DNA of 64,000 bases. It comes from Vairimorpha necatrix. Taxonomy: Eukaryota. The notes beneath the pieces are model-generated. The model saw nothing but the letters and a program-made list of their open reading frames with translations, searched no databases and was not told the DNA's origin. The stretch is taken from assembly GCA_036630325.1 (NCBI GenBank), contig CP142734.1:186001-250000 (forward strand), in the 5' to 3' direction. The position numbers were made by a program, and so were the translations under genes. This document shows, piece by piece, positions 1 to 64,000 of this stretch (within the stretch, counting starts at the first letter, position 1; every line of letters starts with the position of its first letter).

Positions 1-1541
1 TAGATTTAATTATAATAAATAATAAGTTTTATTAAATTTAGATTTAATTATATTAAATAATGTATATTAAACTGATATATAAACTTGGTTTTGTTCGGGT
101 GGTAAATTTAATTAAGTACAATATAATCTGCAATATTTGTTGCATTATAATGTAACATAATTTTTTTTTAAAAGCTTTGATTACATATTATTGTGATTTG
201 ATTGTTATTCTAATTGTTTAACTAAAATTCTAAACATTTCTGAACTACTATCGTTTGTTTTTAGTATTAAACTACGATGTGCTTAGCTTTTGTAGGAAAG
301 GAAAATTTCTTTTTTATCATAAAATATCTCCAAATTCTATATATTATATCTTTTTTTTTGAATAGACGTCTTCATAAGCAAAAAATTGAATACATATTTA
401 ATTCTAATGATGTCGCAACTTTTATAAATTATCATGTTGTTTGATTATGTATTATACACGTGTAAATTCGTGGGAATTATAACTTTATAAAATACTAGTT
501 TTTATTTATATTTTGCCGTTGTGCGTTATCATGCAATAATAAAATTTATTTTATAGGATTGTACTTTTCTGGTTTTGCTAAGCAAATGTTTGATTAATAA
601 GTATAAAAAAACATTATCGACAATAGTACATATTTGAATCATTTTTTTTTGTTAGAATCTCATTGTACTTTAGCCATGTGCGAAACTAAACTTTCATAAA
701 AGAAACTTCTTAGTATTTCTAAATCCATTCTTTGTATGCATGCACTATTTGGAATAGATTTTAAGGCTTTCAGGACTTTAATCTTCAAATAAAGTTGATA
801 CAAAACTATGATGAAAAAACAGTGCAAAAAAAATTTAAGATTGACATTTTTTGCCGCTAAACAAAATCCATACTTTTCTGAGATATCTGTAACCTTATGG
901 GTTATGTTATTTCTACTCCTCAATAGAGCCCCAGCTTTTATCCATTGAAGTAATATTTGTTTACAATAAGCTTTCTTCTGATACGAGTTACAGAGAAGCG
1001 TTAAAATTTTGTTTTTGAAACACTTTATAAATAAACCTTTTTGAATTGAATGTCATCTCAAATCTCCGCAAATTAGGTTAGATCGCAAAAAAAAAAAAAT
1101 TAACACAATAACACGGCTGCATAAGTTCTTTGCTTTTTTGTGCTATGCTCAAAAGATTTATAAAATAAATCTGAGGCATGATTAACGTTTAAGTTCACAC
1201 CAACAATATGTAAAATCAAATTTGTGTTCACCAAACATTTCGGACTCTAAAAACTAAAATTTTAGATTAAAAAGTACAAAAACACACTATTTAATTATAA
1301 ATAAACAATTCTTTTAGATTTCAAAGACCTTATTTTATTTTATATTGCATAAAAAAATTTTAATTATCAAAGTAAAAGTTTTTTATTTGTCATAATATAA
1401 TTATGTTTTAATATTAAATGAGTTTTACGTTTCAAGGTGATCTTGAGTAAATATAAAAAACAATGATCAAAAAACAGTGATATGATACTTGTCACTAATA
1501 ATTATATTGATTTTTATAAATAATAATAAGCTTTAATCATC

Positions 1542-2780
1542 ATGCTAAAAAAAATTATTGTTTCTTCTTTTTGGAAATAGCAAAATGATTTTACTAATAA
1601 AAAATGGGCTGGATTCTGTTTGTGATGGGTATATAGTAATATCTAATGAAAATATATACAAATTATATTTTTTCTTGAATAGTCCGGAGTCAGAAAAAAG
1701 AGTATTATTTAAAGATAAATATAAGGGCAAAGATTTTTTTTCATATGATTATCTCTTAGAAAAGGTAGATACCATTTATCACAAACAAATAAGAACTCTT
1801 GGTACTGCTATTAAAAATACAAAGTTGAGAGAGAAATTTTGCAATAGCGTTCTATAATATAAATTCCATTTTGATTTTCAAACTAACAAAAAGTTTTGTT
1901 TTAAAGTTACCATTAATAAAGAAAAAATAAATACGCTGTCGATTTATCGTACACAAGTAATTGATTTTAACAATAAAAATTTAAGTATGATGCTGGTTTT
2001 AAATAAAATGAAAGGTTATGAATAAATACTTCTAATACAGAATTAGATGCAAAACATAAGAATGAAATATTAAGTATCAACACATATAATGATAATACAA
2101 TAAAAAATAAAGGAAATAACATAGTATACGTAAAAAAAGAGGAATTCAATAATAGTGCACTTAAACCGAAAAAATAAATCATAGATTTTATTTCTTTCCC
2201 TATGATATAAATCATAAAATTACTGGACAGAATAGTACTTTTAAAATTCTTAAAAACGAAGGTTTACTTAAAAACATAAAAAAAATGAAGAATTGAATAG
2301 TCAAGTTAAGCAGCCCAAGGAGCTTGATATTTTAAAAATAATTAAAACAGCCGATATTAATAATAATGATAAAACTAATAACTTCAATGATTTGAATAAT
2401 GAAATGTTTGAACAAAGATTAGTCAGATAAATAATCCTGTTGCAATAAAGAAAAATATATTTAATAATTTAAAAGCATCATTACGAAATGGCCATAAAAT
2501 TTTTAATAAAAACAATATCAACAACAATGAAATCAATAAAGAAAAATCTGATCAAAGCATCAAGGAAGATGATAATTTAAATAAATTTATTATGAATACC
2601 AAATCGAAAGATTAAAGAATTAAATCTAAGAATCTACCATCATCGAATAAGAAATCTGATGATGATGATAATAACACTCCTTTTTGTAGTTTGATTCGTT
2701 ATGTTCTTTATGTTGTCACGTTTTTGGGAATTGGTATCTTAACAGGTTTTCACTGGGACGATATTATTAATAAATATTAA
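1542..2780 (+). pseudogene. Disrupted member of the local secreted/membrane protein family ('CD-x-Y-I-G' family)
   Basis: ATG at 1542 is one base out of frame (A8 run) with ORF 1558-1857. That ORF carries VCDGYIVIS and LEKVDTIYHKQIRTLGTAIKNTKLREKFCNSVL, which align with CDLYIG and L..V...DH..IRKL...NFINS..YY of the intact paralogs. Many stops follow, then an N/K-rich linker and a hydrophobic tail (LIRYVLYVVTFLGIGILTGF) ending at TAA 2778-2780. Confidence 0.75.
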
Positions 2781-3465
2781 TTATCTAGAGCTAATTATTA
2801 ATGTTGCAAATTATTGATAAATCAAATAATAATCATGTTTTTTTTAAAATGATTTATCAAGTCAAAACCATTAATTAAGCTATTAAATACATATAATTTA
2901 AAATCCTATCAAATTTATTAATGAATTTATAATTATTACATTCAAGAGGTACAATGATTTTCTGATGTTATGAAACACAAGTCTGATGTTAATGTCGAGT
3001 ACAGATCTTATATGATCCAAAAATTATATGATGATAAGAAAGTCTCCTTCGTAATTTATTATATTTCAAATTATATTTAAAAGGGGGATATAATATTCTA
3101 TACCTAAAAAATTTAAAAAGAAATCATGACTATAAGATTATGAAGAAAGAACAAACATTATTCTTATGAGATCTATCCTTCGATTTTTATATCTAGCAGT
3201 TCTATCGAATTGACCATTTTAAAAATAAAAAGCATTAAAAGCAGCATTTCTATAGATATTAAACTTGTAATTATTACTTGTCTTGACTTAAATTAATTAA
3301 GGTCATAATATTTTATATGGTATAGTTGATTGTATCAAAAACGCACCTATCATGGTTATATTAATAATATAGAATTCGTTAAAATAGCCAATAAGAAAAA
3401 AATGCAAAAATTTCGAAGACCAAAAAAATATTTAAAATCTCTGTTAACATTAGGAAAACTGAAAC

Positions 3466-3800
3466 TGTAGCATAAATGTCAATTCTGGCTGCTCGGTGTT
3501 TCTAAATAGAGTTAATTGTTTTCCGTTCATTTTATATTCGTAGAAGGGATGAAAGCTTGCCCTATTATGTTTTCAATTTAATTAGTGTCAAATGTATCAT
3601 TTGTTGAATGATGCTAGACTTTTATGTAGCTTTTTTATATTTTGACATTACAAACTAGAACCCATACTTTTTGTTTTCTTCCTTTGTTTGTTGATGAAGA
3701 TGCAATTGACTACGTCAATGGCTGGCCGCATTGATGCATGACAGCCGGAAAGTTCGAGAGCCTTGTTTTCTTACAGATACAGTAGGAATGTTGTGCGACA
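3466..3800. mobile_element. Solo-LTR-like element (335 bp)
   Basis: Termini tgtagca...tgcgaca; flanks gaaac/gaaaa (5-bp TSD, 1 mismatch). Shares ctggctgctcggtgt.tctaaat, gaaggg.tgaaa and tgacagccg blocks with the TSD-bounded insertion at 45643-46003. Confidence 0.75.
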
Positions 3801-6800
3801 GAAAAAAAAATTAATAATAAATTTTTACAAAGACAAAATAAAACTATAACAAACATAATCTTAAAAATCTAAAAAATTTTTTGGTTTTTCGATTTAGTTT
3901 CCTTTACTTAAAATAAAATGAAATAGGATAAAAAGTCTAATAATTTCACATTCATAGACTGATTATAGAAAAAATTGTATTCTTTTATATGTTTTTGTAC
4001 CATATAAAATTTTTAAAGGAAAATCAAAGATTTATAATATTAATAATGAATTCTAAATAGTAAATACACCAAACGCAGAATATAAACTACTCTTAATTTC
4101 TTTGTAAATGTCAAGTATTGGACAATGTTTTGAGTACCTTATCTATCTTCAATAGTCATTTACTTATTTTTGATTCTTGGAAACTTCAAAACACAAAAAG
4201 CTCTTTATTTTTTTCTCGGATATATCCATTTCAACGACTATCATTCATTTATACTAAGATTTTAATAGATTTGGATTTAATTTGGTTTATTTAAATATAT
4301 TTTAAAGCTATTTTTGAACATTACTACTTAAATTATGGTTTAATATATAAACAACTTATGGTAGCATGTATTGAGTATGATATTAGCATAAATGTATAGT
4401 AAAAATCCTGTTAGTAAAAAGCTTTGATACGAATAAAAATTATATTTATATATTCGCATATGTATATCGCAACCAAATTTTTTTATGTTCTACCGTATCT
4501 TCGCACTTTAAATACATTTTATTGTTTATTTTTACAATCTTTGTTCTTATTATTTCCATCTCTTCTATGTATAACATTTATATCTGATGAAGTTTCATAA
4601 ATTTAAACTATATAACCTTCGAATCTAGATTAGATTTTGTTTTGCAAATTTTTCTAATTTTAGTAATCAAATTAGTTTTTGTATTTCCTTCTACATCATC
4701 ATCATCAATCGTAAAGTTTTCATTTCTTTTAACTTGATCGAGGTACTCTCTAAAGTTTATTAATGCTTATATAAATCTAATTTTGCACTTATTTAAAAAT
4801 TTTATATGTTTTATTTCAGCATATATTAAATCTTAAATGACATCTCAAAATTCTTAATGAGATATCTCATTATGTGGTTGAGAAGATGGTTTTTTTTGCA
4901 AATAAATAGGAATGCTAGATTTTCGCCCAGGATATTACGAAAATCTTTTGACGAAACAAAAGAGATATTATTTAAGAAATACTTTAGGCCATGTACAACA
5001 AAGACTATACCTTTACGAACGCAAAATGGTTTGAGGTTTGTTCAACAAATTCTTTTTAAAACTTATGATCTAAATTAATTTCAAGCCGCAATGACTTTAT
5101 TCAAGAATATAAGCAATATTTGAAATTTAAAAAAAAATATTTTATAAATTTAAGGTAACTTAGGGAGAAAAAAAATTAATACTAACATTGAAGAACTAAT
5201 TGGTACCGTTTACTGCATTTATCCAACATAAAAAATGTATTTTTTGACACCTATTAGATAAGAAGATGTGCCTTTTACATTTTACATGAGAGGTAAAAGC
5301 TATGGCTCGAAAAAAAATAACATAGCCATAAGTGACAATGGAAACATGTTTTTTTAATTAAATTTCGATCTGTACCTAAAAACAGGAATTCACATTGTAA
5401 AGAATTGACGCCGAATTAAAAGCCTTGGTTGTTTGAGTCTAAAACAAGATTTATTTATAGACATAACGATATGGTACAATGCACACATAAGTTGATACAT
5501 TTTTCTAAAAAGTTGTAAAGCAAAATATCAAGAGATAGTTCATGAGGATGTGTTTATACAATCGTTTATGCTTAATGATGCCAATGCAAAGAATATAAGT
5601 AAAAAATAGTCACTACTTTGATATGTTTAAAAAGAATAAAAAAATGATTAATATTTTTATCTAAGTTCTGATTACGTTTTTCAGGATATAGAAAAAATGA
5701 GAATAAACTAAGAATCTCGTTTTAACAAGAGGTCTTGAGATTATTTTTGTATATGCTTTTCTTTTAATTTGTAGAGTTACAAAACATCGCGTCAGGTACA
5801 AAAAGCACTTGGCATTTCCTAAAACACTAGTTCTTGAATTAAAATCGAATAAACCATGACAACTCCAGATTAATGTTTAGATTTGAAAAAAGAAGAATCG
5901 ACTGTAATAAACTTGCTGAGAAAAATACTCCAAATATATTACAAAACCAAATTTTTAAGACAATTTTGATAGTTCATAAATTTTAAAATCTATTGTTTTT
6001 TTTTTAAGTATTATTTTCATTTTTTTTAAAAATTTCGTAAATAATGTACTTTGATTTCATAATATTAAAATCATAACCAGAGCTTACTGTTTTTGACTTA
6101 TTTTAATTATTTATAATGTTATTCTGTTTTATGTCTTATAAAAAATAAATTTAATCATTTTTCCGTTCAAATGCATTTTGTGTGTAACTTAGTAATTCTT
6201 AAGTTCAAAAAATCGCAATAGCAAGATTAAAACCTATTATTCTAGTATCTATCTTATAAACATTTTAAATTGGTCTTATTATAAATGTTTTCTCTCATCA
6301 TTTCATATAAATCTTCATTATTTTTTATGATTTCTTTAATCAAAAGACACATTATTATAAATATAAAATAAAATCATGATGAAGATGTTTTAAACAATCG
6401 TAGTTAATAAAGACATTGTTCGTTACTTTTTTTTCTCAAAGCTTTCATAATTTTCAAATTTAAAGTAGATCAAAAATAATAATTAAAAATTAATGGCTAA
6501 AGTAAAAAATGTATTATTTTTTCATAAATGACGTTTATTTGCCAAAAAGATAGTCATAAATTATGTAAACTTAACTACATTTATCCCGAAATATTTAATT
6601 AAACGCTATTTTAATTGAAATATGATAACTACACAAATGGTACTATGAATATTTCATATAATCATTATATGTGCAACCTTTAAAACAAGTTAATAGTTAT
6701 TTATTATGATTTAAACATAGAGAGTGTAAATTATATGCTCACATTGCCTTTTCAGACAATTTAAGCATATATTTTTTTTGATTAAAGTTTCATGTCATTA

Positions 6801-6847
6801 TTTCATTAATATTAATTCTCTATAAATATCGAATTTTATCGAACCCC

Positions 6848-7688
6848 ATGTTTTGGCAAATATTGACTTGTTTAAACTTTAAATATTGTACTGATACGTT
6901 TCTTTTTTTGAATTATCATGATAGAGAGGGATCTCTTTGCGATCTTTATATCGGTGCTTTAGAGGAAGATACTGACACTAAGTTAAATTCAGTGTTTCTA
7001 TCAACAGAATATGAATGGTATTTGAGAGCTTTTGTGAGTGGTTGCAGGTTCGAAGATGGATTATTTCATATAAGAAATAACTGTATTCACTTACAAAGGG
7101 TAGAAAAGGAAGATCATGAAAGTATTAGAAAATTGCCGTTTATTGTTGAAAATAAGAATCTTTTTAAAAATTTTATCGCGTGTAAAGAATATTACAAGTG
7201 TAAGATTGAAGTAGAGGACGAAACGGAATGTTTTTTTTTTAAAGTCAGTCTAAATAAAACGGACGATTCTCTTACTTGGTGGTTTTCGACATTAATGCCC
7301 TTTGAACTGAATAATATGTATGCTGATGTTAAATTTTCTACCCCTAAAGTTAGTGTGCTGAAAAATCGTCGTAAAGAAGATGTCTATAATTCAATTATAG
7401 AGTTTACTTATTTGTTTTTAGAATAAGGTATTGAAATAAATGAGACATCAGATACGGAGGCTAAACAAATTGCTACAAATGGGGGTAGTTCGTCCAACAT
7501 TGTTTCCAAAGAAGAAAATAAAGACGAAAAAGAAAAAACTAAATCTTCTACTTATGTTTCAGAAAAGCCACAATGAAGAAGGACCTGATAAAGCAGAATT
7601 GAAAAGAATTGTAGAGAATGCTTTGTCGGGACTATTAACTCATGTTTCAATATCTACTGGCGAACATGTCGACAATGACAATAAATAA
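6848..7688 (+). pseudogene. Family member, damaged duplicate of 22745-23584
   Basis: CCCC-ATG start; 192 aa open, then TAA at 7424-7426 where the paralog has AAA, and a +1 shift near 7565. Same C-terminus (HVSISTGEHVDNDNK). Could still make a 192-aa N-domain-only protein. Confidence 0.85.
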
Positions 7689-7883
7689 TTGTTCTTTTGG
7701 GTTTTTTTCTTTTTATGTATTTAACTTGAATTTACCCTGAAATCAGTGTTACTAAAAAATTTTTCAACATGAAAAATTATAAATTTACTATAATTGCCCC
7801 AAATTAAACTTCATTTTTTATTAATTTCTTTTAAGAAAAAAATTTAAACGAAAGAGAATAAAAATTTGACAATGATTATAACA

Positions 7884-7932
7884 TGTTATATATTCTTATA
7901 TTTCTGAACCCCAATTATGATAAATAAATACA
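7884..7932 (+). repeat. 5' LTR of Gypsy 1 (49 bp)
   Basis: tgttatatattcttatatttctgaaccccaattatgataaataaataca; 47/49 identical to 16586-16634; directly followed by tgggggcg. Confidence 0.92.
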
Positions 7933-8318
7933 TGGGGGCGATGCCGAATCGTGAGCTAACAAATGTTGGCTGTGGTCAAGAGGCCAGAAGGTTATTAGAA
8001 GAGTTTAAGAGGATTGTTTATGGATTAGTATTGTCTGATTATGATTTTGAAAAAATGTAAAGAAGGAGATTTTTGATCTTGGAACTGATGAGTTGAAAGA
8101 ATTTATGGTTAAGAATATTAAGATTAGAGATCATTGGAAAGTTATGGAAACCAAATTAGAGGAATTGGTTAAAGTACAGGAGGAAAAGGATATGAGATTA
8201 CGGATGATCGAGGAGGTCACAAAGATGGTGGCAGAGGAGATTAGAAATATTAGTAGAGAGGAAAGAATATTTGAGAAGAGAAGAACAATATGATGTTATA
8301 ATTGTTCAAGAATGGGAC
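7932..8318 (+). pseudogene. gag: Gypsy 1 gag, 5' part
   Basis: ATG 7932 MGAMPNRELTNVGCGQEARRLLEEF..., frameshift near 8055 into ORF 8093-8293, then *CYNCSRMG, the first half of a CX2CX4HX4C knuckle that resumes at 13933 as (Q)KSQMC. Confidence 0.75.
7933..7946 (+). promoter_or_regulatory. Primer-binding site, probably tRNA-Pro
   Basis: TGGGGGCGATGCCG abuts the LTR end. TGGGGGC is the complement of the 3' end of eukaryotic tRNA-Pro (recalled, not searched). Confidence 0.65.
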
Positions 8319-8323
8319 CAAAA

Positions 8324-9910
8324 TGGGGTTCACCAAACGCAAAAAAAGGAGGAAGAAACTTGCGAGATTGAGGCCGACTTATCGACCTCTGGAGCACAAG
8401 AAAGTGTTAATTCACTAGTATTGGAAGGCTACAAACCAGAATGTGAAGTTAGAAGCTTCCGCAAGGCTGGTATTCAGACAGACCAAGAATTGATAAAATT
8501 CTGGTCACGAACAGAGACTTTATTTAACAGAATAAAGATAGAAGAAGGCAAAAATACTAACCAAAGGTATTGTGGGAGAGCTGGGCTGATGGCTAGCCTC
8601 GCTTCCTATTGTAAGAGCTCACATGGAGTGACAAGTATTCATCAGGAGTACTTAGATGCCATCTGTGAAGAGCTCAATGAACAGAGATTCAAGCTTAAAA
8701 ACTTGAAGAAGCAGCACGAGATTGAGATTTCCGTAATGAGAAACCAACTCAACACACAAATTGATGCCCCAAAGGCTTCAAATGAAAGATTAGAGCAGAG
8801 AATTGACATGATTCTCACTGCAAAAAAAAAAGAGTGTGAAGAACCAATCACAAAAAAAGCTGATCGTACTGATCAAAAAAAGGAAAAGGAATAGTTTGGT
8901 GTCTTCTCTAAAGCTCAAGATAAAGAGCAAATAAAGGTTACGGGTGAAAGGATCCCATCATCCAATACCATTAATGTGTATTTACGACAGGTAAGCGCTG
9001 CCGTAAAAGGAAACAGGAAATTGTTGAAGAAAAATATTCTTCTAACAGAAAAGACGGAGAATGACTGGACAATTATCTTAAAAATTGTGATATGAAACCA
9101 AAGGTTTCAAAAAAAGCTGATGCCTCAAAAACATCAAAAACAGCAGATGCCTATAGGTTTGCCCCATTCCTAGAAGGTATAAAAAAGAACTTCAACTGTG
9201 ATACGAAACAGTTGAAAGTACCCGCTTCAAGTTCTAAAACTTGTAAAAAAATGCTGAAAGATGATTTGTTACTGTCATCTATAAAAGGTTGTGCGAAGTC
9301 GAAATCTATGACTGAGCGCAAATCCAAGATGAAGAAAACATCTTTACCAAAGGCACCTTCTTCTCACATTACGAGGAAGAAACAAACGAATTGGATAGAT
9401 AAACTATCCAGAGAAGAGTTGCTAGACCTAGCAATAAACGGAAAGAGGCTCAAAGACTGCAAATACAAAATTGTGGTCGCTCATGGTTTCCTCCGAGGGG
9501 AACACATTATCAGGAAGACCTGGGCCAAATTAATGGGCATAGAGGAAAAGAACATTCCCCTGGTAAAAGATATTGAAGGCGAGGGCAGAATTTTTCTCAT
9601 TAGAGATGAGTTCTGCTTTCAAGCTGCAGAAGCTCTTGAGAACGCTTCAGAAAATGTAAGAGTATTAGTTGCCGAAAACGAAGTAGACAATTATATCCAT
9701 AGGAACAGATCAGCTTTGACAAAAATATTCTTCGATCTTCGTCAAAATTGGAGGAAGTATGTGCCTGTCGATAAAGCAATAAAAGTTATAAAAAACGGTC
9801 TATCTGACAAGCCTACAGTAAGCCATGAAGAGTTCTTTCTATCCGAGTTAAACTTTGAATATCTCGGGAAAGACAGGAAAGTTGATAGTAAACATCACAA
9901 TAAACAGTGA
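8324..9910 (+). pseudogene. LINE ORF1-like region (coiled-coil and basic segments)
   Basis: ORFs 8271-8894 (heptad-rich ICEELNEQRFKLKNLKKQHEIEISVMRNQLN) and 9092-9910 lie inside the TSDs, upstream of ORF2. ATG at 8324 is 5 nt inside the element. No named domain recognised. Confidence 0.6.
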
Positions 9911-10087
9911 TAAAAATGCTATTATTAAAAGATTTTTATTAAATAATATATATTTTAATAAAAAACAAGTTATACGGCTTATTAGCTGTACCAAAATTAA
10001 TTGTCTACCCAACAATCACCAAAAGTTAGTAACTTTACTAATAAAAATAATGGATGTAAACTGAGATTTAAATCTCATGTCTATATT

Positions 10088-13000
10088 ATGGTAAAAGCTA
10101 GAATGCTGAGAACAAGCATTCAAAAGGGGTTGTGTCTAGTTAAAACAATGGCCAACCATATCAATAGAGAAGAACTCCGACAACAGTTAGACAGAGTGTC
10201 AACGGGATTATCGTACTCCCTTATCTATACCAGAAAGTATCGCAGAAAAAATGCTAACTTTACCTTCTGCGTAGTCAGAAGGTCAAGAAAAAAGGAAATT
10301 TCTGAAGCCATGGATATACTTGGCCTAGAAATATATAAAAAAATTCTAACTCGTGATAGGGTGGAGAATAAAAGAAGATGCAAGTCCATAGAGAAGGCCA
10401 AGCTCTATAGTCTTAACATCAACCATTTCTACGGAAAGAATGAGGACTTGGAAATCCTCCTTAAAGTAGAAAAGCCTTAGTCTTGTGTCTTCAAGAAACT
10501 TGGAAGAAATCCTTAGGTTCTACGAGACTAGAAAAGTATATGGTGGTGAAGACACCAGCCATAGGAAAGAATCGGCCGGGTCTAATGACTCTAGTCAGAA
10601 AAGACGGGGCAGTAAGATTTTCCAAAAAGGGGGATGACGACAATATTCTACAAACTGTCGTTGAATTCAAAACTAGTACGGGATGGACAAAGGTCTTAAT
10701 AATCAATGTTTACGTTCCACAAGAGAGAGAGTTAAAGGCCGAAACTCTAAGTAAAGTTTTAACCTTCTTAGTATTGAGAAAGATAAAAGAAACTACAAGG
10801 AGATTGTAGTGATGGGGGATATGAATACTAGTGATTCTTCCCTCAAAACGAAGCTTGCTATCGCAGGATTAAGCCCTGCAATAAACTATAACAGATTACC
10901 AGGGACAAGAATCCTGAGTGATGGACAAGTCTCTAAAAGACGTATTGATACGATATTTAGGGTCTTAATTCAGGACAACGAGAAAGTAACAATCTCTCGA
11001 AGATGGACGGTAAGTGATCATCTCTTGCTGAAGAGAATGATATCTCTTCCTTCTCCAGTGAGAGAACGGTCATTTGCCTACAATAGGAAGAAACTTGAGC
11101 ATCCAGGAATGGAAGCTAAGCTTTCAAGAAAGTTGAATGAAAAAAACATTCACACTAGTTGAACTCTCTAGAGTTTTTAAAGACGTTTGTATATCCTCCA
11201 AGATATACAGTAAAGTGGGGACATTCAAAGGACTGCCCATCAGATGGAGACACGTAAATGTCTTTAAAAATTTAGATATGCTACTAAGCGTATGCTAACG
11301 AATAGGTCCGTAACGTCTGTGCATAGTTACATGTTACTGAAGGATAAGATTGGGGCAACAAAGATAAAAGTTCGGAAAGATCGAGCCAAACTTTGGGCCT
11401 TCAAGGGCATTGAGCTCTATAAAAGTAACAGATCCAGAGACTTCTGGAAATGGTTGAAAAGTTCTTCTAACGTCACTGTTGAATTAGACAATGTTTGCTT
11501 GAAAGATGTATCAGGCATGGCTCATAACGAGCATAAAAAGAAGTTAGAGATAGCCAATGACTTTTATGCTAATCTAGCTAACTCAATTTCAGACGTTGAA
11601 AATGTCTATCAAAAAAATATCGAAAGGGATACTCCAGAGAACATCACTATGGAGGAATTATTGAGTTCCACTTTTAACTGTGGCTTTAACAAGGCAGCTG
11701 GACCGGATGAGATTCCAACTGAGCTATACAAGATACTACTTAAACCTAGCTTAGTAGATAAAAAGCTACCTCTGTTCCTTGTGAACGAGTTCAACAGAAT
11801 ACTAACAGGAGACAGTTCTCCTGTTAGCTGGAGTGCTGCTGACATGATTTGCCTCCATAAAAAAGGAGATGTGTCAGATCTCAACAACTATAGAGGAATT
11901 GCGCTAATTAACACAATAAGCAAAATTTACTTAAAAATAGTAAACGACAGACTTACACAGTTTGTTGAAGAAAAGAACATTCTTTCTTCTTTCCAAGCCG
12001 GATTTAGAACAGGAGAAGAATGTATGAATCAGATTGCAACCTTGCTGAAGGTGGTTAAAAGAAGAGAATTTCGAAGTCAACAAACATTTCTATGTTTTAT
12101 TGACTTTGAAAAAGCTTACAACAATGTTAGCCATGAGCTACTATTTAATAAGCTAGAAAGGTATAGTATTCCAAGATATCTTATAAACACATTAAAAGAT
12201 ATCTATGGAAATACTAAGATGAGAATCCGTATAAACGGAGACACAAGTAGTGGATATCTTTACAAAAAAGGTGAGAGACAGGGGTGCCCCTGTTCTCCTA
12301 CGCTGTTAATCTATTCATAAATGATATTTTTGACGGCATGACAGGATTGAGCGTTCCCCGCTCAAATATAAGCCTGCCCGGACTGATGTTTGCAGATGAC
12401 ATCGTAGTTCTAGGCAATTCTCTTGCTGATTTGAAACACAAAGTATGTCAAGTCAGCAGATGTTTAGTTGAGAATCGTATGAAGATCATTTGTGACAAAA
12501 ATGGTATCTTAGTTTGGGATGCCAGTAATATATCCGAGTCTTTAGATGTAGCTATCAGGACTGACTTTGAAAAATCGGTGAAGTCTCCGAATACAGGTAT
12601 TTGGGTGTTCTTTTTAAAGATCTACTTTAAAAGAACACTTAGTAAGATATGGAGCCTTCAGAAGCAAAAAAGCTTTAGAAGTTTGAAAATAAACCTTAAA
12701 TAACGGAATTAATATAGCTTTTAAAGGTATATTAATAAAAAATGTGCTATTTCCCTCACTAATGTACGGAAGTGAATTATGGGGGATGTCTAGTATAAGG
12801 TCTGGTGGGATCAATAGAATCCTAAGAAAAGCGATCCGAATAATATTTCGAACAAAAATAGTGCCATTAGATAGGATAATGGACGAACTCTGTATGAATA
12901 GAGTATACATACAGGCGCCCTAAGTAGATTTAGGGCATTAAGGAAGTGGAAACACAATAAAACCATTATCTCGGAATTTATTAACCAACCTCCGAGTGAA

Positions 13001-13612
13001 AGGAAAACCACGTAAGGTTCGAAGACTAGACGTTATTGTAAGAGATATATCGGGAAGGATTATGAAAGCATTGTCTACGTTATAGGCAATAACAAAATTT
13101 TAGAGGTACTTAAGGCAAGGGGTTCCTACAACACTACTTTAGGTGCTCTAGTAGCAGATAAGTATGGAATCTGTGACTCGCAGATTAAGTACATATTATC
13201 AAAATTAAGCAACAGGCAGATCAGGAATTACACCAGGCTTCAGTGTAATATAGTCAGATGGTCTTCTGCTTTGGCTAATGCCAACAGAATCCCTCTTTTT
13301 TATAGGACTCATTGTTTCCTTTGTGAGGGAGAACGAGAAGACCTTGAACACTTCTTGTTAGACTGTCCGACGCTCTCTTACACAAGATCTCTATATGAGA
13401 ATAAAATACCTGAGTTGAGATGTTCAACTCAAACAAAAGAGGAGCTAGTTAAGATGTTATTGGTAACATCAATGGCATTAAAGCTTGTTTTGATATAAGG
13501 AAGTCTCTACTTGTAAGAGTAGAGTTCTTAGACAAGATGATTGTAAAACGATATATCGTTATACGAGAAAAGGAAAGGCTTGTAAGCCAGAACAGATCTA
13601 GAGAAATCTAGA
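10088..13612 (+). pseudogene. LINE ORF2: APE endonuclease - reverse transcriptase - CCHC zinc finger (multiple stops and frameshifts)
   Basis: APE motifs SLNIN, CLQETW, INVYVP, MGDMN, RIDTI, SDH; RT motifs AAGPDEIP, NYRGIAL, QAGFR, FIDFEKAY, GERQGCPCSP, MFADD; C-terminal CFLC..EDLEHFLLDCP. End points approximate. Confidence 0.93.
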
Positions 13613-13642
13613 AGAAAAAAAAACACACTTTTACTTGGGGGA

Positions 13643-13853
13643 GCTATGGCAAGCTGCTGGTGCCGTAGCATTTACGTTGAACTAGTTAGGTTCTTAACTG
13701 ACGAGTAGGTCAGACGTGTTATTCTATTAGAACCCTGCTGAACGCAGGTCACAGACAGGAATGTTTGTGGTTCTAATCCTAAGGGATATTTTTTCTCCTA
13801 CAACCAAGGCCTTTATGGCATGCTGGTGTGTATCACAAGTTATTGGCTGTTGA
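13643..13853 (+). other. Structured LINE 3' UTR
   Basis: GC-enriched relative to the flanks; visible stems gctatggca/tgccgtagc, agttagg/cttaact, attagaac/gttctaat enclosing cctgc/gcagg and cacagaca-GGAA-tgtttgtg. Confidence 0.65.
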
Positions 13854-13932
13854 AGTTTTTATTTGCTGGGTGGCTTTTCTTTAATAAAAATAAAAGTTTT
13901 TTTTTTTTTTTTTTTTAGTTTAAGAATGGGAC

Positions 13933-16568
13933 AAAAGAGTCAGATGTGTTATTTTAGATATAGAAATGTTAAGAATAAAGACGAATGTGAGAAAGTTAAA
14001 GATGAAGGTAGCAGTAGCTGTGATGAAAGGACTTATAGGAACACATGGGATGTTAAAGACAAAAGAAACAAGAATGGAAGACAAGAAATAAAAGATGTTA
14101 TGATGAGGTAGAAAAGAACGGTCTAACATTAGAAGACACGAGAAAGAGGTTTAGGATTGTTATAGACAACAAAGAAGAGAAAATAAGATACTGTAAAATT
14201 GAAAAATTCAAAATCATGACTGAAAAAGGCAAGAAAGTTGTAAGGAAAGGTCAGCAGGTGCCACAAGCGCATAAAGAAGAGCTGAGAAAATATATTCAGA
14301 AGTTAGAGACAAGAAATGTCATAAGAAGATCGACGTCGGAATGGAGAAATCCGATTAAAGCTTTAGTTAAGCCAGATGGAAGTATAAGACTGGTTTGCAA
14401 TTCTCATGGCATTAAATGATTTAGTGAAGAAAGACCCTTATGAATTAGTGAACATTAGAGATATCATAAGGAACACGCAAGGGTCGAAGTTTTTCAGTGT
14501 TATAGACCTTAAGGAGGTTTTTTATGGAATCGAAAAAGAAGAGCAAGACAAGCATAAGACTGCATTTGAGTATGATAAGATAGTATATGAGTGGAATAGT
14601 ATGGTCATGGGGTTTATAAAACTCGCCTCAGATCATGCAGAGAATTATGAATAAGATTTTTGAAAAACATTTGGGTGGTAAAATAGAAGTATACATGGAT
14701 ATAATAGTGATTCATGCGAAGACTATAAAAGAACATGAAAACTATTTGTAGAAGCGATGGAATTGTTAGAACGGAATAATATGCGGATAAATTCAAGGAA
14801 AATTCAGTATTGCCAAAAGGAAGTCAAGTTATTGGGAGTTACATTAAACGGAGATGATATGATGCCGTCTGAAATCAAGAAAAACGAAGCACTAGAGTTT
14901 CCAACGCCGCAGAATGTGTCTGACCTAAGAAGATTTTTAGAACTGAGTGGATGGTTTCGAGGATTTATTAAGAATTATGCGGAGAAGACATTATAAATGA
15001 CTGAAAGCTTGAAAGGTAAAAGTAAAGTGCTGAATTGGACTGATCACTTGAATTAAGATTCGAAAATATGAAGGAAACGTTAAGAAGTATGAGTAAGTTG
15101 GAAATTGTAAACTATGACAAGGAATTTTTATTAAGAACTGACGCGAGCAATATAGGAATGGGCGCAGTACTTATGCAGAAGAATGATAAAGAGGAGTGGA
15201 TGCCAGTACAATGGGCATCGAAGAAATTCACCCCCTACGTAAACAAGATATGGTATAAGTGAAAAGGAAATGTATGCCATATATTGGGGTATAAAGAATT
15301 TTGAGTATGAGTTAAGAACGAAAATTTAAAGTAGAAACGGATCACATAGCATTGGCGGAAATAAGAAGAAAGCCGTGTTTTAATAATAATAGAATTAATC
15401 GATGGATGAAAAGATCCAAGAATTTGACTTTGAAATAGATTACAGGAAACCAGAACATATGGTCGTGGCGGATGCTTTGAGTAGGATACACGAGGAGGTT
15501 GATATAAGAAAAGAAATGATAAAAAAAAGAAGTGAGCGTCAAATTGAAGGTAAATGGTTGAAGCACGTCGAGAAAATAGACGGTAAAGAATACTGGAATT
15601 TTGATTCGGGGAGGAAAGCATTGATTCCTAAAATAAAAGAAAGAGATGAGCTTATGAGACGTTATCATGAAGAGCATGGTCACAGAGATCTAGGAAGTAT
15701 GTATTATGTTATGAAGTTTAATTATTATTGGCCAGGAATAAAAGAAGATATAGTGAAAATGATAAAAAGATGCGAAGAGTGTCAAATTTACAATAGGAAA
15801 AAGTCTGGAGGATGTGATTTTGTTGCTACAAGCAGGTATTTAGAAAAAGTAGCGTTAGATTTAATTGATTTTAAAGATAAGGGCAAATATGTATTAGTTG
15901 CGATAGATTAACATACGAGGATAGCGTGGGGATGTGTATTATACGATAAGAAGAGATCCTCTGTAGCCCAGTTTATTGAGAACTTATGTAGAAATGGCAG
16001 GAGGCCGAAGGAAATAATAACGGATAATTGGAAGGAATTTGATAATGTTGACTTTAAGAATTTGTGTAGAAAATTGGATATTACCCATAATAAGGTGAGT
16101 TTCGAGCCTCATAGAAGCAATGGTAGTTTGAAAGAGTTATAGGAACGCTTAGAGAGCTAATATTGAAAATGAGTAAAGAGACGGCGAGTTTTAAAGACAT
16201 AGTGATGGAAAGCTTTAAAATTTATAATAATAGTTACCATGAAGGTATAAGAAGTACTCCCGATGAAGCGGTAAAAGACAATACGGGAAAAGTGATGATA
16301 TTAAATGGACCAGAAGGAGACTACAGTAAAAGATTTGTTAGAAGATATAGAGAGCGGTTTATTGAAGGACAACGAGTATGATAGCTAAGTAAGAAAACAT
16401 CAAAGGATGTAATAAATATGGAAAGGGAAGGTTTTTAGACGAAAGTATTATAATGGTGATATGCCCTGGGACTCGTATGTTGTGAAGCTATATAATGGGC
16501 GATATGTTAAAAATAGACATTATGACTTGAAAAATCTGCTTGGGGTTAATGGTGATGTAGGAGACTAA
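13933..16568 (+). pseudogene. pol: Gypsy 1 gag tail and pol (RT, RNase H, integrase)
   Basis: RT: SEWRNPI..KPDGSIRLV, FSVIDLKE, KTAF, YMD; RNase H: LRTDASNIGMGAVL, VVADALSR; integrase: HEEHGH..YYWPG..CEECQ, VALDL, ITDN.KEF. No D[ST]G protease motif seen. Confidence 0.93.
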
Positions 16569-16585
16569 CCGCCTTGGAGGGGGGA

Positions 16586-16634
16586 TGTTATATATTCTTA
16601 TATTTTTGATCCCCAATTATGATAAATAAATACA
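16586..16634 (+). repeat. 3' LTR of Gypsy 1 (49 bp)
   Basis: Immediately preceded by PPT ggagggggga; TG...CA; matches 7884-7932 with 2 substitutions. Confidence 0.92.
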
Positions 16635-16988
16635 TCTAATAATTTTAAAGCATCATTACGAAATGGCCATGAAATTACCAATAAAAACAATATCAACAAC
16701 AATGAAATCAATAAATAAAAATCTGATCAAAGCATCAAGGAAGATGATAATTTAAATAAATTTATTATGAATACTAAATCGAAAGATAAAAGAATTAAAT
16801 CTAAGAATCTACCATCATCGAATAAGAAATCTGATGATGATGATAATAACACTCCTTTTTGTAGTTTGATTCGTTTATTTTTTTATGTTGTCACGTTTTT
16901 TGGAAACGGTATCTTATTAGGTTTTCACTGGGACGATATTATAAAAAAAAATAATTATTTAAAGCTAATTATTAATGTTGCAAATTAA
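16635..16988 (+). pseudogene. 3' fragment of the 1542-2780 family gene created by the duplication breakpoint
   Basis: ORF 16767-16988 (MNTKSKDKRIKSKNLPSSNKKSDDDDNNTPFCSLIRLFFYVVTFFGNGILLGFHWDD) duplicates 2592-2780. Confidence 0.8.
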
Positions 16989-17595
16989 TGATAAATCAAA
17001 TAATAATCATGTTTTTTTTAAAATGATTTATCAAGTAAATCCATTAATTAAGCTATTAAATACATATAATTTAAAATACTATCTAATTTATTAATGAATT
17101 TATAATTATTACATTCAAGAGTTTTTGATTTCCTGATGTTATGAAACACAAGTCTGATGTTATATCGAGTACAGATCTTATATAATTCAAAATTTATTTG
17201 ATGATATGAAAGACTCCTTTGTAATTTATTATATTTCAAATTATATTTAAAAGGGGGATATTTTATTCTATACCTAAAAAATTTAAAAAAAATCATGACT
17301 ATAAGATTATGAATAAAGAACAAACATTATTCTTATGAGATCTATCCTTCGATTTTTATAGCAGCAGTTCTAGCGAATTAGACATTTTAAAAATAAAAAG
17401 CATTAAAAGCTGCATTTTCATAGATATTAAATATGTAATAATTACTTGTCTCGACTTAATTCATTAAGGTGGTAATATTTTATACGGTATAGTTTACGTT
17501 CCTTTAAACGTACCTATCATGTTTATATTAACTAATAAAGAATTCGTTAAAATAGCCAATAAGAAAAAAATGCAAAAATATCGAAGACCAAAAAA

Positions 17596-18452
17596 GGAGC
17601 ATTTTCACTTTATCCCCCCCTTACCAATATAAATTAAGAATTTTTAAAAAATATCCCTTTTTTTCGAAATTTGAAGCGGAAAAAATGTGAAGGAGCAAAA
17701 GTCAAAAAAATAAAGTTGTAATAAAATAGCATATTTACCAAAAATAAAACAATTGTTTTTTCGTTTTTTTTCAATTTTTTAAAAATTTCCTTCTTCCACT
17801 TATTGATCAAGATTTATCTTTATTGTACATTGCAATGTATAACAACGAAAATCTTTATATAAACAATATTATATAAGGTTCATTTGCTTTATAAATGAAT
17901 ATTTTTTAAGAATTAAAGAATTTTCCAAACATGTAATATTTTACTTTTGGATCTAAAATATAACATTTCTTATTAAATTGATATTAAATACACATCAATA
18001 ATTCTTTAAAGAGCATAAAGATAACATTATTTTTTTTCTGTTTGTCTAGAAAAACCAATGAAAACCTAAAAAACAAGACTAATAAATATACTACCAAACT
18101 AAGAATAACCAAACCTAAATCTGTTTTAAACAACATAAACTGTGTATAAACATGTTTTTCTTGAGCAAAAATTAAATGTAATGACAAAAGAAAGCAATAG
18201 GTTAAAACATATTTTTACAAATTTAGACTTCTATTTAACTCATAGTTTATTAAAAAACATTATCAAATTGGTTTAAATAATATATTTTTTATAAACTATG
18301 TTCAAACTAGATATTTCTAAGACCATTTTTTTCTTATGTAAATTTTCCTTTGTTTCTTTCCGCTTTGGACGCTTTGACTTTTAAAAAACAGGGCTAAAAA
18401 TAAAAAATTTTGTATTTATATTGGTAAGGGGGGGATAAAGTAAAAATTAGCC
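17596..18452 (+). mobile_element. Non-autonomous DNA transposon (MITE), Merlin-like, copy 1
   Basis: ~40-bp TIRs ggagcattttcactttatcccccccttaccaatataaat / atttatattggtaagggggggataaagtaaaaattagcc; GG...CC ends; 8-bp target sites; absent from duplication copy A. Confidence 0.88.
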
Positions 18453-19174
18453 CTCAAAACATTGTCCAATACTTTACATTTACAAAGAAATTAAGAGTAG
18501 TTTATATTCTGCGTTTGGTGTATTTGCTATTTAGAATTCACTATTAATATTATAAATCTTTGATTTTTTCTGTGTAAATTTTATATGGTACAAAAACATA
18601 TAAAAGAATGCAATTTTTACTATAATAGTCTATAGATGTAGAATTATTAGACTTTTTTTCCTATATCATTTTATTTTAGTAAAGGAAACTAAATCGAAAA
18701 ACCAAAAAAATTTTAAAATTTTTTAGATTTTTAAGATTAAGTTTATTATAGTTTTCTTTTGTCTTTGTAAAAATTTATTATTAATTTTTTTTTCTGTCGC
18801 ACAACATTCTTACTGTATCTGTAAGAAAACAAGGCTCTCGAACTTTTCGGCTGTCATGCATCAATGCGGCCAGCCATTGACGTAGTCAATTGCATATTCA
18901 TCAACGAACAAAGGAAGAAAAACATTAAGTGCGGGTTCTAGTTTGTAATGTCAAAATATAAAAAAGCTGTATAAAAATCTAGCATCTCTTCAACAGATGA
19001 TACATTTGACACTAATTAAATTGAAAACATTGTAGGGCAAGCTTTCATCCCTTCTCATATATAAAATATACGAAAAACAATTAACTCTTTTTAGAAACAC
19101 CGAGCAGCCAGAATTGACATTTATGCTAAGTTTTATTTTTTCTAATGTTAACAGAGATTTTAAATATTTTTCGG
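18453..19174 (-). other. Inverted segment (reverse complement of 3420-4134)
   Basis: 18453 ctcaaaacattgtccaatac is the reverse complement of 4115-4134, and tctaatgttaacagagattttaaatatttttcgg (to 19174) is the near reverse complement of 3420-3453. Confidence 0.93.
18795..19129. mobile_element. Solo-LTR-like element, duplicated and inverted copy of 3466-3800
   Basis: tgtcgcacaacattc...gaattgacatttatgcta is the reverse complement of 3466-3800. Confidence 0.75.
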
Positions 19175-20026
19175 GGCTAATTTTCACTTTATCCCCTCCT
19201 TACCAATATAAATACAGAATTTTTTATTTTTAGCCCTGTTTTTTAAAAGTCGAAGCGTCCAGAGCGGAAAGGAACAGAGAAAAATTTACATAAGTGAAAA
19301 AAAGGGCCTAGAAATATCTAATATGAACATAGTTTATGAAAAATATAATATTTAAACCAATTTAATAATGTTTTCTAATAAACTATGAGTTAAATAGAAG
19401 TCTAAATTTGTAAAAATATGTTTTAACTTATTGCTTTCTTTTGTCATTACATTTAACTTTTGCTAAAGATAAACATGTTTATACACAGTTTATAATGTTT
19501 AAAACAGATTCTAGGTTTGGTTATTCTTAGTTTGGTTGTATATTTATTAGTCTTGTTTTTTAGGTTTTTATTGGTTTTTCTAGACAAACAAAGTAAAAAT
19601 AATGTTATCTTTATGCTCTTTGAAGAATTATTGAATCGTATAGAATGTCAATTTATTAATATATGTTATATTTTAGATCTAAAAGTAAAATATTATATGT
19701 TTGGAAAATTCTTTAATTCTTTAAAAATATTCATTTATAACAGCAAATGGACCTTATATAATATTGTTTATATAGAGATTATCGTTGTTATACATTGCAA
19801 TGTACAATAAAGATAAATCTTGATCAATAAGTGGAAGAAGGAAATTTTTAAAAAAAAACGAAAAAACAATTGTTTTATTTTTGGTAAATATGCTATTTTA
19901 TTACAACTTTATTTTTTTGACTTTTGCTCCTTCACATTTTTTCAGCTCCGAATTTCGAAAAAAGGGATATTTTTTAAAAATTCTTAATTTATATTGGTAA
20001 GGGGGGGGATAAAGTGAAAATGCTCC
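19175..20026 (-). mobile_element. Merlin-like MITE, copy 2 (inverted relative to copy 1)
   Basis: Reverse complement of 17596-18452 over its whole length; ends ggctaatttt...aaaatgctcc. Confidence 0.88.
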
Positions 20027-22744
20027 GTTTTGAGTACCTTATAAATCTTCAATATGCATTTACTTTTTTTTGATTCTTGGAAACTTTAAAACACAAAAAG
20101 CTCTTTATTTTTTTAACGGATTCGTCCATTTCAACGACTATCATTTATTTTTACTTTGATTTTTAGATTTGGATTTAATTTGATTTATTTAAATATATTT
20201 TTTAAGTCTTTTTGAATATACTAACAAGTATTTCGCTTTAATATATACACAACCTATGGTAGCATGTATTGAGCATGATATTTGCATAAATGTATGGTAA
20301 AAATCCTGCTAGTAAAAAGCTTTGCTACGAATAAAAATTATATTTATATATTCGCATATATATATCGCAACCCAATTTTTTTATGTTCTACCGTATCTCC
20401 GCACTTTAAATACATTTTTATGTTAATTTTTACGATCTTTATTATCATATATTTCCATCTCTTCTATGTACAACATTTATATCTGATGAAGTTTCATAAA
20501 TTTAAACTATATAACCTTCGAATCTAGATTAGATTTTGTTTTGCAAATTTATCTAATTATAGTAATCAAATTAGTTTTGGTATTTCCTTCTACATCATCA
20601 TCATCAATCGTAAGGTTTTCATTTCTTTTAACTTGATCGAGGTACTCTCTAAAGTTTATTAATGTTTATAAAATCTAATTTTGCACTTATATAAAAATCT
20701 TATATGTTTTATTTCAGCATATATTAAATCTTAAATGACATCTCAAAATTCTTAATGAGATATCTCATTATGTGGTTGAGAAGATGGTTTTTTTTGCAAA
20801 TAAATAGGAATGCTAGATTTTTGCCCAGGATATTACGAAAATTTTTAGACGAAACAAAAGAGATATTATATATGGAGAAATACTTTAGGCCATGTACAAC
20901 AAAGACTATACCTTTACGAACGCAAATTGGTTAGAGGTTTGTTCATCGAATTATTTTTAAAACTTATGATCTAAAATATTTTCAAGCCGTAATGACTTTA
21001 TTCAAGAATATAAGCAATATCTGAAATTTAATAAAAAATATTTTATAAATTTAAGGTAACTTAGGGAGAAAAAAAAAAAATTAATACTAACATTGAAGAA
21101 CTAATTGGTACCGTTTACTGCATTTATCAACATAAAAAATTTAATTTTTGACAATTATTAGATAAGAAGATGTGCCTTTTGAATTTTAAATGAGAGGTAA
21201 AAGCTATGGCTCAAAAAAAATAACATAGCCATAAGTGACAATAAAAACATGTTTTTTTGATTAAATTTCGATCTGTTTCTAAAAACAGGAATTCATATTT
21301 TAAAGAAAAAACGGCGAATGAATAGCCTTGGTTGTTTGAGTCTAAAACATCTTTTATTTATAGACATAACGATATGGTACAATGCACACATAAGTTGATA
21401 CATTTTTCTAAAAAGTTGTAAAGCAAAATATCAAGAGATAGTTCATGAGGATGTGTTTATACAATTCTTTATGCTTAATGCTGCCAATGCAAAGAATATA
21501 AGTAAAAAATAGTAATTGCGATGATATGTTTAAAAAGAATAAAAAAATGATTAAAATTTTTATCTAAGTTCTGATTACGTTTTTCAGAAAAAACGAGAAT
21601 AAACTAAGAATCTCATTTTAACAAGAGGTCTAGAGATTATTTTTGTATATCTTTCTCTTTTAATTTGTAGAGTTACAAAACATCGCGTCAGGTACAGAAA
21701 GCACTTGGCATTTCCTAAAACACTGGCTCTTGGATTTAAATCGAATAAAACCTTGACGACTTCAGATTAATGTTTAGATTTGAAAAAAGAAGAATCGACT
21801 ATAATAAACACGCTGAGAAAAATACTCCAAATATATTACAAAACCAAATTTTTAAGACAATTTTGATAGTTCATAAATTTTAAAATCTATTGTTTTTTTT
21901 AAGTATTATTTTCATTTTTTTTAAAAATTTCGTAAATAATGTACTTTGATTTCATAATATTAAAATCATAACCAGAGCTATCTGTTTTCGACTTATTTTA
22001 ACTATTTATAATGTTATTCTGTTTTATATCTTATAAAAAATAAAACTAATCATTTTTCCGTTCAAAAGCATTTTGTGTGTAACTTAGTTATTCTTTAGTT
22101 CAAAAAAGCGCAATAACAAGATTAAAACCTATTATTCTAGTATCTATCTTATGAACACTATAAAATTTGTTGATTATAAATGTTTTCTCTCATCTTTCCA
22201 TATATTTCTTCATTATTTCCTCAATGATTTCTTTTATCAAAGACACATTTTTATAAATTTTAAATAAAATCTTGATGTAGATGTTTTAATCAATCGTAGT
22301 TAATACAAGACATTGTTCGTTACTTTTAATTCTCAAAGCTTTCATAATTTTCAAATTTAAAGTAGATCAAAATTGATAATTAAAAATTTATGGCCGAAAG
22401 TAAAAAATGTATTATTTTTTCATAAATGACGTTTATTTGCTAAAAAGATAGTCATAAATTATGTAAACTTAACTACATTTATCTCGAAATATTTAATTAA
22501 ACGCTATTTTAATTGAAATATGATAACTACACAGATGTTACTATGAATATTTCATATAATCATTATATGTGCAACCTTTAAAACAAGTTAATAGTTATTT
22601 ATTATGATTTAAACATAGAGAGTGTAAAATGAATACTCACATTGCCTTTTCAAACATTTAATCAAATGTTTTTATTGATTAAAGTTTTATGTCATTAATT
22701 CATTAATATTAATTCTCTATAAATATTGAATTTTATTGAACCCC

Positions 22745-23584
22745 ATGTTTTGGCAAATATTGACTTGTTTAAACTTTGGATATTCTACTGATACGTTTCT
22801 TTTTTTGAATTATCATGATAGAGAGGGATCTCTTTGCGATCTTTATATCGGTGCTTTAGAGGAAGAAACTGACACTATGTTAAATTCAGTGTTTCTATCA
22901 ACAGAATATGAATGGTATTGGAGAGCTTTTCTTGAGGGTTGCAGGTTCGAAGATGGATTATTCCATATGAGAGATAACTGTATTTACTTACAGAGGATAG
23001 AAAAAGAAGATCATGAAAGTATTAGAAAATTACCGCCAATTGTTGAAAATAAGAATCTTTTTAAAAAGTTTATTGCGTGTAAAGAATATTACAAGTGTAA
23101 GATTGAAGTCGAGGCAGAAAAGGTATTTCTTTTTTATAAAGTCAGTCTAAATAAAACGGAAGATTCTCTAACTTGGTGGTTTTCGACATTAATGCGGTTT
23201 GAACTGAATAATATGTATGCTGATGTTGAATTCCCTTTCCCTAAAGTTCTTAATCTGAAAAATCGTCGTGGAGAAGATGTCTATAATTCAATTATGGAGT
23301 TTACTTATTTGTTTTTAGAAAAAAGTATTGAAATAAATGAGACATCAGATACGGAGGCTAAACAAATTGCTACAAATGAGGGTAGTTCGTCCAACACTGT
23401 TTCCAAAGAAGAAAATAAAGGCGAAAAAGAAAAAACTAAATCTTCTACTTATGTTTCAGAAATTCGCAATGAAGAAGGACCTGATAAAGCAGAATTGTTT
23501 AGAATTTTAGGGAATGCTTTGTCAAGACTATTTACTCATGTTTCAATATCTACTGGCGAACATGTCGACAATGACAATAAATAA
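22745..23584 (+). CDS. Predicted secreted protein of the local family (279 aa), function unknown
   Basis: CCCC-ATG at 22745 (the track's TTG at 22736 is unlikely); hydrophobic N-terminus; family motifs CDLYIG, DHESIRKL, EYYKCK, LTWWFS; acidic/charged C-terminal region with no TM segment. Confidence 0.85.
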   Translation: MFWQILTCLNFGYSTDTFLFLNYHDREGSLCDLYIGALEEETDTMLNSVFLSTEYEWYWRAFLEGCRFEDGLFHMRDNCIYLQRIEKEDHESIRKLPPIVENKNLFKKFIACKEYYKCKIEVEAEKVFLFYKVSLNKTEDSLTWWFSTLMRFELNNMYADVEFPFPKVLNLKNRRGEDVYNSIMEFTYLFLEKSIEINETSDTEAKQIATNEGSSSNTVSKEENKGEKEKTKSSTYVSEIRNEEGPDKAELFRILGNALSRLFTHVSISTGEHVDNDNK

Positions 23585-24918
23585 TTGATCTTTTAGGTTT
23601 TTTTCTTTTTATGTATTTAACTTGAATTTACCTTGAAATCAGTGTTACTAAAAAATTTTTCAACATTAAAAATTTAAAGTTTACTAAAATTGGTCAAAAT
23701 TAAATTTTTAATTTTTATATTTATTTCTTTAAAGAAAAAAATTTAAACGTAAGAGAATAAAAATTTGACAATGATTATAACATCTTTTAGTAAAAAAATA
23801 CAAAATAAATAATTTTGGAACTTTTTTTACTTCATATATGATATTATTAATAATGAACCAAATATAAAAAACTTGCGTTTTTCGATATTCATTGCAAAAA
23901 AATCGAAGATTTTCTATGTTATATGTTAAGCTCTTATATATCTATAACTTGTATTTACTTTTTAATTAATAAGTAAAACATTGAATATGTTTTTGATTTG
24001 AATAAATGGCTAAAATATGTAGTAAATGTCAACATGTTTATTGTTAATTTCCCTCCCTCTTTTAAAAATGTTTTTAATTCTTTTGTTTTAAATCAAATCT
24101 GTCCATTTGTGTGAATATGATTGGTCAGTATTTGATAGGCTACGCAGTATATACTTCATGATTGAAATAATAAGAATTATAGCTTTGTGTTAAATAAAAA
24201 AAATCCAACCACATGCTTATTTGTTATGTAGTACAAAAATGATTAAGAGTTAAAAGCTCTTTTTTAAATATTGCAAGCTTACATTACCGTGTGTACAAAT
24301 AAAAACTTTAAACGTATTTTTTTTATCTCTTCGATCTAATAATATGGTCATATTTTAATAAATTGCCTTTTTTACAAAAAAAGCTTTCAAAGAAGTTCTA
24401 GAAAAAGTTTTAAAATCAATAAATGTTCTAACATTTTTATTACAATGTAAAATATATGGCTCAAATCAGAAGTTGAAGTGTTTGAAAACTAGTTTATATG
24501 TAATTTTTAATTTGCAATTATAAATTATTGAAGGACGTTTTGCAAAAGTAAAATATCGAATAAATATAAGAGTAGTTACTTAAGATCATATTTTAGTAGA
24601 CTATTACATAATTAAAACAAAATATACCTTACGGTCTTGACACATTTTATTGAAAAAAATCTATATTACACATTTACAGTGATAAGAAAAACATGGTTAT
24701 GGAATACATTTAGTTCTCGATAAAGATTAATTATACATAATTAATACAGAGGAAGACATGTTAAAAAATTGATATTCTTAATGGTCTAAAAAACTTGCAA
24801 TAATTAAATAGCATACAAAGAATAAATTATGTGGGAATATTTACTAATATAAATGCAAAATATGTCGAGAATTTTCAGATAAATATTCAGATATAAAAAT
24901 CTTTTTTATTATATTTAA

Positions 24919-26700
24919 TGTCACAGTTAGTTGGTGGAACCAGTTAGTAGAGGGAACCCTAAAAAAAATTATAAAAAAAGACCCCCGTGGGAATCGAACT
25001 TGGGACTTCTCGAAGGAATACAATCACAATGAACGACTTTTTTGAGACGGTTCTAAATTTGTCCTAATTATATTATGGGGGATATTTCGAGTAATTTTTT
25101 ATAAATTTGGAGGGAAAAGAAATAAAAAAATAAAATAAACAACTTTTTTAAAAAATTTATTCGTTATCAAGCAATCTTAGATCTCTAGTGTAAATTTCTT
25201 CTATAATAACCAATGGATCAGCTTCTTTAGATAACTTTACTTTATTAAATTTAAGTATATCCATTACAATATATACATCGACATCCAAATGTTCGTATAG
25301 AGGAAGCCTTCTAGTACTTTGATTATTGTCTAAATATGGTCTTATAAGAACCCTATCTCCCAATTTATATTCATAAAAGTCATTTCTCCACATAATTCTT
25401 TCAATCATTCTATTAGCAGCATTTTTTTATTAAACCGTGCAGATTCGTGGTAAATTCCATTTAAAAAAAGATTTTCATTGTTTAAAGCATATAGTTCTTC
25501 GTAATTTACGACGTTATTTTCTTCAAAAACAAATTCTTCTCTTCGTTCTTCTTCCTCATTTTCAACTTCGTTGTTATTTGCAACCGAATCTGTTATATCA
25601 GTGATTCTAGATTCTTGCATTATGTCTTTAATGGGCTTACCAAACATTAATTGAATGGAGTTTGTTTAGTTGTTGAATGCCTTAAGTTGTTATATGCCCA
25701 GGTAACTTCTTGGCGTACTATGGACCATTGCCCTAAGATATTCTTCGACCTCAGAGTAGATGCAATTATCCATTTTATTGTTTGATTGCATCGTTCTATC
25801 TGTCCTTGTATCCAAGGACATCTAGCTCTTCCTCTTACATGTCTTATTTCATACTTTACACATAAATTCACGATATATTGATTAACAAATTCTCTACCGT
25901 TGTCGGTATGAAGTATAAAACAAGATCTAAACGTATTGAATAGTGTTTCAAAGGCATCACGCACACTTCTGCCAGTTTTGTCACGCAATGGAACCGTCCA
26001 ACAGAACTTGGTAAATGAATCCACTGCGTCAAGTAACCATTTATATCCATTATTGAGTTCGTGATACAATCGAAGATCAATCAAATCAGCAATATACCTT
26101 TCTCTAGGATATTTTGAAATGATTGGTCTAACAACTGGTCTAGTTATTAGGTTTCTTATTGCTTGACAAATATCACAACTTTTCAAAACTCTCAGTACTT
26201 CGTTTTGAGTAACGTCGTATACTTTTGATTGTAACAATGGATACAATCTGTCACGCCCAGGATGTCCATTAGAAACATGAATCAGTTTGATGAAATCAGA
26301 TTTGAAACGCTGCTCATTGGTTGTAAAGAATCTCAATGATCTATATTGGTCTACTTTAAACCTCACAGTTAGTTCAAAATTTCCATTGTTGTTTTCTTCA
26401 AACAACATGAAACGTTCAGCTTTTCTTTTAAAATTTTTACGATCAACTTTGTCCAACAACGTTGGTGGCAGCTGACCATATAATAAAAAATTGTAAACTT
26501 CTTGTCTTTTATCATTGTTCATTTTTATTCTCATAACCCCACAAAACAAAAAATTATTTACTATAAATTGAAGGATAATTTTACTGTAATTTCTTAATAA
26601 TATTTTTTTCCTTTCTAAGTAAATTTTGTTTTTCTTCGAGAGGTCCTGGGTTCGATCCCCACAGAGCTCTTTTTTAGGGTTCCCTCTACTAACTGCGACA
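24919..26700 (-). mobile_element. Integrase-type DNA transposon (Ginger2/TDD, KRBA2/SCAND3-like transposase)
   Basis: TGT...ACA termini; imperfect TIRs (cagttagtagagggaaccctaaaaaa... / ...ttttttagggttccctctactaactg); 5-bp TSD tttaa (24914-24918, 26701-26705); single integrase gene, no RT. Confidence 0.88.
25157..26534 (-). pseudogene. Retroviral-like DDE integrase/transposase, split by two frameshifts (~25647, ~25406)
   Basis: HHCC (HVSNGHPGRD...CDICQ), D (IADLID), D (HTDNGREF), E (QGQIERCN), YNN.RH.TTKQTPF; C-terminal YKLGDRVLIR; GGGG motif precedes ATG 26534. Confidence 0.9.
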
Positions 26701-29700
26701 TTTAATACAAAAGTAAAATGCCATTATTGGTCATTCGCTCAACAAATATGAACTTTTGTTCAAAAAGACCTTTAAGCAATTTTGATATAATTACATACAA
26801 TAATTATAAAATACAAGTTCATCTCCTGATAAATTTTTTTTTTAAAAAAACGGTATATAAAACAAAAAAATAAAGCTTACGTCTATAGAATTTTTTAATG
26901 TCATACAAATTTTTATTTTATTAGAAACATTTTCTTTGTTATTCCAAAAAATGCGTTGTTTTATTATCAAACAAAATAAAAAATGTTCATAACTTAATTT
27001 TGCCCCAAAACTTTCTTTCAACAATGTTGTTTGTTTTATTATATAAATATATTTATTAAAATTTTCTTGAGAATTTTTTTCAGTAGACGTGCCCTAGCTT
27101 AACATCAAGTGTTATATTTAACTACGGATCCATTCGCATAGCCAATCTTTTTTTGTGCTAAAACAGTCTAAAAAACTTGACTAAGTGCATCAATATTACC
27201 TGGATTTTTCTAAAAAACAATATTTTGGAAATACTGTACGAATTAAACATTCTATTTAGAAAACATATTACAAAAGAAAATAAAATATTTATATTATTGT
27301 ATATCTCTCTTTTATCCTAAAAAATTCAATTGCTCTAAATAACATTTAAATTGTTTAAAGTACTTCGATGTATTTAAAAATAATTTGCGTTCCTTTATTA
27401 TTTTCATTGAGCATTACATACATATTATCTCTCATTTACGTTTGTTCTTTTCAATACTTCTTTCTAAAAGAATTCAAACTCTCAAAATAATAAAGTCGAA
27501 ACTACATTATACTTAATAAATCTTTTACGATGAGAAAACTGTACGTTGAAAAAAAAACTTATCAAATTGAAGGTTCAATCGATGTTATTATAACGTTAAT
27601 AATGTATTACACGATAAAGAAATATAAGTTAGTTTAAAAATTAATTATGATAGTATTACGAGATATTTGTAATTTAAATTGCAAATTATCATATATAAAA
27701 AAGAATTTTATTAAATTTTCTACCCTCTTTTTTGTGGGTTTGTAAACTCCAAATTATAATTACAGCTTATTATGTTATAAAAAATCAAATACAAACTCAA
27801 TAATGGATTTTGACTATTAATATGCGTATAATATGCTAATACTTTTTTTTTGTTTAAATTATTATTTTTGTAAAACTCAGTTCCAAAATATCGTCAGAAT
27901 CGTTTTTTGAATTTATTTAGCCCTTCTACGAAAAATTGAAATAACTTCTAAGCATCGAAAATTTCAAATAAAGTGTTAAAAATCGAGCTTACAAGATTTC
28001 AAAATCATAATATTAGGATAATGTGTGTTTATATACCATTTTGCTCTTTTTTAAATTAAAAAAATATTTTCTCTATTTAAATCAAAATTCTTTCTTTAAA
28101 ATACATTCAATCTTAAAAGGAATCTAAAAAGCAAAGGAGTTACATTTAAAGAAACTCACATATAAATCCCGTTATAAAATAGAGAAAGCATACGCTAGTT
28201 ATTTTTTTACATAATTTTTATAAATATTAAAAAGATTTGATATAAAACAAAAATATTAAATTACAACATGTCAAAATATTAGAAAAAAATATAAACGAAT
28301 TTAAAGAACTTTGTATTTATATGTAAAATTATTTTTATTGTTCATAAATTTTGAAATTTTGAATTATATAATATTGTTTTTCTACATGAGGTATGTATTT
28401 TGGAAAAACTAGCGATTAATATTATAATTGTATCTAACTTGAAATTGAAACCTTAACGTATTTTATATACCCTCATATGAAGATTAAAATTTTTTCATAT
28501 TCTATATAATTGGGAAAAAACTAGTATGTATGTATTTAGATGACAAATTTTTGTCGTATATTCGAAATTATTAAAACAATATGAGATAAACACACAAAAT
28601 TTTTTCTATTTACAGCAACTTAACTTAAAGACAAAAAAAATACGACTGTTGATTAAATTCAATGTTTTTCAGTTATATTGTAGTTTTTGGTATATTAAGG
28701 AAATAATACACAAAATACTGTTAATTTCGTCTAATATATAATCAAACTATTTTTAACTTAATTAAGCATCCAAAACTACTAAATAATGTTATGTAGTTAA
28801 TAAAACATAAAAAACAATTTCCTGTTCTAAAATAAATACTGACGCCTTAATTTCTAGATTTGGGTAGTCAATAGAAAGTATATGAACGATTTAGTAAAAT
28901 TGAATGTTTATTAGACAATGTAAAGTAAAAATAAGTTCCATTTTTTTTACACGAGTAAGATATTGCACATGGCATCTGACTATTACTTTATATGATATCG
29001 AATATTATGCTCATAGTCATATAATTTGTATTTGAACTGTCTTGTAAAATCTTGCTTACTAAAAATCTATAAATTGAACTATCAAATTTCGTCGTCATCA
29101 AATGGACAAATATTATTTTTAAAAATTTATTGCGAATAGCTATTAATACAAATAATTGAATATAAAAAAGTATTGTTTAGTCGTTTAAAATTTTTAATTA
29201 ATATGAATTAAAATTAACGTAATAATAAAATATACCTAGAACAAACAATATGCTGTTGACTAAGAACATCTTTATAATAACATGCAGAGCGTTGAGCACC
29301 CGTTTTGTGAGAAATTTAAGTTTCTTATAGAAAAAGAATATTTTGTACTTTTGACTACGTTGTAAGTTTAATCTTTTATTAGAAAAGAAGCAAGTCATTT
29401 TTTAGGTTACGTGTAATTTGTATTGAATAGATAATGATTATATTTTTTTAATTTTCTTAACAATAATTGTGATGTTACTTTCTGAATATACAGCGCCAGA
29501 TATATTTAACAAGTTCTCATACAGTTCATTAAACTTACATGACCAGTATCGAGCTATGACAGCACACAAAACATGAGCTAAGAAGTAACTATTGGTTGCT
29601 GTATATTTTACCAATCTAGTTTTAATTGTATATATTTAGGGTTGTTTGTAAAAACATATTTACAATTGTATTAAAGATATTATGATATGAAATTTTTTTG

Positions 29701-32700
29701 GCTTTTATTATGTAAAAATTCATATGATATGATAAAAAGTTATATAAAATCGATTAAATTCTAATAATTTGCCTTCTTTGAAATTATAATTTCAATTTTT
29801 ATATTGATATTCTATTTTGGAATTTTGTTCACAAAAAGCATATCAGGGGGTTGCAATTTATTTTCTTGCTTAAACGTTTCTTTTATGATTACTGTTAGAC
29901 ATATCCAAGTTAAGGGTTTCTTATTTCTAAATATATTTAGGATAATAATTAACAACAATTACAAACCTGCATTATTACTATTTTAATATTGTAACAAAAA
30001 CTATGAAAGCATTTTAAATTTTGAAGAAATGGGATTAATGACCAATAAGAGACTCTGATATCAAATGTACACATTTGGAATGAATCAATAAATGTTAAAA
30101 AGTATTTTATAATTAACAAAAGAAAAGTTTTTTTCATTTAAACAATACACCACATTAGTACTAACATATTTTATATATATATATTTATCTTCGAGAGAAA
30201 AAATATCCCGATGCAAACTATGCGTTGTTTTTACTTATTTTCAATTAACCCCCAATAGGTTTAATGAACTAAAGAATGTCTTAGGAGTTATGATATATTT
30301 TTATTTATGTTATAGGTTATATATTTTGACCTTTTCTTAAAAAATATTACTACTTGAATATTGACTTTGTATTTAAATTATTTATAATTAAATAATCAAA
30401 ACATACTAATATTGACAATTATAATCTGTAGATAAGCTCAAATAAAATGCATTTTATAAGATACCTTTCTTTTATATACGTGCCTGAAACAATTTTTTAT
30501 TATAAACAAACTAAATTGAACAAAATTGTCTGATACGTTTGGGCTATATAGCAAAGATTAGTACCTAGAGTTACAAAAAGACATATTAAAAGATCAAAAA
30601 CGGCTGGCCTAAAGTGTGCATATTTAGTTCATAAAATAATTGAATGTATATCATATTATTGATAAAATAATTTTTTGTATATCTTAAAGGTATAACTTAT
30701 TAGATGCTCTAAAATCAATTATTTGTACTATTTAAATACTTCAATGCATAAGAAGGATTTTGTGTAAAATCTGATTGGTACTCCTTTCCTATTCATAAAT
30801 GTCACCTACGTGTATTTTCATAAGAAGAATATTTTAAAAAATGCATAAATTTTTACCCTTGTATGTTATAAAAATTCTAAAGAATATTATAAACACTATA
30901 CAAAATTTTAAAGATATAGTTGAATTTCAGACTATTTAGATTGGGTTGGCCTTTTTGAAAAGAGGAAACCGTAGTACTGTATTAAATATAAACAATCCTC
31001 ATTATTAAAATGTTACTTAGAAAATCAATTTTTATAATAATAAGAATTTTTATATTGTACCAAAAGAACTTATTTTTTTATTTTGAAGCGTTTGAACATT
31101 TTATAATGTCTTGCATAATATTTTGGTAAGCTTAACATAAAAATTAATATTGTAATTATTGAGCATAATATAACAGATAATATCCCAACGATACTTGAAA
31201 TGAATAAGAGGGAAGCAGTAATGTTTGATTTCCTTTATATTTCTATATTTAAAAGTAATAATTATATAGATAAAACATAAACAATACTTAACTGTATTTG
31301 ATTGATCTTTAATAATTTATGTAGGATAATTTTAAAAATATAATAAATTTCCAAAATAACTCATAAGTCCCTTAGTATACAAATTTAAACCTTGTATAAT
31401 CTAGCAATCCTCACAAAAAGTCTAAAAAATACTTTGGTCTACAGTTAAAACAATATTCAAATATAAATATTTTTACTTATTCCTAAGATAGAATGTTAAA
31501 TAATTGTGTAAAGTTCCAAATTCAGACGTATTTTACCATTCCGGTTTTCTTTTTATATGTACGAAAAAATGATATTAATATAAAAACTTTCTGTTATGTA
31601 TTTTTATATTGCAAACCAATATGTATTATTATAAATGTTTTGGTTTATATAGATTATAATATTATTAGAATTGAACTTCTGATGCGTCAACATTTTTATT
31701 TTGTACATTTGTAGTACGAATATCAAAATTTTTTTTCTTACAAATAAAGTGATCCTAGTTTATTTTCTTAAAGTGAAAATTTTGAATTTTATTTTTTTTG
31801 ATTAACAAACAGCAATTTTTTGTATTTAATTCCAAACGTTATATCTACATAAATTTATGCTAAACGTTACAATATATTAGTTCTATAAAAAGCGACTTTT
31901 TACAAACTCAAGGCATTTATTTTATTGTGATATTGTGTTATGCTCAGAATCTGACGCAGTTATAGTTATTTAAAGAGTCGGTTTATCAAAATTCGATGAA
32001 TTTTTTTTTTAAAAAATTTGTATATATAAGCCATAAATCAAGTTTCTGTTCTATGTCCTTTTATAAGTTATATCTATAGTTTATAATATTTCTCAAAAAT
32101 ACTAATCCAAAAAATGCACATTCAATATATTTAAATTTTAAATTTAAAGTCATCAACAATTTCTATTTTTTTATACACTTTGTACTTGCATAAACTAAAG
32201 TCTTTTTTAACATTTTGCATGAATGAATTCTAAAAATTAAAAAATGAGTTTTTTTGTTTACTTTCTTAAAATAAGATGCACTTCTGAGTCTGTAATATAT
32301 ATTAAAATAGGAGAAGAAAATTATACAATATTTATTATAATATAACGAATTTTTAATTATATTCTATGGATTTACATGTTCATATATGAAAATTAAAATT
32401 ATAATTAATAACGGAGAAATTCTTAACTATATTATATCTAAATCAAAGCTCGAAAATACATTTATAATGTACTTTAAAATTTCTGTTCTTTATTTTACAG
32501 GGATTTGTTTATATATACACAACAAATACTATTATAACAGTTATATTGCAAAAGATAATTATAAAACGACTTTTATATGATTAAGAATGTATATAAAAGC
32601 AGATTTAACCAACCCCTAAAAATTTTTATAATCATTTTGAGTCAGATCATTATTAATTAAGTCACTAAATAGAAATTTGATTGGTCTTTTCGAAAAAATA

Positions 32701-33254
32701 TTTATCGCTTAATTTAACAGGAAATGACGTGGATAGGGATTTAAAAAGGTAATATTTCAGTGTATATACATGAGAATTAGCATATAAAAAAATATACAGT
32801 TTGTTATTAAAAATTTGGTAAATAATAATGTAAAATAATTTGACAAAATTCTGACCTAAGTTTTATTCAAAACTATCTAATTATATAATATTTGTTTTAG
32901 TCAAAAAATAAAATTTTTGTGAAATTAGATTTATCATCATGTTTAAAAAATTGAAATCAAAATATGATATTTATTAAAAAATTGTTTTGTAAATTAATAA
33001 ATTGTATTGTTTTTTTATATAAATAAATTGTTTGATTCATAATATTCTATCGATTTTAAATATAAGTGCTTATAATTGTCAGAATCATATAAATATTTGT
33101 AAGTAAACAATTAAACATTACAAAAACAAGTTTTTTTTTTATCTTCTCTAATTATATTTTGAAATTATGTAGGATAAAACAAATATGAGTATACATGAGA
33201 CGATAACCCTTTTCTCCTTTTAAGAGATAAAAACAAAAAAAATTCACGAAGGAT

Positions 33255-34448
33255 ATGACAAAAAAGAGAGACGAACTAGAAAATCCTTTTTTGCCGATAA
33301 AATCTTCTAAGACACCTAAATCAAATAAACCGTCGAAAGCAAACAAGAAACAAAAAACTGAAGATAAAAACACAGGCACTAATTCAAAAAATGATAATGA
33401 CGGTCGAAAAAAAAATTCTAAATTGAAAAGAAAACAAGATTCAGACTCATTTGATACTTTATATGATACTTTTATCCCAGGTTCCGAGAACTGGCCAAAA
33501 AGACAAAACACACAGATAAAAAATAGAAATAACGCCGATAATAGTATTTATAATTCTCAAAGTTTTAACGATTATAAAGAAAATGATGAAAAGTTACCTA
33601 TTGACTATTTAATTGAATGCGCCAAACAAGAAGTTAAATCACCAAAAAAAGAAAAAAAGACAAACCTTCAATATTTATTAGAAGCTGCAATAGAAGCTGA
33701 AAATGAACCAACCAAAAATTCTAACATAAAAAAAAGAAAGTTATCGGAAAAATCGGATGTTTTAAATAAAATAGAGAAAAGGAAAAATATAAAACAAAAT
33801 AAGAAGTTAGATCATACAAAAAACGAATCTAGAAAAGAAAAAGATGTTGGAATTCTTTCTGAGTTAACACTTGAATATGATAATGAACAACCCCTCGACA
33901 TCAACACAGAAAGTAGGAGATTAGAGACGAAATCAGAATGTGAAGGGGTAAAAAACATACAGATTAAGTTAAAACATAATCAAAAGATTAGTTTAGATCA
34001 AAATGAAGATAAATTAGTAATTCGAATACCAGCATATATTCCTAAAGAAAACTCAAAAACGAAAAAAGCGCTGAAATCAAGGAATAAAAAAGTAAAACGA
34101 GTTATGGATAACCCAATAAAAGAAAGTAAAAATTATCCTAATGACATGTTTCCTGTAAAGATTATCGGGGATAAAAAAATATATCTTTGTCCGTGGAAAG
34201 GTTGGGACGATATGCCCGAAACTTGCAATAAACAGTGGGATAAATTGACCCTAGTAAAAAGACATTACCATTCTCATACTGGAATAAAGGGCATTGAATG
34301 TCCAAGCAATGGATGTAACAGGATGTTTACTAGGAAAGATTTTATGAAAAGACATCTTAAAGAAAGTTGCAAATACAAAGATGAAAAAGATAAAAAAGTT
34401 GAAAGAGATGAAAAAGATGGAAAAGATGAAAAGGAGAAAAAAGAATAA
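33255..34448 (+). CDS. C2H2 zinc-finger protein (two C-terminal fingers), probable transcription factor
   Basis: 397-aa ORF; YLCPWKGW..TCNKQWDKLTLVKRHYHSHTG and ECPSNGCNRMFTRKDFMKRHLKESC; K-rich low-complexity N-terminus with NLS-like runs. Confidence 0.9.
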   Translation: MTKKRDELENPFLPIKSSKTPKSNKPSKANKKQKTEDKNTGTNSKNDNDGRKKNSKLKRKQDSDSFDTLYDTFIPGSENWPKRQNTQIKNRNNADNSIYNSQSFNDYKENDEKLPIDYLIECAKQEVKSPKKEKKTNLQYLLEAAIEAENEPTKNSNIKKRKLSEKSDVLNKIEKRKNIKQNKKLDHTKNESRKEKDVGILSELTLEYDNEQPLDINTESRRLETKSECEGVKNIQIKLKHNQKISLDQNEDKLVIRIPAYIPKENSKTKKALKSRNKKVKRVMDNPIKESKNYPNDMFPVKIIGDKKIYLCPWKGWDDMPETCNKQWDKLTLVKRHYHSHTGIKGIECPSNGCNRMFTRKDFMKRHLKESCKYKDEKDKKVERDEKDGKDEKEKKE

Positions 34449-37400
34449 AATTTATAAGAAAGAAAGGTAATACATCAATAAACTATAGAGTTTTATACAT
34501 TTTTTATTTTTTTTTCACGTTAAGTTTTGTTTTTTTACACAAAGAAAAAAAATACGTAAATTAAACCGATATACACAATAATAAATCAATTATAAAACTT
34601 TTGAAGTGCTAAGACAACAATTTTTAACTATTTTTTAATAGATAAATAAATATTGGACAAGTTTGTTTCTATTTTTTTCTTTTGGATTTTTTTACTATAG
34701 TAAGATAAAAAGTAAAATGAAATCTATTATTATTCTATACAAACTGAAAAAATAATTTTAACTCGATTTTTTTTTAGAATTATACACGAAATCATATTAA
34801 AATTGTTTTACTTACATTTGTATTATTGTAGTCTTGGTTTATTTTGTATAACTTCAAGTACGTAATAATTTCATGAAATTTGATAATGCAAAAAATATGT
34901 TATTGTACTTAAATTCTATTTTATAAGAAATTGATTTTAATATAATACTCGTCGGATATGATCAAATGACATGTTGTAAGGCCGAACATTTTCTCATAAA
35001 TAAGACGGCCCTAGAAAGGAAAAAAAAAAATATGTCTGAACAAAATAAAACATTTTCATATTGTAACAATCGAACAATTTTATGCTTCCAAATTACTTCG
35101 TACTATTGTATGAAAAAACACATGAAAGTAGTATTGTGCACCGCCGCGAGATAATATTTGAATAATCTAAAGATAATTTATTTTGTGCTCATTGACCTTC
35201 TCAACTTTTCTCTTCGTACGTAATAACCAGGAAAATGTCTCTATAATAAAAAAAAAGTCTCTTAATTATATTTGTAATATTATATCATAAATGTTTATCA
35301 TGGAACTACAATAAAAGCTTTCATACTACAAAATTAGAAAAAATCCCATCTGTCACCCATAGACATCACTTTTTAATGTAATTCTCTTCGGAGTTATATA
35401 ATATCTATTTTTTGTAAAAAATTTGAGTTTAATTATTAATTAATGCATAAATAAGAATCATCCGGTCTGTTAAAAATATTTTATTTTCAACCAACCTAAA
35501 TCAAATTTTTAAATGTCGTACATTTATAAATTTTCTATTTCAGATCTAATTTATGAAAACACTCAATATTACCCTTATATTTGTAAAATAAAGAACAATC
35601 TGGTATTTTAAAAGTAACAACAACGGAATAATGGCCTAATTTAGCACTATATCAAAAAAACAAATGCTAGGATAAGATATATTGCGGCAGTTCAATGTGA
35701 AGGGTAAGATAAAATTGACAAAAAAATCTTAAAAACATTGTATTAATACACAAATGATATAATGTGATCAATTTGATTCCTATTATTCATTTTCACATTT
35801 ATGTTTTGGCGCTTTGTGAAAATCTTAAATTTATACATAACAACATAGTTCGTAAATGTAGAAATTATACTGTACTCTTTTTCAGTACAATTAAAAATAG
35901 ATCAAAAGAACTTTAACTTATTTGAATATTCTGGAAAAAAAATTTTTTTTTTGAGTGATATAAAATATGTGATTACGATGTTATCGGCCGAATCTTACAA
36001 AAATATTAAGTGTTGACGTATACTAAATATGCAGTACTATAATGTTGTTTCGATTACTTGTCTTCGTTAATTCAAATATGTATTTATATTCAATTCTAAA
36101 CAATTGTTCATATGCCAAAAAGATAATCTGTTTCGTCCGGACTATCCGTCGTCCACAATTAAGATTATACTCATTTTATTAATTTATTGCTTATGGTCAA
36201 AAGCATAAAGTATTTTTAAATTTTAAAGTAATATACATAACAATACATACATATATACGAAAGAAGACAGTGACATATTTTTTTTATAAGCATTAACATA
36301 ACAACCATCACCTTTGTAAAATACCCTTAAACTACAAATTCTCTAACAATCCGTTTACATGGAGTTTAAAAAAACTCCTTTAAAAATGATCTGTGTTTGT
36401 TTAATGCCTGCACATAACTATATAATTTGTTAAATAATAACTTGATTCTAGAGTATATTAGAAAATGAAATTTATTATAAAATCTTAACGTTGTGTGTTA
36501 AACGATAAAAAAAATATACTGTTTGTTTAGGTGAAATTTGTTGAATAACAAATATGACAGTAGCTATTAGGCAAAATTTGAAAGTAGAACTATTGAATTT
36601 AGTAAAGCCACTTGGAAATTAAAAGACTAAGAGTTTGAATTTCTATTGTATCGTTTACGTAGATATTTAAACCATTAAAAATAAAAATTTTAAGTTAAAA
36701 TAAAACAAACAACTAAATAAATTAGAAAAAAATAAAAATGCAAAAAGTTTATAGTGATTATTACATAAAGACTCATTTATATCAGTAATAAGCTTTCAAC
36801 TGTTTTTATATTTAACCGAAGCTTAAAAAAATTTTACAAAAAGAGTCGATAATAAAGATGCAATAAAATCAGATTGACATATAATTGATGTCACTATCAT
36901 TATTAATATATTGTGAGGTAAAAATACCAAGATTCTAAAAAGTTTTTAGCAAATATTTCATATTTCTTAACCTTTTACTATTATTAAAAAAAATAGACTG
37001 TAGTATAATTTATGCTTATATTATGTATAATATTTTATCATTTTGTTTATACATAACATTAATTTTTTAGTTTCCTTTCTTTTATGACACATACAATTCT
37101 AGCATATTCATTATCAATGCATATTCTAGACCACAGCCTTATAGTTTCGTAAATGAAATTAAAAATATTATTATACACGTACATCGAACGTGATCATGAC
37201 AATAATTTCTCTGCGACATCTAATCCCTACTATCCCATACGATCATTTATAGAGTATTATTGTCCAGAATTATGGTTTTACCACGTATTGTTACTATAAA
37301 ATTTTTTTCATATTTTTCAGTACGCATGAAGTAGTTCAATCGTGTACGGCATACTTCGACTTTTTGAATTTCAATTTTTAGTTCTAATCACATATAACTC

Positions 37401-39129
37401 TTATTCAACACAGCATTTTTAATTTTGATATAATTAAATGATAGTTTACTAAATTTTCGAACATAAAATTTTTATTATTATTACTTTAGTAATGTCACTC
37501 TTATCAATATAATTCGAAATGAATGTAAAATAGAATATATATTTCTGTGTAAAATATAAAATTTTTAGAACTTCTATTGTAATATAACTTAAACTACATC
37601 CTTCATTGCATTATTTCACAACCATTTGATTTTGTTATATTATTTTTTGGTATAATTTATTGCACATCTCTTCTATTTTGTCACTTTTCCCAAAGAATTT
37701 TGTTGTTGTCTCATCTTTTATTTTAACGGTATACATAATCAAATTGCTCTTATTCATCTATTATTAAATTTTATTATATCTATCTTACAAGTTTCTATAA
37801 GTTTATATCATCAAGTTTGTTTATAAAGATATTTTTAGCTAGTTTTTTATAAAATATAAAAAACATTTTATTTACATTTTTACTAATATAAGGTTATTTA
37901 GTAGTTTAAATATAAATCAGCTATAATTCGATGTATAGATGTTGTTTTTATATCATTATCTCTTTTATTTTTTTTTTACAGCCCTAATTTGCTGGTACAT
38001 AGTTCGTTTTCTAAAAGATCTAAAGACTTCGTATAAATTTACTACGTTCGCAAAAAAAAAAACATGCCGCTGTTGTCATAATTAAAATCTAAAAAAAAAG
38101 TATAATATATGTATAAGCTTTGAGAAACGCAATAGATTTTTTTACATCATAGAACAAATTTCAAAATAACTAATAGCTCAAAATTATTTTGTTATTCTTA
38201 CTTGTGGTTTGATACAAGAATATGTTGTAATTTAAATGAAATTTACATATTTGCTATCGTAAAGATTGATTAAATTTTTTTATACGTTTATTCTGACACG
38301 GAATTTTTTAGTTTTCTTTATTTTTGTAACGAAAGATTCGATTTATTAACATTACTAATTTTAAATTAGATTTTCTTCTTTTAAATGAATTTACGTATGA
38401 TAAGTTGGTTATAAAAAGCAACATATCCTTTCGCTTCTAACATATATAATTAATACTTCTATGATATTTTTTATTGAAGATTTAAATCAAATAATACAGC
38501 ATTGTTCGATTAGCTCTGGTTTTTTACATATTCCTGTATGTAATGGTCATTGATAAGAAAGCGACCATAAAAAAAATTCGATAAAGACGAGTTTCACATT
38601 AAATTTACACATCACAAGATTATACGAAATTTGGTAATTTGTTCGTCAAAAAAAGATTATTTGATTAATAGATACAATCTTTCGTCTGTATCTTTATTAT
38701 TTTTACAGTAATTACCTCGTTCTTCAATAACATATAGAGTATTTAAATGGTGTTTCGTAACTTTTGTTTTATATATTCGTCTTCGAAGAAAAATGACACT
38801 TTATAAAAAAGATTAAGATTCAATATAAAAACATGTGCTCATTCAATTTATCATCATCATTTTCTAAATTTCAAATTAAGCAAAAGTCGCAATGTCCAAA
38901 ATAATCTATAATTATAAATGTCAGAAATATAAATTTATTTAATGTGATTTTGACTTACAAGTATCTTAAACAATAAATTATAACGCTAAGATAAATTTAT
39001 AATTATATAAATGAGGCCAATTTAACGGGCAATATAGATACTTTAAAAAAAATTTAATTATTTTAAAATATATATATTTTTACATAAATAAATCAACAGT
39101 ATAAAAAAAATTATATATTTTACAAAGTG

Positions 39130-39722
39130 ATCGTGCGGAAATAAGAGTAGACACGAGGATATTACCTAATCTAAAGTTGATCCATAAAAACCCAGATATT
39201 ATTATTTTAGACAAGAAGACGGAAATTTTAATAATTGAAGTTTTTATGACATTTAAGGACTTATTTACTTTAATCGAGAATAAAATAATAAAAAAATGAT
39301 TTTCAACTAAATTTTATAAGACTAACACAAAAATCACGTACAAGAATTATTCTTTTTACGTAATGAGATGCGATTTTACGAAACTTAATATCACAAAAAG
39401 TACTTCAGAGAGCTAGAAATCCAATCAACCCGCTAGGAATTCATTGAGTCTATTGTGCTGAAGAAGACTCTATAGTCCATCTTCTTGATACGACAACGAG
39501 GATACGATCAAGAGGAAGAAGTGGCTAGAGCTGTAAGCGCACTAGCAATTATGGCGACTTTTCAAGCAATGGTATCGTTTGAAGAGAATGAAGATAAAAA
39601 TTTTGTGGCTGAAAAACGCAAAATTTCATAGAAATCAGTTTGTAAAGAGTTGAATCGCAAGAGAGATAAAGAAATAAGAATGCTAAAAATATCTAGACTA
39701 AACAAAAAATCAAATCAATAAA
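39130..39722 (+). mobile_element. 3' relic of an RLE (R4/Dong-like) non-LTR retrotransposon
   Basis: DRAEIRVDTRI..KNPDIIILDK..ILIIEV (PD-(D/E)xK endonuclease); shares acgaggatacgatca and ctagagctgtaagcgcactagc with 58597-58658. Confidence 0.75.
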
Positions 39723-40218
39723 CTATAAATTTTTTATAATTGGCATAAAAACACGTAATGATAAAGATTTAGATAAAAAATAAATATATTATGTGAAATG
39801 TTTTGTTTCTATTGTTTTTAAAATTTTTAATGATTTAAGAATAATTGTATATTGCTCTTAGCATTCTTAGCAGACTATAACTTGCATTTATATACTAAAA
39901 TATTTTGAAATCGAAATTTGGATTTTTTGTACAAGTTGCTTCTATGAGACAATGAGTTATAATTTTCCTTTAAAATATACATATTAGCACTACAGCATGA
40001 AATGTTTGTTTCTAAACAAAAAAAAATAAAACTACTAAATCAATTACATATGACATAAAAATCGTTTGAGCTTACAATAAACACTTTATAAAAAAACATT
40101 TACACACGTTTAATGTCGAATATATAGAGGGCAATATAATAAAGTTTTATATGTTAAAGATCAATAAAACTTTGCTAATTCATCAAATTTAGATTTAAAA
40201 TACAGTAATTATTGTTTT

Positions 40219-40841
40219 GGTATATGACTGTTTGGAACCCGCATTGGGAAAATAAACCCGCTTTGAAAGTTTCAAAAAAAAGGAAAGAAAAAAAAAATAA
40301 AAAAAGAGAACAACGATTATTTTTAAATAATGAAAGAAGACGATTTTTCTGTTTTCTTTTGATAATATGGAAAGCATAGGAACTGTAAAAGTTGCTCATA
40401 TTGTTTGTTCTGGTTTATTCCATGTATAGAACGAATATTTTTTAGAAATGAGCCAAAATCAACTAAATTATTTAGTATTGTGTCTCAAAATCGCTAGGGG
40501 TTACAGCATTGATGGAGTGATTCATAGTACTGTGCTCCATCCCTTTGCTTGTCTAATAGCCTCACAAGATACTCATGGTTAGAGATCATAATAGAAACAG
40601 TTATAAGTTATCTTGTATTACCTCAAGGAAATCTTTATTTCTACTATCTACAGAAACGAGCAAAACGCACGCTGATTCAGCATCAAATCTTTCTAAAATA
40701 AACCTTTCTTGTGTTTCATGTATAGATTCATATCATCACTTATTAGCTCATCTGCCTCAACAAACGTTGTTTTTGCCAATTTTTACATTTTTTAAAGGAG
40801 TCCTTTAAAATTTCAAAGCGGGTTTCAAACGGTCATATGCA
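40219..40841 (-). mobile_element. Short Merlin/IS1016-like element with transposase remnant, copy 1
   Basis: TIRs ggtatatgactgtttggaacccgc / gcgggtttcaaacggtcatatgca; 8-bp TSD attgtttt (40211-40218, 40842-40849); reverse complement of 50053-50660; FVEADE on the minus strand. Confidence 0.8.
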
Positions 40842-41512
40842 ATTGTTTTTTACATAATCAACTCTTTTTGCGATATTAAGATTTAAGCAATTTATTCGCG
40901 CTAAATTAAAAGTAATTATCAATTTAATACAAAAATATAATCCAGTAATTTATGACGTTAATGATCAAGTATCATATAAAAAAGAATATCTAAATGGATT
41001 AGTCGAAAAACAACGTATTGATTTTGTTTTTTTATAAATCATACTCTATGATTAGATCACAAATAAATATAAATAAGCGTTCAGAATATTTTAAAAACAG
41101 TTTTTTCATGACATAAAATTTACATTCTATAAAATAAACGGTCTCTCAAGATTTTAATTAAAAGAAAATCCTTATACAATTTTATGTTTAATTTTGGTAA
41201 CTTATTAATGATTTTCATAGAATTATTTATCTTGCACATGTTTAACATATCAATAATAATATGACATATTAACTTGTTTAAATTAATGACCAATCGTTTT
41301 TTAGAGTTACATACTTTTCATATTTTAATACCATAATTTCTATGATTAATAATTAAATAAACCATAATTAATATTTATTATTATCATTATTATTTCCACA
41401 TAACAATGTTTTTAACCTTTTAAATATTCTTATGCTAGAACTTAGAATTCCATGTAGTAATTGAGATAAATCAAATTCTTTTTGGTGCTTCGACAGTGAT
41501 GATGATAATTTA

Positions 41513-42193
41513 TCAACGATTCCTGATTCTTTTTTTTGAAAAACAATTAGTTAAATAATCGTCATTTCCTTTATTTAAATGAAGTTTCAAATTTTTACTA
41601 AGGTTATTATAATTAGAATATGAAATATCCATAACAATTTTTTCATGTATAAAAAATAAAGGGCGTTTGAATACTTCGACTTTATATGGAAGATTAGCGC
41701 CATTAAATTCTTGTAATAATTCATAAGCATTCTCACACTTAATATGAACAGTATATTTATGTTCCCAGGTTCCTATAAGCTTTTTTTTTGTTAATATGCA
41801 ATATAATGATCCATATATCTGTAACATTTTTTATTTTAAATTTTATACTATGATATTCAACGCAATCAAGGAACATTTGTCGTTCAAATTTATTTTCCCA
41901 ACCCTTTTTGATTTTTTCAAGTTCTTCATTATCTCTTTTATCAAACTGTTTTGAAGCATGAGCGTTCTTGATCATATCTTGATAAATTCTTGACAGTCTT
42001 CGAGTTTGTTGTCAAGTATTGAAAAGAATTTTATATCATCAGTGAAAAATATTTTATGTTCATATAATAAACATATTTCTGCATTAAATCCATAATATAG
42101 ATTCAAAAAATCCTTTTCATCTTTATTATAATAAAAATGTGACATCATGGAGGAATGTACAAAAAACGCACATAATAATGTTTTCCAAATTAT
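41513..42193 (-). pseudogene. Divergent, broken member of the secreted protein family
   Basis: CCC-tt-ATA-IWKTLLCAFFVHSS..FLNLYYGF..YEHKIFF, then DKRDNEELEKI..FLDCVEYHSIKF and GTWEH; these parallel the family motifs over three frames. 3' end uncertain. Confidence 0.6.
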
Positions 42194-42913
42194 AAGGGAT
42201 GAATCCAAATAAACTTTAATGGATATTAATAAAAGTGTAACGTACAGGTCATTAACAATGTTCATATTTTTTATAAGATTTTAGAAATTAAAAACATATA
42301 CAAATCTTTTTAATACATCAAAGTTTCAATAAATCAACAAATATCATATGTATAATTTTGTAAAAATAGTTTAATACAATCAGATAAATAAACTTATGGT
42401 TTTAAAATACACATGTCTTTTCAAATTGTTTACATGATATCAAATTTAATTTTCTGTATTCAGAAAAAAGCAATTTTAAATTTGAATCAAATTATAACAA
42501 TGATTTCATTTTCATTGATAAAGCGATAAAATCCGTCAGTGAATATCAACAGATTTAATTATTTTTCCGAATTAAAAACAAATTTTTTATTATTAGAACA
42601 TATTGTATAAAATGTGAGTCATTTCATATTAAATATACGATCAAACATTTTAAGATGTTTTAAAATAAAAGAATGACATACAAATTAGCTAACTAAATAA
42701 TTGTGTACTAATTTTATGAAGACTCAATGATAATTATTCTTAGTTAATATTTGATTTTGACAAGACTATTTTATTATATAAAAAAAGGTTTTGTATATTA
42801 TTGATAGATAATAAGTTGTAGATTTCAGAACTTAATTTTTAAGAGATAAGCACACTTTAAAATTTTTCTTAGGTTTTTTGTCATTTTTCTCGAAACCGAA
42901 ACATAATATCAAT

Positions 42914-43037
42914 TGTCGTAGCCGATCAAATACTGACCAATCATATTCGTAAAAATTGACAGATTTGATTGGCTACAAAAAGTATTCAAAAACATTCTTA
43001 AAAGAGGAGGTGGAAAATAAGAATAAAGTTATTGACA
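42914..43037 (+). repeat. 5' LTR of Gypsy 2
   Basis: tgtcgtagccgatc...aataaagttattgaca; repeated at 46996. Confidence 0.9.
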
Positions 43038-46000
43038 TGGCGACAATAATAAAAAATGTCATATATTACACAGAGGAGACCGGGGAGGACATTAGCACTT
43101 GGTTAGGAGACATCATGCTGCTAGGTGAAGTATCCAGCTGGACCGAAAAGCAGTACAAAATAGCCATCATTAGTAAACTTAAAGGGAAGGCTTTATCGGG
43201 GTCTTCACAAACTTTAGGAGGGAAAACAGAATTATTGAAGGTGGAAGAGAAAATTACTGGTTTGAAGAAGGGATTTGGCTCAGGAGTAATGACATAACTA
43301 TAACCGGATTCTTAGCATTAACAGTCCAGAGACTAGAAAATATTATTCACAGATGTTGCAGGAAGCAACAGTGATCTTTGAGTGGCGCTTATCAACCTTG
43401 ATGCGTTATGCCAAATGATTATCAATAAATCGCCTATAGAAACAATAACTCTATTATATCAGACCGCCACTAAAGTTCGGACTTGGCAGGAATTCATACA
43501 GAAAGCCGAAAAAATATCTTGGATTCAATATCCGGATAAGATGCTAGCTAGGACCGAGATTCACAGCAACATCGGCAAAGGGCCCTACATTACAAATAGT
43601 CACGAGAGAAGATGCAAAGAAAACAAAACTTATGAAAAATTATCGAGATATAACAATAAACATTGCACACTTCATGGAGAATGCAATCACTACTCAAGGG
43701 ATTCCAAAGTGCTAACCAATATCCTCCAAAGGGAGAGAAACAATTTAAAAGAAAAGGTATTAACGCGCTAGATGATTATAAAGGCGAAGAAAAAACGACT
43801 ATAAATACAGAAAAAAAAATTTACTTGCACCGTTTAAAAAATAATTCTAATTCGTTTTTTGTTCAAAGCCGTATGTTTATTAAAAATATAAAAGCTTTAT
43901 TGGATAATGGTGCCGATGTTTCTGTTTTAGATTACATGAAATCCCACTGGAAGAACGGGATAAGATCATAAAATATAATGGGGTAGTAAGAGGTATAGGT
44001 GAAGAAATTTCAAAAGTAGAAGGATACTTAAAAGACTGTACAATCGAAATTAACGGTAAACGTGTGAACTTCTCTCCCCTAATAATTAAAGACACTAAGT
44101 ACACTATAGTAGGAGCAAACGTAATACGTAAGAACCGAAAACTAATTCTAGACATTTTAAACCTCCTAAATTGTAGAATAAATCAAATATCTATTTTATT
44201 AAACATTCAGACGAAAATAGAATCCTAAAAAAATTCGAATACGTATTGTAACCCGGAATAGGAGATTATAATATTTGCATTGCGGGAAAACATCTAATAA
44301 TGACAAACAATACTAAGATCATTTGTCAAAGAAATGGAAGAATCCCAATAGCACAAGAGGAAGCTGTAAACGACGAAATAAGCAAACTATTAAAGCTTGA
44401 CATACTAAGGGAAAGCAGGAGTCCTTGGTGCAGTAGAATACTTATGGTACCAAAACTAGATAAGACGTGGAGAATGTGCGTCGACTATAGAGGGCTAAAC
44501 AGTATAACCATAAAGGATGCATATATGACTCCAAGAATAGACGAAATATTTGACAGTTTATCAAATGCGACTATTTTTACAATATTGGACGCTACGAGCG
44601 GGTTTCACCAAATACCCTTACAAGAAGAAGATATAGAAAAAACAGCATTCTCATATAGGCGACGACTATACGAATTCAATCGTATGCTTTTCGGTCTTTG
44701 CAACGCCCCGGCAACTTTTCAAAGAGCAATGGACAATTTGTTTAGAAAAGAAAACCACAATTTCGTGATACCATATTTAGACGACATAATAGTATATTCA
44801 AAAAATAAAGAAGATCATATGAAACACGTGAAGATAGTACTAGGAAAAATTAGAGCCGCGAATCTATCGCTGAATAAAAATAAGTGTAAGTTTTTTAGAT
44901 CCGAAATAAAGATTTTGGGAAATGTAATAGGACACGGAATTATAAAGATAGATGAAACGCGTATCAAAGATATACAGGCATATCCGATTCCTTCTACTAT
45001 AAAGGAATTGAGAAGTTTTTTAGGAATAGCAAATTATTGTAGAGATTTTGTGAAAAAAATGGCGGAAATCACGGGTCCTTTGTATGACATACTCAAAGGC
45101 GAAAAGCAGACGTCGAATAAAAAGATAACCCTTACTGATGAGCAACTAGATACATTTAAAATTGTAAAAAAAGTATTAAGCCAGAATACCATATGTACTC
45201 AGCCAAATTTCCATGCTCCCTTTATATTATTGACAGACGCGTCTGAAACGGGGATTGGAGCAGTACTTTTACAAAAGAATAAAGAAAGAAATGAAAAGAT
45301 GATAGCTGCATTCAGCAAGAGACTGGATAATTGCCAAAAGATTTATTCAGAAACCGATATAGAACTTCTTGGTTTAGTAAAGGCATAGAACATTTGAGGC
45401 ATTATCTTTTGGGAAATAAGTTTACACTAAGTCTTATCATCAAGCTTTGATCCACCTATGGACAGTAAAGGATCCGACAAGTAGGATTCTCAGGTAGGCT
45501 CTTAAACTAGCAGAGTACAACTTTGAACTTGAATATATAAAAGGAGAACATAACATAGCGGATGGTTTTATGTGAACCCATCAAGAAAATAAAACGTGCA
45601 TCATCGAGGTACACCAGTTAGCGAATAATACCAAAAATATACTGTGACACTGGCTGCCTCCCTGGCTGCTCGGTGTGTCTAAATATAAGTTTTTGTTAAA
45701 CTGTTTATTGGTTTTATATTCTCTCATGACTCGGTGAAGGGCTGAAAATTAGTCCTTTTATGTTTAATTTTTAATTAATGTCAAAGTTGTCAAGAATAGG
45801 AGGGGAAAGTATTTTATAAGGAGACTTTTCATATTATGCATTTTAGATAAAAACATACACTTTCTGGTTCGTCTTTTGTTTGGCGACGACGACGTATTTG
45901 TTTACGCCTCTGACTCGGCTGTAATTGAGATTTGACAGCCGAGCGATTTTAATTTATAAGTTTGTTTTGATTACGAGAGCCTCAGGAAGGTTGTCGTGTG

Positions 46001-46990
46001 ACATATACTATAAGAGTACCACAAGATTTCACGATTTGTATCGTCAAATACCATGAAATTTATGATCTCACATACTCATAATTGGAAAACATGCACCGAG
46101 ATATATCACAATTCGTAAGAAATTGTGAAACATGTTTACGCTCTGGATATAAAAGCGTGAAAACGAAAAAAAAAGTAATACTCTTTTTTAGGCCTAACCA
46201 GCTTTGGGAATTCGATCTTTTAGGTAGACTCTCTGACAGCAGTGGAAGTGAATATATATTTGTTTCATCCGATCATTACTCTAAGTGAACAGAGACCAAG
46301 ATTTTACGAAGTAAAAACGGATCTGAAATATATAATTTGTTCGGCGAACTAATCATTAGTAAACACAAGATACCTGAGAGAGTCCCGATAGATAACCGGT
46401 TAAAGTTTGACAATTCAGAACTACAATCACTAGCGAATAAATATAATATATCATGGGAATTTAGTTCCCCATACCATCATCAAACCACAGGCGCCGTCGA
46501 AAGGGTCATACAGACATTAGCGAACAAAATAAGAAAATTATCGAATTATGGCAAACTTAGCTGGAGAAAGGTCGTCAAAGAAGCCACCTTGGCAGTTAAT
46601 TTATCTTTTAATCGATCAATAGGAACTTCTCCGTATATATTAAGATTCGGTCAGCAAATAAAAACAGCTGTAGACGAGAAAATGGGCGTTACTCCTAAGA
46701 CCTATACTAGGCAAGATTTATTACGAAAACGAGACCTAAACTTCAAAAAATACAGTAAGGCTATCGTCAAAGGGAAAATAGAGATAAAAGAAAAGCTTAA
46801 GGTTGGCGAAAATGTTTTAATATATAGAGATTATCCAGGGGGTGGTAAATTGGAAGCTAAATGGATACCAGGCTACATCATAATCAAAATTTTAAGCGAA
46901 GATGCAATTCTAGTAAAACGAACAAATACTTTGGGGGAACTGAGAGTCAATAAAAGTCATATTAAAAAGGATACGTCAAAGACTAATTGA
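43037..46990 (+). pseudogene. Gypsy 2 gag-pol (gag, protease, RT, RNase H, integrase)
   Basis: gag MATIIK..GEDISTWL, knuckle CTLHGECNH; protease ALLDNGADVS; RT RMCVDYRGLN, FGLCNAPATFQ, YLDD; RNase H TDASETGIGAVL; integrase CETC, WEFDL, QTTGAVER. Many stops and frameshifts. Confidence 0.95.
45643..46003. mobile_element. Solo LTR (361 bp) nested in Gypsy 2 pol
   Basis: tgtgacac...gtgtgaca termini; perfect 5-bp TSD tatac (45638-45642, 46004-46008); interrupts the RNaseH-integrase linker; related to 3466-3800. Confidence 0.85.
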
Positions 46991-46995
46991 GGGGG

Positions 46996-47122
46996 TGTCG
47001 TAGCCGATCAAATACTGACCAATCATATTCGTACAAATGGACAGATTTGATTGGCTACAAAAAGTATTTAAAAACATTAAGAAAAGAGGGCATGGAAAAT
47101 TCTAATAAAGTTATTGACAACA
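46996..47122 (+). repeat. 3' LTR of Gypsy 2
   Basis: Follows the PPT; matches 42914-43037; ends ttgacaaca before the TSD. Confidence 0.9.
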
Positions 47123-47407
47123 TCAATATAAAAATATCATCATATATTTTATTATGAAAGTTTTTATATCATTTAAAATGATTTTTCTACATAAAGTTTT
47201 CTCTAACTCAAAGCGTACTTTAAATAATAAATGTACAGTTTATTTGGGTTTAATTTTTAAAATGTAAGAAAATAAAAATTTCGTAAATTCATTGTTAAAT
47301 TTATGTATTATATAACAAATTACATGTTCATATCATAAATTACTAATATTTAAGGAGATATTCCTTTTTTCCTTTAAAATATAAATGCGAAATTAAACTC
47401 TGTAAAT

Positions 47408-48292
47408 ATGTCAGTAAGAAATGATAAATCAAATCAATTAAAACCAACGATATCAACAAAAAAAGAAAAAAATGGAGATAAAAATTCAGGTACTAATTAT
47501 AAAAAAATTTCATTTCATCTACGAACTTATTCTAGTTTCAAAAGAAAAAATTATTCGGAACCTAGTAAAAAATTAGATGTTACGTATAAACTGGTCATGA
47601 AAATGAACGAAAAAAAAATTACTGCAAAAAATTATAAAGATAAAGACAAATATGACATGTATAAAGATAGTACTTTTCGTAGTTCTAAGAAGAATAATGA
47701 AAAGTTGGCTAATAAATATTTAAGTTAATGTGCCAAAAATGAAGTCATCTCAGCAATACAAGAAAAAAAAATAAGGTTCAATATTTATTAGAAGCTGACT
47801 TAATGATGATGATTATCAGAAAACGAAGCCCAATAAAAAATTAAAACTTAGCTTCGAAATCAAATGTCAAATAACCAAAAAATCTAAAGATTAGGATCAA
47901 AAGAATACAAGAAAACATTTTAGATTCTCAAAGTGGAAATTTGGTGATTAGAATCACAGTATTTACACCTAAAAATAATTAAACACAAAAAAAAATAAAA
48001 AATTAATCAAAAAAGTGAACAATTCTGTATTTAATATAGTTATTAAAAGATATAATTTTTATGACGATGAACTTTTCCTATACTATTGAAAGACAATAAA
48101 ACGATCTATTGCTGTCCTAAAAACAATTGTAAAACTATGTTTGATAAATTTCATCTTATCAAAAAGCATGCCATTACGCACTCAGACTTTGAATTAATTA
48201 ACTGTAAAAACAAGCATGCAATGTGAAGTTTAAAGACAAAATAATATAATGAGACATTGTAAGCATCTTTGCAAATTTAAAAAAAAAAATAA
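47408..48292 (+). pseudogene. Decayed paralog of the C2H2 zinc-finger gene at 33255
   Basis: DKNSGTN vs DKNTGTN; NNEKLANKYLS*CAKNEV vs NDEKLPIDYLIECAKQEV; QYLLEA shared; finger IYCCPKNNCKTMFDKFHLIKKHAITH at ~48100-48180; similar upstream sequence. Confidence 0.8.
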
Positions 48293-50052
48293 CATTTTTA
48301 AATAGATTCTACATAAATAATAAAATATTTTTTATAATGTACTTTTATTTATCTTAAATTTAATGATTTGATATACATAACAGTTGTGTCTCGAATTAGG
48401 AAAATTTTTATACTACAGTAATTATAATGTTGGATATGAATCCTAGAATAAAAATTTCTTATATTTTATGTAATAACATATTTCACGATAGTTTATAAGA
48501 TAAAACATAAATAATTGGTGTTTCTTTGTTTTTTTGTTGTTAATCTATATTTTTTTCTAACAATTTGAATGCTAGAATTTTTAATAACACAATATAAAAT
48601 AGATTTTTTTGCAGATTTATTCTATATTTTTTTTGTATATAATAGAATTAGTTTTCAAACAGTTATGGTTTTACTTTTTCTTAGATTTAAAGGTTGTAAT
48701 AATTTATCATGTCTATATACTCTCTTATAAATTCAAACAGCAGATCTACATGCAAACATCTTTACTCTATTCAAATTTTTTTAGTACAATATTACAATGG
48801 CTGTTCGTCGAAATTTATCTTTTGAATAAAAATAAGTGTTTTAGCTAGAATAGTATAGTTGATCTATATCTCATACCCAACAAAAACGTAATTAGTTTGT
48901 ATTAAACTTTTCTTATATTTGTGCATCATATGAATCTAATATTTTACATTCTCATTACACGAAATCATGAGGCAGAAACGAAACAAAAACTACATGTAAC
49001 TTTCAAATACTTAAATTTAATAAATGAAATAAGTTTTATACTCTAACATTGAAGTTCATTCTTTTTTTTAAACCAAAAATAATAAGTACGGATATATACT
49101 TATAATTAAGTCTTTTATAACCATTATATCATGTTTTTTTTATTTTCAACTATTAGGAAAAAAAATTACGTCTAATTCTTGTTAAATCATGTAAAATTAA
49201 AGCAACATATCAATTGCCGCTAAAGTTTTGTTCTTTTGTCAATTGAAGCTTAAATTTTTTTTTATATATTTAAAATGATATTTCTGTTGTAGAGTATTTA
49301 TACTATCTAAATTCAATTTAGCACATGCACGCTGTATAAAACTATATCTACCAGGAATTACACTATTAGATGTAAATAATGTTCTAAGCATTTGGAGAAA
49401 AAACAACACACAAAATATCGACTTGTTATTCGATCTTACATAAAAAAGGTTATAATTTAGTTAAAACTGTCGGATATAAAAATTAAAGTCATTCATACCT
49501 TTAATAACCTTCCTATAAAATTTTAAGGGGCTATGGGAGATTTTCTGATGATATATACAAATATATTACAGCTGTTCCTACAAATTTTTTTTATTAGTTG
49601 TAAAAAACAAATTTACAACACACTTTTGTTCGCTTTTTATAGACATCAAAAAATAATTTTGTTTTACCAATAAAACAATATACATTGGTGTTTATACCAT
49701 TCTTTAAAAGCAACAATATAAAATTTTAATTGATTAAATTACAGGATTTATATTCTCAATTTAAAAATTAAATCTAGACTAAACATGGTTTTTATGAATA
49801 AATAAGACCTTTTTTGAAAAATCGTAACGAATACAAAAAAGACTACAAAAATTGTAAATAACCCCTTTAAATATCATTAAAATATTAACAATCAAAAAAT
49901 AAATATAAATAAATAAAGATGCATAAAAAGACAATATAAAGTCTTTCTGCAAAATCAATTTTCAATTTTTAATGAAACAAATCTAAAAATTAGTTTATCA
50001 CGAACTAAAGAACTAATAAATTTAAATTATAGACTTTAACTTGTCAAGTTTA

Positions 50053-50660
50053 GGTACATGACCATAAGGAACTCGCTTTTAAATTTTAAAGGACCCCTTT
50101 AAAAAAATGGCAAAATTAACAAAAACAATCTTTGTAGAGGCAGATGAGCATTTTAGTAATGAAATGTATTTAAACAACGAATACCAAGAAAAGTTTATTT
50201 TGGAAACATTTGATGCTGAATCAACGTGCGCCTTGCACATTTCAGTAACTAGTAGAAATACTGCTTTTCCTTGAGGTAATACAAGATAATGTATAACCTG
50301 TTTCTACTGTGATCTCTAATCAATGGGTAGCATATGAGGACACATTAGACAAAAGGGATGGAATACAGTACTATGAATCACTCCATCGATGCTGTAACCA
50401 CTAGCGATTCCGAGTCACAATACAAAAAAATTTGTAAGGTTTTGGGTCATTTCTATAAGGAATATTCGATCTAGACATAAACAAAGACGAACACTATATG
50501 TACCTTTTACAGGTCCTCTGGGCTTTTCAAATTCCTATTAATAACCGGAAAAATTGTCTTCTCTCCTTATTTAAAATAAATCGTTAAGTCCCTTTTTTAT
50601 AATTTTTTTCATTTTCCCTTTTTTTGAATTTATCAAAGCGGGTTTAAACGATCATGTACC
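50053..50660 (+). mobile_element. Short Merlin/IS1016-like element with transposase remnant, copy 2
   Basis: ggtacatga...tcatgtacc termini; FVEADE, LEVIQDNV*PVSTVISNQWVAY and a (V)NH-like segment match the ISXO2/Merlin DDE core; TSD degraded. Confidence 0.75.
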
Positions 50661-53600
50661 AGTTAATTTCTTTTTTTACAAAAAACATTTGTTAACAATA
50701 AATTCTTTAATAAAGAACAAAAGAATTACTACATTATTATCCATGAAATTAAATTCTGTTTTATTATAAAAAAATTGTTTTTGACAAAGAATAAATATAT
50801 CAACCCTATTTTCATGATAACTTAGCAAAAAAATTAAACAATATGTACAAACAAGTAAATGTTGAATTTTAGAAAATTATAAAAAATATTTTTTGTGGAC
50901 ATAATTACTAAAATTATGATTTAAGTAAATGTTTAATGTAATTAATAAATAACAAACAAACTTTATTGATATAAAAAGGTAAACAAGAAGGGGTTGAATC
51001 TTAAAATTACAAATGTTTCTGTTAATTTCTACTAAAACTTTTTCTTAATTACCATAACCATGCAACAGAAAAAAATTTTCTTCATAAATAATATTAATTT
51101 ATATTTACAGAATACATCTAATGTAAACTACTCAATTTACAGAAAAAGTACCTAAATTAGAACAAACAATTAAATGATTATAAAAGTAATATCGGCATAT
51201 AAATTATGAGAAAATTTTTAAAGGTGCAATGTTTTAAAGACTTACACAAGTTGCAAAATTAATTTAATTAGAGACACATATGAACATATATAAATTTTTT
51301 TATAATTTAAAAGATTTTAATCGAGTATACTATAAAAATACGATTAATTAAATTATAAGATATGATTTATATATCATACAGATTTATAATAAGTGTAGTT
51401 TCTCATATGATTTAGTCAATTATATTTCTTAGCAAATATAGTATATAAAATATTTATAAACCCTTAACTAAATATCTTTTTTATTTAGATAAGAGAGTTA
51501 TATCTTGAAATACAAATCCCAAAGAACTAAAAGTGCGATCGTTTTTTTAATTATATACATTTCGATACCTAAACTTTCTGAATTTTTTTGAGCGCGCAGC
51601 ATCTACAGTATATCTATTGTATTTTAAATATAGTAAATTGCAGAAAATATGTTGATATACGTCAAAAAAAGGTTTACATTCTTTGATTATCAGGTCAAGG
51701 CCCGTAGATTCTGATGAAATACAATCTTAACCTTGGCAATTAGGTTGTGAATCTCTGAATCTCGAACACGACACTACTCAGTGTACGTCAAACAGTAGAA
51801 TATGGGCTGTATTTTACAGTTATACTTTTATATAAGAAGGTGTTAAGAAATTATATACAAATATTCATAAACAGTTTGCTTCACAAATCTAGTTTCTTAA
51901 TTAATCTTGAGGTTTTATAATATAGAATGCTAGACACGAAATTTTTGTAAATATGGATAGTTGTTGTAGAGTGAAGATGAATAAGCCTTAATTATTATAG
52001 GTCTTCAAAAGATGTTTAAAAAAACGCAAATTCTTCGGTAAATCAAAAAAAATTATTATTTACAAATTAACTTAGTAAACATATAAAATTTAAGAATAAA
52101 CAAACTAATTTTTTTATAGAATACTATTAACTTTTTATATAGAACCAACTTAGGTTTTTAGCATATCGTCAAAATAGTTTCAAGCACCTAGCTGGAAAAC
52201 CGAATAATACACAAATTTTATTTGAAGTGTATAGAGATAACTAAATGCCCTAAAATTGAGATTCTATAAATATATCATGAATTTTATTTTGCAAGAAAAT
52301 TCTCGTTTTTATTTAAAAGAAATAGAATCTGTCTCAGATCTCATACGACGAAAATTCATATTTACATGTGAATATATATAATGAAAAAAATGTCACACAT
52401 GAACAAAAACAGTAATCGAAAAATACTAAAAAATATAATAATTTATAGTTTATATTAAAATATAAAACATAAAAAGGAATCTTGCCTTATTTTTAAAATA
52501 AATATAGTAGAATTATATCTAACGAATTCTTAATTTTATTAGTTTTGTTTTCTTGTTTTAAAATATAATTCCTTTTCAAAAACAGATTGAAGAAAAGCAA
52601 TTTTTTTTTGTAATATTTAAATATTTAAAAAGATTTTTACACATAATATGTATAGTAACAACATTTTCTTTCAAAAAAATTTATTTGGTGTGTTTTAACA
52701 AATATTTAAGTAGCAGTAGTGCATCATATTCATAGGAAATACGATAATTCTTTTGCCTTTAGGCCTAAATAAAGAGAGAAATAATCTCATGGCATAAAAA
52801 CATTTTTCACGGGATTTTTTTTCGTTTTTACTCTATACCAATTTACAAGGGTTATAAATAATATCTGAAACCAATAACTTTGACTTTAGACGTTTTAACA
52901 TGAATTTTAATTTACAAAAATCATAGATTGTAAATAGTACAAATTTTAGACAGTATTTAATTATATAAATTTTATTTTCTTTGATAATTATATATTCTTA
53001 TGTCTTTATTCAATAAGTTTTCAAAAAAAAAATTATATTTTCAAATTGTAATTTTATTTTTTAATAAAACTTTTAAAAAGTTCATTGCATTGATTTCTTT
53101 CTTTATATATAATGCTATTTTTAAAAAAATACAAAAATCTATGAAATTTTTAATTAAGTATTATAGAAATATGACTTGGTCTCAAGCAATGATAGTACAT
53201 ATATAGTGAAATGGTCGCATCATCATCAGTTCGTATTTTCTAATAAACTACATAGAGGTAGGGTATAGATTCCATATATCAAAAAAATTATTAAATGAGA
53301 TATATACTTGTTTTACAATACACGGTTTAATAATGAAATATATATAATACGTATGGATCTAAAAGTATTTGATATATGTTTCTTTGTAATAATGATTTGA
53401 GAGATCATGAATGTTATCGTTTGTGAATATTTAAAACAGACGTATTATTGAACAAAAAATATTGCTTATGTAAAAAATTATATTAAAATAAAGATACAAT
53501 CTAATTTCATAAAAAGCAATTCCATTGTTTATTTTTATTCAAAAATTATACAAACTTCATGGATAGCAAGATTAAACGTTAAAGAATTCATGGTATCACA

Positions 53601-54762
53601 ATAAACATTGTTTTGCATAAATGAATGCTATATTTTCGATTTTATAATTTTGACGTTTTTGGCGTTGAATTAAAGATAGCACTATATACAAGAATTTTTG
53701 ATACTTTCTTTACATATCATTTTAAAACTATTATTTTATATTTTTACGGGAGCTTAATCAAATTTCTAATTCCCAAAGAGATTTACATTAAACTAATAAT
53801 AAAAAATAATGACAATTCACGTTATTGCGTATTTTAAAAAGCTTATATAGAATAAATACCCTTTCTTGCCGAAGAGTGGAGAGAGTTTAGAGGCAAAATC
53901 ATTTCTTTGGTCTATATCCATCTGTAAAAAAAAACTCTTAAACAATAAGTATTTCATAATATTGTGCGACAAGACAGGCAAAGTTTAATCCTGCTTTATA
54001 CATTAAATTTACTTCCTGTAATCTGATAACTCATAACTTAAAATTAAAAAATGTGAAAAACCAATATCCAAAACAATAAATTTTACTTTCAGTTATTTTG
54101 ACATTGTTTTGATTAGTATTATCACAACGTATTAATAAACAATATTTCATTATTACGTAATTTGAAAATCATTTTATAAGCAAAATAGACCGATAGTTTT
54201 GCAAGATTCTTACGAATATCTAGTTTTAAGTATACTTATTTTTTTTATATGATGTTTACTTATTATATGAAGCGTTTCGAAGACCCGAGCGCTGATGTAA
54301 ACTGTAAGAAAATGTGCTTAATACCTCATAGGAAATAATCTTTGTTGTTGTAAGTAAAAGTCTAAAAATAAAATTTCGAAGTATTTTATGAATTTATTAT
54401 ACAAAAAAGTGAATATGCAACAACATAATACTGCTTAATATGTTTTTTTGTAAACTAATTATTGCGTCAAAAATTATTTATATGTTACATTTTCATAGTA
54501 TGTTTTTTTTAATATTTTACTGATAATTTCATATTTTATAAAAACAAGGAGAGACAGCATATAATGTTTTATAAATTTTACTTAAAAATTTCTATAAAAT
54601 CTAGTGAATTTGTTTTCTGCATTTTATACTAAGTATAACAAAATGACATATTTAAGATACAACTTCTATTAATGGAAAATCAATCTATAGAACGTGGGTT
54701 ATATTAACTTTGCAGAATTATATGTCATCTATCTGTGTAGATTCATAATATTTTAACCCTTA

Positions 54763-55692
54763 ATGTTTGTAAAAATATTCTCTCATTTTCTAATGGAATA
54801 TTGTCAGTTGACATTATTTTCAATATATAACGAAGAAAAGATTTATTGTTACATTGGTGTTTCTGCAGATGTTGCCAAAATTAATAATTATAATATTTTC
54901 CTCACTAGGAATATAAATTATCTATATAAAACAATTATTTCTAAGCATAAACTTGAAGAAATGTTAAAATATACCTTAAATAATGGTATTTTTTTACGAC
55001 CTGTGCACAAAAATCATCACGACAATCTCCGCAAATTAGCAGACACATTGAAACACGACAATTTATATCAAAACTTTATAAATAGTGTGTATTATTATGA
55101 GTGTAAATTTAGCCTACAGAAATATGAATTCTTCTTGTTCGAAATGATTTATCATGAAACAGAGAAATCGACTATTTCATGGTCACGCACGGGAGTTATA
55201 CGCTTTGATAGCAAAAAATTTTTTGAAAAACTAAGTTTTGAAGATACGAAGAGTTTAGATATACATGTAACTTTTGGCCAATTTCTTAACAATTTAATTT
55301 TACGTTCAAACCAATATACTAAAGAAATAGAGACTAAAGGGATGATATTCGTGGAATCCCCTGATCAAACTTTTATAGGTAATGACGAAATTTCTAGTAG
55401 GATTATTCAAAAAAGAAACCAAAAGTATAAATCCTACAATAAAAAAAGAAGTACGAAAAAACATAAAATTTTAGAAACTAATGGAAATGGAATAAAAGAC
55501 AATCATTATTCTAAAAAAGCCAATTCTAAATCCATAATTGAAAACTCCAATGTTTTGACAACTTTTTTACATGATAACAGTGAGATTAATAATTCTAATG
55601 CTCGCTTAGATTGTTATATATTTATATTTTTGGTTATATTTTGTTCAATTCTAATATTGTTCTATTTTAATTATATTTTCAATGCATTTTAG
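54763..55692 (+). CDS. Family member with signal-peptide-like start and C-terminal TM helix (309 aa)
   Basis: CCC-tta-ATG; IYCYIGVS, HHDNLRKLA, NFINSVYYYECKF, ISWS; tail CYIFIFLVIFCSILILFYF. Confidence 0.88.
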   Translation: MFVKIFSHFLMEYCQLTLFSIYNEEKIYCYIGVSADVAKINNYNIFLTRNINYLYKTIISKHKLEEMLKYTLNNGIFLRPVHKNHHDNLRKLADTLKHDNLYQNFINSVYYYECKFSLQKYEFFLFEMIYHETEKSTISWSRTGVIRFDSKKFFEKLSFEDTKSLDIHVTFGQFLNNLILRSNQYTKEIETKGMIFVESPDQTFIGNDEISSRIIQKRNQKYKSYNKKRSTKKHKILETNGNGIKDNHYSKKANSKSIIENSNVLTTFLHDNSEINNSNARLDCYIFIFLVIFCSILILFYFNYIFNAF

Positions 55693-57139
55693 GAAATAAG
55701 AAAAGTAAATTGTAATTTCTTAATAACTTAAGGAATGTAAAGTTTATTAATTATTACACAGATCTTATATAATTTTTCTTTATATATAATATCTGTTGAT
55801 TTTAAGCAGAAAAAAAATAAAAGAGATTTTATGTTTATTTTATTGGCTATAAAATTGTATCAAAAAATATTATATAAAGAGCTTTCTACGTTATTTAATT
55901 CACCATGCATCATCTACGAAATATAATCGAAATGTATGATGTCCTTTAACTCAATTGATTATATACAAGCTCCCATTATTATTTGATGGTCATTTAAAGT
56001 CTTTTTACTTCTCAATAATATTTATATATACAATTATCGTTAAATATATAAATGAAATGGAACAAGTTGAATGTTAAGTTTTCCATATTAAATAATTTGA
56101 TATTGTATATTATGCGGTGTTTATACTTTTTTTATTTCTTATTTTTTTATAAACTTTTTAGAGCAATGAATTCCAATATAAATACTGTTTAAATTTGTTT
56201 CACGTATGTAAAAATTTAAAGTATGACTTGTAATATATACTCCTGACAAATATAAAAAATTCCGCTTTACTTTTGATTCTCTTTTAGTTTTTATATCATT
56301 TTAGCTCCTGATGTTTTCTTTAATAGTAAACAATGTTAATGTCCCAATTGGATTTAATTTAACGCTATAATTTCGAGTAGAACGTTTATGATAAATTTAA
56401 ATAAGAATATTTTCAATTTTATAGATTTAACGTTAACGTTTTAGTTTATAGTTAAAAATACCCTTTGAAACACTTTGCAAGAAATGAAATTTAATGGATT
56501 TAGGCTATTTTAAGACAACGCAAAATCTTGTTTAAACACCATAGCAATTTTTACATTATTGTTTTCGACCAGAAAATATAAAAATTTAATATTATATGGA
56601 GTTGTTTAATTATAGCGTGAGCGAAATTATACGTAAATAACAGCTTGATAAAGTAACAGAATATATTATTATTATTACTATTTTAAAGACTATTTTCTCA
56701 TAAGTAAGCCAAAATATCAAAATTTTCATAGAAAGTGTATTATTCAAAATATTAAATTACCTATTAAATTTTTATCTGTATTCATACTAAAATGATTTTT
56801 TGAAGATTTTTTAGGAAAAATATATAATAAAAATTTCATCAAGGTTGTAAGTATCGTTACATAGGAAAAAATATAGAATAAGTGTTTCTCAACTGTACAA
56901 TATAACTTAAAAAAAAATAACAACTCAAACTGATAAATTTTTATTTTGTTCTTATGCAAAATCACAGAAATTCTTATATTATTTCCTTTTCCTCGTTGAT
57001 TAATATTCAAGTCGTATTTTTAAAATCAAGATTAATCCTTTAGGTCATTTCTATTGATTTTTCTGTGATTATACTTAATGCGTCTTCTCGCATCTTTTAA
57101 ATAAAAATTTTTTGTTATTATTTTTATGACTTTTTAAAA

Positions 57140-58840
57140 AGAGAGAAGTAAGATCCTACAGAGGGTTGAAAAACTGTGCAAGACCCAATTAAACGGTAAG
57201 AACATGATTCGAGCTTTTAATGAGCATGCAATATCAGTATTAAGTTATAATGTAGGATCTCTAAAATAGGAACCAATAGATTTCAAAAGTCTCGATTTTG
57301 ATATCCATCAGGTACTTATCAAGTAACAGGTAAATCTACTGCCAACCTGCAGGAAATACTGTACCTATCTGGATCTGAAATGGGTAGAGGCCTCATAAGT
57401 AATGAAGATAGAAGCGAAAATATGCTTCTAAATATTTATAAACATTAGATGGGTCTAGAAATAGCTCACTAAGACAGGCAGCGAATTCAAAAGTAGAAGC
57501 AGAGAGCAAACCCCAATTGTTTACAATAAACGAGTATCTAAGATTAAGTATAGCTTTGTAGGAGAGATAACCCAGAAAATGCTAATAGAATCTCAAAAGA
57601 AGCGCTTTACAACAAAAGTGACAAAAGGACAAACCACGGAATGTTGTTTAAAGCTAGGAATTATGATAAAGTTAGCATTAGCACTCTTTCCCTGGCTGGT
57701 TAAAGGGGACAATCAGGCTAGATCCGAAGCAATTTACTGCTTCATACAGAAAAGAAATATTTTCTGTGGACAAGAGGTACAATGTCCCCATTGTAAATCT
57801 CATAGTGTGGTATTATGACCACATAACATCTCTATTTCTTATAGGATTAATTTTACAATTTTAATTATTTTCCCTCCTTCTTATTTTATAAATATTTTAT
57901 TTTAAACCCCACAAAAAGGAAATGGAATCCAAGGAGAAACAACTAAATAAAAATAATTACAATAAACAATATAAAAGCCTACCAGGGACAGACGGGCAAA
58001 CATTAAGTTCTTTAGAATATTACTTTAGAACAAGCCGCATCCCTGTGCAGCACGCCACATAGGAAGACCGTGGATAATTTAGCTTACTAAGTGTTTATCG
58101 AATGCTGGGTTTTGATTATATGAAAAGACAACGAGGTAGTTAGATGCATTCATCTCTTACTATGTATTAAATATGGGTTTAAAAAGACAAAGAAAATACG
58201 TGGACATTAATACAAGAGATCATGAAAATGATCTTGCAGAAATAAGAATAGATACGAGAATATCCACTAATATAAAGGTGACCCATAATAAGCCATATAT
58301 TCTTGTGTTTGACAAGAAGAAGAAGAAATTTTAATAGTTGAAGTTGGTATAACCAACCAGGATCGACTTACTATAGTTGAGAATGAAAAACTAAGAAAAT
58401 ATGACCTTCTTGCAAATGAACTGGGACTAATACATAAAACCCGGACAAGAATAGTTCCTTATTTAATGACATGGGATGGTGTGATAACCAAATATCACAG
58501 ATAGTATATCAGGAAGCTGAAAATCCAACTCTACCTGGAAGCATATATCCAGTCTATTGTCGAAAAAGACTCTAGAGTCCATCTCTTTGGAACTACGACG
58601 AGGATACGATCAGGAGATTGCATAAGCAAAAAGTGACTAGAGCTGTAAGCGCACTAGCGAATATGGCGACTGTTAAAAAAGTGAAAAGGCAAAGGGGAAT
58701 GAAGCGGAAAAAGCGAAGTCGGAAAAAAAAATAATTATTCCACAGAAACCAAGGTCTGTGAAGAGCTGAATCCTATGAGCGATACCGGGGAAAGAAGTGC
58801 TATGAATATCTAAGTTAAATATAAATTAACTCAATAAATC
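57140..58840 (+). mobile_element. 5'-truncated, decayed RLE (R4/Dong-like) non-LTR retrotransposon
   Basis: LNGKNMIRAFNEHAI, LYL..SEMGRGL (RT thumb), CPHC..KTVD.L (zinc knuckle), HNKP(D)I...IVEVG...EKLRKYDLLA, MTWDG (RLE). Boundaries approximate. Confidence 0.85.
57806..58057. mobile_element. Solo-LTR-like insertion (252 bp) in the R4-like element
   Basis: TG...CA ends; 5-bp TSD catag (57801-57805, 58058-58062); removing it restores CPHCKSHRKTVD. Confidence 0.8.
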
Positions 58841-60268
58841 TTTTAAATGCATTAGAAAAGGCTCGACATATCTTGAAGGAATAAGTAAATTTTTTTTTTA
58901 TTTTTATTTAAAAATTTAATTAAATTAAGTATAATTTAGTAATATACAACATAAATCTGCTTATATTTGTGATTTTTTTCGTATCTTTGTGTATGAAAGT
59001 GTAAAGATTTATCTATATTTGTTAATTATATGAGCTAAAAAATTTCTTTTGTATTGTTGTAAAGAGATAAGTATGTATACGAACTTTGGTTCTATTTATT
59101 ATATCTATAATCTAGAATTTTTGTACAAATTCAGGTTTTTCATCTAATATAATTCTATACTGTTTATGTGGTAAACTTAATGGACTTTCTATTCATATAA
59201 ACAAAATTGGTCTCGTAAAAGCAGTAATAAATTTGTTTTTTACAATATCTTCAATAAGAAGCTTCTTAATAGAGTCTATTCGTACAATATATTTTTAAAA
59301 CCTTCGATTGATTTGAGTTTCTTTTACTTTTTGTTAAATACACAAAATCTACTCTTCAAAACCAACCTATTTTTTATTATCAACTATTTTTATTTAAGTT
59401 AAGAGCATATTTATAAATTTTTAAACATAATACTTTGCTTTTACATAAAGACTTATTTACAAGTTTTATAAAGATATGTTTGAATTTAAGTATCACATTT
59501 GTTCCTCTTAAGCAATACTAATTCTCAGCTGTCTTATAAATATATTGAAATATTATTGCATAACTCTCTTACGGTTTTAAGAAACATAATTTAATGGATA
59601 AAAATTTAAAAATAATTTACCTCGTCAATAAATTATATTTTAAAGTATTGTTAAATATAAGTAACTCTTAATGCTCTTGAAATAGGTTTATACATATTAT
59701 AACCTAAAATATTAAAATAGGTTTTGTTATTGTATCTTTTGTATATAGTATGCAATGATGCTATAGTAGCTAACTCTTTTTTCTTTTTTAAACAATAATA
59801 TAGTTTTTCATACCATAAGGAGAAATGATTAACGATGGGCAAATCGATGACGCATAATAACGAAATTTTTAAATTATTCATAATTTACATTGAATTAAAA
59901 ACGAAATTGAAATTTTTTTTTATTCGTATAACATCATTGTTATTTATATGTGCTTATATAAATATGTTTGTCATAAGTAAAGAATTTATAAATTATATTT
60001 TCTGATCATTCTAAAGAACAGCTTTTGCTTACAAACAATAAAACATTTAGTGAGCAAAATGGTAATTTCGAATAACTTCGATATAGACCCAAATAGATTT
60101 CTAGTCTATTATTACTAATTTTTATAATTAAAGCATCATTGGTTTTTATTTTATAATCTCTCTCTCTCTAACGAATGAAATATGTCATTAAATGAGGCTT
60201 TTAAGAGTTTGCTTCACATAATATTTTAATAAATAAAAAATTATATATTTGTTTTATTCTTGACCCTC

Positions 60269-60922
60269 ATGTTCTGTAAGATATTGTTGCTTTTTATTTT
60301 CGGATGTTGTCAATTAACAATTACCTTAAATTATAAGGAAAATGAAGTATTTTGTGATCTTTATATTGGTATTTCTGATGAAGATTATAAATTTTCAGAA
60401 TATAAAATTTTCCTTTCTGGTGATATAAAGAATCAATATGCCATTAAGATGTCCTCCTATGAGGTAAGAAATTGTATTAAAAATGTTAGTAATCTATTGC
60501 CACTAGAGGAAGTAGATATGAATGACCATGAGAAAATAAAAAAATTGGCGAATACGTTTAAGGATCAAAATATCTACAACAATTTTATAAATAGTTTTAA
60601 GTATTATAAATACAAATTTAATACACGAGGTTTTAAGTATTTTTGCTTTGAAATAGTTTCGTTTGATAAAAGAAATCTTATTCTTTCATGGGAGCATTCG
60701 CAAATATTCTTCTTTTGTAATGCTAATATTAGTGACAAACTTGATATGCAAATTAAGAAAAACTTGGCCACGAAGGATATATTTTTTGATGTATTTTTAG
60801 AAAATGTCGACAAGTTTATTCTTTTGAAAGATGATGACTCAAACTTAGAAATTCAACAAAAGTTCGGAAAAACAGACATCGAAGCACAACTCCATGATAC
60901 CAAATCGAATTCTAATTCATAG
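60269..60922 (+). CDS. Family member, predicted secreted (217 aa)
   Basis: CCC-tc-ATG at 60269; MFCKILLLFIFGCC signal-like; FCDLYIGIS, DHEKIKKLA, NFINSFKYYKYKF, LSWEHSQIF. Confidence 0.85.
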   Translation: MFCKILLLFIFGCCQLTITLNYKENEVFCDLYIGISDEDYKFSEYKIFLSGDIKNQYAIKMSSYEVRNCIKNVSNLLPLEEVDMNDHEKIKKLANTFKDQNIYNNFINSFKYYKYKFNTRGFKYFCFEIVSFDKRNLILSWEHSQIFFFCNANISDKLDMQIKKNLATKDIFFDVFLENVDKFILLKDDDSNLEIQQKFGKTDIEAQLHDTKSNSNS

Positions 60923-63039
60923 GCTATTTTTTTATTTTTTTGTATAAAATTTGTTATAAGAATAATATGACATATTATCTAAAGCATCACACTTGTAGTC
61001 TTTAATAAAAAAATTTCTTAATTATGTTATGTTTTTGATTTATTCTTAAATTTTAAGAATAAATACATAGCAATTCTTAATTATTATATTAAATGTTTTA
61101 AAAATGTCTGATTTTAATTTGTTACCAACGTTTACAATTTCAGCTTCGTACTCTTCTACACACAAATAGTTTAATATTTTTATATTTCACAATTTTATAA
61201 GTTAAAGCGTATAAAAGAAAAGTGAACCTCAAAAAAATAATTAGAATAAAATAACAATATCGATAAATTAGAATTTTTTGATATTTGTAATCTACAAAAT
61301 TTTATTTTGTTTTTTATAATTTTCCTTATTATACATTTAAATGTATAATAAAATTAAGTCTTAACCAATATGTGTATAAAAAATCTTAGTACAAGTAAAA
61401 AATTATATAAATAAAAAACTCTAAGAAACAATAAAATAATACTAATGAAATATATCTTCGAAAGCGAAACATAACACATTAAAAATTGATGTTGTATTGA
61501 CTTACAATTTTTTACAAGAATACAAACGTAAAAGTTGGTTTTTTATATTGTGACAACCCTGAATTGACGAAAATGGAAAAACTGTTGTGTTCAACAAAAA
61601 AATCATTTAGTGTTTAAAAAGCAACATAATAATTAATATTTTACAATATTCTACGTACTATTAATTCTAATATTTAAATCACAAAAAAAATTACTTTTCT
61701 AATTATAATTATATATATGTATCATATTAAAAACACTAGTATTTTTTTTGGGTTAAGAAGATGCTTATATGCTTATCTTAAGATAATAAGGCATTTAGGT
61801 CTTGAAATGACCATCTTTGTATTTTGTGAATTTAATCATCACACCCTAATATTTTCTTCAATTATTGAAAAAAGTGTTGAAATATAAAATTAAGATTCAT
61901 ATATATGTATTTTATCGTAAATTACATATTAAATTTTTTTTTATCTTCTAATCCATCGCTGAAGATTGCTATTATTTATACCTACATTTCTTATATTCTT
62001 TGCCACTTTTACAACTTCATGGTTCAAAATAATCGTGTTTATGTTTTACGTTCCCCCGTTGTATAAACATTCAAAAAAACTTGTTTTTATATGGATTATT
62101 GAATTCTTTTAAATAAGTCGTCGTTAAATAATACGTATTGAACAATCTCTATATCCATTAATAATTTTATTTCCACATTAAAATGATAAAGCAAATACGA
62201 AGGATACCTATTTAATTACATAAATATAAATCTCAGTTTATCTGCTTACAGACTTTACGAGCCGCAACATTACATTTTATTCGATTTCAATTATAGAATC
62301 TCCTCGTTGATATCCACGTATAGTTTAAAGTGGTTTATATAAACTTATGGTTAAATTTGGACTTGTAATTTGTTTTTATATGTAATACATATCACGATTT
62401 AAGACATTTACATTCTCCCTGTGCCTTATAGTAAGTGCATTAGTCCTATAACCATTTCCATTTTTGAATCCATTAAAATACAATATAAATAAATTAAACA
62501 CGTTAGATGAATTTGAATATAAATTTTTAAAAAATAATAATTATGTTTCGCAACATACTAATTTTTTTCTTGTTATGTTTAATGCAAACGAGAATATATC
62601 ACAACGTGAGAAATTTAAATGATCTTTCCTACGAAGATTGATTTCAATTATTTACTAGTAAACGAATATAGTAAAATACGGCAATGTTTTTTCTTAAAAT
62701 ATTGACGCTTTATTAAAGAACTTTTAACGTATTACAAACAAAGAAAGTTGTGAATGAAATTATTAATAATTAAATATCAACAAGACATGTATAAAAGAGA
62801 AGAAAACGGTAGCAAATAATTAATTAACCCCTAATACATAAATTTTAAAAGTAATATATTTTAATAAGCATTAATAAAGTTGCGTTGTTTATGTCATATA
62901 TAGACAAAAAGGCATAAAAGTTTTATTCAATATAACTTAATAAATTATTCAAGATTTTATTCAATGATTTTAATATATCAAACTTCTTCTACATATCAAT
63001 ACGATTGTTGTATAACGATTTAAATTGAATACAATTTAT

Positions 63040-63990
63040 TTATATGCCAGTACTATATAAACCTGAAAGAAATGCGGGATAAAATAACACAATTACATAT
63101 AAAAAATTCCCTAATACACTTTCTGAAGTAAATTTCGTAAAATATTCCGAAGAATACCTATAAGGATATGATTTAGCGTTTTTAAGGTTAATTACGTTAT
63201 TTGTTTCTTGTTTAATAAAAACGTTATCTGAAATAAAATTATCATCGTTTTTTTGTTGTCTTGTATTATTATTTTTACTATGTAGTTTAAAATCGCATTT
63301 TCTACTTGCATCTTTCAAATCTTCGTTCGTTGTTTGTTCAATAAATCCAATGTTTAAATTTTTATCTTTCAAAATTTTTGTTTCTAGTTCGCTGGTTTCG
63401 GATAAAACATCATCAAAATTGTAGATATTATTCTCTTGAAAAAAAAATTTCGGACATTTAACAAACAAATCTAGAATTTTTCCACTTACATCTAAACTTT
63501 TTTTCCCCCAAAAATCTAACTTCTTAAAAAATATTCCATTCTCACAATAGTATATTTGAGAATGTGCCCATGATATGGAAGCGTTTTCTTTTTCAGTAAA
63601 AATCACATCAAAATAAAAGCATTTGAAATCATGTATATTAAATTGAGCTTTATAATATCTAACACTATTTATAAAATCACTACGGTAGGTTTCTTCTTTA
63701 GTCTCAAGTGCCAATTTCCTTGTTTTTTCATAATCTTTTTTGTCTATTAAATTCAAAGGAAGTCCTTTGTTTATTGTACATTCAAATTTACTTTTTAGAT
63801 TATCATCTTTTATGTTGGTAATCCAGGTATTTAAAACTTCTGTAAAGATAAAAAAATTGTAATTGGCGATTTTATCAGCTTTCGAGGAAACTCCGACATA
63901 TACATCACAAGTATGATTATCCTCATGCTTTACAAAAAAATATAATGAACAATTTGCAAAAATTATACAAAATAATAGATCTAAAACCAT
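63040..63990 (-). CDS. Family member with signal-like start and C-terminal hydrophobic anchor (316 aa)
   Basis: CCCC-ATG on the minus strand; TCDVYVGVS, DYEKTRKLA, DFINSVRYYKAQF, ISWAHSQIY; tail VLGNFLYVIVLFYPAFLSGLY. Confidence 0.88.
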   Translation of the reverse strand: MVLDLLFCIIFANCSLYFFVKHEDNHTCDVYVGVSSKADKIANYNFFIFTEVLNTWITNIKDDNLKSKFECTINKGLPLNLIDKKDYEKTRKLALETKEETYRSDFINSVRYYKAQFNIHDFKCFYFDVIFTEKENASISWAHSQIYYCENGIFFKKLDFWGKKSLDVSGKILDLFVKCPKFFFQENNIYNFDDVLSETSELETKILKDKNLNIGFIEQTTNEDLKDASRKCDFKLHSKNNNTRQQKNDDNFISDNVFIKQETNNVINLKNAKSYPYRYSSEYFTKFTSESVLGNFLYVIVLFYPAFLSGLYSTGI

Positions 63991-64000
63991 GGGGTATAAA

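Follow-up and report, generated by a model that had tools for sequence, protein, structure and literature searches.

A decayed Ty3/Gypsy element with 49-bp LTRs in Vairimorpha necatrix and the protease-less family to which it belongs

The window is the whole stretch of 64,000 nucleotides analyzed here, positions 186,001 to 250,000 of contig CP142734.1 of Vairimorpha necatrix. It carries an LTR retroelement that is interrupted by a non-LTR retroelement and lies between the two units of a duplication of host DNA. The features are as follows.

2460..7883, + strand, duplication unit 1, host DNA; ends exactly at the 5' LTR, with a gene copy at 6848-7426
7884..7932, + strand, 5' LTR of 49 bp; CCCC at 7909-7912, polyprotein start codon at 7917-7919, AATAAA at 7923-7928
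7917..8318, + strand, mini-gag remnant up to the zinc knuckle; ~125 helical residues, broken in the window copy
7933..7946, + strand, primer-binding site (PBS) for host tRNA-Pro(AGG); doubles as polyprotein codons
8319..13917, + strand, nested non-LTR (LINE) retroelement of 5.6 kb, decayed, with a T-rich 3' end
13918..16568, + strand, remnants of the end of the zinc knuckle, of a short charged linker and of RT, RNase H and integrase; the stop codon of the family lies at 16566-16568
16561..16576, + strand, conserved 16-nt motif before the polypurine tract; can form a 5-bp hairpin, with one change in the window copy
16576..16585, + strand, polypurine tract (PPT), adjoining the 3' LTR
16586..16634, + strand, 3' LTR of 49 bp; AATAAA at 16625-16630
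16635..23782, + strand, duplication unit 2; begins exactly after the 3' LTR, with a gene copy at 22745-23584

When re-measured, the direct repeats at 7884-7932 and 16586-16634 are 49 bp each, identical at 47 of 49 positions and have TG...CA ends. The PBS, TGGGGGCG, begins directly after the 5' LTR, and the PPT, GGAGGGGGGA, ends directly before the 3' LTR. This is the arrangement described by a sequence-only reading of the same DNA. The best PBS partner among 63 host tRNA genes is tRNA-Pro(AGG), which matches a sibling copy over 14 consecutive positions and the window copy at 13 of 14. No further LTR copy was found elsewhere in the window, even allowing 16 mismatches. The earlier description of an 8,751-bp Gypsy element is correct in that the span is bounded by LTRs, but 5.6 kb of it is the nested LINE, and the standard element of the family is ~3.14 kb long. 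The LINE (RVT_1 match at 11268-12317, E 2.8e-22) is inserted in the zinc-knuckle codons between the two halves of a 15-bp target duplication (8304-8318 and 13918-13932, one mismatch). A contig from run X1, in which repeats are covered and unique flanks hardly at all, joins 8314 to 13929 without the LINE. The coding remnant at 13918..16568 contains many stops and frameshifts and is 95-96% identical to siblings. Overall, the window copy diverges by 4.1% from its siblings, which differ by 2.6% among themselves, and it has no target-site duplication (TSD; TAACA versus TCTAA).

A genome-wide search with the 49-mer gives 35 matches when up to three mismatches are allowed, and none for the reversed control. 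We measured 36 two-ended copies of the family, in which the 5' LTR is 46-50 bp long. Mean pairwise identity is 0.93 for the first 10 LTR bases and 0.87 for the last 10, and falls to only 0.36 and 0.38 in the 30 bases flanking the LTRs, so that similarity does end at both borders, as had been claimed for the window copy. Exact 5-bp TSDs flank 19 of the 36 copies, compared with 21 of 1,260 mismatched pairings. Both LTRs are identical in six of the 36, and the family also includes one solo LTR with a TSD. The genome-wide search for ~49-bp LTRs with TSDs, proposed as a check in the sequence-only reading, thus turned them up in numbers. The 49-mer could alternatively be the deletion remnant of longer LTRs, given that other Gypsy families of this genome have LTRs of 70-350 bp. 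However, none of the 36 copies has a longer LTR, TSDs adjoin the 49-mer directly, the LTR pairs of young copies are identical at 48-49 bp, and relatives in other organisms have LTRs of 39 and 49-50 bp. A remnant is extremely improbable in view of this, and for the family as a whole it is already refuted by the lengths and TSDs of the copies. We conclude that 49 bp is a true LTR length.

The family encodes a single 1,014-aa ORF consisting of a mini-Gag, a zinc knuckle, RT, RNase H and integrase. This frame starts inside the 5' LTR, where 32 of 36 copies have an ATG, and continues through the PBS. Pfam domains on the polyprotein are RVT_1 (281-439), RT_RNaseH (503-633), Integrase_H2C2 (704-757) and rve (776-854), in the order expected for Ty3/Gypsy. 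All homology matches are to Gypsy-type polyproteins, and these domain matches bear out the earlier Ty3/Gypsy assignment, in line with a tree of polyprotein relatives. In comparisons of the domains between subfamilies, pN was below pS in 15 of 15 cases, a pattern that indicates purifying selection on the polyprotein. Almost certainly, then, the window element is a dead member of a microsporidian Ty3/Gypsy family whose copies measure ~3.14 kb, have LTRs of 48-49 bp and a PBS for tRNA-Pro, encode one protease-less frame and are flanked by TSDs of 5 bp.

The loss of the protease is a stranger feature than the short LTR and, like the start codon inside the LTR, was absent from the sequence-only reading. 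A D[ST]G-type protease motif is found in neither the query nor its best 48 homologues, although this pattern misses some real proteases, as seven rows outside the clade also lack a match. No aspartic-protease family is among the 25 Pfam families listed for 43 aligned rows, and residues 141-221 contain no invariant or nearly invariant column across 25 rows. The distance from the zinc knuckle to YxDD is 212-298 aa, mostly 220-268, which leaves no room for a protease. The protease-less elements form one clade of 31 rows (SH-aLRT 100, in a tree built by a quick method without Copia, BEL or retrovirus outgroup). This clade is old and occurs in several genera. The missing protease speaks against a canonical member of the Ty3/Gypsy group, not against an element that functions like a member. 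The mini-Gag comprises ~125 helical residues, with space for one capsid lobe at most, and a zf-CCHC zinc knuckle is present in 34 of 43 aligned rows. Its helical domain aligns with the Arc C-lobe (Z 6.0, rmsd 2.6, 65 aligned) and with the Ty3 capsid N-domain (Z 5.4, rmsd 3.2, 70 aligned), scores tied with those of unrelated helical bundles. Fold searches gave no match with Foldseek at E<=0.001 or with VIA-align at Z>=8.

Ty3 and other Metaviridae share with the window family the order of RT, RNase H and integrase, the TG...CA ends, the tRNA PBS and the PPT. The window family differs from them in that it is without a protease, its Gag has only ~125 residues, its LTR is several times shorter and its start codon lies within the LTR. 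Bombyx Mag probably has an LTR of 77 bp. LTRs of 38-39 bp are found in relatives of the family, including 38-bp LTRs in the same genome. Relatives also occur at four loci in metagenome contigs, one of them with both LTRs, and none was found in viral contigs.

The closest published likeness is Aalg retro L of Anncaliia algerae, listed with an LTR of 50 bp, a total length of 3,127 bp and an ORF at 32-3049 (Parisot et al. 2014, supplementary table). It resembles the window family in its ~50-bp LTR, its ~3.1-kb length, its frame starting in the LTR and the motif before the PPT. Compared by eye, the two have the same first 11 LTR bases, CCC followed by ATG, a zinc knuckle near residue 125-140, a short linker and the same pre-PPT motif, but in Aalg retro L the AATAAA precedes CCC instead of following the ATG, and the PBS is shorter. 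The surprise that the sequence-only reading attached to a 49-bp LTR is reduced by this relative tabulated in 2014 and by the 38-bp LTRs in the same genome. Neither 'protease' nor 'retro L' occurs in the main text of Parisot 2014, where the short LTR and missing protease are undiscussed. Aalg retro S, with a listed LTR of 45 bp, was rejected as a second precedent since its printed ends repeat over ~81 bp. The microsporidian single-polyprotein Ty3/Gypsy groups of the same study also have one polyprotein, a 5-bp TSD and a frame that often starts in the LTR (as in 16 of 19 sampled non-clade elements of this genome), but mostly have LTRs of 70-350 bp, lengths of 3.5-4.4 kb and a protease. For Nosema bombycis, 'nearly all' Nbr elements are reported, second-hand in PMC2474625, to encode a protease alongside Gag, RT, RNase H and integrase. 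SMART/FRetro129 of grasses likewise combines very short terminal repeats (85 bp) with solo LTRs (PMC3281118), but is non-coding and non-autonomous, whereas the window family encodes RT, RNase H and integrase and has LTRs about half as long. Assignment to the non-autonomous TRIM/SMART class is ruled out by the 1,014-aa polyprotein under selection. A literature search that covered few subscription papers returned no description of a protease-less or ultra-short-LTR Gypsy clade.

With regard to maturation, we tentatively favor a polyprotein that would act largely uncut, gathering through the long Gag helix. It is possible, if somewhat doubtful, that the lineage is instead a protease parasite, which supplies its own RT, RNase H and integrase but depends for maturation on co-resident Gypsy elements, whose proteases would cut its polyprotein in trans. 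A borrowable protease exists, as at least 146 matches to retroviral-type proteases in this genome exceed the Pfam cut-off and a D[ST]G motif is found in long open frames of 18 of 19 sampled non-clade elements. Against this, the linker between Gag and RT has no conserved residues that could be a cleavage site, the mini-Gag is unlike the longer Gag regions of protease-coding families, such that co-assembly is not obvious, and the clade is old and found in several genera. Cutting of disordered linkers by a host protease would be compatible with the linker after the zinc knuckle, which is charged, of low confidence in the structure model and variable in length, but we consider it quite improbable. 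Returning to the uncut polyprotein, its most far-reaching form would be an old, widespread microsporidian clade that replicates without any proteolytic maturation, with an uncut protein whose Gag is capsid-less or has a single lobe, an LTR of 38-49 bp that lacks U5, ~20-nt strong-stop DNA and one small internal hairpin as the only other cis signal. This is unlikely in its entirety; if true, such an element would be the smallest LTR element able to copy itself, and an exception to the rule of protease dependence in Metaviridae.

The LTR contains both motifs that the sequence-only reading had noted, CCCC at positions 26-29 and AATAAA at 40-45. The microsporidian background it invoked also stands, as CCC-type start signals and 5' UTRs of <7 nt are established in E. 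cuniculi. In 28 of 36 3' LTRs, only 4 nt of the LTR follow the AATAAA. Poly(A) cleavage normally occurs ~20 nt downstream of AATAAA, so there would be next to no U5 and R would reach the LTR end, if the signal is used. We suggest an LTR organized like a host gene start, with positions 1-26 as an AT-rich promoter and CCCC marking the start, from which RNA would begin a few bases upstream of the ATG at LTR position 34. Minus-strand strong-stop DNA would then be only ~16-23 nt. In the 3' LTR, the AATAAA would place cleavage at or just past the LTR end, R would run from the start site to the LTR end (~16-23 nt) with U5 near zero, and additional flank bases on the RNA would not be copied. We regard this nearly U5-less mechanism as marginally probable.

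The sequence-only reading had instead proposed a minimal U3-R-U5 with a tiny R. A classical miniature of this kind, with the RNA cleaved inside the LTR so that R is tiny and U5 short, has parallels in the R of 10-11 nt reported for Sire elements and MMTV, and cleavage within the LTR would be expected in sister families whose hexamer lies at LTR 20-25. In the window family, however, no such signal is seen at LTR 20-25, and the sole AATAAA is so close to the LTR end that an R of ~16-23 nt with almost no U5 would fit better. The miniature is conceivable but on balance improbable. Some observations also count against the nearly U5-less mechanism. The AATAAA of the family codes for residues of the polyprotein frame, and the hexamer is found in 193 of 1,306 49-mers of the window. 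Nor is its position fixed: the AATAAA or ATTAAA of sister families precedes the ATG, at LTR 20-25 or 12-17, and may be a promoter element there.

The 16-nt motif that precedes the PPT, likewise absent from the sequence-only reading, recurs exactly at 130 places in the genome, and its control at none. It would be the sole conserved internal non-coding signal, and we tentatively suggest that it probably serves in packaging or plus-strand priming. The stem of its hairpin is nearly invariant, so that covariation lends the hairpin no support. The motif was rejected as a second PBS pairing with the primer tRNA, tRNA-Pro genes ranking only 35, 37 and 38 of 50.

These elements show how far LTR retrotransposons can shrink. 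They set a lower bound of 38-49 bp for a working LTR among elements encoding their own RT and integrase, and raise the question whether protease maturation and U5 are dispensable. As the sequence-only reading anticipated, LTR finders would miss the family: the default minimum LTR length of LTRharvest is 100 bp, and tools with this minimum cannot call the clade by structure, although its RT is still visible to homology-based tools. At least 130 places in the 15-Mb genome carry the pre-PPT motif of the clade.

In the window, such an element lies precisely where the two units of a host-gene duplication meet. The duplicated segment has only two copies in the genome. Unit 2 holds an inner inversion between two 0.87-kb repeats and differs from unit 1 by 6.2% substitutions, a divergence that matches the decay of the element (4.1% against 2.6%) and suggests that duplication and element are of one age. 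The two LTRs of the window copy carry the two variants segregating in the family. We consider it fairly probable that this copy is an unequal recombinant, its halves derived from two insertions 5.4 kb apart; such recombination would duplicate the host segment and leave no TSD, and the LINE would have inserted into the zinc knuckle of this copy. Alternatively, one aberrant integration may have joined the element ends to sites 5.4 kb apart, producing a giant target duplication, or the assembly may have joined two haplotypes. The common age of element and duplication and the exact boundaries are consistent with either, but a single aberrant integration predicts two identical LTRs, and the two differences seen between them are family-wide variants. 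A haplotype join, for its part, would not be expected to coincide with the LTR border on both sides; we rate these alternatives as possible but less than probable. For the element, LTR function, maturation and window copy together, the account built around the unequal recombinant, the host-gene-like LTR and the uncut polyprotein is likely the best overall explanation.

Two observations run against a recombinant origin of this copy. Its diagnostic sites number only nine and do not change cleanly from one variant to the other, and the crossover could not be placed. The same mixed pair of LTRs also occurs in a second copy, whose TSD matches on both sides; this second copy was dropped as a proven recombinant because the flank that it shares belongs to a dispersed repeat.

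The direct repeats that bound the Gypsy element of the window (7884-7932 and 16586-16634) are 49 bp each, agree at 47/49 positions and end in TG...CA. A TGG primer site (PBS) lies directly after the 5' repeat and a purine run (PPT) directly before the 3' repeat, as the sequence-only reading had correctly observed. No third copy of the 49-mer was found within the window at up to 16 mismatches; in the V. necatrix genome it has 35 matches when up to 3 mismatches are allowed, and its reversed control has 0. Based on 38 fetched loci, we assembled 36 elements of the family (35 two-ended copies and the window copy), leaving out one solo LTR flanked by a TSD (target-site duplication) of 5 bp and two loci of which one end lay beyond the fetched DNA. 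A single triplicated segment accounts for three of the 36, and a further two have a common flank, so independent insertions are slightly fewer than 36. The triplicated element and its flanks (genome loci L085, L087 and L089) occur on two contigs at 99-100% identity, a recent segmental triplication.

Among the 36 copies, 5' LTR length is 46-50 bp and element size is 3,095-3,174 bp in 23, the others holding insertions or deletions; the LTR pair is identical in six. Exact 5-bp TSDs flank 19/36 copies, compared with 21/1,260 mismatched pairings. Similarity across the family is ~0.9 within the LTR ends and 0.36-0.38 in the flanking DNA, in agreement with the boundaries first proposed. The earlier reading had allowed that the 49-mer might be a deletion remnant of a longer LTR; no longer LTR is present among the 36 copies, and 49 bp is thus the real LTR length. 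The default minimum of LTRharvest is indeed 100 bp (PMC2253517, Table 1), as the sequence-only reading had stated for such tools. The PBS matches V. necatrix tRNA-Pro(AGG), the best match among 63 tRNA genes of the genome, over a contiguous 14-base stretch in a sibling copy and at 13/14 in the window copy. One locus, L070, is a mosaic with ~90% identity to the window copy at its 5' end and ~73-75% in the integrase region; its LTRs match each other and its TSD is imperfect.

An uninterrupted frame of 1,014 aa is found in 1/36 copies. The frame has its start codon at LTR position 34 (ATG, shortly 3' of CCCC), runs through the remaining LTR and the PBS, and stops 17 nt before the 3' LTR; the in-LTR ATG is retained in 32/36 copies. 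Pfam identifies a weak zinc knuckle (residues 126-140), RT, RNase H and integrase in this polyprotein, and no protease domain. By its ends, primer site and domain order the window element is Ty3/Gypsy, as originally assigned, apart from the protease expected of that group. The best 48 of 120 listed homologues form a distinct set, whose complete members are mostly 950-1,050 aa and in which no D[ST]G-type motif occurs upstream of RT. The knuckle-to-YxDD distance is 212-298 residues in these 48 and at least 312 in nearly all the more distant knuckle-bearing homologues among the 120. The 25 Pfam families listed for 43 aligned rows include no aspartic-protease family (52 single-row families fall outside that list), and residues 141-221 of the polyprotein alignment contain no conserved column. 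A quick-method RT-RNase H tree of 75 rows groups 31 of them in a single clade (SH-aLRT 100), all without the motif; by the pattern used, 7 rows outside the clade also lack it, some of them partial or known protease carriers.

Since pN is below pS in 15/15 comparisons between subfamilies, selection acts on the family's proteins. The Gag model consists of a small bundle of helices and a 50-residue helix, and its linker has no confident beta domain. Its matches to the Arc C-lobe (Z 6.0, rmsd 2.6, 65 aligned) and the Ty3 capsid N-domain (Z 5.4, rmsd 3.2, 70 aligned) tie with unrelated bundles, so the modeled Gag may be a single-lobe capsid. Our tentative preference is that the polyprotein works uncut. 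A protease borrowed from co-resident Gypsy families is a nearly as probable alternative, for which at least 146 of 150 scored protease matches in the genome exceed the cut-off; we consider cleavage by a host protease unlikely.

For comparison with other Gypsy families we sampled 20 long-frame integrase loci from 150 listed, of which 19 lie outside the clade. These 19 have LTRs of 70-350 bp and 18 carry a protease motif. The first in-frame ATG is within the 5' LTR in 16/19, so LTR-borne start codons are a general habit in this genome. At the sampled loci (L181-L200), most other Gypsy families begin the frame inside the 5' LTR, 3' of a CCC or GGG motif, and one protease-coding family has 70-bp LTRs. 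Sister families within the clade have LTRs of 48, 49 and 38 bp; very short LTRs and protease loss go together. The 38-bp-LTR family (6/20 loci checked; L207, L221, L224, L225, L230, L231, L233), with LTRs shorter than those of the window copy, is 3,064-3,076 bp long and has a short PBS. Another (L222, L226-L229, L232, L234-L238) has 49-bp LTRs ending in TA rather than CA, mostly exact 5-bp TSDs, and ATTAAA 5' of CCCC; it lacks AATAAA 3' of the ATG. In metagenome contigs, 1/4 loci is an element with 39-bp LTRs and a TSD.

Directly upstream of the PPT is a 16-nt motif with 130 exact genome matches (control, 0). It recurs with a shorter loop in the 39-bp-LTR metagenome element; a check of 8 loci outside the clade did not find it. 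The motif may fold as a 5-bp hairpin, which no covariation supports because the stem is nearly invariant. Pairing of the motif with the primer tRNA was tried and rejected on test.

In E. cuniculi, most genes are described as having a CCC-like motif just 5' of the start codon and 5' UTRs of <7 nt, with loosely read poly(A) signals (PMC2803860). By these rules transcription of the family would start near LTR 27-33, giving strong-stop DNA of ~16-23 nt. AATAAA lies at LTR 40-45 in 28/36 3' LTRs and ends 4 nt short of the LTR end, so RNA cleavage would fall at or beyond that end, R would extend from the start site to the LTR end, and U5 would be near zero. Strand transfer would still be permitted because bases past R are not copied. 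By this analogy, the LTR probably works with such an R. The sequence-only reading had proposed a U3-R-U5 with a tiny R, which remains a rival: R lengths of 10-11 nt have precedent (PMC3601003) and sister families have the hexamer at LTR 20-25 or 12-17. In this family the AATAAA position argues against its U5. AATAAA alone is frequent in the window (193/1,306 49-mers); AATAAA and CCCC together are rare (1/1,306).

Single-polyprotein Gypsy groups of microsporidia were described by Parisot et al. 2014 (PMC4202319), whose Table S1 gives the Anncaliia algerae element Aalg retro L an LTR of 50 bp, an ORF at 32-3049 and a total of 3,127 bp. Its printed sequence, compared by eye, shows the same design as the family. 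The main text mentions neither Aalg retro L nor proteases; the short LTR has precedent in print, unremarked there. Nosema bombycis elements are cited second-hand as having a protease in 'nearly all' (PMC2474625), and SMART elements have 85-bp repeats and are non-coding (PMC3281118). The parts covered of PMC5012567, PMC13174016 and PMC12449221 contain no LTR lengths. No published account of a protease-less Gypsy clade was found in the mostly open-access literature searched. What merits testing here is the protease-less clade, the pre-PPT motif and a possible U5 loss.

The window copy itself is dead, and lies among the following features.

Features in and around the window copy
2460-7883: duplication unit 1, ending at the 5' LTR
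6848-7426 and 22745-23584: duplicated host gene, function unknown, one copy 192 aa and the other 279 aa
8319-13917: nested LINE, 5.6 kb, in the zinc-knuckle codons, with a 15-bp target duplication
16635-23782: duplication unit 2 (paralogue), beginning after the 3' LTR
17591-18459 and 19168-20031: a dispersed MITE-like repeat of 0.87 kb with ~78-bp terminal inverted repeats, present here as two inverted copies

Without the LINE, the window copy is 95-97% identical to its siblings, with many breaks, and it has no TSD. The LINE's family is dispersed in the genome and often 5'-truncated; its sense-strand end (window copy and L202-L206) carries runs or short repeats that are T-rich, not poly(A). 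The duplicated segment, which carries the host gene, has only two copies in the genome. The MITE-like repeat has >30 near full-length copies, and between its two inverted copies is a 0.7-kb host segment, inverted relative to the paralogue at 3424-4134.

The duplication units diverge by 6.2%, and the window copy differs from 8 siblings by 4.1%, compared with 2.6% among the siblings, so the insertion and the duplication date from about the same time. Because the two LTRs of the window copy bear the two variants segregating in the family, the sequence evidence favours unequal recombination between two insertions as the origin of both the copy and the duplication. Against this, there are only 9 diagnostic sites, without a clean switch, and another mixed-LTR family copy has a matching TSD. 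One aberrant integration could also explain the copy and the duplication, and the tandem units could be an assembly join.

Elsewhere in the window, a 295-aa integrase-like frame on the minus strand (25647-26534) has no RT nearby; it may be a Ginger/Gin-type transposon. Self-comparison of the window also revealed an inverted repeat pair at 40253-40836 and 50058-50646 (78%) and a direct pair at 39124-39722 and 58225-58838 (70%).
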